A stretch of 32,174 nt of DNA from Candidatus Anstonellaceae archaeon (GTDB lineage Archaea; Micrarchaeota; Micrarchaeia; Anstonellales; Anstonellaceae), in assembly GCA_046295675.1 (NCBI GenBank), contig JBKBMW010000002.1, positions 1-32,174 on the forward strand, in the 5' to 3' direction. Made by a program: the position numbers and the translations under genes. Positions 1 to 32,174 of this stretch are shown here, one piece after another (position 1 is the first letter of the stretch; the number at the start of each line of letters is the position of its first letter). Below the pieces are notes generated by a model. It had not been told where the DNA came from, did not search any database, and was given only the letters and a program-made list of their open reading frames with translations.

Positions 1-528
1 GAAAAAGATAACGTATTAAAAGAGAAGTTAGAAAAGAAAAAAGAGGAATTAATAGAGACAGAAAAACAAAACCTATTAAGAGAGGAAGCTAAAGCAAAAT
101 GGGAAGAAATTCCCTCTGATGAGAAAAAAAAGCAAATTGATGAGGTATTAAACAACCAAGAAATTAAAAACGCAATTATAGATAAATATAAAAAAGAGCA
201 AGTTTTTCCACAAGCAGAAAATGAAGTAATAGAAGCTAAATTAAGGGAAGAAAATTTCCCATTAGATAAATTCTATAAGATTGTTTATAGGAATGTAAGT
301 GAGGATAATTTAACAGAAAGTTTAAATTCAGCCTTAAATTCCATGCTGGCTGAAGCAGTGCTTCCAACACTTGGTTCCTATCTTACAGGAAAATTGGGAC
401 TTGGTCTTGTTTTTAGTAATCCGAAATGGGAAGATTATATAAACGGAGTTTTTTCCAATCCAGAAACATCATTGAGTAACACTATACAACAGTGGCAACA
501 AACAACTAAAATGACCCAAAGTAGGTGA
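1..528 (+). CDS. 3' part of a larger ORF whose 5' end lies outside the window. A Lys/Glu-rich, probably coiled-coil segment is followed by a Gly/Leu-rich hydrophobic stretch (VLPTLGSYLTGKLGLGLVF). Hypothetical protein and first visible gene of the membrane-protein gene train.
   Basis: My hand translation shows frame +1 open from base 1 (EKDNVLKEKLEKKKEELIET...) straight into the listed 343..528 ORF. TGA stop at 526-528. Only 12 nt separate it from the next same-strand gene. Confidence 0.6.
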   Translation, partial: EKDNVLKEKLEKKKEELIETEKQNLLREEAKAKWEEIPSDEKKKQIDEVLNNQEIKNAIIDKYKKEQVFPQAENEVIEAKLREENFPLDKFYKIVYRNVSEDNLTESLNSALNSMLAEAVLPTLGSYLTGKLGLGLVFSNPKWEDYINGVFSNPETSLSNTIQQWQQTTKMTQSR

Positions 529-540
529 CAAGGTGTTTAA

Positions 541-1098
541 ATGAAAGATTTTAGCAAATTTTATCAAGCTTTGGAAAAGAAAGATAATCATCTAATTAAG
601 TTTTTATTAGAAAACTACAAAAAAGAAAATTCTTCTAGATTGGAAACATGGAAAAATATTACTGTTAAGAGCCTTTCTTCATTTCAAGGTTATTTTTTTA
701 TAAAAAATCAAGGTTTATTTTTATATGGAAAAATAGTTCCAGAAATTTTTTTTGTTTTTCTTTCAATAAATCACATCCTTGAGCAAACTCTCAAAAATTT
801 AACTTCTAATTCCAAACTTGTCAAAGAAAACATAAAAAATCTAGAAAATTTAGAGTCTAGATTTGAAAAACTTTCTTTAAAATTTAGTGTTTATTATCAG
901 ACAATGAGTGCAGTGGTAGGGGCATATCATTTCTATAAAAAAAACCTTTCTTTAACTATCCATTTTTTAGATAGATTGGAAAAACAATTTAATCTAAAAA
1001 AACTAGACTTGCTTTCCATTTCAGAATTAAATTCTATTTCTATAAGATTAACCAAGCTAGCTGAGGAATACCTACAAAAAGCAAATAAAAATCAATAG
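541..1098 (+). CDS. Hypothetical 185-aa protein, mostly helical and Lys/Leu/Asn-rich, with one hydrophobic segment (GLFLYGKIVPEIFFVFLSINHIL). No family recognised.
   Basis: ATG ORF with the SD-like AAGGTG 5 nt upstream (530-535). 8-nt gap to the next gene. Long open frame in an AT-rich, stop-rich background. Confidence 0.75.
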   Translation: MKDFSKFYQALEKKDNHLIKFLLENYKKENSSRLETWKNITVKSLSSFQGYFFIKNQGLFLYGKIVPEIFFVFLSINHILEQTLKNLTSNSKLVKENIKNLENLESRFEKLSLKFSVYYQTMSAVVGAYHFYKKNLSLTIHFLDRLEKQFNLKKLDLLSISELNSISIRLTKLAEEYLQKANKNQ

Positions 1099-1106
1099 GT
1101 TTCTCT

Positions 1107-2309
1107 ATGGTGGAATTATTAACCCAATATTTTTATGTAGGAACTGCTTTAAGCTCTTTAATTGTTGCATTGACTTATATGATTGGCTCTTTGTTTTCTT
1201 CAGAGCCTTTAAAAGGCTGGGCAAGAAAGGAAATAGCTGATTTGCTTTTTATTGTTCCACTCTTTTATATTCTTGTCTTTTTTTTATCTAATTTTTCTTC
1301 TGATGACCAAATAAATATAGTATCTAACTCATTTGGGCCAGAAAGTTTTTTTTATAAGGATCTAACCAACTTTTCCACTCAACTTATTACAAATGTTTTT
1401 TATTTTTCTGCAGTTTCATCTTACAATTATAATTATCAAGTTGGTTTGTCTGTCTCGGATTTAGTACCAATATCAATCCCACAATGGTTTAATTTTGGTG
1501 GAGGATTATCCTCATCTCAATATCCTGGTTATGGTTCTAATATAATTTTAAACCAACTTTTCTTTGGGATAGATTACTGTTTTAATATACTATTTCTTCT
1601 TAATTCAATCTTCCTAATTTTTAGTTTTTTAGTTCTTATATCAATAAATTTTCTTCTTCCTTTAGGCATTTTTCTTAGAGTTTTTCCATTTACAAAAAAA
1701 GCAGGTGGATTTATTGTGGGCTATTGTTTAGCAGTTTTATTTGTGTTTCCTTTTGCAGCCCAATTGAGTGCAGGCCTATCCTCTTTGGTTTTAGAAAAAG
1801 CTAAAAAAGATGGTTTTATTTCTTCAATTCCAAATTTGGAATACTCTGATAGACCACCTATAAAAAATTTGAATGCTGAACTTATTAGGAATTACATTTT
1901 GAGTCCTTTTTACATTATCCCTACTTCTGTAATTGCTAATGCCATTGCTTCTTTACTTGCTTTTATTGGAGTACCGCCAGGTTTTTCTATTGACAACTTT
2001 TTTCAATTACTTGTTAGTGCAAGCACTCCAATTGCCCAAATAATTCAATATATTATTAATTTAGTCAAAAAGATAATTCCAATTGCTATTGGAGGAACAT
2101 ATCCTAAATATGCAAAATCCACAGCTGATATTATAAAAAGTTATTATAAGCCTATAGTCACAAATATTTTACCAACCTTAAGTTTATACTTTTTAGTAAT
2201 TCTTCTTTCTGTTATTTTTCAACTTACTCTTACAATAGTTTTAGGGAGAAATCTATCTAATTTCTTTGGCCAAGAAGGCCAGCTCTATGCACTTTACAAA
2301 ATTCTCTAA
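1107..2309 (+). CDS. Paralog P1 of a six-member polytopic membrane protein family. This is the minimal 400-aa version with no signal peptide; it starts directly at TM1.
   Basis: Contains all three family blocks: YMIGSLFSSEPLKGWARKEIADL, LPLGIFLRVFPFTKKAGGFIVGYCLAVLFVFPF, and a C-terminal TM plus tail FFGQEGQLYALYKIL. About 5 hydrophobic helices. Confidence 0.85.
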   Translation: MVELLTQYFYVGTALSSLIVALTYMIGSLFSSEPLKGWARKEIADLLFIVPLFYILVFFLSNFSSDDQINIVSNSFGPESFFYKDLTNFSTQLITNVFYFSAVSSYNYNYQVGLSVSDLVPISIPQWFNFGGGLSSSQYPGYGSNIILNQLFFGIDYCFNILFLLNSIFLIFSFLVLISINFLLPLGIFLRVFPFTKKAGGFIVGYCLAVLFVFPFAAQLSAGLSSLVLEKAKKDGFISSIPNLEYSDRPPIKNLNAELIRNYILSPFYIIPTSVIANAIASLLAFIGVPPGFSIDNFFQLLVSASTPIAQIIQYIINLVKKIIPIAIGGTYPKYAKSTADIIKSYYKPIVTNILPTLSLYFLVILLSVIFQLTLTIVLGRNLSNFFGQEGQLYALYKIL

Positions 2310-2319
2310 GGTCGAGATA

Positions 2320-3279
2320 ATGCTAAAAAATTTATTATTTTTGATTTTGTTTGCATGCATTCTTTATAGTCAATCCACTCAAAATTATGGCCCAGTGCAA
2401 TGTTTTTCTTTTTCTTTGGATGAATTGTTTAATCCAGAAGCTCAAAAATCATTTAATCTTCCTATTGTTTTTTCAATAATGATTTCTTTAGTGGTTTTGT
2501 CCTATTTTTTTGGCAATCTACTCAAAAATCCTCATCTACTTGTTTGGGCAAAAACCGAAGGAGTTAATGTTTTTTGGTCAGGGGTTTTGCTTATCTCTAT
2601 TAGTGGAGCAATTACTTTTTCTTGTACAATTGCAACCTTTTTTGTCCCAGACTTAAAAACTTCTCCGCTTTCTTATTTATCGAATTATTTAAACAATATA
2701 TTCTCATTAGGAAAAAGCTATTCAATAGATCTTTTAAAAAGTTCATTTAATGATATGTTTTCTTCTATGGAACTAAATTCACCATCTTCTATTTATTTTG
2801 GAACTTCACAATTTGGAATTTATTATCTGGCAGGAAAAAAAGAATGGGCATCATATAAAGAAACTCTTAACTCTTATTTAGTTCCAATTTTAGGAATGAT
2901 TTATGCTCAAAAATTCATAATTGAAAATTTATTTTCTCTTATAGTGCAGATAGTTCTACCAACTTCTCTATTTATAAGAATCATCCCAATTTTTAGAGAT
3001 GTAGGAGACTTTTTAATAGCAGTGTGCCTTTCAATCTATTTCTTTCTGCCAATAATCTATTTTGCCACATTTTCTTCTGTTACCAATACCTTTGGCTCGT
3101 TTTCTCCTGATGCTCTTAATTCTGTTGTTTATCTTTATGATTCTACTATAGAAAATGCTTTAACTTTTATTGCCTTTCTTACTATACTGGCAGTGTTTAT
3201 TCCAAATTTGATTTTGGTAGTGATAACCGCCTCCTCCATGGCTTTATATAAAGCTATAAAAGGATTTTTCAGTGGGTGA
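2320..3279 (+). CDS. Paralog P2 of the membrane family (about 319 aa from ATG 2320), with an N-terminal signal-like peptide MLKNLLFLILFACILYSQ.
   Basis: The track ORF 2266..3279 begins at a TTG inside P1. ATG 2320 lies 10 nt after the P1 stop and yields a signal peptide like those of P3-P6. Family blocks: YFFGNLLKNPHLLVWAKTEGVNV and LPTSLFIRIIPIFRDVGDFLIAVCLSIYFFLPI. Short tail AIKGFFSG. Confidence 0.8.
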   Translation: MLKNLLFLILFACILYSQSTQNYGPVQCFSFSLDELFNPEAQKSFNLPIVFSIMISLVVLSYFFGNLLKNPHLLVWAKTEGVNVFWSGVLLISISGAITFSCTIATFFVPDLKTSPLSYLSNYLNNIFSLGKSYSIDLLKSSFNDMFSSMELNSPSSIYFGTSQFGIYYLAGKKEWASYKETLNSYLVPILGMIYAQKFIIENLFSLIVQIVLPTSLFIRIIPIFRDVGDFLIAVCLSIYFFLPIIYFATFSSVTNTFGSFSPDALNSVVYLYDSTIENALTFIAFLTILAVFIPNLILVVITASSMALYKAIKGFFSG

Positions 3280-6200
3280 TTGGATTTGAAAAAATTAATT
3301 CTTTTAATAATTTTTTTTGGTTTATTAAATTCGCAAACAACAAAACAAAACGATATTACTAAACTTGTCGAATTTACTAAGGACCAACTCCTAAATAACC
3401 CCCCCACCTTAATTTCTTCTATTCTTAATAATTATTCTACTTTGTTGATTTTGCTTTTTGCTTTAGCTGTTTTCATTTTAGCAATTGGTTATTTTGGGGC
3501 TTCTTTTTTTGATTTAACTGAAACCAAGGTGTTTATTAAAACAGAAATCGGTCAATTAATTTTAACTGCCATATTTGCAGGTTCTTTATTTGGAATAATA
3601 ATTTTTGTAGATAGACTTATAATTTCAAGTGCAGATTTTTTGGTTTCACCATGCGGGGAAAATTATGTTTATGCTCAAAACATTCCAATACCTATTCAAT
3701 ATGCAAATTGTTATCTAGATTCTTTAATCAAATTGGCTGACAAGGCATTGGAAGAAAATATAAAAGAATCAATAGAAGCTGGGAGGGAGACCTATAAACA
3801 AGTAGGTTATCAAGTTTCTGTTTCTCCTCTTTCAGGTTATTATTCCTTCAGACCTGCTGCATTTAAAAGGTTAGATGTGGAGATAAAAACTGCAGAGTCA
3901 CATTTTTTATCCTCTTTCTTAATCAGCCTAATATCTCAAAAAGCCTTTTTGAATTATATAGCACCAGTCTTTGGAATATTTTTATTATTTATTGGTTTAT
4001 TATTTAGAATTTTGTTTTTTACAAGAAAGCTTGGGGGTTTATTAATAGCAGCAGGTTTTGGTTTGCTTTTGATCTGGCCTCTAACCTACATGATCTCCTG
4101 GTTTACCTTTCGAGCAGGAATATTTGGTTCTCAAAACTTAGGAGAAGAAAGTGCTTTTTGTCCCAAAGAATGCCAAATCCCAGTTCCTGTTGCTTACAAT
4201 TTTTTAGCTAATCCAAAAGGAGAGTACAAACCAGAGACTATGCTTACTCTTGAGGAAGTAGCAGCAATTTTAAAAGAAAAACCAGAGAATAAAAATCAAT
4301 TTGAATTTTTAATTGAAAAGGGAATTCAGCCTTGTTTTGTTACTGATAGTGATAAAACTAAAAAATTTGGAATAATTAGTGTAAATGATTCAGAAAATTG
4401 TGATGAATCTTGCAGAGAAATTCCTTTAAATCTTCAAGTTTGCAAGGAACAAGAAAAACATTGCGATGCTCTTCCATTAGCCTGTAAAATAATCAGGTCT
4501 ATGGGACTGGAAAACTATACCTCATATTATCAAAAAAATTCTCAATATTGCTCTAACAAAAGTGTTTGTTCCAATTGCCCAGATTCTTGTAAATACCAAT
4601 TAAGGGAAATTCGTTATTCTTCTGATCCTTCCTTTATTCCAAAAGATCCAACCGGTGTTGGGATCATTCCCAGAACAGATTTAAAAAATACTATAAATTG
4701 TAGTTCCAAATGTGAAAAATGCCCTCCAGTTTGTAGATATTATTCCAAAAAAAACGATGGAACTTTTTTCTTTTTAAATAAGGATAGTGCAGAGTGTAAA
4801 AATTGTGATGATTGTTTTAACTATAAAGAACCTTCCACCCAACTCCCTATTTGTATGACTTATGTTCCTTTGATTTCAGTAGGAAACTGCCAACAGCTTT
4901 GTGGAATACCTTACTCTATAAGAAATGCCCCAAATAACAATATCTGCCCAATTGATTGCAGAATATATTTTGATAGCACTACTGATAAATATAAAGACCC
5001 AGTTTTTAGTTCTTTTTGTGAAAAAAATGGTGAATTTTTTGAAGCTTGCAACCGCTGTCCTATAGAGTGCAAAATAAATGCATCTGAAGTAATAAATCAA
5101 ATAGCAAAACAACAAAATCCCTCTTGCTCTCTCCCCCCTACTTTTTCTAATGGTCAGATGGATAATTCAATAAATAAGAATTGTGCAAGATGTGACCCAT
5201 CCTGTAGATTTTCAAATCCTTCTTCTATTGCATCTGCTCAAATTAAGAGCAGCTCAGGAGTTGATATAAACAATATAGAAAGTTATATTCCTATTTTTTC
5301 TGAATTTTATGCAAAAACTTTTGTTCAACAAAACTGTAGTTATAGTTCATCACCTTATGTTGAGTGTCCTACAGAGAGGAATGGTAATATATACACTGAT
5401 TGTAACTGGAAAGAAGGATCAGATTCATCTAAAACACTTCCAACCTATTCTCCAGCTAAGATAATTTATCCAACTACAGGGGATAATCCATTCTGCCCGG
5501 ATTTTATTGCCAAATTGCAAAATTTTGTTTTATTATCGTCTGATGAAAACAACCACATTATTGTAAAAGCAAATCAGTACCTTTCACATCTTTGTACTTT
5601 AGATAAAGATAGTGAAAAGTTTTGTTCTTCGCCTTATTGTCCTTCATCCTGCTATTATAACTCCTGGCCAAATTTTGCAGCTTTAGAAAATATCTCAAAT
5701 ATCACTTCAAAAATAAATTTTGCTCTGTCCAATTGCAATTTTAATGAAACACAAAAAGGCTGCTATTATTACAATTATCTCAATATGGTAGTTTTGAATT
5801 ATTCTGGACAATATTACTTGCCCAAATCAGCTGTTCAAAGCTGTTTCCCTTCTATTTCTTCAATAAGCTCTGATCTTTCTAACTTTGCCTGTTATCCAAT
5901 TTTAAAAATTCCTTCTGCTTCAGACTTTTCTTATTGTGGTAATTATATTGATTATTCAAATCCTAACAGGTCCATGATAAAAGGCTCAGCATGCCCATAT
6001 GAATGCAGATATGATGAATTAAAGAAGCAAAAAAATCCACAAATATGTGGTGATTTTACTCTCTCATTTACTTCTTCCAATCCCTCTCATAATTGTGAGC
6101 CATTCTGTAATGGTTTAATTAGATCATCAGATCTATCCTATTGCAACTCAGAAGCATATTCATGTACCCAACAACAAGCTCAAACCTATTGGGTAAGAAT

Positions 6201-7338
6201 TAATTCCATTCCAATCAATAAATCCCATAGCAACCGATTATGTAATCAATCTGTAGTTTTATATAATTCATCAATCACTTATAAAAAAGGAGATCTAGAT
6301 CGAAATAATCAACCATATGCTAAAGATTGGTGGGAAGACAGCTGTACCTATATAGAAAACGGTGAAACCAAATATATAAACTTCACTTTGGTAAGTGGCT
6401 ATTCTCCCTACCTTTGTTCTGCTGGGCATAAATATATAGGATTGGATGAACTAATTTCTTCTAGTGGTTATTCTCAATATAGAGAATGCGGCGAGATTGA
6501 TACTAACAAAAATCCTAACTATATTTTTTGCGGAAATTATAGTATAAATGTTGGGGGAACAAAAGCAGTTATAAAAGCATTAGATGATTTATGTTATGCT
6601 TCCTACAATGCTAGGGCAATGCCTGGATTAGCTTATCATTCTATTGGAGGAAACGGAGATTTCTCAACTAAAGTTAATGGTCAAATAAAGCAAAATATTC
6701 AATACTTTGATAATTGTCAACAATGCCCAGTGGTATTTAGAATCAAAAATTTGCAAGATGCTTATCTTTTGGGAATTCCTGGGATATTAACAAATCTTCT
6801 TAATTGTCAAAAGTGCAATATAAAAATAAACCCTCCCTATTCGTCTTCTTGTGAATTCAAATACGAGAAAGCCATTGGTTGCCCATTAAGATGCAGAATT
6901 GCAACTTTAGATGGAAGTCTTCCTTATGGCTGTGATCCAGATATAGATGATCAAAAAGAAAAAAGTTATGTTAATCCAGAAGTCGGATATGCTTGCGATG
7001 ATTATCATGCTTTAAGTTGCAGGATAAATTTAAGGGAGGATTTATGTGATGGTTGCAGTGAATTTTGTGAATCAGATTGTCAATCACTTCCTTATATAAG
7101 AAGAGATTGTTCTAGCTGTAATCCTGCTGCAAGTTTTGGTGCAAATTCCTTATTAGATGCTACTACCTCTCAAGCAGGTCTTGTTACCCAACCAGGTTGG
7201 ATAAGAATTGGCTTATTACTAATACCTTCTATAATTTTACCTTCATTTTCAATAGTAATTTTAGTATCATTTATAAAAGGTCTATCTCAATTCTTAGGAG
7301 GCGATATAGAAATACCTGGTTTGTATAAGTTGATTTAG
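3280..7338 (+). CDS. Paralog P3 (1352 aa). The family core carries a ~1000-aa cysteine-rich extracytoplasmic insertion between the fourth and the last TM helix.
   Basis: No ATG is available, so the start is TTG at 3280 (as in the track) or TTG at 3286, which sits 6 nt after GGTGA (3275-3279). Signal-like N-terminus (MDL)KKLILLIIFFGLLNSQ. Blocks: YFGASFFDLTETKVFIKTEIGQL and FIGLLFRILFFTRKLGGLLIAAGFGLLLIWPL. C-terminal TM plus tail LSQFLGGDIEIPGLYKLI. About 76 Cys by hand count. Confidence 0.85.
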   Translation: MDLKKLILLIIFFGLLNSQTTKQNDITKLVEFTKDQLLNNPPTLISSILNNYSTLLILLFALAVFILAIGYFGASFFDLTETKVFIKTEIGQLILTAIFAGSLFGIIIFVDRLIISSADFLVSPCGENYVYAQNIPIPIQYANCYLDSLIKLADKALEENIKESIEAGRETYKQVGYQVSVSPLSGYYSFRPAAFKRLDVEIKTAESHFLSSFLISLISQKAFLNYIAPVFGIFLLFIGLLFRILFFTRKLGGLLIAAGFGLLLIWPLTYMISWFTFRAGIFGSQNLGEESAFCPKECQIPVPVAYNFLANPKGEYKPETMLTLEEVAAILKEKPENKNQFEFLIEKGIQPCFVTDSDKTKKFGIISVNDSENCDESCREIPLNLQVCKEQEKHCDALPLACKIIRSMGLENYTSYYQKNSQYCSNKSVCSNCPDSCKYQLREIRYSSDPSFIPKDPTGVGIIPRTDLKNTINCSSKCEKCPPVCRYYSKKNDGTFFFLNKDSAECKNCDDCFNYKEPSTQLPICMTYVPLISVGNCQQLCGIPYSIRNAPNNNICPIDCRIYFDSTTDKYKDPVFSSFCEKNGEFFEACNRCPIECKINASEVINQIAKQQNPSCSLPPTFSNGQMDNSINKNCARCDPSCRFSNPSSIASAQIKSSSGVDINNIESYIPIFSEFYAKTFVQQNCSYSSSPYVECPTERNGNIYTDCNWKEGSDSSKTLPTYSPAKIIYPTTGDNPFCPDFIAKLQNFVLLSSDENNHIIVKANQYLSHLCTLDKDSEKFCSSPYCPSSCYYNSWPNFAALENISNITSKINFALSNCNFNETQKGCYYYNYLNMVVLNYSGQYYLPKSAVQSCFPSISSISSDLSNFACYPILKIPSASDFSYCGNYIDYSNPNRSMIKGSACPYECRYDELKKQKNPQICGDFTLSFTSSNPSHNCEPFCNGLIRSSDLSYCNSEAYSCTQQQAQTYWVRINSIPINKSHSNRLCNQSVVLYNSSITYKKGDLDRNNQPYAKDWWEDSCTYIENGETKYINFTLVSGYSPYLCSAGHKYIGLDELISSSGYSQYRECGEIDTNKNPNYIFCGNYSINVGGTKAVIKALDDLCYASYNARAMPGLAYHSIGGNGDFSTKVNGQIKQNIQYFDNCQQCPVVFRIKNLQDAYLLGIPGILTNLLNCQKCNIKINPPYSSSCEFKYEKAIGCPLRCRIATLDGSLPYGCDPDIDDQKEKSYVNPEVGYACDDYHALSCRINLREDLCDGCSEFCESDCQSLPYIRRDCSSCNPAASFGANSLLDATTSQAGLVTQPGWIRIGLLLIPSIILPSFSIVILVSFIKGLSQFLGGDIEIPGLYKLI

Positions 7339-8463
7339 ATGAAAAAAATTTCTTTTATATTTCTCATTTTTGTTTTTAGTTTCGGAATAATTTTTGCCCA
7401 ATCTCAACAAGATTCTTGCTTACCTAAGTCCATTAATTTGGCTCTTGGAATAAGCATCGGAATAATTTCTCTTCTTTTTTTGTTCGGATATTTATTTAAT
7501 TTTGAACAATTAAAATTCCTAGCAAAAAAAGAATTTGGTGAATTGTTTTTAGTTGTATTTTTTCTTTTATCTCTCTCTTTTTTCCATTTGTCCTTTTCTG
7601 AGCAATTAGCCAAAATATTTAACTTTGATTCAAATGGTTGGAGTGACAGATTAAATTATAAAAACTGGGGTACAGACAAGCAAAACAACCCAGTATTAAA
7701 AGTTACAAAGAATATTTTAGAAAACCTAGATTCATCTAAACTAACAATTCAGCAAAAAGCTTTTATTTTAATAGAAGAAAATAAACAACTTCTTGAAATT
7801 TTAACCATCAAGACAATAAATTTTGGAAATTCTATTTCAACTGAATCTTCAAAAATGAGCTATATAAATTTTCTTGGTCTTGGTTTTGGATATTCTCTTT
7901 GTTCTACTTATTCTGTTTTTAGAGGACCTGTAGGTTTACTTTTAAACGCTGAGGCTACTGCTTCCATTGCATTATTTTTTAGTGCATTTTTTAATTCAGT
8001 TTTTCAATCTTATCTATTATGCTATCTTCTTCCTATCGGAATATTTCTAAGGCTTTTGAGCTTTACAAAAAAAGCAGGGTCTTTATTAATTGCTCTTTCT
8101 ATCTCATTTTATTTTGTTTTTCCAACTGCAATTGTGGTATTTAATGACCTCTATAACTATTATTACATGAAGCTTTCTTTACAAACATCTAAAGATTCCA
8201 TCATTGTGCAGCAATATAACAATTTAAATTCATATTTCTCTCTTCCTGTTGACTGTGATATAAATGACCAAGATATGAATAAGACTGTTTCAAATATCAT
8301 GAAGACTTTACTAAAAAATCTAAAAGAAATTTTGCTTTTTATCATTTTAAAATGCATATTTATTTTATTATTTTCTCTTTCATTCACCCTAGTATTTGCT
8401 TCTTATCTTGCCCATTTCTTGGGATTGGATATAGATTTATCAACTTTGGCACGGTTGAGTTAA
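7339..8463 (+). CDS. Paralog P4 of the membrane family (374 aa), with signal-like N-terminus MKKISFIFLIFVFSFGIIFAQ.
   Basis: The ATG directly abuts the P3 TAG stop. Blocks: FGYLFNFEQLKFLAKKEFGEL and LPIGIFLRLLSFTKKAGSLLIALSISFYFVFPT. Tail LAHFLGLDIDLSTLARLS. Confidence 0.85.
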   Translation: MKKISFIFLIFVFSFGIIFAQSQQDSCLPKSINLALGISIGIISLLFLFGYLFNFEQLKFLAKKEFGELFLVVFFLLSLSFFHLSFSEQLAKIFNFDSNGWSDRLNYKNWGTDKQNNPVLKVTKNILENLDSSKLTIQQKAFILIEENKQLLEILTIKTINFGNSISTESSKMSYINFLGLGFGYSLCSTYSVFRGPVGLLLNAEATASIALFFSAFFNSVFQSYLLCYLLPIGIFLRLLSFTKKAGSLLIALSISFYFVFPTAIVVFNDLYNYYYMKLSLQTSKDSIIVQQYNNLNSYFSLPVDCDINDQDMNKTVSNIMKTLLKNLKEILLFIILKCIFILLFSLSFTLVFASYLAHFLGLDIDLSTLARLS

Positions 8464-8464
8464 T

Positions 8465-11400
8465 ATGAATAAATGGTTTTTATTATTTGCATTCTTTTGG
8501 ATCGGACTGCTATTCTCTCAGTTTCCTCCACCACCTCCAAATGTACTTTTTGAAGTTTATGATAGCCCAGTGATTGACCCTTCTAATCCTCCTCAAAGAA
8601 CTACTGAAATCACAAAATTAAAACCATTTTTTCCATATTTAATCTTAGACTGTCCTCTTTATAATGAGGGTGAGAGTGATTGTATTTTTACTATCAATTT
8701 AGTCAATTTTACTTGCCACTATCCAGATCCTGATGGTATTCCTATTGATACTGTTCATACCCTGACTTTTGCTAATCCAATTGTAGTTGCAAACGGAGAG
8801 AGAGTTTTTTTTTCTTTTGACCCTTCTAATCCCTCTAATCCCCTTTATTCTTTTTGGATAACGCATCCCTCCCCTATTCCTCCTAACACCAAGTCTGCAG
8901 CTGTTTGTTCTAGCAAAAAATATGCAAATTTTTCTTATATAATAGAGGCAAGAAGAGCTGGATTGCCAAGCTCTATTTTTGAAAAATCCAATTTAGTTAA
9001 TATATTTCATCACCCTCCAGAAATAAGCTTTCCCTTTACATCCACCCCTCTTTGTAATTTAAAATTTTCTGTAAGTGATTTGGATGAGAGTTATGGTAAT
9101 AGCGTTTATATAAAAATTACATTATCAAATTCCACAAATAGTTGCAACTTTATATACAATCCAGGAAGTGGTATAGGTTACTTCCCACCCAAAGAGAAAG
9201 ATAATTGCGATCCTTTTGAGTTTTCTGCCCGTGAAATGGTTTTGAATCCTTCTCCTCCACCTATAAATACAACCTTTATTTTACATCTAAAGGCAACTTA
9301 CTCTCCTTATAATATTACTGTATTCCCTCACAATAGCTATAGTTATACTCTAAATAATTATAAAAAATATTTTATGGTTAATGGCCCTCCATATGAACTA
9401 ATCAATTTTTTTTGCAATAGGGTAAGCAAAAACTATGACCTTTTTGGTTCAGCACATGTTTTTTCAAATAAAATAGAAATTGAAGCAAATGCAACTACTT
9501 CTAGGATAAACTTTAATAATCACTTTTTTAAAAATCTAACAATAGAAGTCTTGAATGACCAAGGTAGCACTATAAATAGTTATAATTTTTCCTGGGTATG
9601 TGATAGTGGTGTATGTAGCTCTGCTCAATTTGATTATTCAACAAATGCTAGGAATTTAATAATAGACCAAAAGACATTTACTCCAATCCAAAATTCTTTT
9701 AATAGCACTCTTACTTTAGACACCTCTCGACTCTGTCCACAAGGGGATAAAAATAAGCTTAAAATAAAATTATTTGGTTATGGGTTTGATTGGGAGAATA
9801 AAGAATTGTTATTATATAACGGAAAGTGTGCTGGAACCCCGCATTTGGACGCAGTTATTTATTCATCACCCTCACAAAAAGGTGATATAATAGTACTATC
9901 TGATTTTACTCAAAGAGAAGATAATTTCAAATATATTATTGTTGAGCTAAAACAGCTAACAAATATTCAAAAACCACCAACTTTAGAAATAAAATACAAA
10001 ACCCATAATGATGCAATTGTTCGTTCAAAGGTTTCATCGATATCTTCTGCTAAATCTATTAAAATTTCTTATGATATAAATTGGATAAATGTCAGTATAA
10101 TCTCACCAAATGTACCTGTAATATATAAAGAATTTACTTTTCCTCTACCTCCCCCAATTGAAGTATTAGAGAGATGGAAAATAGATGACCAATTAATAAA
10201 TGAGGAACAAAAAGATGATATACTTAAAAATAAGCGTATTTATGTAGGAGAGAAAGATAAAGCTTTGGTAAATTTAGTGTTTAAAGTACCATATAATATA
10301 GACGGATATAATTTTGATCAATATTTATCTCCATATTTAGAAGGTGATTGTAGTTCTAGCTCAGTTAAATCAGGAAACGAGTATTTTGTCAATATTGATC
10401 TAAAAAAAGGTGCCTGCATATATAAAATAAGGGGAAAGTCACAAACACAACAAAATCAAAACCCATCTTTAAGTAAATTTTTAACTTATATAATATATTC
10501 TAAGAACTTTTTTGTCCCAAATAAGCCACAATCCTTTTGTGATTCCACACAACTTTTAAGCAGTACTTACTATAAGTTCTTTGCTGTTGCTCTTGCCTCT
10601 TTGATCCTAATAATTGGAATTGGATACATGGTTGGTTCTTTTCTCTCCCATCCTGCTTTGCTTGAATGGTCAAAAAGAGAAATTTTAGAGGTAATTTTGT
10701 TAGGAATTTTCATTTCTTTAGTTCCACAATTTTTATTATTTTCTTGTTCTGAAAAAATATCTATAGGTTCATTTCTTAACCTATTTCCATTAAAAAATAC
10801 AGTAGTTGAAAAAGGAGCCTCCTTATTAGAATTTGTTCAAAAAATTATGTTAGATTTAATAGAAAGGTCACACACTGTCATAACTATTTTAAGAAGAGAT
10901 ATATCCTATTTTCAAATACTTGCCTCTTATTATCATTTTAATTCGAGTTTCGTATCTGACATTGTTAGTTTTCTTGGTGTTGGTTTTAGCACAGGTTTTA
11001 ATGAAAATCCTTATTCAGGTTTATATCTACAAATATCTGTATTTAACTTTTTATTGCAACTAAATAACGCCTATTTATTTAGTGCCTTAACACATTACTT
11101 TATTCTTTTCTTTTTATCTTCTTCTACAGGAATGATTGTTCTTTTGTTTCCATTTGGATTTTTGTTTAGGTGTTTACCTTTTATAAAAAATGTTGGTTCT
11201 GTTCTTATTGCAATAGGTCTTGGATTTTATATCTTATTTCCAGCAGCTTATGTAATATATGGATTAATACTTTCTAACGATCATTTCAAGTATTCAACTT
11301 TCTGTGCTATTTTTCCACAAGATTCTCATTGCCAAGATTGTAATATTTATCAACTCTCTTTTTCGGAAAATCCAAAGTGCAATCTTATTTATACTAATGG

Positions 11401-11722
11401 TTGGGAAGATTTCAAAGACAAGAAATTGAATTATCAAAAAGATTTAGAAGAAGTTGGTAGTTTTTCAAAAAATACTTTTCCAGATCAAGACTCAATAACA
11501 AAAATTCAAAAAAATAAAGCATCATTGCAACCAGTATATCCATTATCACAAGATAGTTTTGATCCAGATTTAACAAAATACTTTAGTTTAACTGCTCTTA
11601 ATTTTATTTTAGTCCTGTTTATCCCATCTGTGATATTACTAATTACACTTTCATTTGTTAGAGATATTGCCTCGATTTTGGGAGGTGACATTGATGTCTC
11701 AAGGCTTATGTATCTGGCTTAA
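8465..11722 (+). CDS. Paralog P5 (1085 aa). A signal peptide and a ~690-aa Pro-rich, beta-strand-like ectodomain are fused in front of the family core.
   Basis: ATG lies 1 nt after the P4 stop. N-terminus MNKWFLLFAFFWIGLLFSQFPPPPP. The core starts near nt 10570. Blocks: YMVGSFLSHPALLEWSKREILEV and FPFGFLFRCLPFIKNVGSVLIAIGLGFYILFPA. Tail IASILGGDIDVSRLMYLA. Confidence 0.85.
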   Translation: MNKWFLLFAFFWIGLLFSQFPPPPPNVLFEVYDSPVIDPSNPPQRTTEITKLKPFFPYLILDCPLYNEGESDCIFTINLVNFTCHYPDPDGIPIDTVHTLTFANPIVVANGERVFFSFDPSNPSNPLYSFWITHPSPIPPNTKSAAVCSSKKYANFSYIIEARRAGLPSSIFEKSNLVNIFHHPPEISFPFTSTPLCNLKFSVSDLDESYGNSVYIKITLSNSTNSCNFIYNPGSGIGYFPPKEKDNCDPFEFSAREMVLNPSPPPINTTFILHLKATYSPYNITVFPHNSYSYTLNNYKKYFMVNGPPYELINFFCNRVSKNYDLFGSAHVFSNKIEIEANATTSRINFNNHFFKNLTIEVLNDQGSTINSYNFSWVCDSGVCSSAQFDYSTNARNLIIDQKTFTPIQNSFNSTLTLDTSRLCPQGDKNKLKIKLFGYGFDWENKELLLYNGKCAGTPHLDAVIYSSPSQKGDIIVLSDFTQREDNFKYIIVELKQLTNIQKPPTLEIKYKTHNDAIVRSKVSSISSAKSIKISYDINWINVSIISPNVPVIYKEFTFPLPPPIEVLERWKIDDQLINEEQKDDILKNKRIYVGEKDKALVNLVFKVPYNIDGYNFDQYLSPYLEGDCSSSSVKSGNEYFVNIDLKKGACIYKIRGKSQTQQNQNPSLSKFLTYIIYSKNFFVPNKPQSFCDSTQLLSSTYYKFFAVALASLILIIGIGYMVGSFLSHPALLEWSKREILEVILLGIFISLVPQFLLFSCSEKISIGSFLNLFPLKNTVVEKGASLLEFVQKIMLDLIERSHTVITILRRDISYFQILASYYHFNSSFVSDIVSFLGVGFSTGFNENPYSGLYLQISVFNFLLQLNNAYLFSALTHYFILFFLSSSTGMIVLLFPFGFLFRCLPFIKNVGSVLIAIGLGFYILFPAAYVIYGLILSNDHFKYSTFCAIFPQDSHCQDCNIYQLSFSENPKCNLIYTNGWEDFKDKKLNYQKDLEEVGSFSKNTFPDQDSITKIQKNKASLQPVYPLSQDSFDPDLTKYFSLTALNFILVLFIPSVILLITLSFVRDIASILGGDIDVSRLMYLA
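11681..11688 (+). promoter_or_regulatory. Shine-Dalgarno GGAGGTGA for P6, embedded in the P5 coding sequence.
   Basis: Complementary to the conserved archaeal 16S 3' end. 5-nt spacing to ATG 11694. The same bases encode the Gly-Gly-Asp of the P5 tail. Confidence 0.6.
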
Positions 11723-12824
11723 AAAATCTTATTTGTTTTTATTTTTTGCATTGTTATTTTCTATGGTCTTTTCCCAAGATTGGGGAAGTGCAAAAAGTGC
11801 AAATATTCAACCTACAGATTTTAAGTTATTTAATATTCCTTGGAAATCTACCTCAAATCAAGAAATTTCTTGGTTGAGCATTGCTTCAATAGTTATCTTA
11901 ATTTGTTTTTTAGCAAATACGATCTTATTTATGCTTGGAAAAGCATTTGAGTTAGATAATATAAAAAAATTTGCTATTTCAGAATTTTTTCAAACCACTG
12001 CTACAGCACTTATGATTGTTTTTTTTCTCTCTGGTATCACAGCTGCTTTTGATTTAATTCAAAAATATTTTCTCCCTTCTGGTTCATCTGTTTCTTGCAA
12101 TGGAAACATCATCGGTATTTGGGATAATAATTCTGGACCATTTACAATTATCAAATGTAAAATTTCAGAATATCTTTCTACTGCTTACTCCCTATTTAAT
12201 GCTACTTATATTGCTAATATTGATAAAGAAGTTGAAGGTTCGCAGTGTTATGGAACTTCTGGATTTACTGAATGCAAAATCTGGAATTCAGATCTTTATA
12301 GAGAAGTTGAAACTTATCACTATATTGCAAACAGGTTGACAAATGTTTCTATCTCTTTAGTTGCCCAGTATTTCTTTATAGATTATTTGCAAAATAATCT
12401 TTTATCTTTCTTTTTACCTGTTGGCCTGTTGCTTAGACTTTTTCCTCCTTTAAGAGGAATTGGAAGTTTGTTTATTGCTATAGTTATTGGTTTTTATTTT
12501 ATTTTTCCATTAACCTATCTTTTTATAGAACCTTCTATTAAAATAGAAGAACAAAAAGTCCAGAAGCCAAACTTAGCAAAAAATGTTTGTTTTTCAAAAT
12601 TTAGCCCTTTTGTTTCCACTTCACTTTTGCAACCAGAACCTCCATCTACTACTGGTTTACAATTCTCTTCAGATATAGGGCAGTTCATTGTAGAAATTAC
12701 ATTAGGCACATTTTTTTATCCATTCCTTTCTCTTGTAATAACTGTCATCTTTATAAATTTCTTAGCAGGATTTTTATCAGCAGACAGTGGTATGTTGATT
12801 CATTTCATAGCAAAGAATCTATGA
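11694..12824 (+). CDS. Paralog P6 of the membrane family (about 376 aa from ATG 11694).
   Basis: The track ORF starts at TTG 11655. ATG 11694 is preceded by the strong SD GGAGGTGA (11681-11688) and gives the signal-like MSQGLCIWLKKSYLFLFFALLFSMVFSQ. It overlaps the P5 3' end by 29 nt. Blocks: FMLGKAFELDNIKKFAISEFFQT and LPVGLLLRLFPPLRGIGSLFIAIVIGFYFIFPL. Tail LAGFLSADSGMLIHFIAKNL. Confidence 0.8.
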   Translation: MSQGLCIWLKKSYLFLFFALLFSMVFSQDWGSAKSANIQPTDFKLFNIPWKSTSNQEISWLSIASIVILICFLANTILFMLGKAFELDNIKKFAISEFFQTTATALMIVFFLSGITAAFDLIQKYFLPSGSSVSCNGNIIGIWDNNSGPFTIIKCKISEYLSTAYSLFNATYIANIDKEVEGSQCYGTSGFTECKIWNSDLYREVETYHYIANRLTNVSISLVAQYFFIDYLQNNLLSFFLPVGLLLRLFPPLRGIGSLFIAIVIGFYFIFPLTYLFIEPSIKIEEQKVQKPNLAKNVCFSKFSPFVSTSLLQPEPPSTTGLQFSSDIGQFIVEITLGTFFYPFLSLVITVIFINFLAGFLSADSGMLIHFIAKNL

Positions 12825-12834
12825 GTTGGGGGAT

Positions 12835-15800
12835 ATGAGAGTTTTATTTATAATTCTATTATCATTTGCTTTATTTTTTTTGGTTGGTTGTACTCTCAAT
12901 CCAAATAAAAATATTGTTAGTGGAGGTTGTTGCTATCAATCAGATACATTTTATACTTGCGAAAAATCATCAAATCCAGTAGCAAACACTCAAGATCTTT
13001 ATTCTTTAACAAATTGCGGAGTTTATAAATCAAAGGAATGTAGTTTTTTTAATTCTACTTCAGGGGAAATTTTAGATGCAAATAAAGATGTAATAAAAGA
13101 TGATGATGGTAATCCAATCCAACCAAATATGTGCTCTAAAAACTGCAATTTTGATAAAGCAAATTGTACAAATCAAGATGAGAAAAACACTTGTTACTCT
13201 CTAACTAATCCAAAAACAACTTACCCTATTTGTGTAAATAATTCTATAGTTTTATGTATTCAAAATCAATGTAAGGTATGGATGTGTGGTGAAAAAAAAC
13301 CAACAGTAAAAAGAGAGTACTCTTTTTCAACATCAGACCAAGAAACTTTAAAAAATAATTATAAATCTCAAAGTGGAAAAAAAACAATCTTTGATGTTCA
13401 ACGCGGTTTAGTTGGAAAAATATGTGAATTTAGATTTATGAATGCTTCCTCCTACAGGTTGCTTAGTGAACAAAAGTGGCTTGTCAATAGTATACGCCTT
13501 GGCATCCTTGGTTCATTTTCAGATTATGAAATTGCAAAATACTATTTTCCACCTTCAGATGCTTTTTGTAGCTCTGCATTTAACAAAAACGCAGTAGTAG
13601 AGAGCTTTATAAGGTATCTTATTTATTCTCCATCTACTTCTTCTTTTTCTCCTATTACAAAAGATTCATTTTGTTTTGATGATGGTACAAACTATATATG
13701 CAAAAATGATCCATCTATTGCCTTTCCAAAATCTGCTGAATTCTCTCATTTACTTTGCACTTCTTTTTGTTCAAGGTTGTTTAGCTGCCCATTAAGGAAT
13801 TTAAATTTTGCTACTGTTGATGTTTCCCCGCCCTCTACCTCTCAAACAAATCCAATAATTCATTACTTTTTAAATATATCCTCTTACTATTCCAATCTCC
13901 TTAAACTTTATCCAGATACCCAAAATTATTATAGAAAAGAAGGAGAAAAAGGAATAGGTCCAGAAGGTGCAAAAGCTTTTGAATGCATTTCTGATTCTGA
14001 TTGTTTTTCTAATACTTGCAGAAAGGATGTGTACTTTCGAGGCAGATGTTTTGATAACTCAAATAATGCTGTTGATTGTAATTGCACTTTAGTAAGTTCT
14101 TGTTCAGAAGCTTTTAAATGTGATAAATTCCCTCAAGATTCAATAGATGAGGCAGAGTGTAAAGCAGGCAAATTTTTATGTGAGCAAAATTCAATTAACG
14201 ATGAATTAATAGTTATGTGTAAATACTCTCCAACCACTTATGACCTTTATGCTTATGCTGATTTGGATAAATTATACCTCTATAAATTAGGTCAAAGTAA
14301 TGCTGTTTCTGTAATAGGACCAAATAGTTGGGATGGGACTTGGGGGGTTTATGATTTTTCAGAGTTTAATAAATATAAACATATGGAAGATGGCAATAAA
14401 CAACAGCTGGAATTTTCCAATATTGTAAGAAAAGTCGTGGAATTTGGTTGCCTAAACACTGACAAAAAAATAATAGAACAACCAAAATGTAATCCAGGTT
14501 ACTCCTTTAGCCCAATTAAAAAAACCTGTTTAGACTCAAATGGAAAGACCTCTTCTCCTTTTTGCACCAGTCCTTCACAAGGGCCACAAGAATGGGTGGT
14601 TTGGAAGGATAATGCTGAACACCTTTGGTATAAAATTAATGAGAAGACTTCTCAAGATAAAAAAAATGATGTTATCCGCTGGCAATGGGGCTATACATTT
14701 TTTGTAGTTCCAACCAATTTTGTAGTTTCTTCCACTCTGTCTTCTGCATCAAACAAGCAACTTTATATTATAACCTCCAGAAGTGTTTCCTTCAATGATT
14801 TGAAAAGAAAATTTTCATTTATTGACAAATGTGATTTAACTCATACTAACAAAATAGATGAGTTTGGAGGAGATTATGATATACTTGAAATCTCTATCAA
14901 AGATATTCCTTTACAAAAGCATTATTTAATAGAGCAATATATTACTCCTTTAACTTCTCACCCATATCTATTAGCAGGTGGAAACAAATTAGATTTTGGA
15001 GAGCAAGAAAAAAAAGCCCAATACTTATTTGATAAAACATGGATAATAAAAAGTTTTGGAAAATGCCAAAAAGATAATGATGATTTGCTTAAAACAAAAT
15101 CTTATGGTTTATGTAATAGCTGTGGAACCTTCCTCACTCTTGCTTATCAAAATGTAAGCAAAACCCAAACATCCTATTGTCCAAAAGATTGCGGTTTATC
15201 TGGGTCTCTTCTCTGTTTCTGTCCCTCCTCCCTTTATAATTTTTTTAACACAAAAACAATTGCTGGAGGGATGGCTGGAATCTCAGGTAATGTTTTTCTT
15301 CCAAATATCACCAATGCCTCTCCATCTACTATCCCTGAATTTTCTTATTTAATAAATAAAATCCATGCTTATCTAGAAAATAATGTGATTCCTGTTCTAG
15401 ATTTAAAAGAATATGCAAAAGATGGAATCTCTGTAGGAGGGAAAGAACAGGTTAGTTTTGATTATTCTAATCAGTTTTTAATGGCACCTCATTGTGAACA
15501 AAAAAAATACGATTGTACTTGTACCAGATACTCTGATTCAGATGGTTCTTGTATAGAGGGAAATTGTAGTTGCGATATTGCTCTTCCTCCAGATGCTTTG
15601 TTTTTATTTTTAAACAAAGATCACAGCCCAGTACTCTCTATTTTGGATACTCTTTCTTCCTCTACTGCCCAATCTAAAATAAATAATGCCAAATCGCTTT
15701 GTCCAAATTGCCAAGTAGGTCTGGAATATGAAAATATTCTTAATATCGATTCTGCAACTAATATAACAGAGTTTTATCAGTCTTCAGGACTAAATTCTAC

Positions 15801-16842
15801 TATAAAAGCATTTTTTGGAGTAGAACTTCAAGCACAAGAAAATTTAGGTTATCCTCCTCCCTCTCCCAATCCAGAATTAATTAATAACAAAAAAGTAGAT
15901 TTTTTGGTCTTAAATATCAAGTTCAGTGAGCAAAACAAAGACAATTACATAAAGGCAATTGAAAATGCTTACCAACTTTCAAAATATGTTTTATACCATG
16001 TAGGAAAACCAACCTTATGGAAACTAAGATTTGATGGGAAATTTGTTGATAGTCCTTATTCTAACCCTGTATTTTTAGATACTTTATTTGTTTCTCAACA
16101 AAATCTCACTCTTTCAGGAGTAGTTGGGATTTTACTTCCTTCCTTATTAGAAAAGCCAGAAAATGTTTTAGAAAACTTAGAAGTAGATAAGCAGGGGGAT
16201 AGTCAAAGCCAGTCATTTTGTTCTTTAGTAAATGGATCTTTAAATATATTACAACTTTCTTTTTACAACGAAGTAAAAAAACTTCAAGCACAAGATCAAG
16301 CTTGCAACCAGGCGGCATGTTCAGAGTGTTCTCCTTTAATTAAAGACGATCCAGAGGTATGTAATCCAAAATGTTTAGATGGAACTGCTTGTAGCAATGG
16401 TTTTAAGTGTTTACAAAACTGTATATCAAAAACTTACTGTCAAGCAAATAAATGCGAAGATAAATTTAATAATAAAAAAATCACCTGTTATTATATGCCT
16501 TCAAGTTCAAAATATTTTACTTATCTAAACAAACTAAATATTAATACTTTAGAGGAACTATTTGGAAATCCAGATATGCCTGAGATTATAGCTTCATTAA
16601 ATGAACCATGCTGTCTAAACATAACTACTGAAAGGTCTGAAAGTTATTATACCTATATTTCATCTATTGGAATTGATTATAGCTCTTCTAATGCTATTTA
16701 TCCATTTTTTGGTTCTAATGATACCAATTGCGGGCAATTTGAGCAACCTCAAGAGCAAGACCCATTAACCTGTAGTCCAACTGATTTACCAAGCTATACC
16801 CTTTCTAAGAAACTATACTATTGTTTTTGGGAAAATAAATAG
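12835..16842 (+). CDS. P7: giant (about 1335 aa) cysteine-rich secreted or lipid-anchored protein. It lacks the P1-P6 core and is the last gene of the train.
   Basis: ATG 12835 is in frame with track start TTG 12826. N-terminus MRVLFIILLSFALFFLVGC has a hydrophobic h-region ending in a lipobox-like LVGC. I see no further TM helix. About 69 Cys by hand count, with dense clusters such as ACNQAACSECSPLIKDDPEVCNPKCLDGTACSNGFKCLQNCISKTYCQANKC. Many N-x-S/T sequons. Confidence 0.8.
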   Translation: MRVLFIILLSFALFFLVGCTLNPNKNIVSGGCCYQSDTFYTCEKSSNPVANTQDLYSLTNCGVYKSKECSFFNSTSGEILDANKDVIKDDDGNPIQPNMCSKNCNFDKANCTNQDEKNTCYSLTNPKTTYPICVNNSIVLCIQNQCKVWMCGEKKPTVKREYSFSTSDQETLKNNYKSQSGKKTIFDVQRGLVGKICEFRFMNASSYRLLSEQKWLVNSIRLGILGSFSDYEIAKYYFPPSDAFCSSAFNKNAVVESFIRYLIYSPSTSSFSPITKDSFCFDDGTNYICKNDPSIAFPKSAEFSHLLCTSFCSRLFSCPLRNLNFATVDVSPPSTSQTNPIIHYFLNISSYYSNLLKLYPDTQNYYRKEGEKGIGPEGAKAFECISDSDCFSNTCRKDVYFRGRCFDNSNNAVDCNCTLVSSCSEAFKCDKFPQDSIDEAECKAGKFLCEQNSINDELIVMCKYSPTTYDLYAYADLDKLYLYKLGQSNAVSVIGPNSWDGTWGVYDFSEFNKYKHMEDGNKQQLEFSNIVRKVVEFGCLNTDKKIIEQPKCNPGYSFSPIKKTCLDSNGKTSSPFCTSPSQGPQEWVVWKDNAEHLWYKINEKTSQDKKNDVIRWQWGYTFFVVPTNFVVSSTLSSASNKQLYIITSRSVSFNDLKRKFSFIDKCDLTHTNKIDEFGGDYDILEISIKDIPLQKHYLIEQYITPLTSHPYLLAGGNKLDFGEQEKKAQYLFDKTWIIKSFGKCQKDNDDLLKTKSYGLCNSCGTFLTLAYQNVSKTQTSYCPKDCGLSGSLLCFCPSSLYNFFNTKTIAGGMAGISGNVFLPNITNASPSTIPEFSYLINKIHAYLENNVIPVLDLKEYAKDGISVGGKEQVSFDYSNQFLMAPHCEQKKYDCTCTRYSDSDGSCIEGNCSCDIALPPDALFLFLNKDHSPVLSILDTLSSSTAQSKINNAKSLCPNCQVGLEYENILNIDSATNITEFYQSSGLNSTIKAFFGVELQAQENLGYPPPSPNPELINNKKVDFLVLNIKFSEQNKDNYIKAIENAYQLSKYVLYHVGKPTLWKLRFDGKFVDSPYSNPVFLDTLFVSQQNLTLSGVVGILLPSLLEKPENVLENLEVDKQGDSQSQSFCSLVNGSLNILQLSFYNEVKKLQAQDQACNQAACSECSPLIKDDPEVCNPKCLDGTACSNGFKCLQNCISKTYCQANKCEDKFNNKKITCYYMPSSSKYFTYLNKLNINTLEELFGNPDMPEIIASLNEPCCLNITTERSESYYTYISSIGIDYSSSNAIYPFFGSNDTNCGQFEQPQEQDPLTCSPTDLPSYTLSKKLYYCFWENK

Positions 16843-16914
16843 TTTTATTTAAAAGCTTATTTCTCTAAAATATTTTTATACATCATCTATTTGTTCATTA
16901 AAAAGGTGGAGCAT

Positions 16915-17160
16915 ATGGCAGAGAAAAATTTAAAGGAGATCCTAGAGCTTATGGATTTTTTAATAGGAGATAATTCTTTGCCAAGAAATATCAGAAAAAC
17001 AATTCAGGAATCAAAAGAAATCCTTCTTTCAGAGCAGGATTTTCAAACTAAAGTCTCAGCAACAATACAAACACTTATTGGAGCATCAGAAGATGTTAAT
17101 CTTCCAATGCATGCTCGCACTTATATTTGGGATATTCTAACCAAATTAGAAGCATTATAA
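16915..17160 (+). CDS. UPF0147-family small helical archaeal protein (about 81 aa).
   Basis: The motif GDNSLPRNIRKTIQESKEIL matches the conserved D-x-S-[VL]-P-R-N-I-R core I recall for archaeal UPF0147 proteins. ATG 16915 is preceded by GGTGGAG (16905-16911). The track start at TTG 16891 is probably too long. Confidence 0.65.
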   Translation: MAEKNLKEILELMDFLIGDNSLPRNIRKTIQESKEILLSEQDFQTKVSATIQTLIGASEDVNLPMHARTYIWDILTKLEAL

Positions 17161-17197
17161 TTTTTTTATAATTCTTTTTTATTTTGATACTAATTAA

Positions 17198-17205
17198 TTT
17201 ATATT
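17198..17205 (+). promoter_or_regulatory. Candidate TATA box (TTTATATT) for the polD operon, leaderless-type spacing.
   Basis: The box starts 33 nt before the DP1 ATG (17231), and there is no SD in between. Archaeal TATA boxes sit about 26 nt upstream of the transcription start. Confidence 0.3.
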
Positions 17206-17230
17206 TTAACTTCTTATTTTATTTGATAAT

Positions 17231-18820
17231 ATGAAGGAGGATATTGATTATCTTTATTCAAAAAATATCAGGCTTACTAAAAAAGCCTTTGATTTTTTAA
17301 TAGAAAACAAAATTAGCAAAGCAACTTTAGATGCTATAATAAAAAAATGTAATTTTTTAGTTAATTTAGAAGATGTTTTAGAAGAGTTGGCATTGGAAAA
17401 AAAATTTAAAGAGGACAGAAAGATAGAAATTGAGCAAAAAGTTGAACTTCCAAAAGGGGAGGAAGTATATGTTCATAAAGAAAGTCAAAAAGAAAAAAAA
17501 GAAGAATGCCCAGAAAAAGATGAAATCAAACCAAAAACAGGTTTGGCAATAAAAGAAGTAGAAATCTTGCGCTCTTCTTCTTTTAAACCAATAGCAAAGG
17601 ATTATGATTCAAAAATAGAAATCCTTCAACAGGAGATACAAACAACGACCTATGATGGAGACATAGAAACTTTTGTTTCATATTTTAGAGATAGATTTAA
17701 CCAAGAAGCCTCCATCCTAAAAACTCGCCAATCAAACCTCCCTATTTTAAGATTAGATCAATTAACAAAAAATGTTGGTCAACAGGCAAGGATTATTGCA
17801 ATGGTGTATGAGAAAAGAATAACTTCAAAAGGAAACTTAGTTTTAGAAGTAGAAGACGAATATGGAAAAGCAAGGGTGGTGGTACCTTCAACTGAAAACT
17901 GCTTTTTAGAAGCACAAACTATCCTAAAGGATGATATATTGGCAATAGAAGGAAAAATTTTAGAGAATATGTTTATAGCAAAAAGTATTTTTTGGCCAGA
18001 TATTTCTGTGCTCAAGACCATTCCAAGCTGCCAAGAAGATCTTGCAATTGTTTATTTGTCTGATCTTCATTTTGGAAGCAGATATTTTTTAGAAAAAGCC
18101 TTTAGGCGATTTTTACGATGGCTTGAAGGAAAGGAAGGAAATGAAAAACTTGCTTCAAAAGTAAAATACATCATTATAGCAGGAGACATAGTAGATGGTA
18201 TTGGGGTTTATCCAACGCAAGAAAACGATTTGACAATAAAGGATATATCTTTGCAGTATAAAGAATTTGAAAAAAGTATAGAACAAATTCCTGATTATAT
18301 TTCAGTTATCGTAGGGCCAGGCAATCATGACGGAGTTAGAAGGGGAGAACCCCAGCCTCCATTAGATAAAAGCCTGATCAGTCTTGATATTCATTTAATC
18401 GGCTCTCCAGCTATGGTAAAAATTGAAAAATTTAATCATCTTATTTATCATGGGACTTCTTTGGATTCTATTATTGCAAATTTACCTGGTTTATCTTATT
18501 CAAAACCTGAAGCAGCAATGAAAGAATTACTTAAAAGAAGACACCTCTCTCCCCTTTATGGAGATAATTTGATTGTACCAAGTAGTAAGGATCTAATGGT
18601 CATTCCACAAGAGCCAGATGTTTTACACATGGGGCATATTCATAAAAATGGTTCTGCAAAATACAGAGGGGTTTTAATGATAAATTCAGGTACCTATCAA
18701 GATAGAACTGATTATCAAATAAAAATGGGGCACATACCAACACCTGCTATTACTCCTGTTTTAGAGTTAAAATCAGGTCAGCTTCATCACCTCAAATTTT
18801 TAGAAGAGGGGGGTTTATGA
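17231..18820 (+). CDS. polB: DNA polymerase II (family D) small subunit DP1, the calcineurin-like phosphodiesterase / 3'-5' exonuclease subunit.
   Basis: Metallophosphoesterase motifs YLSDLHFGS, IIAGDIVDG, GPGNHD and HMGHIHK sit in the C-terminal half behind an OB-like middle region. It is immediately followed by, and overlaps, DP2. Confidence 0.92.
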   Translation: MKEDIDYLYSKNIRLTKKAFDFLIENKISKATLDAIIKKCNFLVNLEDVLEELALEKKFKEDRKIEIEQKVELPKGEEVYVHKESQKEKKEECPEKDEIKPKTGLAIKEVEILRSSSFKPIAKDYDSKIEILQQEIQTTTYDGDIETFVSYFRDRFNQEASILKTRQSNLPILRLDQLTKNVGQQARIIAMVYEKRITSKGNLVLEVEDEYGKARVVVPSTENCFLEAQTILKDDILAIEGKILENMFIAKSIFWPDISVLKTIPSCQEDLAIVYLSDLHFGSRYFLEKAFRRFLRWLEGKEGNEKLASKVKYIIIAGDIVDGIGVYPTQENDLTIKDISLQYKEFEKSIEQIPDYISVIVGPGNHDGVRRGEPQPPLDKSLISLDIHLIGSPAMVKIEKFNHLIYHGTSLDSIIANLPGLSYSKPEAAMKELLKRRHLSPLYGDNLIVPSSKDLMVIPQEPDVLHMGHIHKNGSAKYRGVLMINSGTYQDRTDYQIKMGHIPTPAITPVLELKSGQLHHLKFLEEGGL

Positions 18821-21800
18821 GCATTGAAAAATATTTTTCTGATTTAGAAGAAAATTTACAAAAAATTTATGATATAGCTACTCATGCCAGAAAGGTTGGT
18901 TTAGACCCAGAAGATCAAGTGGAAATAAAAATAGCTTCTGATGTTGCTGGAAGGGTGGAAGGGCTTGTAGGTCCTCCTGGAATTGCAAACGAAATAAGAA
19001 AATTGGAAAAAGAAGGAAAATCAAGAGACATGGTAGCAAAGGAAATTGTACACAAAATTTGCAAAGGAGAAATAATAAAAGGAAATGCAGAAAAACTAAT
19101 TGAGCAAGCAGTAAGAACTGGGGTGTGTATTCTTACAGAGGGGGTTTTGGTTGCTCCAACCGAAGGAATTGCATCAGTAAAAATACATTCTCCTTCCATA
19201 AATAATCCGCATGATGGAAATCCAGATGGTTCTTCTTATTTAGCTATATATTTTGCAGGTCCAATTCGCTCTGCAGGAGGAACTGCTTCTGCACAAGCAG
19301 TTTTATTAGCAGATTTAGCAAGAAGGCATTTTAATATTGGAAGATATCGTCCAACAGATACCGAAATAGAGCGTTATGTGGAAGAGACAAATATCTATAA
19401 TGATAGATGTGCTAGGTTGCAGTATAAACCAACTGATGAAGAAATTCGTTTTATAATAAAAAATTCTCCAATTTGTATAAATGGAGAACCAACAGAGCAA
19501 ATAGAAGTTTCTATTTATCGAGATTTAAAAAGGGTGAAAACCAATAAAATACGAGGAGGGGCAATATTGGTTTTATGCGAAGGACTTGCACAAAAAGCAC
19601 CCAAGGTTTCAAAGTATGCTCTCAAGATAGGATTAGAGGAAGACTGGTCCTTTTTAAACACCATGGTTAGAGGAATAAAAAAATCTGAAAAAAAATTTGA
19701 GCTTAAAGAAGAAAATAAATTCTTAGATGAAATTGTAGCAGGTAGGCCAATCTTTTCATACTCTTTAGCACGTGGTGGTTTTAGGCTCAGATATGGAAGG
19801 ACTAGAGCAACAGGAATTGCTGCAAAGGCAATCCATCCAGCAACCATGTATATTTTAAATTCATTTTTAGCTATTGGAACTCAAATAAAAATTGATAGAC
19901 CTGGAAAAGGAGCAGTAGTGAGCAGCTGCGATTCCATCATGGGACCAATTGTATCTTTAAATAATGGTTCAGTGGTTTATGTAGATAACATTGAAAAAGC
20001 TCAGAGAATCGTTGAAGATATAAAAGAAATTTTATTTTTAGGTGATTTACTAGTAAGTTATGGGGATTTTCTTAAAGCAAATCATCCGCTTCTTCCATCA
20101 CCATTCGTGGAAGAATGGTGGGAAAAAATTGCACAAGCAAAACAAATCAAATACAAAAAAAATATTTTAGCTTCTGAAGCTTTTGAGCTTTCATTTAAGC
20201 ACAATATTCCTCTTCACCCAAGTTTCACATATTTTTGGGAAGAATTGAATTCTCAACAAATAAAAGAGCTCGCCTTATGGTTATTTGAAAATGCAAAATT
20301 AGAGTTAGATATTTTTTCGAATTTAAAATTTTTAATTATAGAGGCAGCTCCTCAAAAAAGATTCTTAGAATTAATTGGACTTCCACACAAAGTAGAACAA
20401 AATAAAATCATAATTGAAAAAGAAGAGGCTATCTCTTTACTTCTTTCTCTTGGAATTTACAGAAAAGGGGCAAAGGCTTTATTTTTTGATAGATTTGAAA
20501 AACTTTTTGATCCAAACAAAAGTGTATTAGAAAATCTCTTTACTCTTTCAGGAGTAAAAATTATGCCAAAGGGCACTGTCTATATAGGTGTAAGAATGGG
20601 GAGGCCAGAAAAAGCAAAAAGAAGAGAAATGGCCCCTCCAGTGCATGTACTTTTTCCAGTAGGGCATTTAAACAAATCAAGAGAAATATTAAAGCAGTAT
20701 TCCAGATTAAAGTCTGAACAGAAAAAACAAGGAAGAGGTATTTATGTAGAACTTGCGAACTATTTTTGTAAAAACTGCGGAAAGTCAAATTATAGGCCTT
20801 TTTGTCTTTATTGCGGAGGAAAATGCCAATTGATGGAAGTAAATGAGCCAAATTCTCAAAAAAATAATAAAACAAAAAAATATTATACTCAAAAATTTTT
20901 GGATATTGTAAAGGAGGTAGAAACAACAAAAAACAGGTTGAATTCCTCTTCTTTAGCAGAAATCAAAGGAGTACATGGATTAATTTCATTATACAAAATA
21001 CCAGAAATTTTAGATAAAGGTTTTTTAAGAGCAAAGCATGGGCTTACAATTTTTAGAGATGGAACTTGTAGATTTGATATGACTAACATGCCATTAACTC
21101 AATTCACAGCTTCAGATATTGGTACAAATATAAACAAATTAATAGAACTTGGTTATAATGTAGACAAAGAGGGCAAACCGCTTAAAAACGAGAATCAGCT
21201 TTTAAGCCTAATGCCTCAGGATATTATAATTCCTTATAAAGGCGGAGAGTATCTTTTAGCAGTTTCAAAATTTATAGATGAACTATTGGTAGATGTTTAC
21301 CAAATAAAACCATTTTATAATCTAAAAAAAGTTGAGGATTTAATTGGACATCTTTGCATTGGTCTTTCTCCGCATACTTCAGCAGGCGTACTTTGTCGCA
21401 TTATTGGTTTTACTAATACAAATGTTTGTTTTGCTCATCCTTATTTTCACTGTGCAAAAAGAAGAAATTGCGATGGTGATGAGGATTCAATAATATTGTT
21501 GTTAGATGCTCTTATAAACTTCTCTACAAAGTTTTTGCCATCCACTAGAGGGGGTACTATGGACGCTCCATTGGTTCTGACTACAAGAATTGATCCAAGT
21601 GAGGTAGATGATGAAGTTCATTGTATGGAATCTGTTTCTTCCTATCCATTGGAATTTTATGAAAAAACAATTACTTTTTCCTCACCTTCTGATGTAGAAA
21701 TTAAAACAATTAAAGATCTTCTTCATACCCCAGAACAATACGCAAATTTAGATTTTACTCATTCTGTTTCAAATATCTCACAAGGGCCACATGCTACTTC

Positions 21801-22218
21801 TTATACTTCTTTAGGAAAAAAAATGGAGAAAAAAATAGAATCTCAGTTTATTTTGGAGGATAAAATACGAGCTGTAAATGCTTCAGATGTTGCAAAAAGG
21901 GTTTTGTTATCCCATTTTTTACCAGATATATATGGTAATCTTCGTTCCTTTTCAAGACAAGAATTTAGATGTTCCCAATGTAATGCAAAATTCAGGCGTG
22001 TTCCTTTAGTAGGAAAATGTATTTTTTGTAATAGCAATCTTCTTCCAACTATCTATAAAGCAGGAATAGAAAAATATCTTGTTGCTACTGAAAAATTAAT
22101 AGAGCGATATAATCTTGAAGATTATCTTAAGCAAAGAATTGAGCTAATAAAAAAAGATATAAATTCAATATTTAGTGAGGAAAAGAAAAATCAGATACAG
22201 CTTTCTGACTTTATGTAA
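18817..22218 (+). CDS. polC: DNA polymerase II (family D) large catalytic subunit DP2, 1133 aa with no intein.
   Basis: Signature HCAKRRNCDGDEDS (the PolD catalytic NCDGDED motif). Zn-finger clusters CKNCGKSNYRPFCLYCGGKC and CSQCNAKFRRVPLVGKCIFCNS. ATGA start/stop overlap with DP1 at 18817-18820. Confidence 0.95.
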   Translation: MSIEKYFSDLEENLQKIYDIATHARKVGLDPEDQVEIKIASDVAGRVEGLVGPPGIANEIRKLEKEGKSRDMVAKEIVHKICKGEIIKGNAEKLIEQAVRTGVCILTEGVLVAPTEGIASVKIHSPSINNPHDGNPDGSSYLAIYFAGPIRSAGGTASAQAVLLADLARRHFNIGRYRPTDTEIERYVEETNIYNDRCARLQYKPTDEEIRFIIKNSPICINGEPTEQIEVSIYRDLKRVKTNKIRGGAILVLCEGLAQKAPKVSKYALKIGLEEDWSFLNTMVRGIKKSEKKFELKEENKFLDEIVAGRPIFSYSLARGGFRLRYGRTRATGIAAKAIHPATMYILNSFLAIGTQIKIDRPGKGAVVSSCDSIMGPIVSLNNGSVVYVDNIEKAQRIVEDIKEILFLGDLLVSYGDFLKANHPLLPSPFVEEWWEKIAQAKQIKYKKNILASEAFELSFKHNIPLHPSFTYFWEELNSQQIKELALWLFENAKLELDIFSNLKFLIIEAAPQKRFLELIGLPHKVEQNKIIIEKEEAISLLLSLGIYRKGAKALFFDRFEKLFDPNKSVLENLFTLSGVKIMPKGTVYIGVRMGRPEKAKRREMAPPVHVLFPVGHLNKSREILKQYSRLKSEQKKQGRGIYVELANYFCKNCGKSNYRPFCLYCGGKCQLMEVNEPNSQKNNKTKKYYTQKFLDIVKEVETTKNRLNSSSLAEIKGVHGLISLYKIPEILDKGFLRAKHGLTIFRDGTCRFDMTNMPLTQFTASDIGTNINKLIELGYNVDKEGKPLKNENQLLSLMPQDIIIPYKGGEYLLAVSKFIDELLVDVYQIKPFYNLKKVEDLIGHLCIGLSPHTSAGVLCRIIGFTNTNVCFAHPYFHCAKRRNCDGDEDSIILLLDALINFSTKFLPSTRGGTMDAPLVLTTRIDPSEVDDEVHCMESVSSYPLEFYEKTITFSSPSDVEIKTIKDLLHTPEQYANLDFTHSVSNISQGPHATSYTSLGKKMEKKIESQFILEDKIRAVNASDVAKRVLLSHFLPDIYGNLRSFSRQEFRCSQCNAKFRRVPLVGKCIFCNSNLLPTIYKAGIEKYLVATEKLIERYNLEDYLKQRIELIKKDINSIFSEEKKNQIQLSDFM

Positions 22219-22229
22219 AAGGTGTTAAA

Positions 22230-23078
22230 ATGAAATCTATGTCTTTATCTAGATTTAAAAATATAATTTTTGATTTGGATGGTGTAGTATACTTAGGGGA
22301 TAAGTTGATTGATGGAATTGCAGAAGCCATTGATAAACTTCGTAAAAATAATTTTAATATTTTTTTTCTAACAAACAATGCAACCAAATCAAGAAAAGAA
22401 ATTGCAACTAAGCTTAATTCTTTAGGGTTAAATCAAATAAAAGAAAGTGAGATTTTTTCTTCTGCATATGCTGCAGCCTATCTTGCTTTTAACAATGGTT
22501 TTAATTATGCTTTTGTTGTTGGAGAAGAGGGTTTAAAAGAAGAAGTAAGAAATTTTGGAATTAAACTTTTAGAAGACTTCCAAGAACTACAAGAAAATTC
22601 TAAAACATGTTTGATTTCTGGCTTAGATAGAAATTTCAACTATTCAAAATTAAAACAAGCCACTCGCTTTTTGCTTGGTTCAAAAAATAGAAAATGGATA
22701 GCTTGTAATCTTGATCCAAATTATCCTGTTGAAGATGGAATTGACCCTGGGGCTGGTTCGTTAGCAGCATCCATTGCCTTCAGTGTAGGAAATCTGGATA
22801 ATGGAAAAATGATTTTAAGATATCCAGATTTTATTGTAGGTAAGCCATCTTTATTTATATTGGATTTATTGTTTAAAAAGTCTGAAAGAAAAAGTTGTAT
22901 TTTTATTGGTGATAGATTAGATGTGGATATCCCTTTTGCAAAAAAAGGAGGGTTATTTTCTGTTTTAGTTTTGAGTGGGATATCCAAAAAAGAAGATCTA
23001 AAAAAATATAAAATAAAGCCTGATCTTGTGCTGGAAAAAGCATCTTTAATTACCAAATTTTTAGAGTTGGACAATTGA
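22230..23078 (+). CDS. HAD-superfamily subfamily IIA hydrolase (NagD / p-nitrophenyl-phosphatase-like sugar phosphatase).
   Basis: HAD motif I IIFDLDGVVY, motif II FLTNNATKS, motif III lysine (VGKPS) and motif IV IGDRLDVDI. AAGGTG SD at 22219-22224. 11 nt after the DP2 stop, so probably co-transcribed. Confidence 0.85.
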   Translation: MKSMSLSRFKNIIFDLDGVVYLGDKLIDGIAEAIDKLRKNNFNIFFLTNNATKSRKEIATKLNSLGLNQIKESEIFSSAYAAAYLAFNNGFNYAFVVGEEGLKEEVRNFGIKLLEDFQELQENSKTCLISGLDRNFNYSKLKQATRFLLGSKNRKWIACNLDPNYPVEDGIDPGAGSLAASIAFSVGNLDNGKMILRYPDFIVGKPSLFILDLLFKKSERKSCIFIGDRLDVDIPFAKKGGLFSVLVLSGISKKEDLKKYKIKPDLVLEKASLITKFLELDN

Positions 23079-23081
23079 GAG

Positions 23082-23366
23082 CTAACCAAATATATCATTT
23101 ATTACCTTATTTGCATCATATTTTTCCTCTTCATTTTTCAAAGATGTGGAAAGAATTTGATTGTTTTCCTGGTTTAGATTAGTAATGTTATTTCCAATTT
23201 CTTTTTGAGGTATGCCTCTTAAAAGAGAGCTCAAACTAATATGAACTACCTTACCACTTAATGGTTCAGTTGCAGTGATCTCAACTTCATTTATTTCCAA
23301 ACTTGAATCAATCGCTATAAAATGTTCTCTACCATCAATTATTATTGTTTTTTTAACATTACCCAT
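23082..23366 (-). CDS. Hypothetical 94-aa protein; no family recognised.
   Basis: ATG ORF with AGGTGA about 7 nt upstream on the minus strand. Lies downstream of glmS on the same strand. Its stop is 3 nt from the convergent HAD stop. Confidence 0.55.
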   Translation of the reverse strand: MGNVKKTIIIDGREHFIAIDSSLEINEVEITATEPLSGKVVHISLSSLLRGIPQKEIGNNITNLNQENNQILSTSLKNEEEKYDANKVINDIFG

Positions 23367-23413
23367 AGTTTTTCACCTGTTTTCTATTTAGACAATAAAT
23401 TTATTATTTTTAT

Positions 23414-25165
23414 TTATTCCACAGTCACTGATTTTGCCAAATTTCTTGGTTTATCTGGATTTCTGTTTAGATAAACAGCCAGATAATAAGCAAGTATTTG
23501 CAGTGGTACTATATAATAAATTAAAAATTGTTCATCTTTACCAGCAGGTAATTCTATTTTAATATCTGCTTGGTCTAATACTTCTTTTGAATCTGTCAAG
23601 GCAATAATCATTGCTCCTCTTGCTTTGCATTCCATGATACTATTTATCATTTTATTTATTTTTTCATAGCTCGGAGCAATGAATATAATCGGTAAGTTTT
23701 TTTCTATCATTGAAATAGGCCCATGTTTTAGTTCACCTGCAGGATAAGCCTCAGCATGTAGATATGTAATCTCTTTTAATTTTAATGCTCCTTCCAAAGC
23801 ACATATCTGTCCAAGTCCTCTTGATATAAACAGAAAATCTTTACAATTTTTTAGTGTTTTAGCAAGAGCTTGAATTTCTTCTTGGCTTTTTTCTAAAATA
23901 TTTTTTATTATCTCTGGTGCTTTTTGTAATTCTAAAAGCTCCTTCTCTTTATGAAACAAACTATAATACAAGCGATATAGAACAATTATTTGGGCAAGAA
24001 AACTTTTGGTAGCCACCACACAAATTTCTGGGCCAGCACCTATATTTATTAAAGCATCAGATTGCAAAGCAAGACTAGATCCAACTACATTTGTAATTGC
24101 CAAAATTTTTGTTCCTCGTGTTCTTGCTTCTCTCACTACTTTGAGTGTGTCTGCAGTCTCACCTGACTGAGAAAGTGCAATTATTAGATCCTCATCTTTG
24201 GTTGACCATTCATCATATTCTGAAGCAATGTAAACTGGGCACAATTTTTTTTCCTTTTGCATCAAATATGAAAAAAGTAATGAAGCATAGTAAGATGTTC
24301 CACATCCAACCAATGCAATTTTTTTTGCATTTTTTAAAAGTAAAAGTCCATTCTCTATATCTGTAGAAAGAGCATTTTTAACTATTTGAGGTTGCTCAAA
24401 AATTTCTTTTAACATAAAATGTGGATAACCTTCTTTTTGTGCCATGTCTTCTGTCCAATTTATATTTATCTTTCTTGGTTCGATCTTTTTATCTTCTTTA
24501 TTCCAGACTTCAATTAAATCTTTTGTAATCTTTGCAAAATCTCCATCCTCTAAAACAACAAATGTTTTGGTATATTTCATTATAGCAGGAATATCAGAAG
24601 CAAAAAAATTCTCTTTTTCACCAATTCCTATTATTAAAGGGGCATATTTTTTTGCAACATACAAATTTTCTTCTCCCAAAAGCATAACTCCTATGGCATA
24701 TGTCCCTTCTAATTTTTTTAAAGCATTTTTAATAGCCTTTGTTTTATCTTTTTCAGTCTTTAATTCTTCTTCTATCAAATGTGCAACTACTTCACTATCT
24801 GTTTCACTACTAAATAGATGGCCTTTTTTTAGAAGTTCATTTTTTAGTCCTTGATAATTTTCAATTATTCCATTGTGCACTATCGCTATCTTTTTTTTGC
24901 AATCAAGATGTGGATGAGCATTTTCTTTACAAGGAGGGCCATGTGTTGCCCATCTTGTATGGCCAATTGCTTTGTTTGTTTTTTCTATTTTTTTGCCTTC
25001 TAAAACCTTTGCTATCGTCCCACTATCTTTAACAACTCTTATTTCTTTAGTAGTACAATATGCAATCCCAGCAGAGTCATATCCTCTATATTCTACTTTT
25101 TTTAGGCCATCTATAACATTATCTATGGCATTTCTTTCTCCAATATAACCAATTATGCCGCACAT
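23414..25165 (-). CDS. glmS: Glutamine--fructose-6-phosphate aminotransferase (isomerising).
   Basis: N-terminal nucleophile MCGIIGY, class-II amidotransferase domain, two SIS domains (GCGTSYYA, SQSGETADT) and the canonical C-terminus AKSVTVE. Confidence 0.95.
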   Translation of the reverse strand: MCGIIGYIGERNAIDNVIDGLKKVEYRGYDSAGIAYCTTKEIRVVKDSGTIAKVLEGKKIEKTNKAIGHTRWATHGPPCKENAHPHLDCKKKIAIVHNGIIENYQGLKNELLKKGHLFSSETDSEVVAHLIEEELKTEKDKTKAIKNALKKLEGTYAIGVMLLGEENLYVAKKYAPLIIGIGEKENFFASDIPAIMKYTKTFVVLEDGDFAKITKDLIEVWNKEDKKIEPRKININWTEDMAQKEGYPHFMLKEIFEQPQIVKNALSTDIENGLLLLKNAKKIALVGCGTSYYASLLFSYLMQKEKKLCPVYIASEYDEWSTKDEDLIIALSQSGETADTLKVVREARTRGTKILAITNVVGSSLALQSDALINIGAGPEICVVATKSFLAQIIVLYRLYYSLFHKEKELLELQKAPEIIKNILEKSQEEIQALAKTLKNCKDFLFISRGLGQICALEGALKLKEITYLHAEAYPAGELKHGPISMIEKNLPIIFIAPSYEKINKMINSIMECKARGAMIIALTDSKEVLDQADIKIELPAGKDEQFLIYYIVPLQILAYYLAVYLNRNPDKPRNLAKSVTVE

Positions 25166-25169
25166 TTTT

Positions 25170-25358
25170 CTAACCTATTTTTATTGCCTGAGCATAAGTT
25201 CTTGCAACCTTTGTAATTTTTATTTTTATTTCTTCAATCTTATTTACTCCGTCTACAAATATTGTAAAACCTTCTATTTTGCACAGTCCTCTATTTGAAG
25301 GCAGAAGGCTCTCAATTTTTACTTTATATATCTCCCCTACTTCTACTGGAGGTTGCAT
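25170..25358 (-). CDS. Stand-alone TRAM-domain protein (62 aa), a putative RNA-binding or chaperone protein.
   Basis: Size and pattern VGEIYKVKIESL...GLCKIEGFTIFVDG...IKIKITKVARTYAQA fit the small archaeal TRAM OB-like fold. Lies 4 nt upstream of glmS on the same strand. Confidence 0.65.
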   Translation of the reverse strand: MQPPVEVGEIYKVKIESLLPSNRGLCKIEGFTIFVDGVNKIEEIKIKITKVARTYAQAIKIG

Positions 25359-25461
25359 ATCTCTATATTAGATCAAAGGCTTATTAAACTTTTTAAAAAC
25401 AAATGCAAAAAGCAAATTGATAAGTTTAAATATTTTTCTGTTTATTATTTAACCAAAAAAA

Positions 25462-25584
25462 ATGGGGTGTAACACTATGGCAAACGAAAATGATGAAGAA
25501 TTTGACGAAGAGGAAGAAGAATTTGACGAAGACACCGAAGAAGAGGAAGAAGAATTTGACGAAGACTGGGATGAAGAAGAATAA
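25462..25584 (+). CDS. Unlisted small ORF (40 codons, or 35 from ATG 25477) encoding a hyper-acidic peptide MGCNTMANENDEEFDEEEEEFDEDTEEEEEEFDEDWDEEE.
   Basis: Hand-translated. ATG 25462 is in frame with TAA 25582-25584. The 17-nt unit GAAGAATTTGACGAAGA occurs three times (25495, 25516, 25549). TATA-like TTTAAATA lies at 25425-25432, and T-tracts follow the stop. Confidence 0.45.
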   Translation: MGCNTMANENDEEFDEEEEEFDEDTEEEEEEFDEDWDEEE

Positions 25585-25649
25585 ACCATTTACTTTCTTT
25601 TCTTTTTTCTACTTCTCTTTCTTCTTTAATTTTTCTGTTTTTTAATTTT
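25585..25649 (+). terminator. Pyrimidine-rich region with several oligo-T runs downstream of the acidic sORF; candidate archaeal oligo-T terminator.
   Basis: T6 runs at 25603-25608, 25638-25643 and 25646-25651 on the plus strand. Archaeal RNAP terminates at oligo-T tracts. Confidence 0.3.
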
Positions 25650-26438
25650 TTATTTTACAACAACTATGTTTTGATATCTGTAGTTTTCAGTTCCTTTTAT
25701 TGATTGCTCCACTTCTTTTATTTTTTCCTTTATTTTTGTTTGGGAAGTGCTATACTGATAACCAAGTTCAAATCCTTTTATTCCAGCTATAATCATTTTT
25801 CTAATATCCTCTGGTCTATTAACTCCGTTTTTTGCTATTATTGGTCTTGTTGTTTTATTTTTATTTAGTATTTTTAAGGTATTTTTAGAATCCATTCCAT
25901 GCTCATTCTCTATCATAATAATATCTGTTTCTGTTTTTTTTGCTTCTTCAAATTCCTTGTTTTCTTTTACTTTTAAAATAGTTTCAAAATCTTCTTCGTG
26001 TGCATAATCAATTAGTTTGTGCAGATCAACTTTTGCAGCTTCTATTAATCCATAATCAAGAACAATTGCATCTCCACCAACCATCTGAACAGGGTCAATT
26101 ATATAATCACTCGCAATTATTATTTTTTTGAAATTTTTTTGCAGCCATCTTAAATCTCCAGAAAATTTTCTTGGTTCTACCCAGATATCAATAGCGTTTA
26201 TCTTTTTTTCAGTATCCAATATATTGAGATATTGTAATACTTTATTTTTAGTTGAAAAACAAAGTCTTTTTTCATCGCATGCCAATACTTCAGCAATTAG
26301 AGGAATTTTTCCCTCTATAAAACTCTTTTCTATTTCTTCAACTAATGATCTTTTTTCTTTTTTTGTTGGAGCAAACCTTTGATAATATCCACTTTCAATT
26401 GTTTTTTTTACTTCTGCAATTATTTTCGGATATTCCAT
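25650..26438 (-). CDS. TIM-barrel protein resembling indole-3-glycerol-phosphate synthase (TrpC-like), divergent.
   Basis: The order of segments parallels IGPS: IIAEVKK / LIAEV near the N-terminus, AIDIWVEPRKFSGDLRWLQ, GGDAIVLDYGL, ETDIIMIENEH, IIAKNGVNRPEDIRKMIIAGIKGFELG. Several canonical residues look substituted. Confidence 0.4.
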   Translation of the reverse strand: MEYPKIIAEVKKTIESGYYQRFAPTKKEKRSLVEEIEKSFIEGKIPLIAEVLACDEKRLCFSTKNKVLQYLNILDTEKKINAIDIWVEPRKFSGDLRWLQKNFKKIIIASDYIIDPVQMVGGDAIVLDYGLIEAAKVDLHKLIDYAHEEDFETILKVKENKEFEEAKKTETDIIMIENEHGMDSKNTLKILNKNKTTRPIIAKNGVNRPEDIRKMIIAGIKGFELGYQYSTSQTKIKEKIKEVEQSIKGTENYRYQNIVVVK

Positions 26439-26589
26439 TTAAATCTCCCTGATTTTTATTAATTCTTTTAAATAAAATCGATGAAAATCTGTAATCTTGT
26501 TCTTACTTTTCTGTATATTTGTAAAATATTTTCAAATATTTATTATAAAAACATCAAAAATTATCTAATTATAAATATTTATAAGATTA

Positions 26590-28485
26590 TTAAAAATTTT
26601 CTATTTTAATTTTACTTATTTTTTTTATTTTTTTATGTTCATTTTCTAAAACAAGTATATTGGCCCTTATGGTTTCTGCAACACTCCAGCTTTGCATTAC
26701 ACATCCATCTGCTTTCAAAGTTTTTTGGTCATATATCTCTGGAAGATGAAGTAATCCCTTATTGTATATATTCTTTGTAATTCCATCAACATCTTTTTTT
26801 ATTTCTTCTTTTTCCAAATTTAGTTCAAGCCATGCCTGGGCATATGCACCTATAAAATACGGCCAAATAGCTCCATTATGATATGCCTTATCTCTATCCT
26901 TTATATTTCCCTTATATTCTTTTACAAATTTTTCATCTTCTGGGGAAAGAGAGTAAAACCCAAAGGTAGGTACAAAAAGTTTTTTTCTAATCTCCTTCAA
27001 ATAGTTTTTTTGTTTGTAGAAAACCTCTGGTAAAAGAGCAAATGCCCAAAGCTGATTTGGTCTATTGGATAGATCAATTGGATCTATATTATCTAACAAA
27101 TATTTTTTATCTGTAATATAATTTTTCATTGAATCAGCAGCTTTTTTATAAGCATTAAAATATTTTCTTTTGTTGTTTTCATCCATTTTTGCTAAATTTT
27201 TTAGGGCATATGTCCAAAGAGCATTTATTTCAATTGGTTTTCCTTCTCTTGGAGTGTATGGTTTACCATCAATTATAGTATCCATCCAAGTTAGGCGGGG
27301 TTTCTTTAGTTTAATCAATCCATCTCTATCTAACTCAAAAAAATCATTTGGCTCAAACCAATATTCCATTTGCTCTAAAATTTTTTTCTTAATTTTTTTA
27401 TCAAGAGGTTTTTCTTTTTCAAATTCCACTGCTGCCCATAACAACCAAAGCATTCCATCTACAGATTCATAAATTGGTATATTTTCTATTCTATTTGGTA
27501 AAATCCCATCTTTAGCATGTTCTAACCAGTTTTTCATAATATCAAGAAAGATTTTGTATTTCGAAAAAGGAAGGCAAAGTCCTGGTAGAGAGATAAAAGT
27601 ATCTCTTGCCCATTGCCAGAAATATGGATATCCAGCACACACTCCATATTTTTTACAAACTTTTATTAAATAAGAATCGCAAGATTGCAAAAGAGGAATG
27701 AGGCTCTCTATATTTGATTTCTTGTATTTTTTAACAACATCTTCTATTTCTCTTTTTTTCATATCATATAAAACTTCATTATCCAGATATGGTGTTGTAT
27801 CAGAATAAAAAACAATCTCTAAATTCTGTCCTTCTTTTAAATAGGCATCTATTTTGATTATTGAATATAAATTTTCAATATGTTCCTCTTCTCGCTCAAA
27901 TTCTTTTTTATAAAAAAAATTGTAATATTCGTAATTATAATTGCTAATTAAACCTCTATTTGCAGAAATATACCATTCCTTAGGCTCTAATATCTTTACT
28001 AATCTATTGCTTAAATGAACATTTTCTTTTTTTATACTCCTTGCTCCAATAGAGTGAATATTTCTATTTGAAAGCAAAGGGATGATACTAATACCAATCC
28101 CTTTTCCTTCCAGCAGTGTATAGCGAATATATGTTTGATTTGTTTCTACCCCACACCAAACCTCTTTTGAAAGTCTATTTCCTTTTACATTATATGTCCA
28201 TCTTGCTATCTGAGATTCAAAAGAAAAATCTTCCAGATTCTCATATCCTTTAGGATAGATTGCATCTTTGTAAAAATGAGTGCTAAGAGGATATTTTTCA
28301 AATGCATCAGTAAGAAATTCATCCATAGTAGAAACAAGCATTATCCTTTCTCCATCATTTTTTACTATTAAAAATAGCCCGTTATATTTGCTAGTATTAG
28401 CCCCAATAATAGTGGAACTTGCCCAACCTCCTGCCTTGTTTGCAATCCACCATTCTTTAGACATCAAATATTCTATTTCTTCCAT
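26590..28485 (-). CDS. Archaeal-type glycogen debranching enzyme (amylo-alpha-1,6-glucosidase, GDE family).
   Basis: N-terminal EWWIANKAGGWASSTIIGANTSKYNGLF matches the GDE N-terminal domain signature. The C-terminal (alpha/alpha)6 region contains WARDTFISLPG and AYHNGAIWPYFIGAYAQAW. Confidence 0.8.
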   Translation of the reverse strand: MEEIEYLMSKEWWIANKAGGWASSTIIGANTSKYNGLFLIVKNDGERIMLVSTMDEFLTDAFEKYPLSTHFYKDAIYPKGYENLEDFSFESQIARWTYNVKGNRLSKEVWCGVETNQTYIRYTLLEGKGIGISIIPLLSNRNIHSIGARSIKKENVHLSNRLVKILEPKEWYISANRGLISNYNYEYYNFFYKKEFEREEEHIENLYSIIKIDAYLKEGQNLEIVFYSDTTPYLDNEVLYDMKKREIEDVVKKYKKSNIESLIPLLQSCDSYLIKVCKKYGVCAGYPYFWQWARDTFISLPGLCLPFSKYKIFLDIMKNWLEHAKDGILPNRIENIPIYESVDGMLWLLWAAVEFEKEKPLDKKIKKKILEQMEYWFEPNDFFELDRDGLIKLKKPRLTWMDTIIDGKPYTPREGKPIEINALWTYALKNLAKMDENNKRKYFNAYKKAADSMKNYITDKKYLLDNIDPIDLSNRPNQLWAFALLPEVFYKQKNYLKEIRKKLFVPTFGFYSLSPEDEKFVKEYKGNIKDRDKAYHNGAIWPYFIGAYAQAWLELNLEKEEIKKDVDGITKNIYNKGLLHLPEIYDQKTLKADGCVMQSWSVAETIRANILVLENEHKKIKKISKIKIENF

Positions 28486-28495
28486 TTTTTCACTT

Positions 28496-28864
28496 TTAAA
28501 GAAGTTTTAATCTTCCAGCTATTAAATCTATTTTATCTTCGTAATCTGGGCCAAGGCATAAAGAGGTTATAGTCATACTCTCAACTTGAGTTTTACCAGC
28601 ATCCTTTACCAAAAAAGCTGGGATTTTTTTATTTTTTGCCTCTTTATAAATTTCAAGGAGTTTTTCAAGGCTCTCTATCTTCAATACAATTTTTTTCATT
28701 CCGGTTTCAAACCATGTTTTTGCTAATTTTGGATTTTGTTGCATTACATAATAATAACCTAAAACCGAAGCATGCGCTATCTGAGAAGCAATTTTACCTT
28801 TTCCCATCTTTAAATCAGTTCTTATTATAAGGGTTTGCTTTAATTCTTTATTTGTTTTCTCCAT
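28496..28864 (-). CDS. pth: Peptidyl-tRNA hydrolase, archaeal/eukaryotic type (Pth2).
   Basis: About 120 aa. KQTLIIRTDLKMGKGKIASQIAHASV and FLVKDAGKTQVESMTITSLCLGP match conserved PTH2 motifs. 10 nt upstream of the GDE gene on the same strand. Confidence 0.9.
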   Translation of the reverse strand: MEKTNKELKQTLIIRTDLKMGKGKIASQIAHASVLGYYYVMQQNPKLAKTWFETGMKKIVLKIESLEKLLEIYKEAKNKKIPAFLVKDAGKTQVESMTITSLCLGPDYEDKIDLIAGRLKLL

Positions 28865-28976
28865 ACTCTCAAATACCTTGTTAATTTATTAAAATATTTC
28901 TATAATTAGAAAGTTTGGGTTTTTTTGTTTTTGTCAAACCATCAACCTTTATTTATTTTTTGTTTAATTATTTTTT

Positions 28977-30017
28977 ATGTATAATTCTCAAAACCTAAAA
29001 ACTTTTTTGGATAAGTGGAAAAAACAACAAGAACATCTAAAAAATATTTCAAAACAATTAAAAGAATTAAAAATCCCAACTTCAAATTTAGAAGAAAAAG
29101 TAATATTTGATACAAAACCGGAATTTTTAGAACTTTCAGACTTAAAAGTTGCTGCTGTTGATAGTGGATTCAGTTTAATTGAACTTGCAAATTTGGATTT
29201 AGTAATTTACAAAGTAGCAGGGGTTATTTTTAATTTTAAAAATTCAAAACTTTCTTCTTATGCCTATGTGCCACAAAAAACCAGTTTAGATTTTGAATAT
29301 ATGGAAGGATTGGATTATCTGGATTCCCAAAGATTTTGTTCTTTAGCCAGGTTAAAGGCTGAACTAAAAACAGCAATAGAAATAGCAACCAATCACAAAC
29401 CAAATATTTTATTTTTGGATGGCTCACTTCTTCCAATCCCAGCAGATAAGCCAACTAAAAATAGTCCTCTTTGGCAAACTTATTTAAACCTTTTAAATGA
29501 TTATAAAAAGCTTTTTGAGATTTGTTCAGCTAATAAAATTTTTCTGGCAGGTGTAATAAAAGAAACAAAAAGCAATAAGTTTGTTAAACTTTTACAAAAA
29601 GCATCTAAAGATTTGGCTTTGGAACTTGAAAATTATTCTGACATTTTTGTTTTAAATCATATCCTTGAAAAAAATCAACGTACTGCTTTTTTTGATCTTT
29701 CTTCTAATTCTGAAAATATTATTTTAAATGATTTTGATTCAAAACCAAATATACTATTTTTTTATATAAAAGTTTCAAATTCATTTTTTCCTCTTAGAGT
29801 AGAGTTGTTAAAAATTCAAGGGTTTGAAAATTTTCCGCCTCTCTTTTCTTTACTCTGTTCTACAGGTTCAAAATATTCCTATCCTTCTGTGTTAATAGAA
29901 GCAGATTTAAAAGCAAGAATAAGTCAAACTCAAATAAATCAATTTTTAGAAAAGGATTTAGCAATGAATGGCAAGCCGTTATCTTTTTTCTCCTTTAAAT
30001 TTCTAAAACCATTTTAA
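28977..30017 (+). CDS. NurA-like 5'-3' nuclease domain protein (tentative).
   Basis: VAAVDSGFS near the N-terminus and ILFLDGSLLP in the middle resemble the two acidic catalytic motifs of NurA (xxDGS, xLDGSL). The size (346 aa) is compatible. Confidence 0.45.
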   Translation: MYNSQNLKTFLDKWKKQQEHLKNISKQLKELKIPTSNLEEKVIFDTKPEFLELSDLKVAAVDSGFSLIELANLDLVIYKVAGVIFNFKNSKLSSYAYVPQKTSLDFEYMEGLDYLDSQRFCSLARLKAELKTAIEIATNHKPNILFLDGSLLPIPADKPTKNSPLWQTYLNLLNDYKKLFEICSANKIFLAGVIKETKSNKFVKLLQKASKDLALELENYSDIFVLNHILEKNQRTAFFDLSSNSENIILNDFDSKPNILFFYIKVSNSFFPLRVELLKIQGFENFPPLFSLLCSTGSKYSYPSVLIEADLKARISQTQINQFLEKDLAMNGKPLSFFSFKFLKPF

Positions 30018-30030
30018 TTAAACAAGCCTT

Positions 30031-31344
30031 TTAAGCAACCATTTTTCTTTTTTCTTTTCTCTTTTTCCCATTTAGTTGAATATTATATATTTTTTTTATC
30101 TTATTTCTTAAATTACTTCTCTTTTTTGTAATTTTTTTATCCTCAACCTCTTCTTTTTTTAAAATCCAATTTTTTATTATTTTTATCAACTTTCTATTTT
30201 TTTGAGATAACTCAAAGCCTTCTTTCTTTACATCTTTATTCTCTTTCTTTTTTATCTGGTCTTTTTCTTTTATTTTTTTTAGATTTTTTTCTTTGTTGAT
30301 TGGTTTTTCTATTTTTTTCATTTCCATTATAGTTAATTGTTTTTTTTGCTTCTTTTCTTCCTTTTTAATTTCTTCCTTTTTTATTTTTTCCTTCTTTTTA
30401 TTTTCTTTTTTATTTATTTTTTTCTCATTATTTTGGTTTTTTTGAGTGTTTTGATTTAACTTTAATTTCTCTTCTTTATTTTTTTTCTTTTCTTTCTGTT
30501 CTTTCTGTTGTAGTTGTTTTTTATATTCTTGAATCTTTCTTTGTAGGTGATTTTTTAGATTTATCAATTCATTGTTTGATATCTTTTTCAAATTGTTAGT
30601 TATAATTAAAAATCTTTTTTTATCTTCTTGAGTAATTTTTGGTTTTTGAATTATCCTATTTGCTTCTTTTATTAGTTGTATAAGTCTAAACTGAATCTCT
30701 TTTTTCTTTTCTCCATCTATTATATCCTTCTGACTATTTTTATTTACTTTATAAACTGGAATCTGCCCTAAGGAGCTATCTCTATATTCTTTTGTTTTCA
30801 TTCTTGTTTCTTGTATGGTGAAACTAAAATCAGATTGTTTTCTTTTTTCTAATATGGTTCCATCTTCTTTATTTAGTGTTTGATTTTTTCCTGTTTGATT
30901 TAGAGATAAAAACACATCAATAGCTTTGTTTTCAATCTGCAACATTTTTTCTTTTTGGATTTCTTCCAGTTTTTTTCTCTCTTTTTCTATTAATTCCTTT
31001 CTTTTTTCTAATAGGGCTCTATCTTCTTTAAAAAAGATTTCAGGAGCTTTATTACTTGCATTTATATAACTCAAAACATCAATTTTTTTGAAGCTTCCAC
31101 AACATCCTCTATTCCCAGCGCATCCTTCACATTGACATTTCATTGTGTGAAAAGAATGTACATTTACCTCATTTAATCTATTTGTTTCTCTTTGTCTTAT
31201 GTCCTGCAAATTATTTAAAATAGAATTTATTCGCTGTACTTGTTCTTTATTCAATTCCCCTTTTTGTTGAGCTAAGGCAATTCCTTGTCTTTGAAATCCA
31301 CCAATATTTTTTCCTTCTTGGTTTTGATTTGGTGCTGGAAGCAT
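30031..31344 (-). CDS. Lys/Glu-rich low-complexity protein (about 437 aa) with an N-proximal His2Cys5 cluster HSFHTMKCQCEGCAGNRGCCGS.
   Basis: The track start 31356 is a TTG. ATG 31344 is preceded by GAGGGA. The frame is long and uninterrupted despite the AT-rich background. The Cys/His cluster is encoded around 31095-31160. Confidence 0.7.
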   Translation of the reverse strand: MLPAPNQNQEGKNIGGFQRQGIALAQQKGELNKEQVQRINSILNNLQDIRQRETNRLNEVNVHSFHTMKCQCEGCAGNRGCCGSFKKIDVLSYINASNKAPEIFFKEDRALLEKRKELIEKERKKLEEIQKEKMLQIENKAIDVFLSLNQTGKNQTLNKEDGTILEKRKQSDFSFTIQETRMKTKEYRDSSLGQIPVYKVNKNSQKDIIDGEKKKEIQFRLIQLIKEANRIIQKPKITQEDKKRFLIITNNLKKISNNELINLKNHLQRKIQEYKKQLQQKEQKEKKKNKEEKLKLNQNTQKNQNNEKKINKKENKKKEKIKKEEIKKEEKKQKKQLTIMEMKKIEKPINKEKNLKKIKEKDQIKKKENKDVKKEGFELSQKNRKLIKIIKNWILKKEEVEDKKITKKRSNLRNKIKKIYNIQLNGKKRKEKRKMVA

Positions 31345-31352
31345 TTTATCCC

Positions 31353-31706
31353 TCAAGAATTTATAAATTCATAGGCTTTTTTTTCCATATGTCTTTGCAT
31401 CATTAACTCTACAACCCTTATTAAATTTTCAATCATTTTTTCATCTTTCTTTTGTCCCATTAGGTTATAAAACTGAGCGTATACCTCCAATGCCTTTTTT
31501 TTCAATTCATTTGCAAGAGCATAATCCTTCTTTTCAACAGCTTCATTTATTCTTATAAAAAATTCTCTTAACTCCTCCATTTTTTCTTGCACTTTTTGAG
31601 GTAAAGATGAAAAACCGCTTCCATATACTTGGCCATATACTTCGCTTAAACAATTTGTTTGACATGTTTTACAATTAATTTTTTCTGCAGTATTAAAAAC
31701 TTTCAT
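31353..31706 (-). CDS. Hypothetical 117-aa helical protein with an N-terminal CxxCxxxC motif (CKTCQTNC).
   Basis: ATG ORF with GAGAGGG upstream on the minus strand. Its stop is 8 nt before the ATG of the following Lys/Glu-rich gene, so the two look like an operon pair. Confidence 0.7.
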   Translation of the reverse strand: MKVFNTAEKINCKTCQTNCLSEVYGQVYGSGFSSLPQKVQEKMEELREFFIRINEAVEKKDYALANELKKKALEVYAQFYNLMGQKKDEKMIENLIRVVELMMQRHMEKKAYEFINS

Positions 31707-31799
31707 TTTAAACCCTCTCTTTGTTTTCTATTTATGATCTTATCTCTAAATATCATATTAATATCATATTCATTATATGTTTTAGGTTTATTTATAGAT

Positions 31800-31830
31800 T
31801 TGCCTAAATTTTTTAGGCAAGCCTAAATTT
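31800..31830. promoter_or_regulatory. Candidate operator: nested inverted repeats TTGCCTAAA-TTT-TTTAGGCAA and TTAGGC-AA-GCCTAA, abutting a TATA-like TAAATTTAAAAA in front of the DtxR-family gene.
   Basis: Perfect 9-bp arms at 31800-31808 and 31812-31820. A third half-site, GCCTAA, lies at 31821-31826. The ATG at 31858 is about 25-30 nt downstream of the A/T box, which fits a leaderless layout. Confidence 0.5.
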
Positions 31831-31857
31831 AAAAATCTTTTTTTCTTTATTATCTTT

Positions 31858-32174
31858 ATGTCGCAGAGCCAGGATTCTTATTTATTAGCTATTGATTCTC
31901 TTTTAGAAAAAAACATAGTGGCTAAAATCTCTGATATTGCAGAAGAACTTAAGGTTAAACCTTCTTCTGTTTCAGACATGCTTTCAAAACTTCAAAAAAA
32001 TGATTTGGTAATATATCAAAAATATAAGGGAGTAAAATTAACCAAAAAAGGAAAAGAAAAAATAAAAAAAATAAAATTTAAAACTGCTCTTTTTGTAGAA
32101 TTTTTTAAGCAATTAGATATCCCGGAAAAGTTTGCATATGCTGATGCAAAATTGCTGGAAGCTTATCTTTCTCC
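31858..32174 (+). CDS. DtxR/MntR-family metal-dependent transcriptional regulator, N-terminal part; the 3' end lies outside the window.
   Basis: MSQSQDSYLLAIDSLLEKNIVAKISDIAEELKVKPSSVSDMLSKLQKNDLVIYQKYKGVKLTKKGKE has the typical DtxR winged-HTH layout (DYL..I, IA..L.V.PSSV..ML.KL...GLV.Y..Y.GV.LT..G). Confidence 0.8.
   Translation, partial: MSQSQDSYLLAIDSLLEKNIVAKISDIAEELKVKPSSVSDMLSKLQKNDLVIYQKYKGVKLTKKGKEKIKKIKFKTALFVEFFKQLDIPEKFAYADAKLLEAYLS

Follow-up and report, generated by a model that had tools for sequence, protein, structure and literature searches.

Six consecutive genes in a 32,174-nucleotide stretch of DNA from a Candidatus Anstonellaceae archaeon (the window) encode six ancient paralogs, P1-P6, of an uncharacterised and previously undescribed family of polytopic membrane proteins. 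In many Micrarchaeota, a group of very small symbiotic archaea, members of this family are encoded by six closely spaced genes in a fixed order (the hexad), in which each position corresponds to a separate orthologous group and has conserved peculiarities of its own. The six genes probably build one six-part membrane machine bearing giant surface proteins. The features of the window are given below, with the bit scores of P1-P6 against an independent HMM of the family.

1-528, + strand: 3' end of an upstream ORF, Lys/Glu-rich and cysteine-free in the composition of its translation
541-1098, + strand: P0, small accessory gene (185 aa), one hydrophobic segment, no cysteine, 8 nt upstream of P1
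1107-2309, + strand: P1, hexad position 1, no signal peptide, long and partly hydrophobic TM4-TM5 region, 79 bits
1656-1754, + strand: Block B of P1
2320-3279, + strand: P2, hexad position 2, the most compact subunit, signal peptide, short C-tail without a terminal helix, 86 bits
3280-7338, + strand: P3, hexad position 3, Cys-rich extracellular insert of about 1000 aa between TM4 and TM5, 134 bits
4147-7179, + strand: Cys-rich ectodomain insert of P3 (aa ~290-1300), 7.3% Cys, 1.6 N-X-S/T sequons per 100 aa
7339-8463, + strand: P4, hexad position 4, signal peptide and 5-TM core, 154 bits
8465-11722, + strand: P5, hexad position 5, signal peptide, N-terminal ectodomain of about 665 aa, 5-TM core at aa ~700-1085, 141 bits
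8537-10534, + strand: N-terminal extracellular extension of P5, between signal peptide and TM1, 2.1% Cys, 1.5 sequons per 100 aa
11694-12824, + strand: P6, hexad position 6, the best-conserved subunit, 29-nt overlap with the end of P5, 311 bits
12826-16842, + strand: P7, giant Cys-rich predicted lipoprotein (1338 aa), lipobox LVGC followed by CC, 1 nt after P6

The earlier note on this DNA had described P1-P6 as paralogs sharing conserved blocks, and both the blocks and the paralogy are borne out. All 12 quoted peptide strings of Blocks A and B were found in the six ORFs at the positions claimed: in ORFs 1107-2309, 2266-3279, 3280-7338, 7339-8463, 8465-11722 and 11655-12824 (P1-P6, respectively), Block A lies at aa 24, 80, 71, 49, 721 and 92, and Block B at aa 184, 231, 237, 231, 895 and 254. 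All-versus-all BLASTP of P1-P6 gave collinear matches with E-values from 1e-8 to 1e-3 in a database of eight proteins. The independent HMM was derived from 101 family members from other organisms, each less than 35% identical to any window protein; it scored P1-P6 at 79-311 bits, versus a top score of 7.4 bits for composition-preserving shuffles (200 per protein) and about 0 for the neighbours P0 and P7. Because these scores lie so far above the shuffles, the shared blocks reflect homology and not AT-biased hydrophobic composition. The window has about 30% GC and F, I, L and K abound in its proteins, as would be expected if AT-rich, hydrophobic coding sequence had produced the blocks through composition alone; nevertheless, this explanation is almost certainly wrong, as it is refuted by the HMM scores, the same motifs are kept in family members without this amino acid bias, and one-to-one orthologs are present in other genomes. 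The 17-nt identity between P1 and P4, to which the earlier note also drew attention, is real, with TTTACAAAAAAAGCAGG occurring exactly twice, at 1689 and 8062, but it adds nothing to the case, since, once the shared FTKKAG peptide and the codon bias of the window are allowed for, it has a probability of about 0.06. The family as a whole comprises 2,754 representative clusters at E<=1e-3 and 1,863 at E<=1e-10.

Strict and permissive searches together revealed six tandem members in each of the approximately 26 non-redundant, untruncated related loci, nearly all of them from Micrarchaeota. The strict search (E<=1e-5) sufficed for 21 of them, i.e., the window and 20 others, where the six members lie in tandem on the same strand. 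Among the other five, the weak sixth member of L028 was recovered by the permissive search at 5e-14, L018 and L020 have six ORF matches each, one of which had been removed by overlap filtering, L031 has six members in the strict listing, and in L042 one hexad gene is split. The order of the genes is conserved as well: 48%-86% of the best matches across loci fall at the same position, versus 17% expected by chance, and genes b-f of Bilamarchaeaceae correspond in order to P2-P6, with gene a marginally closer to P5 than to P1 (47.4 versus 45.4 bits). Position-specific inserts are also conserved between loci, and compact hexads without any large ectodomain exist.

The spacing of the genes from P0 to P7, with gaps of 0-10 nt or gene overlaps, is operon-like. 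The locus looks chromosomal and not mobile, as UPF0147 and PolD DP1 and DP2 synteny is common to the window and an Anstonellaceae genome. The ORF at 1-528 occupies the same position as a 503-aa protein of locus L001, which consists of a signal peptide, a small ectodomain, a single TM and a charged tail, with a weak match to the F0 family (described below) around the TM; by position and composition, this ORF probably encodes the cytoplasmic tail of a type-I membrane protein resembling F0. P0 is 31% identical to a 191-aa protein at the equivalent position of L001 and had no family match in Pfam, NCBIfam, PHROGs or PADLOC, apart from a weak PHROGs match (E=0.019); it does not belong to the hexad. 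The L001 ortholog of P1 is 40% identical, and the long region following Block B is a position-1 feature conserved across loci. In P1 it includes an additional hydrophobic segment between TM4 and TM5 (aa 268-293), so the TM count is less certain than in the other subunits, and P1-type subunits may have more than five TMs. P2 most likely starts at ATG 2320 and not at TTG 2266, the former giving it a signal peptide resembling those of its orthologs; 78% of its best matches across loci are at the same position. For P3, which is matched by the family HMM in two stretches, same-position orthology reaches 86%, and a large Cys-rich insert after Block B (median 24 Cys) is the conserved signature of position 3; the P3 insert had no Pfam match and a weak PHROGs match (E=0.009). 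P4 is 43% identical to its ortholog P0002. In P5, the HMM match places the family core in the C-terminal part of the protein, and the N-terminal extension, without a Pfam match in the window, occurs at this position in some lineages only, with lengths of up to 726 aa. P6 most likely starts at ATG 11694 and not at TTG 11655.

The core of each subunit is made up of five TM helices, oriented N-out/C-in, as the earlier note had proposed from the distribution of charged residues. Signal-peptide-like segments at the N-termini of P2-P6, loop length and charge, the helices of an AlphaFold model and the distribution of cysteines, independent of one another, agree on this topology, with the P1 count being less certain. 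In the alignment of 114 family members, the TM1-TM2 loop has exactly 15 residues, and the TM3-TM4 loop exactly 10 residues in 114/114, where K+R amount to 0.22 per residue and D/E are almost absent. Regions placed outside vary in length and are net acidic in the same alignment, which bears out the claim that the variable regions face outwards. Cys content also fits, amounting to 7.3% in the P3 insert and 5.2% in the extracellular lipoprotein P7, versus 0-0.2% in the predicted cytoplasmic regions of F0. The near-invariant residues are located on the two short cytoplasmic loops of invariant length: E after TM1, the LPxGxxLR-x5-R/K-xxG motif, and P in TM4. Across the 114 members, E, P, G, R, R/K, G and P are conserved in 95%-100%. 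The core motifs, which also include TM5 plus an LGG[DE]...L tail, are present in all six window proteins, and an extracellular cysteine, C299, is conserved in 89% of members. The AlphaFold model of P6 (pLDDT 83.3, pTM 0.77) has helices of 38-49 residues that coincide with the predicted TMs, as well as two beta-hairpins, and no pore is evident in it. As modelled, the ectodomain consists of TM2 and TM3 running far beyond the membrane as a helical bundle with beta-hairpin caps. The subunits carry a short amphipathic C-terminal helix, which the C-tail of P2 lacks.

The statement of the earlier note that the motifs belong to no characterised family held in Pfam, NCBIfam, PHROGs, PADLOC, PDB sequences and Foldseek. 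P1-P6 had no match to any family in either Pfam or NCBIfam at E<=1. This included TrbL/VirB6 (PF04610) in Pfam and the Ced components in NCBIfam, where coverage was confirmed for the CedB and CedD models, and none of the 114 members matched TrbL/VirB6 or Ced even at E<=10. Aligning the family profile with R388 TrwI/VirB6 by hhalign gave a probability of only 0.25%. Foldseek with the pLDDT-83 model against PDB and BFVD returned nothing with E<0.8; the TrwI chains in the library (PDB 7o3v/8rtd) were absent from its matches and appeared for a low-confidence P4 model only as low-rank noise (E=3.3, TM 0.14). The FliP/FliQ/FliR export gate gave neither a Pfam Bac_export nor a Foldseek match, and connexins, innexins, pannexins and CALHM neither a Pfam nor a Foldseek match. 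No likeness to YidC/Oxa1, Sec, Tat or DsbB/VKOR was found in Pfam, NCBIfam or Foldseek. As for anti-phage and phage families, there was no PADLOC match, and the PHROGs matches were the two weak ones of P0 and the P3 insert.

The neighbours of the hexad differ between loci. P7 homologs (1235-1571 aa, most with an L-x-G-C lipobox and 3.6%-5.2% Cys) are located directly downstream of the hexad in 13 loci, including every window-type locus, and some other hexads are without P7. P7 had no Pfam domain, PF05123 (S_layer_N) of archaeal S-layer proteins included, and with 5.2% Cys it is not a low-sulphur protein. F0, a type-I single-pass protein with a charged cytoplasmic tail of 780-1780 aa, is present in 17 loci. 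In four variant loci out of about 30 (L028, L042, L041, L035) an ATPase adjoins the hexad; its best matches are CedD (1e-19), CedB (8e-18) and VirB4-like and TraC families, all far below the family cut-offs. In variant loci, the hexad is followed at once by two 275-aa bitopic proteins and the ATPase, of 500 aa. A TM-anchored, NucT-like PLD nuclease adjoins the hexad in six of about 30 loci. The 32-kb window contains no ATPase or nuclease gene, and no ATPase, pilin-like or relaxase gene was found in the window or within +/-10 kb of 13 window-type loci. Topo VI B adjoins one variant hexad locus, again in keeping with a chromosomal setting.

We tentatively favour, at close to an even chance, an envelope-spanning platform or channel, heterohexameric in composition, for interaction with the host, i.e., an apparatus for attachment and transfer. 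That the subunits form a complex has good support; the function is inferred. Gene number, gene order and operon structure suggest a 1:1:1:1:1:1 hetero-oligomer, in its simplest form a pseudo-sixfold ring. The ring or helical packing raised in the earlier note is plausible. The six subunits would assemble by the logic of paralog rings like MCM2-7 or Rpt1-6, with the conserved Arg-rich loops and C-terminal helices forming a common cytoplasmic face or gate, and the helical ectodomains a stalk or vestibule below the S-layer. The conserved loops could, however, serve assembly or lipid contacts instead of gating. The P3 insert, the P5 N-terminal domain and lipoprotein P7 would sit on this core as giant, disulfide-rich modules at the surface, and F0, for which the truncated ORF at 1-528 is the probable counterpart in the window, would link it to the cytoplasm from inside. 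With such an apparatus, these archaea, which depend on hosts, might make contact with partner cells and transport macromolecules or metabolites through their own membrane. The CedB/VirB4-like hexameric ATPase or membrane-anchored NucT-like nuclease beside sister hexads suggests that the hexad is a translocation channel, perhaps one for DNA, and not a passive anchor.

The same neighbours could indicate that the subunits are extremely diverged VirB6/CedA-type components, multiplied six-fold, of a conjugation-like DNA-transfer machine (type IV secretion or Ced/Ted), the ATPase of the window organism being encoded elsewhere. Nucleases of the NucT family accompany T4SS and DNA-uptake systems, and Rickettsiales have several VirB6 copies; in obligate symbionts, tandem paralogs carrying huge extensions are known. 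The general architecture, polytopic with a large extracytoplasmic region, is VirB6-like too, and divergence of VirB6 homologs beyond recognition in reduced epibionts (PMC12102498) also counts in favour. We nevertheless consider this origin unlikely, given the failure of sequence, profile and fold searches with a confident model to recover VirB6 or, among the models covered, Ced, the lack of ATPase, pilin-like and relaxase genes around window-type hexads, and ATPase matches that nowhere approach the cut-offs. Alternatively, the hexad could be a purely structural membrane anchor, without transport, for giant adhesins or S-layer-associated proteins such as the P3 insert, the P5 N-terminal domain and P7. 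The large variable parts are all extracellular and Cys-rich, P7 is always adjacent in window-type loci, and the modelled ectodomain helices reach several nm above the membrane, where a gap of 20-25 nm between membrane and S-layer in Micrarchaeota would need spanning (bioRxiv 10.1101/2021.04.28.441871). However, conservation is strongest in the cytoplasmic loops and the C-terminal helix and not in the ectodomains, compact hexads do without any large ectodomain, and hexads are accompanied by an ATPase, a nuclease or a protein with a giant cytoplasmic tail. Moreover, the known S-layer protein of Micrarchaeota carries PF05123 and has almost no sulphur-containing amino acids (bioRxiv 10.1101/2021.04.28.441871), a description that neither P7 nor F0 matches. 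We consider a pure anchor unlikely.

Tight operon linkage with P7 and the conserved extracellular cysteine of the subunits could also suit an insertase, or a machine for export and folding, that is dedicated to the giant Cys-rich proteins encoded next to it and would itself stay outside the final surface structure. This is very unlikely, considering that P7, P3 and P5 bear ordinary Sec-type signal peptides or a lipobox, that two subunits themselves contain the giant domains, that hexads without P7 occur, and that insertase, translocase and disulfide-forming families show no similarity. Organismal context for the preferred host-interaction apparatus comes from a Micrarchaeota-related symbiont, in which an unidentified, barrel-shaped 21-nm envelope complex docks host nanotubes (PMC11329633). 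In a more specific form of this reading, the hexad with P7 and F0 would form the symbiont side of an intercellular junction, a heterohexameric, connexon-like or T4SS-independent channel identical with the ARM-1 barrel complex seen in cryo-tomograms, which would take in host cytoplasmic material (DNA, lipids, metabolites). The link between the hexad and this complex is circumstantial, and we regard the identification as quite unlikely.

Several known systems resemble the hexad in part. Very long paired helices emanating from a membrane hairpin are shared with XaxA/YaxA and the Tc toxin TcA shells, the best, non-significant Foldseek matches, which were rejected (E=0.81, TM-score 0.22, rmsd 25 Å). 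In the type III secretion export gate, tandem-encoded related helical-hairpin subunits, FliP/FliQ/FliR (SctR/S/T), form one pseudo-symmetric helical channel assembly; the hexad likewise encodes related membrane subunits in tandem but differs in size and TM number and has no associated FlhA/FlhB or ATPase. Connexin and innexin hemichannels are multi-pass, with six subunits and Cys-stabilised extracellular parts possibly docking another cell. Their fold is 4-TM, N-in, unlike the 5-TM, N-out topology here, and the analogy is purely conceptual. VirB6/TrbL and CedA share the polytopic character, with at least five TMs and a large extracytoplasmic region, as well as the CedB/VirB4-like ATPase of the four variant loci, and the VirB6 arrays of Rickettsiales also consist of tandem paralogs. 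The hexad shows no sequence, profile-profile or fold similarity to VirB6/TrbL, has its number fixed at six with position-specific orthology, and comes without a recognised pilin, VirB3/8 or relaxase and, in window-type loci, without an ATPase. MCM2-7 and Rpt1-6 are soluble AAA+ ATPases of ring form, whereas the hexad consists of membrane proteins without a nucleotide-binding motif, for which a ring is inferred. Like them, however, it comprises six paralogs of ancient origin, and every genome retains all six orthologous groups, which implies one copy of each per complex.

The six tandem membrane proteins P1–P6 (1107–12824, + strand; hereafter the hexad) are paralogs, as the earlier note had claimed from the sequence. 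Collinear BLASTP matches link the six ORFs, and an independent HMM, built from 101 relatives in other organisms, none of them reaching 35% identity to a protein of the window, scored P1–P6 at 79–311 bits and shuffled versions (200 per protein) never above 7.4 bits. The flanking P0, a small gene upstream of P1, and P7, the giant Cys-rich predicted lipoprotein following P6, did not match this HMM. All quoted peptides and both positions of the 17-mer were found where they had been placed, but the 17-nt identity of P1 and P4 lends no extra support, being explained by an identical hexapeptide and codon bias (P~0.06). The genes P0–P7 are separated by 0–10 nt gaps or overlaps. The starts of P2 and P6 were corrected to 2320 and 11694; with ATG 11694 as its start, P6 shares 29 nt with the end of P5. 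The start at 11763 in the public gene call (P0160, 353 aa) was rejected because a signal peptide present in all orthologs would be lost.

Word-indexed protein searches yielded few relatives, apparently since their candidate list fills up with hydrophobic words, and 1.84 billion representatives had to be searched exhaustively with a profile; this gave 2,754 clusters when E<=1e-3 was required and 1,863 at <=1e-10. The named clusters are all 'hypothetical protein' and come from MAGs of Micrarchaeota, Parvarchaeota, Bilamarchaeaceae or Anstonellaceae. Members from other organisms keep the motifs LP-x-G-x-x-L-R-x-F-x-x-T-R-G-x-G ... G-F-Y-x-x-F-P and the C-terminal LGG[DE]...L.R, and do so without the F/I/L/K-rich bias of the window. 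Scans of P0–P7 against Pfam, NCBIfam, PHROGs and PADLOC gave nothing significant, and a Pfam scan of all 114 family members at E<=10 revealed no recurrent family. A PDB sequence profile search with the family alignment A2 found no match, while the same search with alignment A3 gave weak matches to DNA polymerase III alpha (E~0.007), which we dismiss as an artefact. In one A3 member, probably P0116, Pfam recognises a bacterial DNA polymerase III alpha domain (2e-42); this member probably stems from a chimeric assembly or a chimeric gene call, and we suspect it of having caused the spurious matches. Literature searches found no description of the hexad family. The view that the motif set belongs to no characterised family thus stood against the Pfam, NCBIfam, PHROGs, PADLOC, PDB sequence and Foldseek searches, none of which gave a significant genuine match, and we rate the family as categorically new; no characterised family is detectably related to it.

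Scanning a single genome for each GTDB species with the P6-subfamily alignment A4 (A3 being too diverse for this purpose) identified 36 loci. By record title, 29 of them belong to Micrarchaeota, Micrarchaeia or their families and 5 to 'uncultured archaeon' isolates; the remaining two are assigned by title alone to 'Ca. ainarchaeum' and 'Marsarchaeota'. When the family HMM was run against all ORFs of all loci, untruncated contigs always carried six members in tandem on one strand. Six were seen directly in 21 of the ~26 non-redundant untruncated loci; elsewhere a weak sixth member was recovered by a permissive search (L028), one member each was lost to the overlap filter (L018, L020 and L031, with ORFs also overlapping in the first two), or one hexad gene was split (L042). 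The positions within the hexad are orthologous across genomes, as in 26 loci the best match in another locus lay at the same position in 48–86% of cases, against a chance expectation of 17%. Genes b–f of the Bilamarchaeaceae hexad correspond to P2–P6 in order and the next gene to P7, with gene a scoring slightly better against P5 (47.4 bits) than against P1 (45.4 bits). The positions also differ in architecture: a long post-Block-B region (Block B being one of the conserved core segments) is a conserved feature of position 1, TM4 and TM5 of position 3 are separated by a Cys-rich insert (median 24 Cys, up to 1,214 residues), and long N-terminal extensions occur in some cases at positions 4 and 5, while positions 2 and 6 are compact. 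P1–P6 are six paralogs of ancient origin, each specialised, that form an obligate set in one predicted co-transcribed operon.

The closest relatives of the window (GC ~30%) are Micrarchaeota MAGs, including one 'Candidatus Micrarchaeota archaeon' contig. The archaeal housekeeping genes of the window encode UPF0147, PolD DP1 and DP2, an HAD hydrolase, GlmS, a glycogen debranching enzyme, Pth2 and NurA. The following features accompany the hexad.

Features of the window outside the hexad
1–528: truncated ORF, extremely Lys/Glu-rich, Cys-free
12826–16842: P7, 1338 aa, 5.2% Cys, lipobox FFLVGC with a CC pair shortly after
16891–23078: UPF0147, PolD small subunit, PolD large subunit and HAD hydrolase, after P7
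25650–26438, − strand: IGPS/TrpC-like gene (Pfam IGPS, 5e-14)
28977–30017: NurA gene, without adjacent HerA
30031–31356, − strand: 441-aa ORF adjoining the NurA gene

The order of UPF0147, PolD (small and large subunit genes overlapping by 4 nt) and HAD hydrolase after P7 is preserved in the Anstonellaceae genome L003, which places the hexad module among core replication genes. An Anstonellaceae relative with an 881 kb contig, the largest in its assembly, has the same gene order from hexad to PolD. The housekeeping genes and the gene order of the relatives indicate that the hexad region is chromosomal DNA of a DPANN archaeon. The scans for tRNA and Rfam features found none, and those for Sigma-70 promoters and terminators stayed at chance level, these models being uninformative for an archaeon. 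The IGPS/TrpC-like gene is solitary, with no other tryptophan-pathway genes nearby, which is odd for a reduced genome. The 441-aa ORF is of low complexity and extreme Lys/Glu/Asn richness, has no Pfam match and contains, close to residue 75, a small cluster of Cys, CQCEGCAGNRGCCG.

Clustering of the neighbouring ORFs separated the loci into three types. In type 1, that of the window, P7 directly follows the hexad. Its homologs have 1,235–1,571 aa and 3.6–5.2% Cys, and most carry a lipobox L-x-G-C followed by CC; this start and the high Cys content make P7 a predicted giant extracellular lipoprotein. The true start of the window copy is probably ATG 12835, not TTG 12826. P7 defines a family of giant archaeal lipoproteins in which no Pfam domain was found. 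Type 1 loci usually also encode F0, a hexad-associated type-I protein, either after P7 or divergently upstream. F0 proteins consist of a signal peptide, a Cys-rich ectodomain of ~150–290 aa, one TM and a Cys-free, Lys/Glu-rich tail of 780–1,780 aa, in which no known domains were detected; a Walker-A search revealed no conserved P-loop motif. The truncated ORF at 1–528 occupies the same position as a 503-aa F0-like protein of locus L001 with signal peptide, ectodomain, TM and charged tail, and probably represents the cytoplasmic tail of an F0-like giant type-I protein associated with the hexad.

In type 2, F0 lies divergently upstream in 7 of ~10 loci, followed by a compact hexad, after which six loci (L021, L029, L034, L037, L038 and L039) encode a membrane-anchored PLD-family protein of 180–206 aa with an N-terminal anchor, an intact HxK(x)4D motif and the nuclease NucT as best match (1e-16). 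Type 3 comprises L028 and L042, with fragments in L041 and L035, and has the order polytopic 250-aa protein, hexad, two 275-aa bitopic proteins and a ~500-aa ATPase of the FtsK/HerA superfamily.

Type 3 ATPase genes
L028: 12274–13779
L042: 12580–14100
L041: 10543–11529
L035: 4496–5782

The best matches of this ATPase were the archaeal DNA-import components CedD (1e-19) and CedB (8e-18), the VirB4-like CD1110 (2e-17) and HerA, all far below the family cut-offs. The adjoining Topo VI B gene and the lack of any relaxase or integrase seen in the type 3 locus argue that it is also chromosomal. A pair of hexads that differ in type is present in each of two genomes (L010 and L021 in isolate LFW-35; L009 and L039 in isolate SO_2017_LW4_168), one with giant inserts and P7, the other compact with a divergent F0, so the system has been duplicated as a whole.

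For P4, with 9 aligned sequences, AlphaFold at first gave a poor model (pLDDT 60) whose Foldseek matches were noise. The model of P6 from a 114-sequence alignment reached pLDDT 83.3 and pTM 0.77.

Elements of the P6 model, in order (residues)
Signal-peptide helix
60–84: TM1
88–125: 38-residue helix
132–141 and 185–194: beta-hairpins flanking a 34-residue helix
199–247: 49-residue helix ending in LPxGxxLR, then a tight turn
251–278: TM4, followed by a disordered variable region
326–360: TM5, followed by a short terminal helix

In this model, TM2 and TM3 thus extend several nanometres beyond the membrane as a helical bundle. Foldseek found no significant match to the model in BFVD or in the PDB, where the best was XaxA (E=0.81, TM 0.22). 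Across 114 sequences the TM1–TM2 loop always has 15 residues and the TM3–TM4 loop always 10, the latter with 0.22 K+R per residue and hardly any acidic ones; the regions presumed to lie outside are variable in length (86–155 and 30–133 residues) and net acidic. Cys content separates the compartments cleanly (7.3% in the P3 insert, 5.2% in P7 and 1.7–6.3% in F0 ectodomains, against 0–0.2% in F0 cytoplasmic tails), which supports the N-out/C-in assignment. The five-TM topology proposed earlier thus agrees with loop lengths, charge and Cys partition, with the reservation that P1-type proteins may hold an extra hydrophobic hairpin. In each subunit, five TM helices are combined with a helical ectodomain and with cytoplasmic loops that are conserved, and very large companion proteins go with the hexad on one side of the membrane or on both.

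Genomes are tiny in Micrarchaeota and other DPANN archaea, which rely on host cells, and we know of no molecules for their attachment to hosts or import of host material. The conserved, ~16-kb module of eight genes takes up ~2% of a genome of this size (cf. the closest relative, whose largest contig has 881 kb) and is present in about 35 sampled species; together with the lack of a characterised relative, this makes it a prime candidate for the DPANN host-attachment/import machinery, and the question of attachment and import becomes directly testable through it. We infer that the six subunits form a 1:1:1:1:1:1 hetero-oligomer, most simply a pseudo-sixfold ring; within an envelope-spanning apparatus it would be the core in the membrane. 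Because the same core occurs beside a translocating ATPase of hexameric type in some loci and beside an anchored nuclease in others, we favour a channel or translocation platform over a passive anchor. As these archaea live in dependence on hosts, the apparatus may serve contact with, and uptake from, partner cells. A cryo-ET study of a Micrarchaeota-related symbiont reports that an unidentified barrel-shaped complex of 21 nm lies under the symbiont's S-layer and docks nanotubes of the host (PMC11329633); the hexad module is a candidate for this complex. Whatever its function, a membrane hetero-oligomer of six obligate paralogs with a new fold would add a new type to the known membrane complexes.

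The nearest functional analogy to the hexad is VirB6/CedA. These polytopic proteins of conjugation-like machines have VirB4-type ATPases as partners and are sometimes multiplied, with giant extensions, in obligate symbionts. The main rival explanation, which we consider unlikely, sees in the hexad a very diverged descendant of a T4SS/Ced-like system. In window-type loci no ATPase was seen within ±10 kb, and membership in VirB6 was rejected on the lack of a profile match, an hhalign probability of 0.25% against TrwI, the VirB6 of R388, and the lack of a fold match. The hexad, read as a new six-paralog membrane core, also recalls MCM2-7 paralog rings, the FliPQR export gate and connexin-type hexamers, a likeness that is conceptual only.

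Follow-up and report, generated by a model that had tools for sequence, protein, structure and literature searches.

A 1016-Residue Cysteine-Rich Ectodomain in a Micrarchaeota Operon of Six Paralogous Membrane Proteins: A Candidate Disulfide-Braced Projection of the Cell Envelope

Introduction

The genomes of Micrarchaeota, like those of other DPANN archaea, are tiny, and no side of their biology is less understood than the cell surface. The window analyzed here, i.e., the whole 32,174-nucleotide stretch of contig JBKBMW010000002.1 (assembly GCA_046295675.1) from a Candidatus Anstonellaceae archaeon of the tiny, symbiotic type, encodes a membrane protein, P3, with an ectodomain of about 1000 residues. 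Such a domain, in which conserved Cys make up about 7% and for which there is no fold relative, is unusual for an archaeon. This raises the question of what the cysteines do and what the domain serves. We consider the ectodomain of P3 to be, more probably than not (at roughly 55%), a disulfide-braced stalk of cysteine-stabilized helix-turn modules carried by a hetero-oligomeric envelope complex.

Results and Discussion

Gene Cluster and Anatomy of P3

P1–P6 form an operon of six paralogous 5-TM proteins followed by the Cys-rich P7, with abutting or overlapping genes. The features are as follows:

541..1098, + strand: P0, 185 aa, coiled-coil-like by eye, without signal peptide; first complete cluster gene here
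1107-2309, + strand: P1, paralog of the P3 core
2266-3279, + strand: P2 (ORF), paralog of the P3 core; probable true start at an internal Met near nt 2320
3280..7338, + strand: P3 gene, TTG start at 3280, 1352 aa; third of the six paralogous 5-TM membrane proteins
3295..3336, + strand: N-terminal signal peptide, hydrophobic core, with ...LLNSQ at its end; an [FY][AS]Q end is common to P2–P6
3433..3609, + strand: TM1 (aa 52-77), short cytoplasmic loop with invariant E and Q, TM2 (aa 93-110)
3610..3954, + strand: TM2-TM3 outside loop, bearing C125 and C144
3955..4110, + strand: TM3, cytoplasmic loop TRKLGG (aa 248-253), TM4 with an invariant Pro
4141..5230, + strand: membrane-proximal ectodomain, aa 288-650, seven C[PD]xxC[RKQ] modules
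5231..7020, + strand: middle ectodomain, aa 651-1247, long forms only; mixed beta/helix
7045..7119, + strand: Cys cluster CDGCSEFCESDC...CSSC, aa 1256-1280, membrane-distal in sequence (CDGCSEFCESDC itself is aa 1256-1267)
7198..7335, + strand: TM5 (aa 1307-1332) and conserved cytoplasmic tail LGGDIEIPGLYKLI
7339-8463, + strand: P4, paralog of the P3 core
8465-11722, + strand: P5, paralog of the P3 core, with a 700-aa outside N-terminal domain
11655-12824, + strand: P6, paralog of the P3 core; P4, P5 and P6 abut or overlap one another
12826..16842, + strand: P7, a protein of 1338 aa with 69 Cys, its signal peptide bearing a lipobox-like LVGC

In the public annotation, P3 begins at ATG 3286 and has 1350 aa; the protein aligns end to end with its orthologs (53% identity, 100% coverage). 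The insert spans 1016 residues (aa 288-1303, nt 4141-7188) between TM4 and the C-terminal TM; the end given for it by the first-pass annotation, 7190, overshoots the codon boundary by a trivial 2 nt. The "FP helix" described there corresponds to the TM4 region within 3955..4110, and the framework that it was said to form with the C-terminal TM is indeed shared among the paralogs of P3. The TRKLGG loop is a signature of the P3 orthogroup. Within the ectodomain, the membrane-proximal part is retained in short family members (about 680 aa) too, and ten of its Cys are near-invariant across 125 sequences. The middle part carries modules at aa 787, 905 and 1201, together with a degenerate one, CQQCPVVFR, at aa 1146-1154. 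C1256, C1259, C1277 and C1280 do not vary, whether the form is short or long.

The order P1-P2-P3-P4-P5-P6(-P7) is found in about 80 Micrarchaeota species genomes, and the family counts 2322 cluster representatives. P3-type genes normally occur once per genome (twice in a few MAGs) and are always gene 3 of the operon. An ortholog of P0 occupies the same position in a second locus, L001. P7, the conserved last cluster gene, has neither the TM core nor the CPxxC[RK] module and is predicted to be secreted. Overall, the cluster comprises nine conserved genes over about 17 kb, roughly 2% of the genome as gauged from the 881-kb contig of a close relative. It is widespread, undescribed and without a detectable relative of known function.

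Topology, Structure Models and Database Searches

The presence of an N-terminal signal peptide places the mature N-terminus of P3 outside. Taken with the five TM helices, the basic short cytoplasmic loops (TRK in the short TM3-TM4 loop supporting the cytoplasmic side) and the restriction of Cys to the predicted outside parts, it suggests that the insert lies outside the cell. In the AlphaFold model of the ectodomain, block-mean pLDDT values are mostly 80-95 (range 64-95) in the membrane-proximal part and lower in the middle part. Each module, 37-80 residues from the next, is modeled as a short helix with a strand residue after it. In the model of a short homolog, P0020, the TM2-TM3 loop forms helical extensions and a beta-hairpin.

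Comparison of the ectodomain model with the PDB and BFVD gives no fold match with E < 1. Likewise, the cluster proteins match nothing in Pfam, NCBIfam or PDB sequences, apart from one subthreshold PHROG match to a function-unknown family. No EGF, furin-like or TNFR repeats are matched by Pfam in P3 or 28 family members; a single P7 ortholog matches EGF_STAB1-2 at E 0.004, short of the cutoff. An S-layer protein family of the PF05123 type has been described for Micrarchaeota (bioRxiv 10.1101/2021.04.28.441871); none of the cluster proteins matches this S-layer domain.

Cysteine Content and Motif Statistics

Translation of 3280-7338 yields 76 Cys. All but two of them, C125 and C144, fall within aa 288-1303, and this insert count of 74 agrees with the approximate hand count of the first-pass annotation. 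All module peptides listed there were also found (aa 294, 374, 430-437, 478-485, 556, 590-597, 635-642, 787, 905 and 1201, plus CDGCSEFCESDC). The Cys content reaches 5.6% in P3 and 5.2% in P7, compared with 0-1.9% in the remaining cluster proteins; His is scarce (0.7-0.8%).

Chance expectations were derived from 5000 shuffles of the P3 insert. C[PD]xxC[RKQY] occurs 10 times vs 0.12 expected and CxxxC 15 times vs 5.3, values reached in no shuffle (n = 5000). CPxxC (8 vs 0.34) and CxxCPxxC (4 vs 0.04) likewise exceed expectation, whereas CxxC is weakly enriched, with 10 vs 5.3 expected and 162 of the 5000 shuffles matching the observed count. The family-wide logo reads C-P-x-x-C-[RK], with Pro at 58% and Arg/Lys at 60%, and CxxxC is the most frequent spacing. 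CPxxC[RK] is exclusive to P3 orthologs, in which it occurs 302 times, with no occurrence in other cluster proteins. The alleged richness in N-x-S/T sequons did not hold: the 16 present compare with 13.1 expected, a number reached by 1132 of 5000 shuffles, and reflect the N/S-rich composition.

Conservation and Cysteine Pairing

The ortholog comparison that had been proposed supports a conserved Cys scaffold. Among 19 long orthologs, Cys columns are 87% conserved vs 25% for other residues; in the six closest orthologs the values are 95% and 52%, respectively. In the closest orthologs, non-Cys ectodomain identity is about 0.40-0.51 vs 0.52 for the TM1-TM2 region. The loops thus match the TM1-TM2 region and are not hypervariable; the non-Cys positions vary only moderately in these orthologs. 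Divergence is faster in the ectodomain than in TM3-TM4 and the tail, and the insert length ranges from 275 to 1213 aa among lineages. Furthermore, the insert is of an accessory kind, as 25 of the 71 P3-type genes have no more than a short Cys-poor linker in its place, and whatever the core does, the domain is therefore not needed for it.

Several features of the family argue for Cys pairing. Of 129 members, 92 have an even number of ectodomain Cys (p = 1.4e-6) and 128 have 0, 2 or 4 Cys in the TM2-TM3 loop; the rare Cys losses come in pairs (C378/C437, phi 1.0; C352/C402, phi 0.7). A gene for a membrane-anchored DsbA-like protein adjoins the cluster in two other Micrarchaeota, which also speaks for disulfides. 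Against them count the odd number of ectodomain Cys in the other 37 members and the occurrence of a disulfide-forming pathway near the cluster in two loci only.

Disulfide Bracing versus Metal Binding

What is directly observed is how P3 is built and conserved, that it belongs to an operon, and that known relatives are lacking. On the preferred, disulfide-braced reading, P3 would contribute the large ectodomain to a membrane complex that is specific to Micrarchaeota and built from the six paralogs of one operon. All six would share one plan: N-terminus outside, five TM helices, an outside helical extension and, on the cytoplasmic side, a conserved face and tail. In P3, the TM4-TM5 outside loop would have grown into the 1016-residue domain, with about 74 conserved Cys as its skeleton, most likely oxidized to disulfides. 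The repeat unit, (C-x2-)C-P-x-x-C-[RK]-[VIY], may represent a cysteine-stabilized turn followed by a short strand, in which Pro would begin a one-turn helix that places both Cys (i, i+4) on the same face, bonding a neighboring segment. Stacked units would then give a rigid, protease- and stress-resistant projection, possibly reaching into or through the space between membrane and S-layer, with a structural or a contact role in the cell envelope. As for scale, the pseudoperiplasm of a cultured Micrarchaeon measures 20-25 nm (bioRxiv 10.1101/2021.04.28.441871). The outside location, the disulfides, the formation of a hetero-oligomer and the envelope or contact role of the complex are all inferences.

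The structural principle is a known one. In CS-alpha/beta defensins and the twin-Cx3C small Tim proteins, which are small stand-alone domains, a CxxxC on a helix is bonded to a neighboring element. P3 resembles them in placing CxxxC on one helical turn with a predicted helix-then-strand geometry, and C537-x3-C541...C556-x3-C560 recalls the paired CxxxC...CxxxC of small Tim-type motifs. Unlike them, P3 has 10 or more units, irregularly embedded in a 1000-aa domain, with obligatory Pro and Arg/Lys, and no homology was detected between P3 and either group. The P3 family is a new protein family using an already known principle. Disulfide bracing alone does not explain the strict retention of Pro and Arg/Lys, which are kept even in the aa 1146-1154 module, whose last Cys is gone.

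The alternative that survives best, although unlikely, replaces the disulfides by Zn, Cu or Fe-S centers held by the groups of Cys. Metal would then brace the ectodomain as a scaffold, or the domain would store or sense metal; in the most extreme version, it would conduct electrons outside the cell. Sco proteins bind copper at a CxxxC site, which the CPxxC of P3 resembles, and a conserved Pro and basic residue flanking Cys are seen in redox or metal sites such as Sco and thioredoxin-type motifs; by analogy, the similar flanks of the P3 Cys might hint at such a function. Close groups of three or four Cys occur (C474-x3-C478-x2-C481-x3-C485; C1256-x2-C-x3-C-x3-C), and accessory Cys come in threes or fours. 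The ectodomain Cys counts lean to multiples of four (58 vs 34), which is compatible with four-Cys metal sites as well. Many Micrarchaeota live in anoxic habitats; this counts against disulfides and in favor of metal.

However, the ferredoxin motif CxxCxxCxxxC is absent from P3, and no Fer4, zinc-ribbon, HMA or Sco/thioredoxin Pfam match appears in P3 or 28 family members even at E <= 10. CxxC as a whole shows the weak enrichment noted above; at three places (aa 478, 1146 and 1256), two such knuckles lie 5-40 residues from each other, in the style of zinc ribbons or rubredoxin. Furthermore, His is almost absent, the ectodomain is predicted to be extracellular, and the two-Cys outside loop common to all paralogs fits a disulfide rather than a metal site. 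The modules are also too close together, at 37-80 residues, for thioredoxin-fold units. Pfam and motif searches thus give no confident match to an Fe-S or zinc-ribbon array. As the Cys are conserved among orthologs and the region is predicted to lie outside, none of the three outcomes that the first-pass annotation named as refuting its reading has occurred.

Conduit and Surface-Antigen Alternatives

A more speculative and rather doubtful extension makes the nine-gene cluster a phylum-wide Micrarchaeota envelope machine. It would consist of a TTYH-like six-subunit ring, with a P3 tower and secreted P7 bridging the S-layer or a partner cell for uptake of lipids or other material. Quite improbable is the rival view that the paralogs form a ring resembling either the VirB6 type IV secretion platform or the eukaryotic 5-TM TTYH/prominin lipid handlers, with a P3 tower that reaches a partner cell, so that lipids or other material would be moved into the metabolically reduced archaeon. 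TTYH proteins have an outside N-terminus, five TM helices, an inside C-terminus and two large outside loops on extended helices, with disulfides and glycans (PMC8361169). The core topology predicted from hydropathy and the P0020 model equals this arrangement, N-glycan sites included. Six fixed paralogs suggest a ring, and the partner dependence of DPANN archaea is documented in the literature. Foldseek returned weak matches to R388 VirB6 (8rtd_L, the best non-transporter match, with E 1.4, probability 0.23, TMt 0.29 and 265 aligned columns; 7o3v_F, E 4.3) and to TTYH2 (7p5m_A and 9g71_A, E 4.9-5.6, TMt 0.15). Like VirB6/TrbL (TrwI), the archaeal proteins are polytopic and helical with long helices.

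Every one of these fold matches is, however, statistically insignificant, and hhalign of a 17-sequence core profile against R388 TrwI/VirB6 gave a probability of 0.1%. No TrbL, Tweety or Prominin Pfam match was obtained in 45 members (17 + 28, E <= 10). In contrast to VirB6/TrbL, the P3 cluster has no neighboring T4SS genes: VirB4-type ATPase, VirB2, pilin and other T4SS genes are absent from the window, from L001 and from the Pfam tables of L003 and L004, and a scan of large flanking orthologs of the P7 and Pm1 types from five further loci found none. The cluster itself has no ATPase, pilin or any annotated gene. Unlike TTYH/prominin, the archaeal proteins are six paralogs in one operon and bear a Cys-rich insert. 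The cluster is present also in Anstonellales, to which two studies ascribe a rich anabolism and a possibly lower dependence on hosts (PMC8561730; PMC12892359).

A variable antigen or adhesin in the style of Giardia VSPs, in which a conserved Cys scaffold carries fast-changing loops for evasion or host-specificity switching, is very improbable. P3 does share with VSPs and protist Cys-rich surface proteins a very high-Cys outside domain, short recurring motifs, and a C-terminal TM with a short conserved tail; the retention of Cys while other positions diverge, the faster evolution of the ectodomain and its variable length would also fit. Yet the same conservation signature is expected of any disulfide-rich domain, and the loops of the nearest orthologs are at the identity level of TM1-TM2. 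VSPs are single-pass, CxxC-dominated and members of large multigene families with switching, whereas P3 is polytopic, dominated by CxxxC/CPxxC[RK], and as a rule single-copy and syntenic, so the VSP analogy drawn in the first-pass annotation fails. No VSP Pfam match was found in P3 (E <= 1) or 28 family members (E <= 10), nor any sequence or fold similarity.

Conclusions

The cluster joins six fixed paralogous membrane proteins to two giant cysteine-rich outside proteins. If the Cys form disulfides, extensive oxidative folding outside the cell would be required of these organisms; if they bind metal, the result would be an extracellular metal array without precedent. Should the envelope-machine reading be true, it would mean a new class of archaeal cell-surface apparatus and a new protein fold. 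Whether disulfides or metal brace the domain, cultured Micrarchaeota offer in this cluster a concrete candidate, open to testing, for the architecture of the envelope or for contact with a partner.

Gene Cluster and Genomic Context

The window, a whole 32-kb metagenomic contig with a G+C content of ~30%, carries archaeal housekeeping genes (the small and large PolD subunits, PTH2, NurA, GlmS and a glycogen debranching enzyme), and the closest relatives of its proteins belong to Candidatus Anstonellaceae and Micrarchaeota MAGs. Eight genes (P0, the six paralogs P1–P6 with five transmembrane (TM) helices, and P7) lie head to tail on the + strand between 541 and 16842, abutting or overlapping. 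Searches of Pfam, NCBIfam and PHROGs gave no significant match for any of them, just sub-threshold entries at chance level; a Pfam scan of seven orthologs of P7 and the upstream gene yielded nothing usable, and neither an ATPase nor any annotated domain was found in the cluster. The features discussed here are the following.

1-528, + strand: Lys/Glu-rich ORF inside which the contig begins
1107-12824, + strand: P1–P6, the six five-TM paralogs in their fixed order
3280-7338, + strand: P3, the third five-TM paralog, 1352 aa
8465-10570, + strand: large N-terminal outside domain of P5 (~700 aa), with PPPPP directly after the signal peptide
12826-16842, + strand: P7, secreted, 1338 aa, 69 Cys, with a lipobox-like LVGC after the signal peptide
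16891-17160, + strand: small ORF of 89 aa between P7 and PolD
30031-31356, − strand: 441-aa low-complexity protein, extremely Lys/Glu-rich, with a CQCEGCAGNRGCCG motif near the N-terminus

P7 is the conserved final gene of the cluster, its orthologs measuring 1270-1460 aa with 45-77 Cys. The N-terminal domain of P5, by eye apparently beta-rich and with many sequons, is present in some lineages only; in many others P5 comprises ~340-360 aa. The 441-aa protein has no Pfam match and is encoded where the GC content of the contig is lowest (22%, AT skew −0.5).

L001, an 881-kb contig of an Anstonellaceae MAG, has these genes in identical order, with one extra 502-aa gene before them and PolD after them. 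There, the place of the 89-aa ORF is taken by an 82-aa UPF0147 gene, and the position corresponding to the ORF at 1-528 is occupied by the 502-aa product, a signal-peptide/TM protein; since BLASTP detects no similarity between these last two, their homology is unproven. The same row of paralogs is found in two distant Micrarchaeota. A scan of GTDB species genomes returned 119 confirmed stretches, of which 80 loci were kept; their titles name Micrarchaeota-type lineages, except for two 'ainarchaeum' MAGs and a few labelled just 'archaeon'. Across ~80 Micrarchaeota species genomes the order of P1–P6 is conserved, with no family-library match for any of the six. The dominant ORF order is P1-P2-P3-P4-P5-P6, usually followed by P7, and the third gene is always of the P3 type. 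A few MAGs carry two clusters per genome (L037/L050, both on CAILMU010000061.1; L015/L059; L032/L071), and in two of these pairs P3 is Cys-rich in one copy and Cys-poor in the other. In two Micrarchaeota, a membrane-anchored DsbA/thioredoxin-like gene (active site CFSC) lies no more than ~7 kb from the cluster; in the other loci such a gene is not regularly found nearby.

L004, 2065-3135, − strand: DsbA/thioredoxin-like gene near the cluster
L036, 6221-7114, − strand: DsbA/thioredoxin-like gene near the cluster

Topology of the Five-TM Paralogs

P1–P6 follow a common plan, which starts with a signal peptide (P1 excepted). TM1 and TM2 are joined by a short loop that holds an invariant Glu, and an outside loop of ~110 aa links TM2 to TM3. 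Another short loop, basic in character (LR.FPFTR..G), leads to TM4 and its invariant Pro; a variable outside segment then separates TM4 from TM5, after which comes a conserved tail that reads LGGDIEIPGLYKLI in P3 and about LG.E.DLS.L.RL in the paralogs. The conserved residues (the Glu before TM2, LR.FPFTR..G and the tail) gather on the predicted cytoplasmic face. Cysteines are confined to the predicted outside parts of the family proteins, and the TM2-TM3 loop contains 0, 2 or 4 of them in 128 of 129 members. Topology and Cys placement together suggest that the P3 insert is an ectodomain. The signal-peptide ends of P2, P3, P4, P5 and P6 share a short motif, [FY/N][AS]Q (YSQ, NSQ, FAQ, FSQ and FSQ), which hints at a common, possibly unusual, processing site.

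In the AlphaFold model of P0020, a short homolog (684 aa, pLDDT 75.7), TM2 and TM3 continue outside the membrane as long helices, with another helix and a beta-hairpin between these extensions. The core of P1–P6 has the same predicted topology as the eukaryotic TTYH/prominin proteins (TTYH topology from PMC8361169). Foldseek returned only insignificant matches for the full short homolog (ASCT2/EAAT, VirB6, TTYH2), those of the core to TTYH2 and VirB6 being weak, and sequence tests of the core for TTYH/prominin and for VirB6 were both negative, an hhalign comparison with R388 TrwI speaking against the VirB6 lead. The GenBank label of the P3 ortholog P0003, 'NADH-quinone oxidoreductase subunit J', has no profile support and is therefore probably an annotation error.

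The Cys-Rich Insert and Its Module

P3 contains 76 Cys, of which 74 fall in aa 288-1303 (nt 4141-7188), between TM4 and TM5, and every module peptide listed in the first-pass annotation is present. Compared with 5000 shuffled versions of the insert, C[PD]xxC[RKQY] was seen 10 times versus 0.12 expected and CxxxC 15 times versus 5.3, the enrichment of CxxC being weak. The original observation is thus confirmed, except for the claimed richness in N-x-S/T sequons (16 observed versus 13.1 expected from the N/S-rich composition). The family-wide logo reads (C-x2-)C-P-x-x-C-[RK]-[VIY]-x-P, with CxxxC as the most frequent spacing and His at 0.7%. CPxxC[RK] is confined to P3 orthologs: 88 P3-type ORFs contain 302 copies of it, and P1, P2 and P4–P7 none, not even those P4, P5 and P7 variants that have 40-77 Cys.

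In pairwise hhalign comparisons, most module windows had 12-16 columns in common and a few pairs as many as 39, as for a short motif or, at most, a degenerate unit of ~40 aa, and not for a clean tandem repeat. In the degenerate module CQQCPVVFR (aa 1146-1154; window 6715-6741) the last Cys is replaced; throughout the family this module keeps its Pro and Arg (consensus CxxCPxxxR), so the importance of these two residues does not depend on the Cys pair.

The ectodomain model, built from a 28-sequence alignment, has a mean pLDDT of 70.7, with block means mostly of 80-95 (range 64-95) over the first ~350 residues. Every module is predicted alike: the Pro starts a one-turn helix bearing both Cys, followed by a strand residue. 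Foldseek searches of this model against PDB and BFVD gave no match at E < 1. Three PDB sequence searches, one with P7 and two with profiles (of P3 and of the core), found nothing.

Conservation and Evolution of the Insert

Word-indexed searches recovered 27 relatives, and a core-alignment profile search of the word-indexed database only 6 proteins; an exhaustive profile search reached 2322 cluster representatives with a cut-off of E ≤ 1e-3, of which 299 also passed E ≤ 1e-30. Conserved Cys positions among variable loops had been proposed as the signature of a variable surface antigen or adhesin. The Cys positions are indeed conserved: over 19 long orthologs, conservation of the 74 Cys columns is 87% versus 25% for all other residues, and in the six closest orthologs 95% versus 52%. 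The non-Cys positions are not hypervariable; they change faster than the tail and TM3-TM4 do, and about as fast as TM1-TM2. Antigenic variation of the Giardia VSP type, drawn on as an analogy, is rejected on gene organisation.

The insert is accessory. A Cys-rich ectodomain (275-1213 aa, median 36 Cys) is encoded by 46 of the 71 distinct P3-type genes that are complete; in the remaining 25 its place is taken by just a linker of 52-218 aa, which has no CPxxC and a median Cys count of 2 (loci L057-L085, e.g. L064:7956-9431 and L084:9344-10741). Short forms retain P3 aa 288-650 (the proximal part) along with the CxxC...CxxC at the end; long forms show a further expansion, the stretch of ~aa 650-1250. 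In some clusters Cys-rich inserts (20-72 Cys) reside in P1, P2, P4, P5 or P6 instead of P3, as in L011 P4 (57 Cys) and L012 P5 (72 Cys).

Across 125 sequences, ten Cys in the membrane-proximal part stay nearly invariant. The rare losses come paired (C378 with C437, C352 with C402), and 92 of the 129 members have an even number of ectodomain Cys (p = 1.4e-6). Cys-Cys covariation in the full 129-sequence alignment yielded no disulfide partners, since domain presence or absence swamps the signal; in the re-aligned proximal region it amounted to just two paired-loss events.

Disulfide Bracing or Metal Binding

The best-supported reading is that the P3 ectodomain is a disulfide-braced surface projection of cysteine-stabilised helix-turn units, and that P3, which bears it, is one of the subunits of a hetero-oligomeric membrane complex. 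It is favoured by the predicted outside location, the parity and paired loss of Cys, the near absence of His, the loop with two Cys that all paralogs share and the membrane-anchored DsbA-like genes beside the cluster in two Micrarchaeota; moreover, no Fe-S or zinc-ribbon family was matched by P3 or by 28 family members. Nevertheless, metal binding by these Cys stays a live rival, given the excess of Cys counts divisible by four, the odd counts in 37 members, the unexplained retention of Pro and Arg/Lys, even in the aa 1146-1154 module with its last Cys replaced, and the anoxic habitats of many members.

Likely Role

Because the cluster is phylum-wide and also present in the Anstonellales, described as anabolically rich (PMC8561730), we favour an envelope-structural or contact role for the putative P1–P6 complex; a transfer machine is less likely. 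In the searchable literature on cysteine-rich proteins or membrane clusters of DPANN and Micrarchaeota, we came across no account of the cluster or the domain. Cross-bracing of a surface domain by Cys is a principle already known; what is new here is the module, the fold, the polytopic nature of the carrier and the operon with its six paralogs.

Follow-up and report, generated by a model that had tools for sequence, protein, structure and literature searches.

A giant cysteine-rich putative lipoprotein encoded behind six paralogous membrane-protein genes: a candidate tethered subunit of a Micrarchaeota cell-surface complex

Micrarchaeota are obligate, genome-reduced episymbionts, and we know of no molecules by which they hold and exploit their hosts. 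The stretch of DNA analysed here (the window; 32,174 nucleotides of contig JBKBMW010000002.1 of a Candidatus Anstonellaceae archaeon) carries six tightly packed paralogous genes for polytopic membrane proteins with about five transmembrane (TM) helices each (P1–P6; 1107–12,824, + strand), followed by a gene for a giant cysteine-rich protein, P7. Is P7 a shed or distal extracellular partner held by the P1–P6 platform, as an earlier note on this DNA had suggested, an enzyme that merely shares an operon with its neighbours, or a membrane-tethered part of one complex?

The P7 reading frame is intact, running on the + strand from an ATG at 12,835 to a TAG at 16,840–16,842, i.e., 1335 codons encoding a protein of 148 kDa. 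The upstream-most possible start in the open-reading-frame listing is a TTG at 12,826, and the ATG is preferred because of the N-termini of the homologs and the GGGGG run at 12,828–12,832. The latter is part of a G-rich sequence, GGGGGA (12,828–12,833, + strand), which may act as a Shine–Dalgarno-like element in the 10-nt gap between the P6 stop codon (12,822–12,824) and P7; junctions in the operon are 0 to 10 nt or overlapping. Downstream of the P7 stop, a T-rich spacer precedes the gene for UPF0147. The peptides quoted in the earlier note were all located, at aa 30–45, 100–121, 382–432 and 1156–1220 (nt 16,300–16,494).

P7 begins with MRVLFIILLSFALFFLVGC, as had been stated, and its first residues form a predicted Sec-type signal peptide ending in the lipobox L-V-G-C (12,835–12,891, + strand), in which Cys19 is the +1 residue and G18 and C19 are invariant among close homologs. 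With a charged n-region and a hydrophobic h-region, M-R-VLFIILLSFALFF-L-V-G-C19 carries the lipoprotein signature, taken here as [L/V/I] at −3, [A/S/T/V/I] at −2, [G/A/S] at −1 and C at +1, which is the arrangement of the AliA/AliB-dependent Sec-type archaeal lipoproteins of Haloferax volcanii (PMC12462473), and the predicted place of P7 is, like theirs, the outer face of the cytoplasmic membrane. The claim that P7 has no other hydrophobic helix held, residues 1–21 being its sole hydrophobic segment (19-residue windows, Kyte–Doolittle mean >1.6), and a second such segment is absent in 150 of 151 family members. An xGC lipobox was found by regular expression in 121 of these 151, the others being mostly fragments or near-variants (e.g., LYGC, FMGC), and a CC pair lies 6–14 residues past the lipobox Cys family-wide. 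On sequence grounds, P7 is probably lipid-anchored via Cys19. Alternatively, the signal peptide might be a substrate of signal peptidase I or be retained as a signal anchor, with Cys19 an ordinary disulfide cysteine, a reading suggested by the absence of an AliA/AliB (arCOG02177) gene from the 32-kb window and by the Cys-rich module that Cys19 adjoins. However, the −3 to +1 residues match the canonical lipobox in most family members, the signal peptides of P2–P6 end instead in [S/A]-Q, and mature P7 minus Cys19 has an even number of cysteines, 68, all of which make this reading quite improbable in our judgement. By prediction, lipobox proteins are widespread in DPANN archaea, in which AliA (arCOG02177) is present “with some gaps” (PMC12462473).

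Cysteine makes up 5.2% of P7 (69 residues) and 5.6% of P3, vs. 0.8–1.9% of the cytoplasmic proteins of the window. Among 67 family members, at least 88% share Cys at each of about 40 positions, so the pattern is not a product of chance. An N-terminal Cys-rich module (aa 20–153; 12,892–13,293, + strand) contains 13 Cys, including the family-wide CC, and is followed by the stretch of strongest conservation in the family (aa 187–265; 13,393–13,629, + strand), marked by N218, R221, G223, P239, D242, D256/R257 and Y261. The D256/R257 pair, present in 65 of 67 relatives, is E256/S257 in the P7 of the window. A putative mid-region disulfide knot, FEC...C (aa 382–462; 13,978–14,220, + strand), has 11 Cys, almost all invariant in the family. 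Between it and a β-rich middle region (aa 509–807; 14,359–15,255, + strand), delimited by the deep-alignment model described below and by conservation, lies a poorly conserved loop (aa 472–508; 14,248–14,358, + strand) with a pLDDT below 50 in that model; the β-rich region includes the conserved motif G-x-C...YG-x-C-x-x-C-x-T-x-x-T-L-A-x-Q at aa 742–772. Beyond an α/β region (aa 834–1101), a putative C-terminal disulfide knot (aa 1156–1220; 16,300–16,494, + strand) holds 11 Cys in 65 aa, not the 13 counted in the earlier note, and its description there as EGF-like found no support, as no EGF-family Pfam model matched at E ≤ 1. The gene closes with a C-terminal β domain and the stop codon (16,495–16,842, + strand), the domain carrying conserved KCCL, YTY and FP..G....DCG. 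Heavy N-glycosylation of P7 was considered and rejected, since the 16 sequons observed equal the shuffle expectation (16.7 ± 3.7).

An AlphaFold model of P7 built from 67 sequences has a mean pLDDT of 81.2 and a pTM of 0.81, which is consistent with a single compact architecture. An earlier run from 6 sequences (pLDDT 53) served solely to check the TIM-barrel trend independently. In the modelled secondary structure, the α/β region (15,334–16,137, + strand) has at least six consecutive β–α units, a putative TIM-barrel-like core. This core is one reason to ask whether P7 might be a free-standing, lipid-anchored carbohydrate-active enzyme, i.e., a highly decorated TIM-barrel glycoside hydrolase or a lyase, trimming glycans of the envelope or host surface, whose linkage to P1–P6 would be only regulatory or operonic. 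The best Foldseek matches of both models are almost all (β/α)8 enzymes, led by GH1 and followed by GH5, GH51, GH53 and GH99, so that clan GH-A (GH1, GH5, GH53) comes structurally closest to aa 834–1101 in two independent models, albeit weakly. Among viral structures, a depolymerase and a glycosyl hydrolase match best, and the Pfam model Glyco_hydro_53 matched marginally (E = 0.079) in 1 of 34 family members. However, the best Foldseek E-values are 2.4e-3 and 6.7e-3, none reaching 1e-3, with TM-scores of at most 0.37 and rmsd values of about 10 Å or more; profile searches of P7 against PDB sequences returned nothing; and no glycoside hydrolase sequence model in Pfam or NCBIfam passes for P7. 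Furthermore, clan GH-A enzymes bear a catalytic Glu pair, the acid/base at the end of β4 and the nucleophile at the end of β7, whereas no Glu is conserved at ≥80% in aa 834–1101 of the P7 family, the only conserved acidic residues there being D856 and D1022. Also unlike clan GH-A, the barrel of P7, if real, sits in about 900 residues of Cys-rich and β-rich decorations. We thus hold the free-standing enzyme to be improbable, and none of the results places P7 confidently in a known enzyme class, the outcome that the earlier note had named as contrary to its view. For the 67-sequence model, PDB, BFVD, Pfam, NCBIfam and PHROGs yielded no significant match; by all the sequence and structure tests applied, P7 is new, and its function could still prove familiar in kind.

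Word-indexed searches with P7 and with a 6-sequence profile recovered only 5 relatives, an impression of a small family that was overturned by an exhaustive HMM profile search, which returned 211 clusters at E ≤ 1e-3. Of these, 81 also pass E ≤ 1e-30, and nearly all are 1150–1850 aa long. The named members that were looked up are assigned to Micrarchaeota, Micrarchaeia or Anstonellaceae, with one exception labelled Methanosarcinales, whose 11-kb contig (36% GC) carries the same P-core array. Literature searches found no earlier description of the P1–P7 cluster.

In the window, the P-core HMM matches P1–P6 with E-values of 1e-70 to 1e-124, its signature being a 5-TM core with LPxGxxLRxxPFT[KR]KxG...FxFP and a C-terminal tail LGxD[IV][DE]...L; P1–P6 have no Pfam, NCBIfam or PDB match. 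The same HMM does not match P7 at E ≤ 10, and P7 is hence outside the core family, in keeping with its description as a Cys-rich lipobox protein without the P core. Its Cys spacing also differs from that of P3, as claimed (six CPxxC[RK] motifs in P3, none in P7), and BLASTP comparison with either P3 or P5 was non-significant, so that P7 is rejected as a duplicate of either. At 12 of 12 distinct loci tested by HMM, the P7 homolog directly follows an unbroken P-core run in the same order, so the co-occurrence asked for in the earlier note holds throughout; 2 further loci were judged on the gene-size pattern only. The upstream run comprises six genes where the flank permits, and orthology is position-specific, with positions 2–6 corresponding to P2–P6 across loci. 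A word-indexed search with the P-core alignment was dominated by hydrophobic words and failed to recover even the orthologs. The module is flanked by housekeeping genes (PolD, UPF0147, TBP, L21e, ScpB), and an origin from a phage or mobile element was rejected in view of these chromosomal neighbours, the phylum-wide synteny and the lack of a PHROG match.

The claim that P7 is the terminal gene stood for the Anstonellaceae-like lineage but not for distant Micrarchaeota, in which the gene of another giant secreted protein, here P8, follows P7. P8 has no lipobox, and the idea that it became fused into the enlarged P5 or P3 of the window's lineage was rejected, as neither HMM nor phmmer comparison found similarity. 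These observations bear on whether P7 is released, or displayed far from the membrane while held by the platform. That P7 has no TM helix past the signal peptide and that its gene closes the train in the window's lineage would fit such a role, but the lipobox Cys kept family-wide predicts an N-terminal lipid tether, the lipobox does not lead into a long stalk or linker, the modelled body is compact, and the lipobox-less P8 is a better distal candidate. We regard a shed or distal P7 as very unlikely; the tether and the single compact body argue instead for a membrane-proximal protein, and the earlier note's localisation is not sustained.

VirB6 proteins of the type IV secretion systems of Rickettsiales form tandem paralogs with large extracytoplasmic extensions and have a reported N-out, five-TM, C-in topology. 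The P1–P6 platform, not P7, resembles these VirB6-like paralogs in being tandem and polytopic with large extracytoplasmic extensions, and the topology of the P core is predicted to be alike. However, the TrbL/VirB6 Pfam family gave no match at E ≤ 1 in 23 P-core members, and the P1–P7 module, unlike type IV secretion systems, comes without VirB4, VirD4 or VirB11 genes; a HerA/VirB4-like ATPase (DUF87/AAA_10) lies near one locus only (L009). The Micrarchaeota S-layer protein SLP_Mh (Micr_00292) has about 101 kDa, nearly no sulfur-containing residues and S-layer domain homology (10.1101/2021.04.28.441871). P7 is likewise a large, predicted secreted surface protein of the same phylum, but its 5.2% Cys, its 148 kDa and the lack of an S-layer Pfam domain set it apart, by description, from an S-layer protein of the SLP_Mh type, and the idea that P7 is an S-layer protein was rejected on its composition.

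The lipobox of P7 also invites comparison with the lipid-anchored binding proteins of ABC systems in archaea and Gram-positive bacteria. P7 could then be the substrate-capturing lipoprotein of a transporter with P1–P6 as the channel, importing host lipids and glycans, or other host metabolites beyond the biosynthetic reach of the reduced genome. A lipobox protein encoded alongside membrane proteins that amount to about 30 TM helices, in a module found phylum-wide in an obligate symbiont lineage, would suit this proposal. On the other hand, none of the seven genes has an ATPase, permease or binding-protein Pfam family, the ATPase near L009 has no counterpart at the other loci, and P7 is much bigger than known binding proteins, leaving the transporter, in our view, quite improbable. 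Archaeal lipobox lipoproteins in general are mostly solute-binding or redox proteins of 30–70 kDa, whereas P7, whose lipidation is a prediction, has about 148 kDa, an orphan fold and the potential for about 34 disulfides.

Our preferred reading, to which we give slightly better than even credence, is that P7 is the membrane-tethered extracytoplasmic subunit of a seven-gene, Micrarchaeota-specific cell-surface complex. P7 would be exported unfolded via Sec, as its signal peptide without a twin-arginine motif suggests, and then cut at the conserved lipobox, where Cys19, judging from the motif, would be lipid-modified by an AliA-type archaeal enzyme. The remaining 68 Cys could form up to 34 disulfides, which would lock a compact, multi-domain 148-kDa body, its fold predicted with confidence, around a TIM-barrel-like α/β core. 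On the outer membrane face, P7 may dock to the ectodomains and loops of P1–P6, a contact suggested by the strict synteny observed. The platform would be a hetero-oligomer of these six 5-TM paralogs, which diverged anciently and keep their gene order. We note that a shared operon is by itself not proof of a stoichiometric complex. The polar cluster N218/R221/D242/D256/R257/Y261 is, speculatively, the likeliest ligand-binding site, and its ligand, again by conjecture, would probably be a glycan or else another envelope or host-surface molecule; given E256/S257 in the P7 of the window, this candidate site may be altered there.

Most plausibly, the seven-gene complex is a core, vertically inherited trait of this episymbiotic phylum rather than a mobile or accessory one, and most plausibly it serves envelope organisation, host contact or uptake, functions that we infer throughout. 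A bolder version, which we think somewhat unlikely, is a phylum-defining surface machine for host contact or uptake, with the six order-locked 5-TM paralogs as a pseudo-hexameric ring, P7 as its cap and, in most lineages, a further giant secreted protein.

For the biology of Micrarchaeota, the P1–P7 array stands out as a single-locus, vertically inherited feature that spans the phylum as far as it has been sampled, with no detectable relative of known function. In the cultured Ca. Micrarchaeum harzensis and Microcaldus ARM-1, it could be tested as a concrete candidate for an envelope or host-interface complex that defines the lineage. Among predicted archaeal lipoproteins, P7 itself would be the largest by a wide margin, and as a substrate it would be useful for probing the newly found AliA pathway beyond haloarchaea.

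The P7 gene (12835–16842, + strand; ATG at 12835, TAG at 16840–16842) encodes a protein of 1335 aa and closes a plus-strand gene train that runs from 541 to 16842 of this archaeal contig (30% GC in the window). Its ATG lies 10 nt past the stop codon of P6, directly behind a GGGGG run, and its stop codon is separated by a T-rich spacer from the next gene, UPF0147; both DNA polymerase D subunits come after it, and HAD, GlmS, IGPS-like, GDE, PTH2, and NurA genes further on. A 441-aa, extremely Lys/Glu-rich, low-complexity ORF with a CxxC...CC patch near aa 74–86 is also found in a 22% GC stretch of the window (30031–31356, − strand), with no Pfam match.

P7 contains 69 Cys (5.2%), compared with 5.6% in P3 and 0.8–1.9% in the window's cytoplasmic proteins, and its sole hydrophobic segment is the N-terminus, MRVLFIILLSFALFFLVGC. 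The earlier note had described these features, and the peptides it quoted are found where it placed them, the one miscount being in the Cys-dense C-terminal knot (aa 1156–1220, nt 16300–16494), which holds 11 Cys rather than 13; the label "EGF-like" for this knot is not supported. The view that P7 is not a simple duplicate of P3 holds, as the CPxxC[RK] motif occurs six times in P3 and not once in P7, and BLASTP of P7 against P3 and against P5 returned nothing significant. An HMM built on the common core of P1–P6 (the P-core) likewise gave no match to P7, in agreement with the claim that P7 is without it.

The P7 family is Cys-rich and fast-evolving, and a word-indexed protein search recovered only 6 clusters (five relatives at 27–48% identity). 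An exhaustive HMM search with the family profile, run over 1.84 billion representatives, yielded 211 clusters with E ≤ 1e-3, of which 81 had E ≤ 1e-30. With the hydrophobic P-core family, word-indexed searching failed to retrieve even close orthologs. Nearly all P7-family clusters are 1150–1850 aa in length, and three conserved blocks are common to them (P7 aa ~187–445, ~715–855, and ~1015–1300). In almost all full-length members the N-terminal signal peptide terminates in xGC, and a CC lies 6–14 residues further on; 150 of 151 members have no further hydrophobic segment, and the median Cys content is 4.5%. The sole taxonomically named relative from the word-indexed search belongs to Candidatus Anstonellaceae archaeon (Archaea; Nanobdellati; Microcaldota, i.e., Micrarchaeota; Micrarchaeia), and all named members looked up are from Micrarchaeota, Micrarchaeia, or Anstonellaceae except one labelled "Methanosarcinales archaeon" (L015; Ga0180301_10004223, also RLG25807.1). 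This 11-kb contig (36% GC) carries a Micrarchaeota-type P-core array and a FLAGC lipobox, and it is probably mis-binned in the Methanosarcinales MAG.

Genomic context was compared at 12 distinct loci with DNA (the window, L001/2/6, L003/4, L005/12, L007–L011, and L013–L015). An unbroken run of P-core genes lies immediately upstream of the P7 homolog in all 12, six of them wherever the upstream flank is long enough, and two more loci, judged without DNA, exhibit the same gene-size pattern as the P1–P7 array. The proposed partnership of P7 with P1–P6, which the earlier note had suggested checking by co-occurrence, is thus strongly supported by synteny. The genes flanking the module differ between loci and are housekeeping genes (PolD, TBP, L21e, ScpB, and ArgRS). 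At nearly every locus the paralogs at positions 2 through 6 have P2 through P6 as their best matches, position 1 being the most diverged, and characteristic insertions are retained across Micrarchaeota, e.g., the large ectodomain of P3 between TM4 and TM5 (window 1107–12824; L006–L011 and L013). Because orthology among the paralogs follows their position, both the gene order and the duplication into six are older than the radiation of the family, which implies a putative ancient and fixed hetero-oligomer.

P7 had also been described as the terminal gene, which is true of the window and Anstonellaceae-like lineages only; elsewhere, in more distant Micrarchaeota, P7 is followed by a further giant secreted protein, "P8" (1030–3102 aa; L007 14124–21533, L008 15631–18723, L009 14938–19236, and L010 13731–17135). 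The P8 proteins are low in Cys, have no lipobox, and are weakly homologous to one another, with Beta_helix/NosD repeats in one copy; none is present in the window, and no relationship to P7, P3, or P5 was detected. A HerA/VirB4-like ATPase (DUF87/AAA_10) is encoded two genes past P8 at one locus only (L009 20029–21534), and a link from it to a secretion or translocation function is possible but unsupported. At the other end of the array, P0 (541–1098; 185 aa, 0 Cys, no above-threshold Pfam match) directly precedes P1 in the window and in an Anstonellaceae MAG (196 aa there) and is absent from that place in distant lineages. Upstream of P0, positions 1–528 hold the last 175 codons of a Lys/Glu-rich ORF that is truncated at the contig end; the 502-aa membrane protein found in the corresponding place upstream of P0 in L006 (region 1567–3684) has no evident similarity to it.

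Neither P7 nor any of P1–P6 matched Pfam, NCBIfam, or PHROGs, and the P-core family was without a PDB match as well. When P7 profiles from alignments of 6 and 34 sequences were searched against PDB sequences, the results were empty or trivial, and 34 diverse P7 relatives, each scanned against Pfam, had no family in common, the lone suggestive match being Glyco_hydro_53 in one relative (E = 0.079). An identity of P7 with the known Micrarchaeota S-layer protein was rejected: that protein is ~101 kDa and almost without sulfur-containing residues (10.1101/2021.04.28.441871), whereas P7 is 5.2% Cys. Literature searches returned no description of the P1–P7 cluster, and a cryo-ET study of a Micrarchaeota co-culture does not mention it (PMC11329633).

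AlphaFold gave a poor model from six P7-family sequences (pLDDT 53) and a confident one of aa 136–1335 from 67 members (mean pLDDT 81.2, pTM 0.81), with only five short loops at low confidence. A pTM this high across 1200 residues suggests that P7 forms a single compact body and not a beads-on-a-string chain. Foldseek found no PDB match at E ≤ 1e-3 with either model, nor did a BFVD structure search yield anything significant. (Beta/alpha)8 enzymes, headed by GH1 glucosidases, make up almost all of the weak top Foldseek matches (E 2e-3 to 6e-2, TM ≤ 0.37), and aa 834–1101 of the 67-sequence model comprise at least six successive beta-alpha units; the N-terminal conserved block may supply the missing barrel strands, and the conserved residues may line one pocket. 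Polar residues conserved family-wide are N218, R221, D242, D256, R257, Y261, E383, R402, D856, and D1022; the family has no conserved equivalent of the Glu pair of clan GH-A enzymes. That the TIM-like core binds or cleaves glycans is offered purely as a hypothesis. The D-R pair at aa 256–257 is near-invariant as part of a VDRY(M)NY motif (65 of 67 relatives) and is kept even in the closest homologs of the window's P7, which itself has E256 and S257 (13600–13605); either an error in the sequence or a change specific to this lineage, in a putative binding site, could account for it. P7 and the seven-gene module lie outside known families by all the sequence and structure tests run here, although their function may prove conventional.

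P7 would be exported via Sec and lipidated at Cys19, leaving 68 Cys for up to 34 possible disulfides, and would dock onto a hetero-oligomeric P1–P6 platform. Predictions put lipobox proteins among the common features of DPANN, where the AliA family also occurs (PMC12462473). P1 begins directly with a TM helix, and the signal peptides of P2–P6 end in [S/A]-Q (YSQ, NSQ, FAQ, FSQ, and FSQ; N-termini within 2320–12824), suggesting cleavage by signal peptidase I that would leave an N-terminal Gln. Among P1–P7, only P7 has a lipobox, and thus it is probably processed differently from its partners. The lipobox argues for P7 as a tethered, membrane-proximal subunit, and not for the shed or distal component proposed in the earlier note; in lineages that have P8, this lipobox-less protein would be the more likely distal component. 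For a surface module found throughout a phylum of obligate episymbionts, the most plausible class of role would be envelope organisation, host contact, or uptake.
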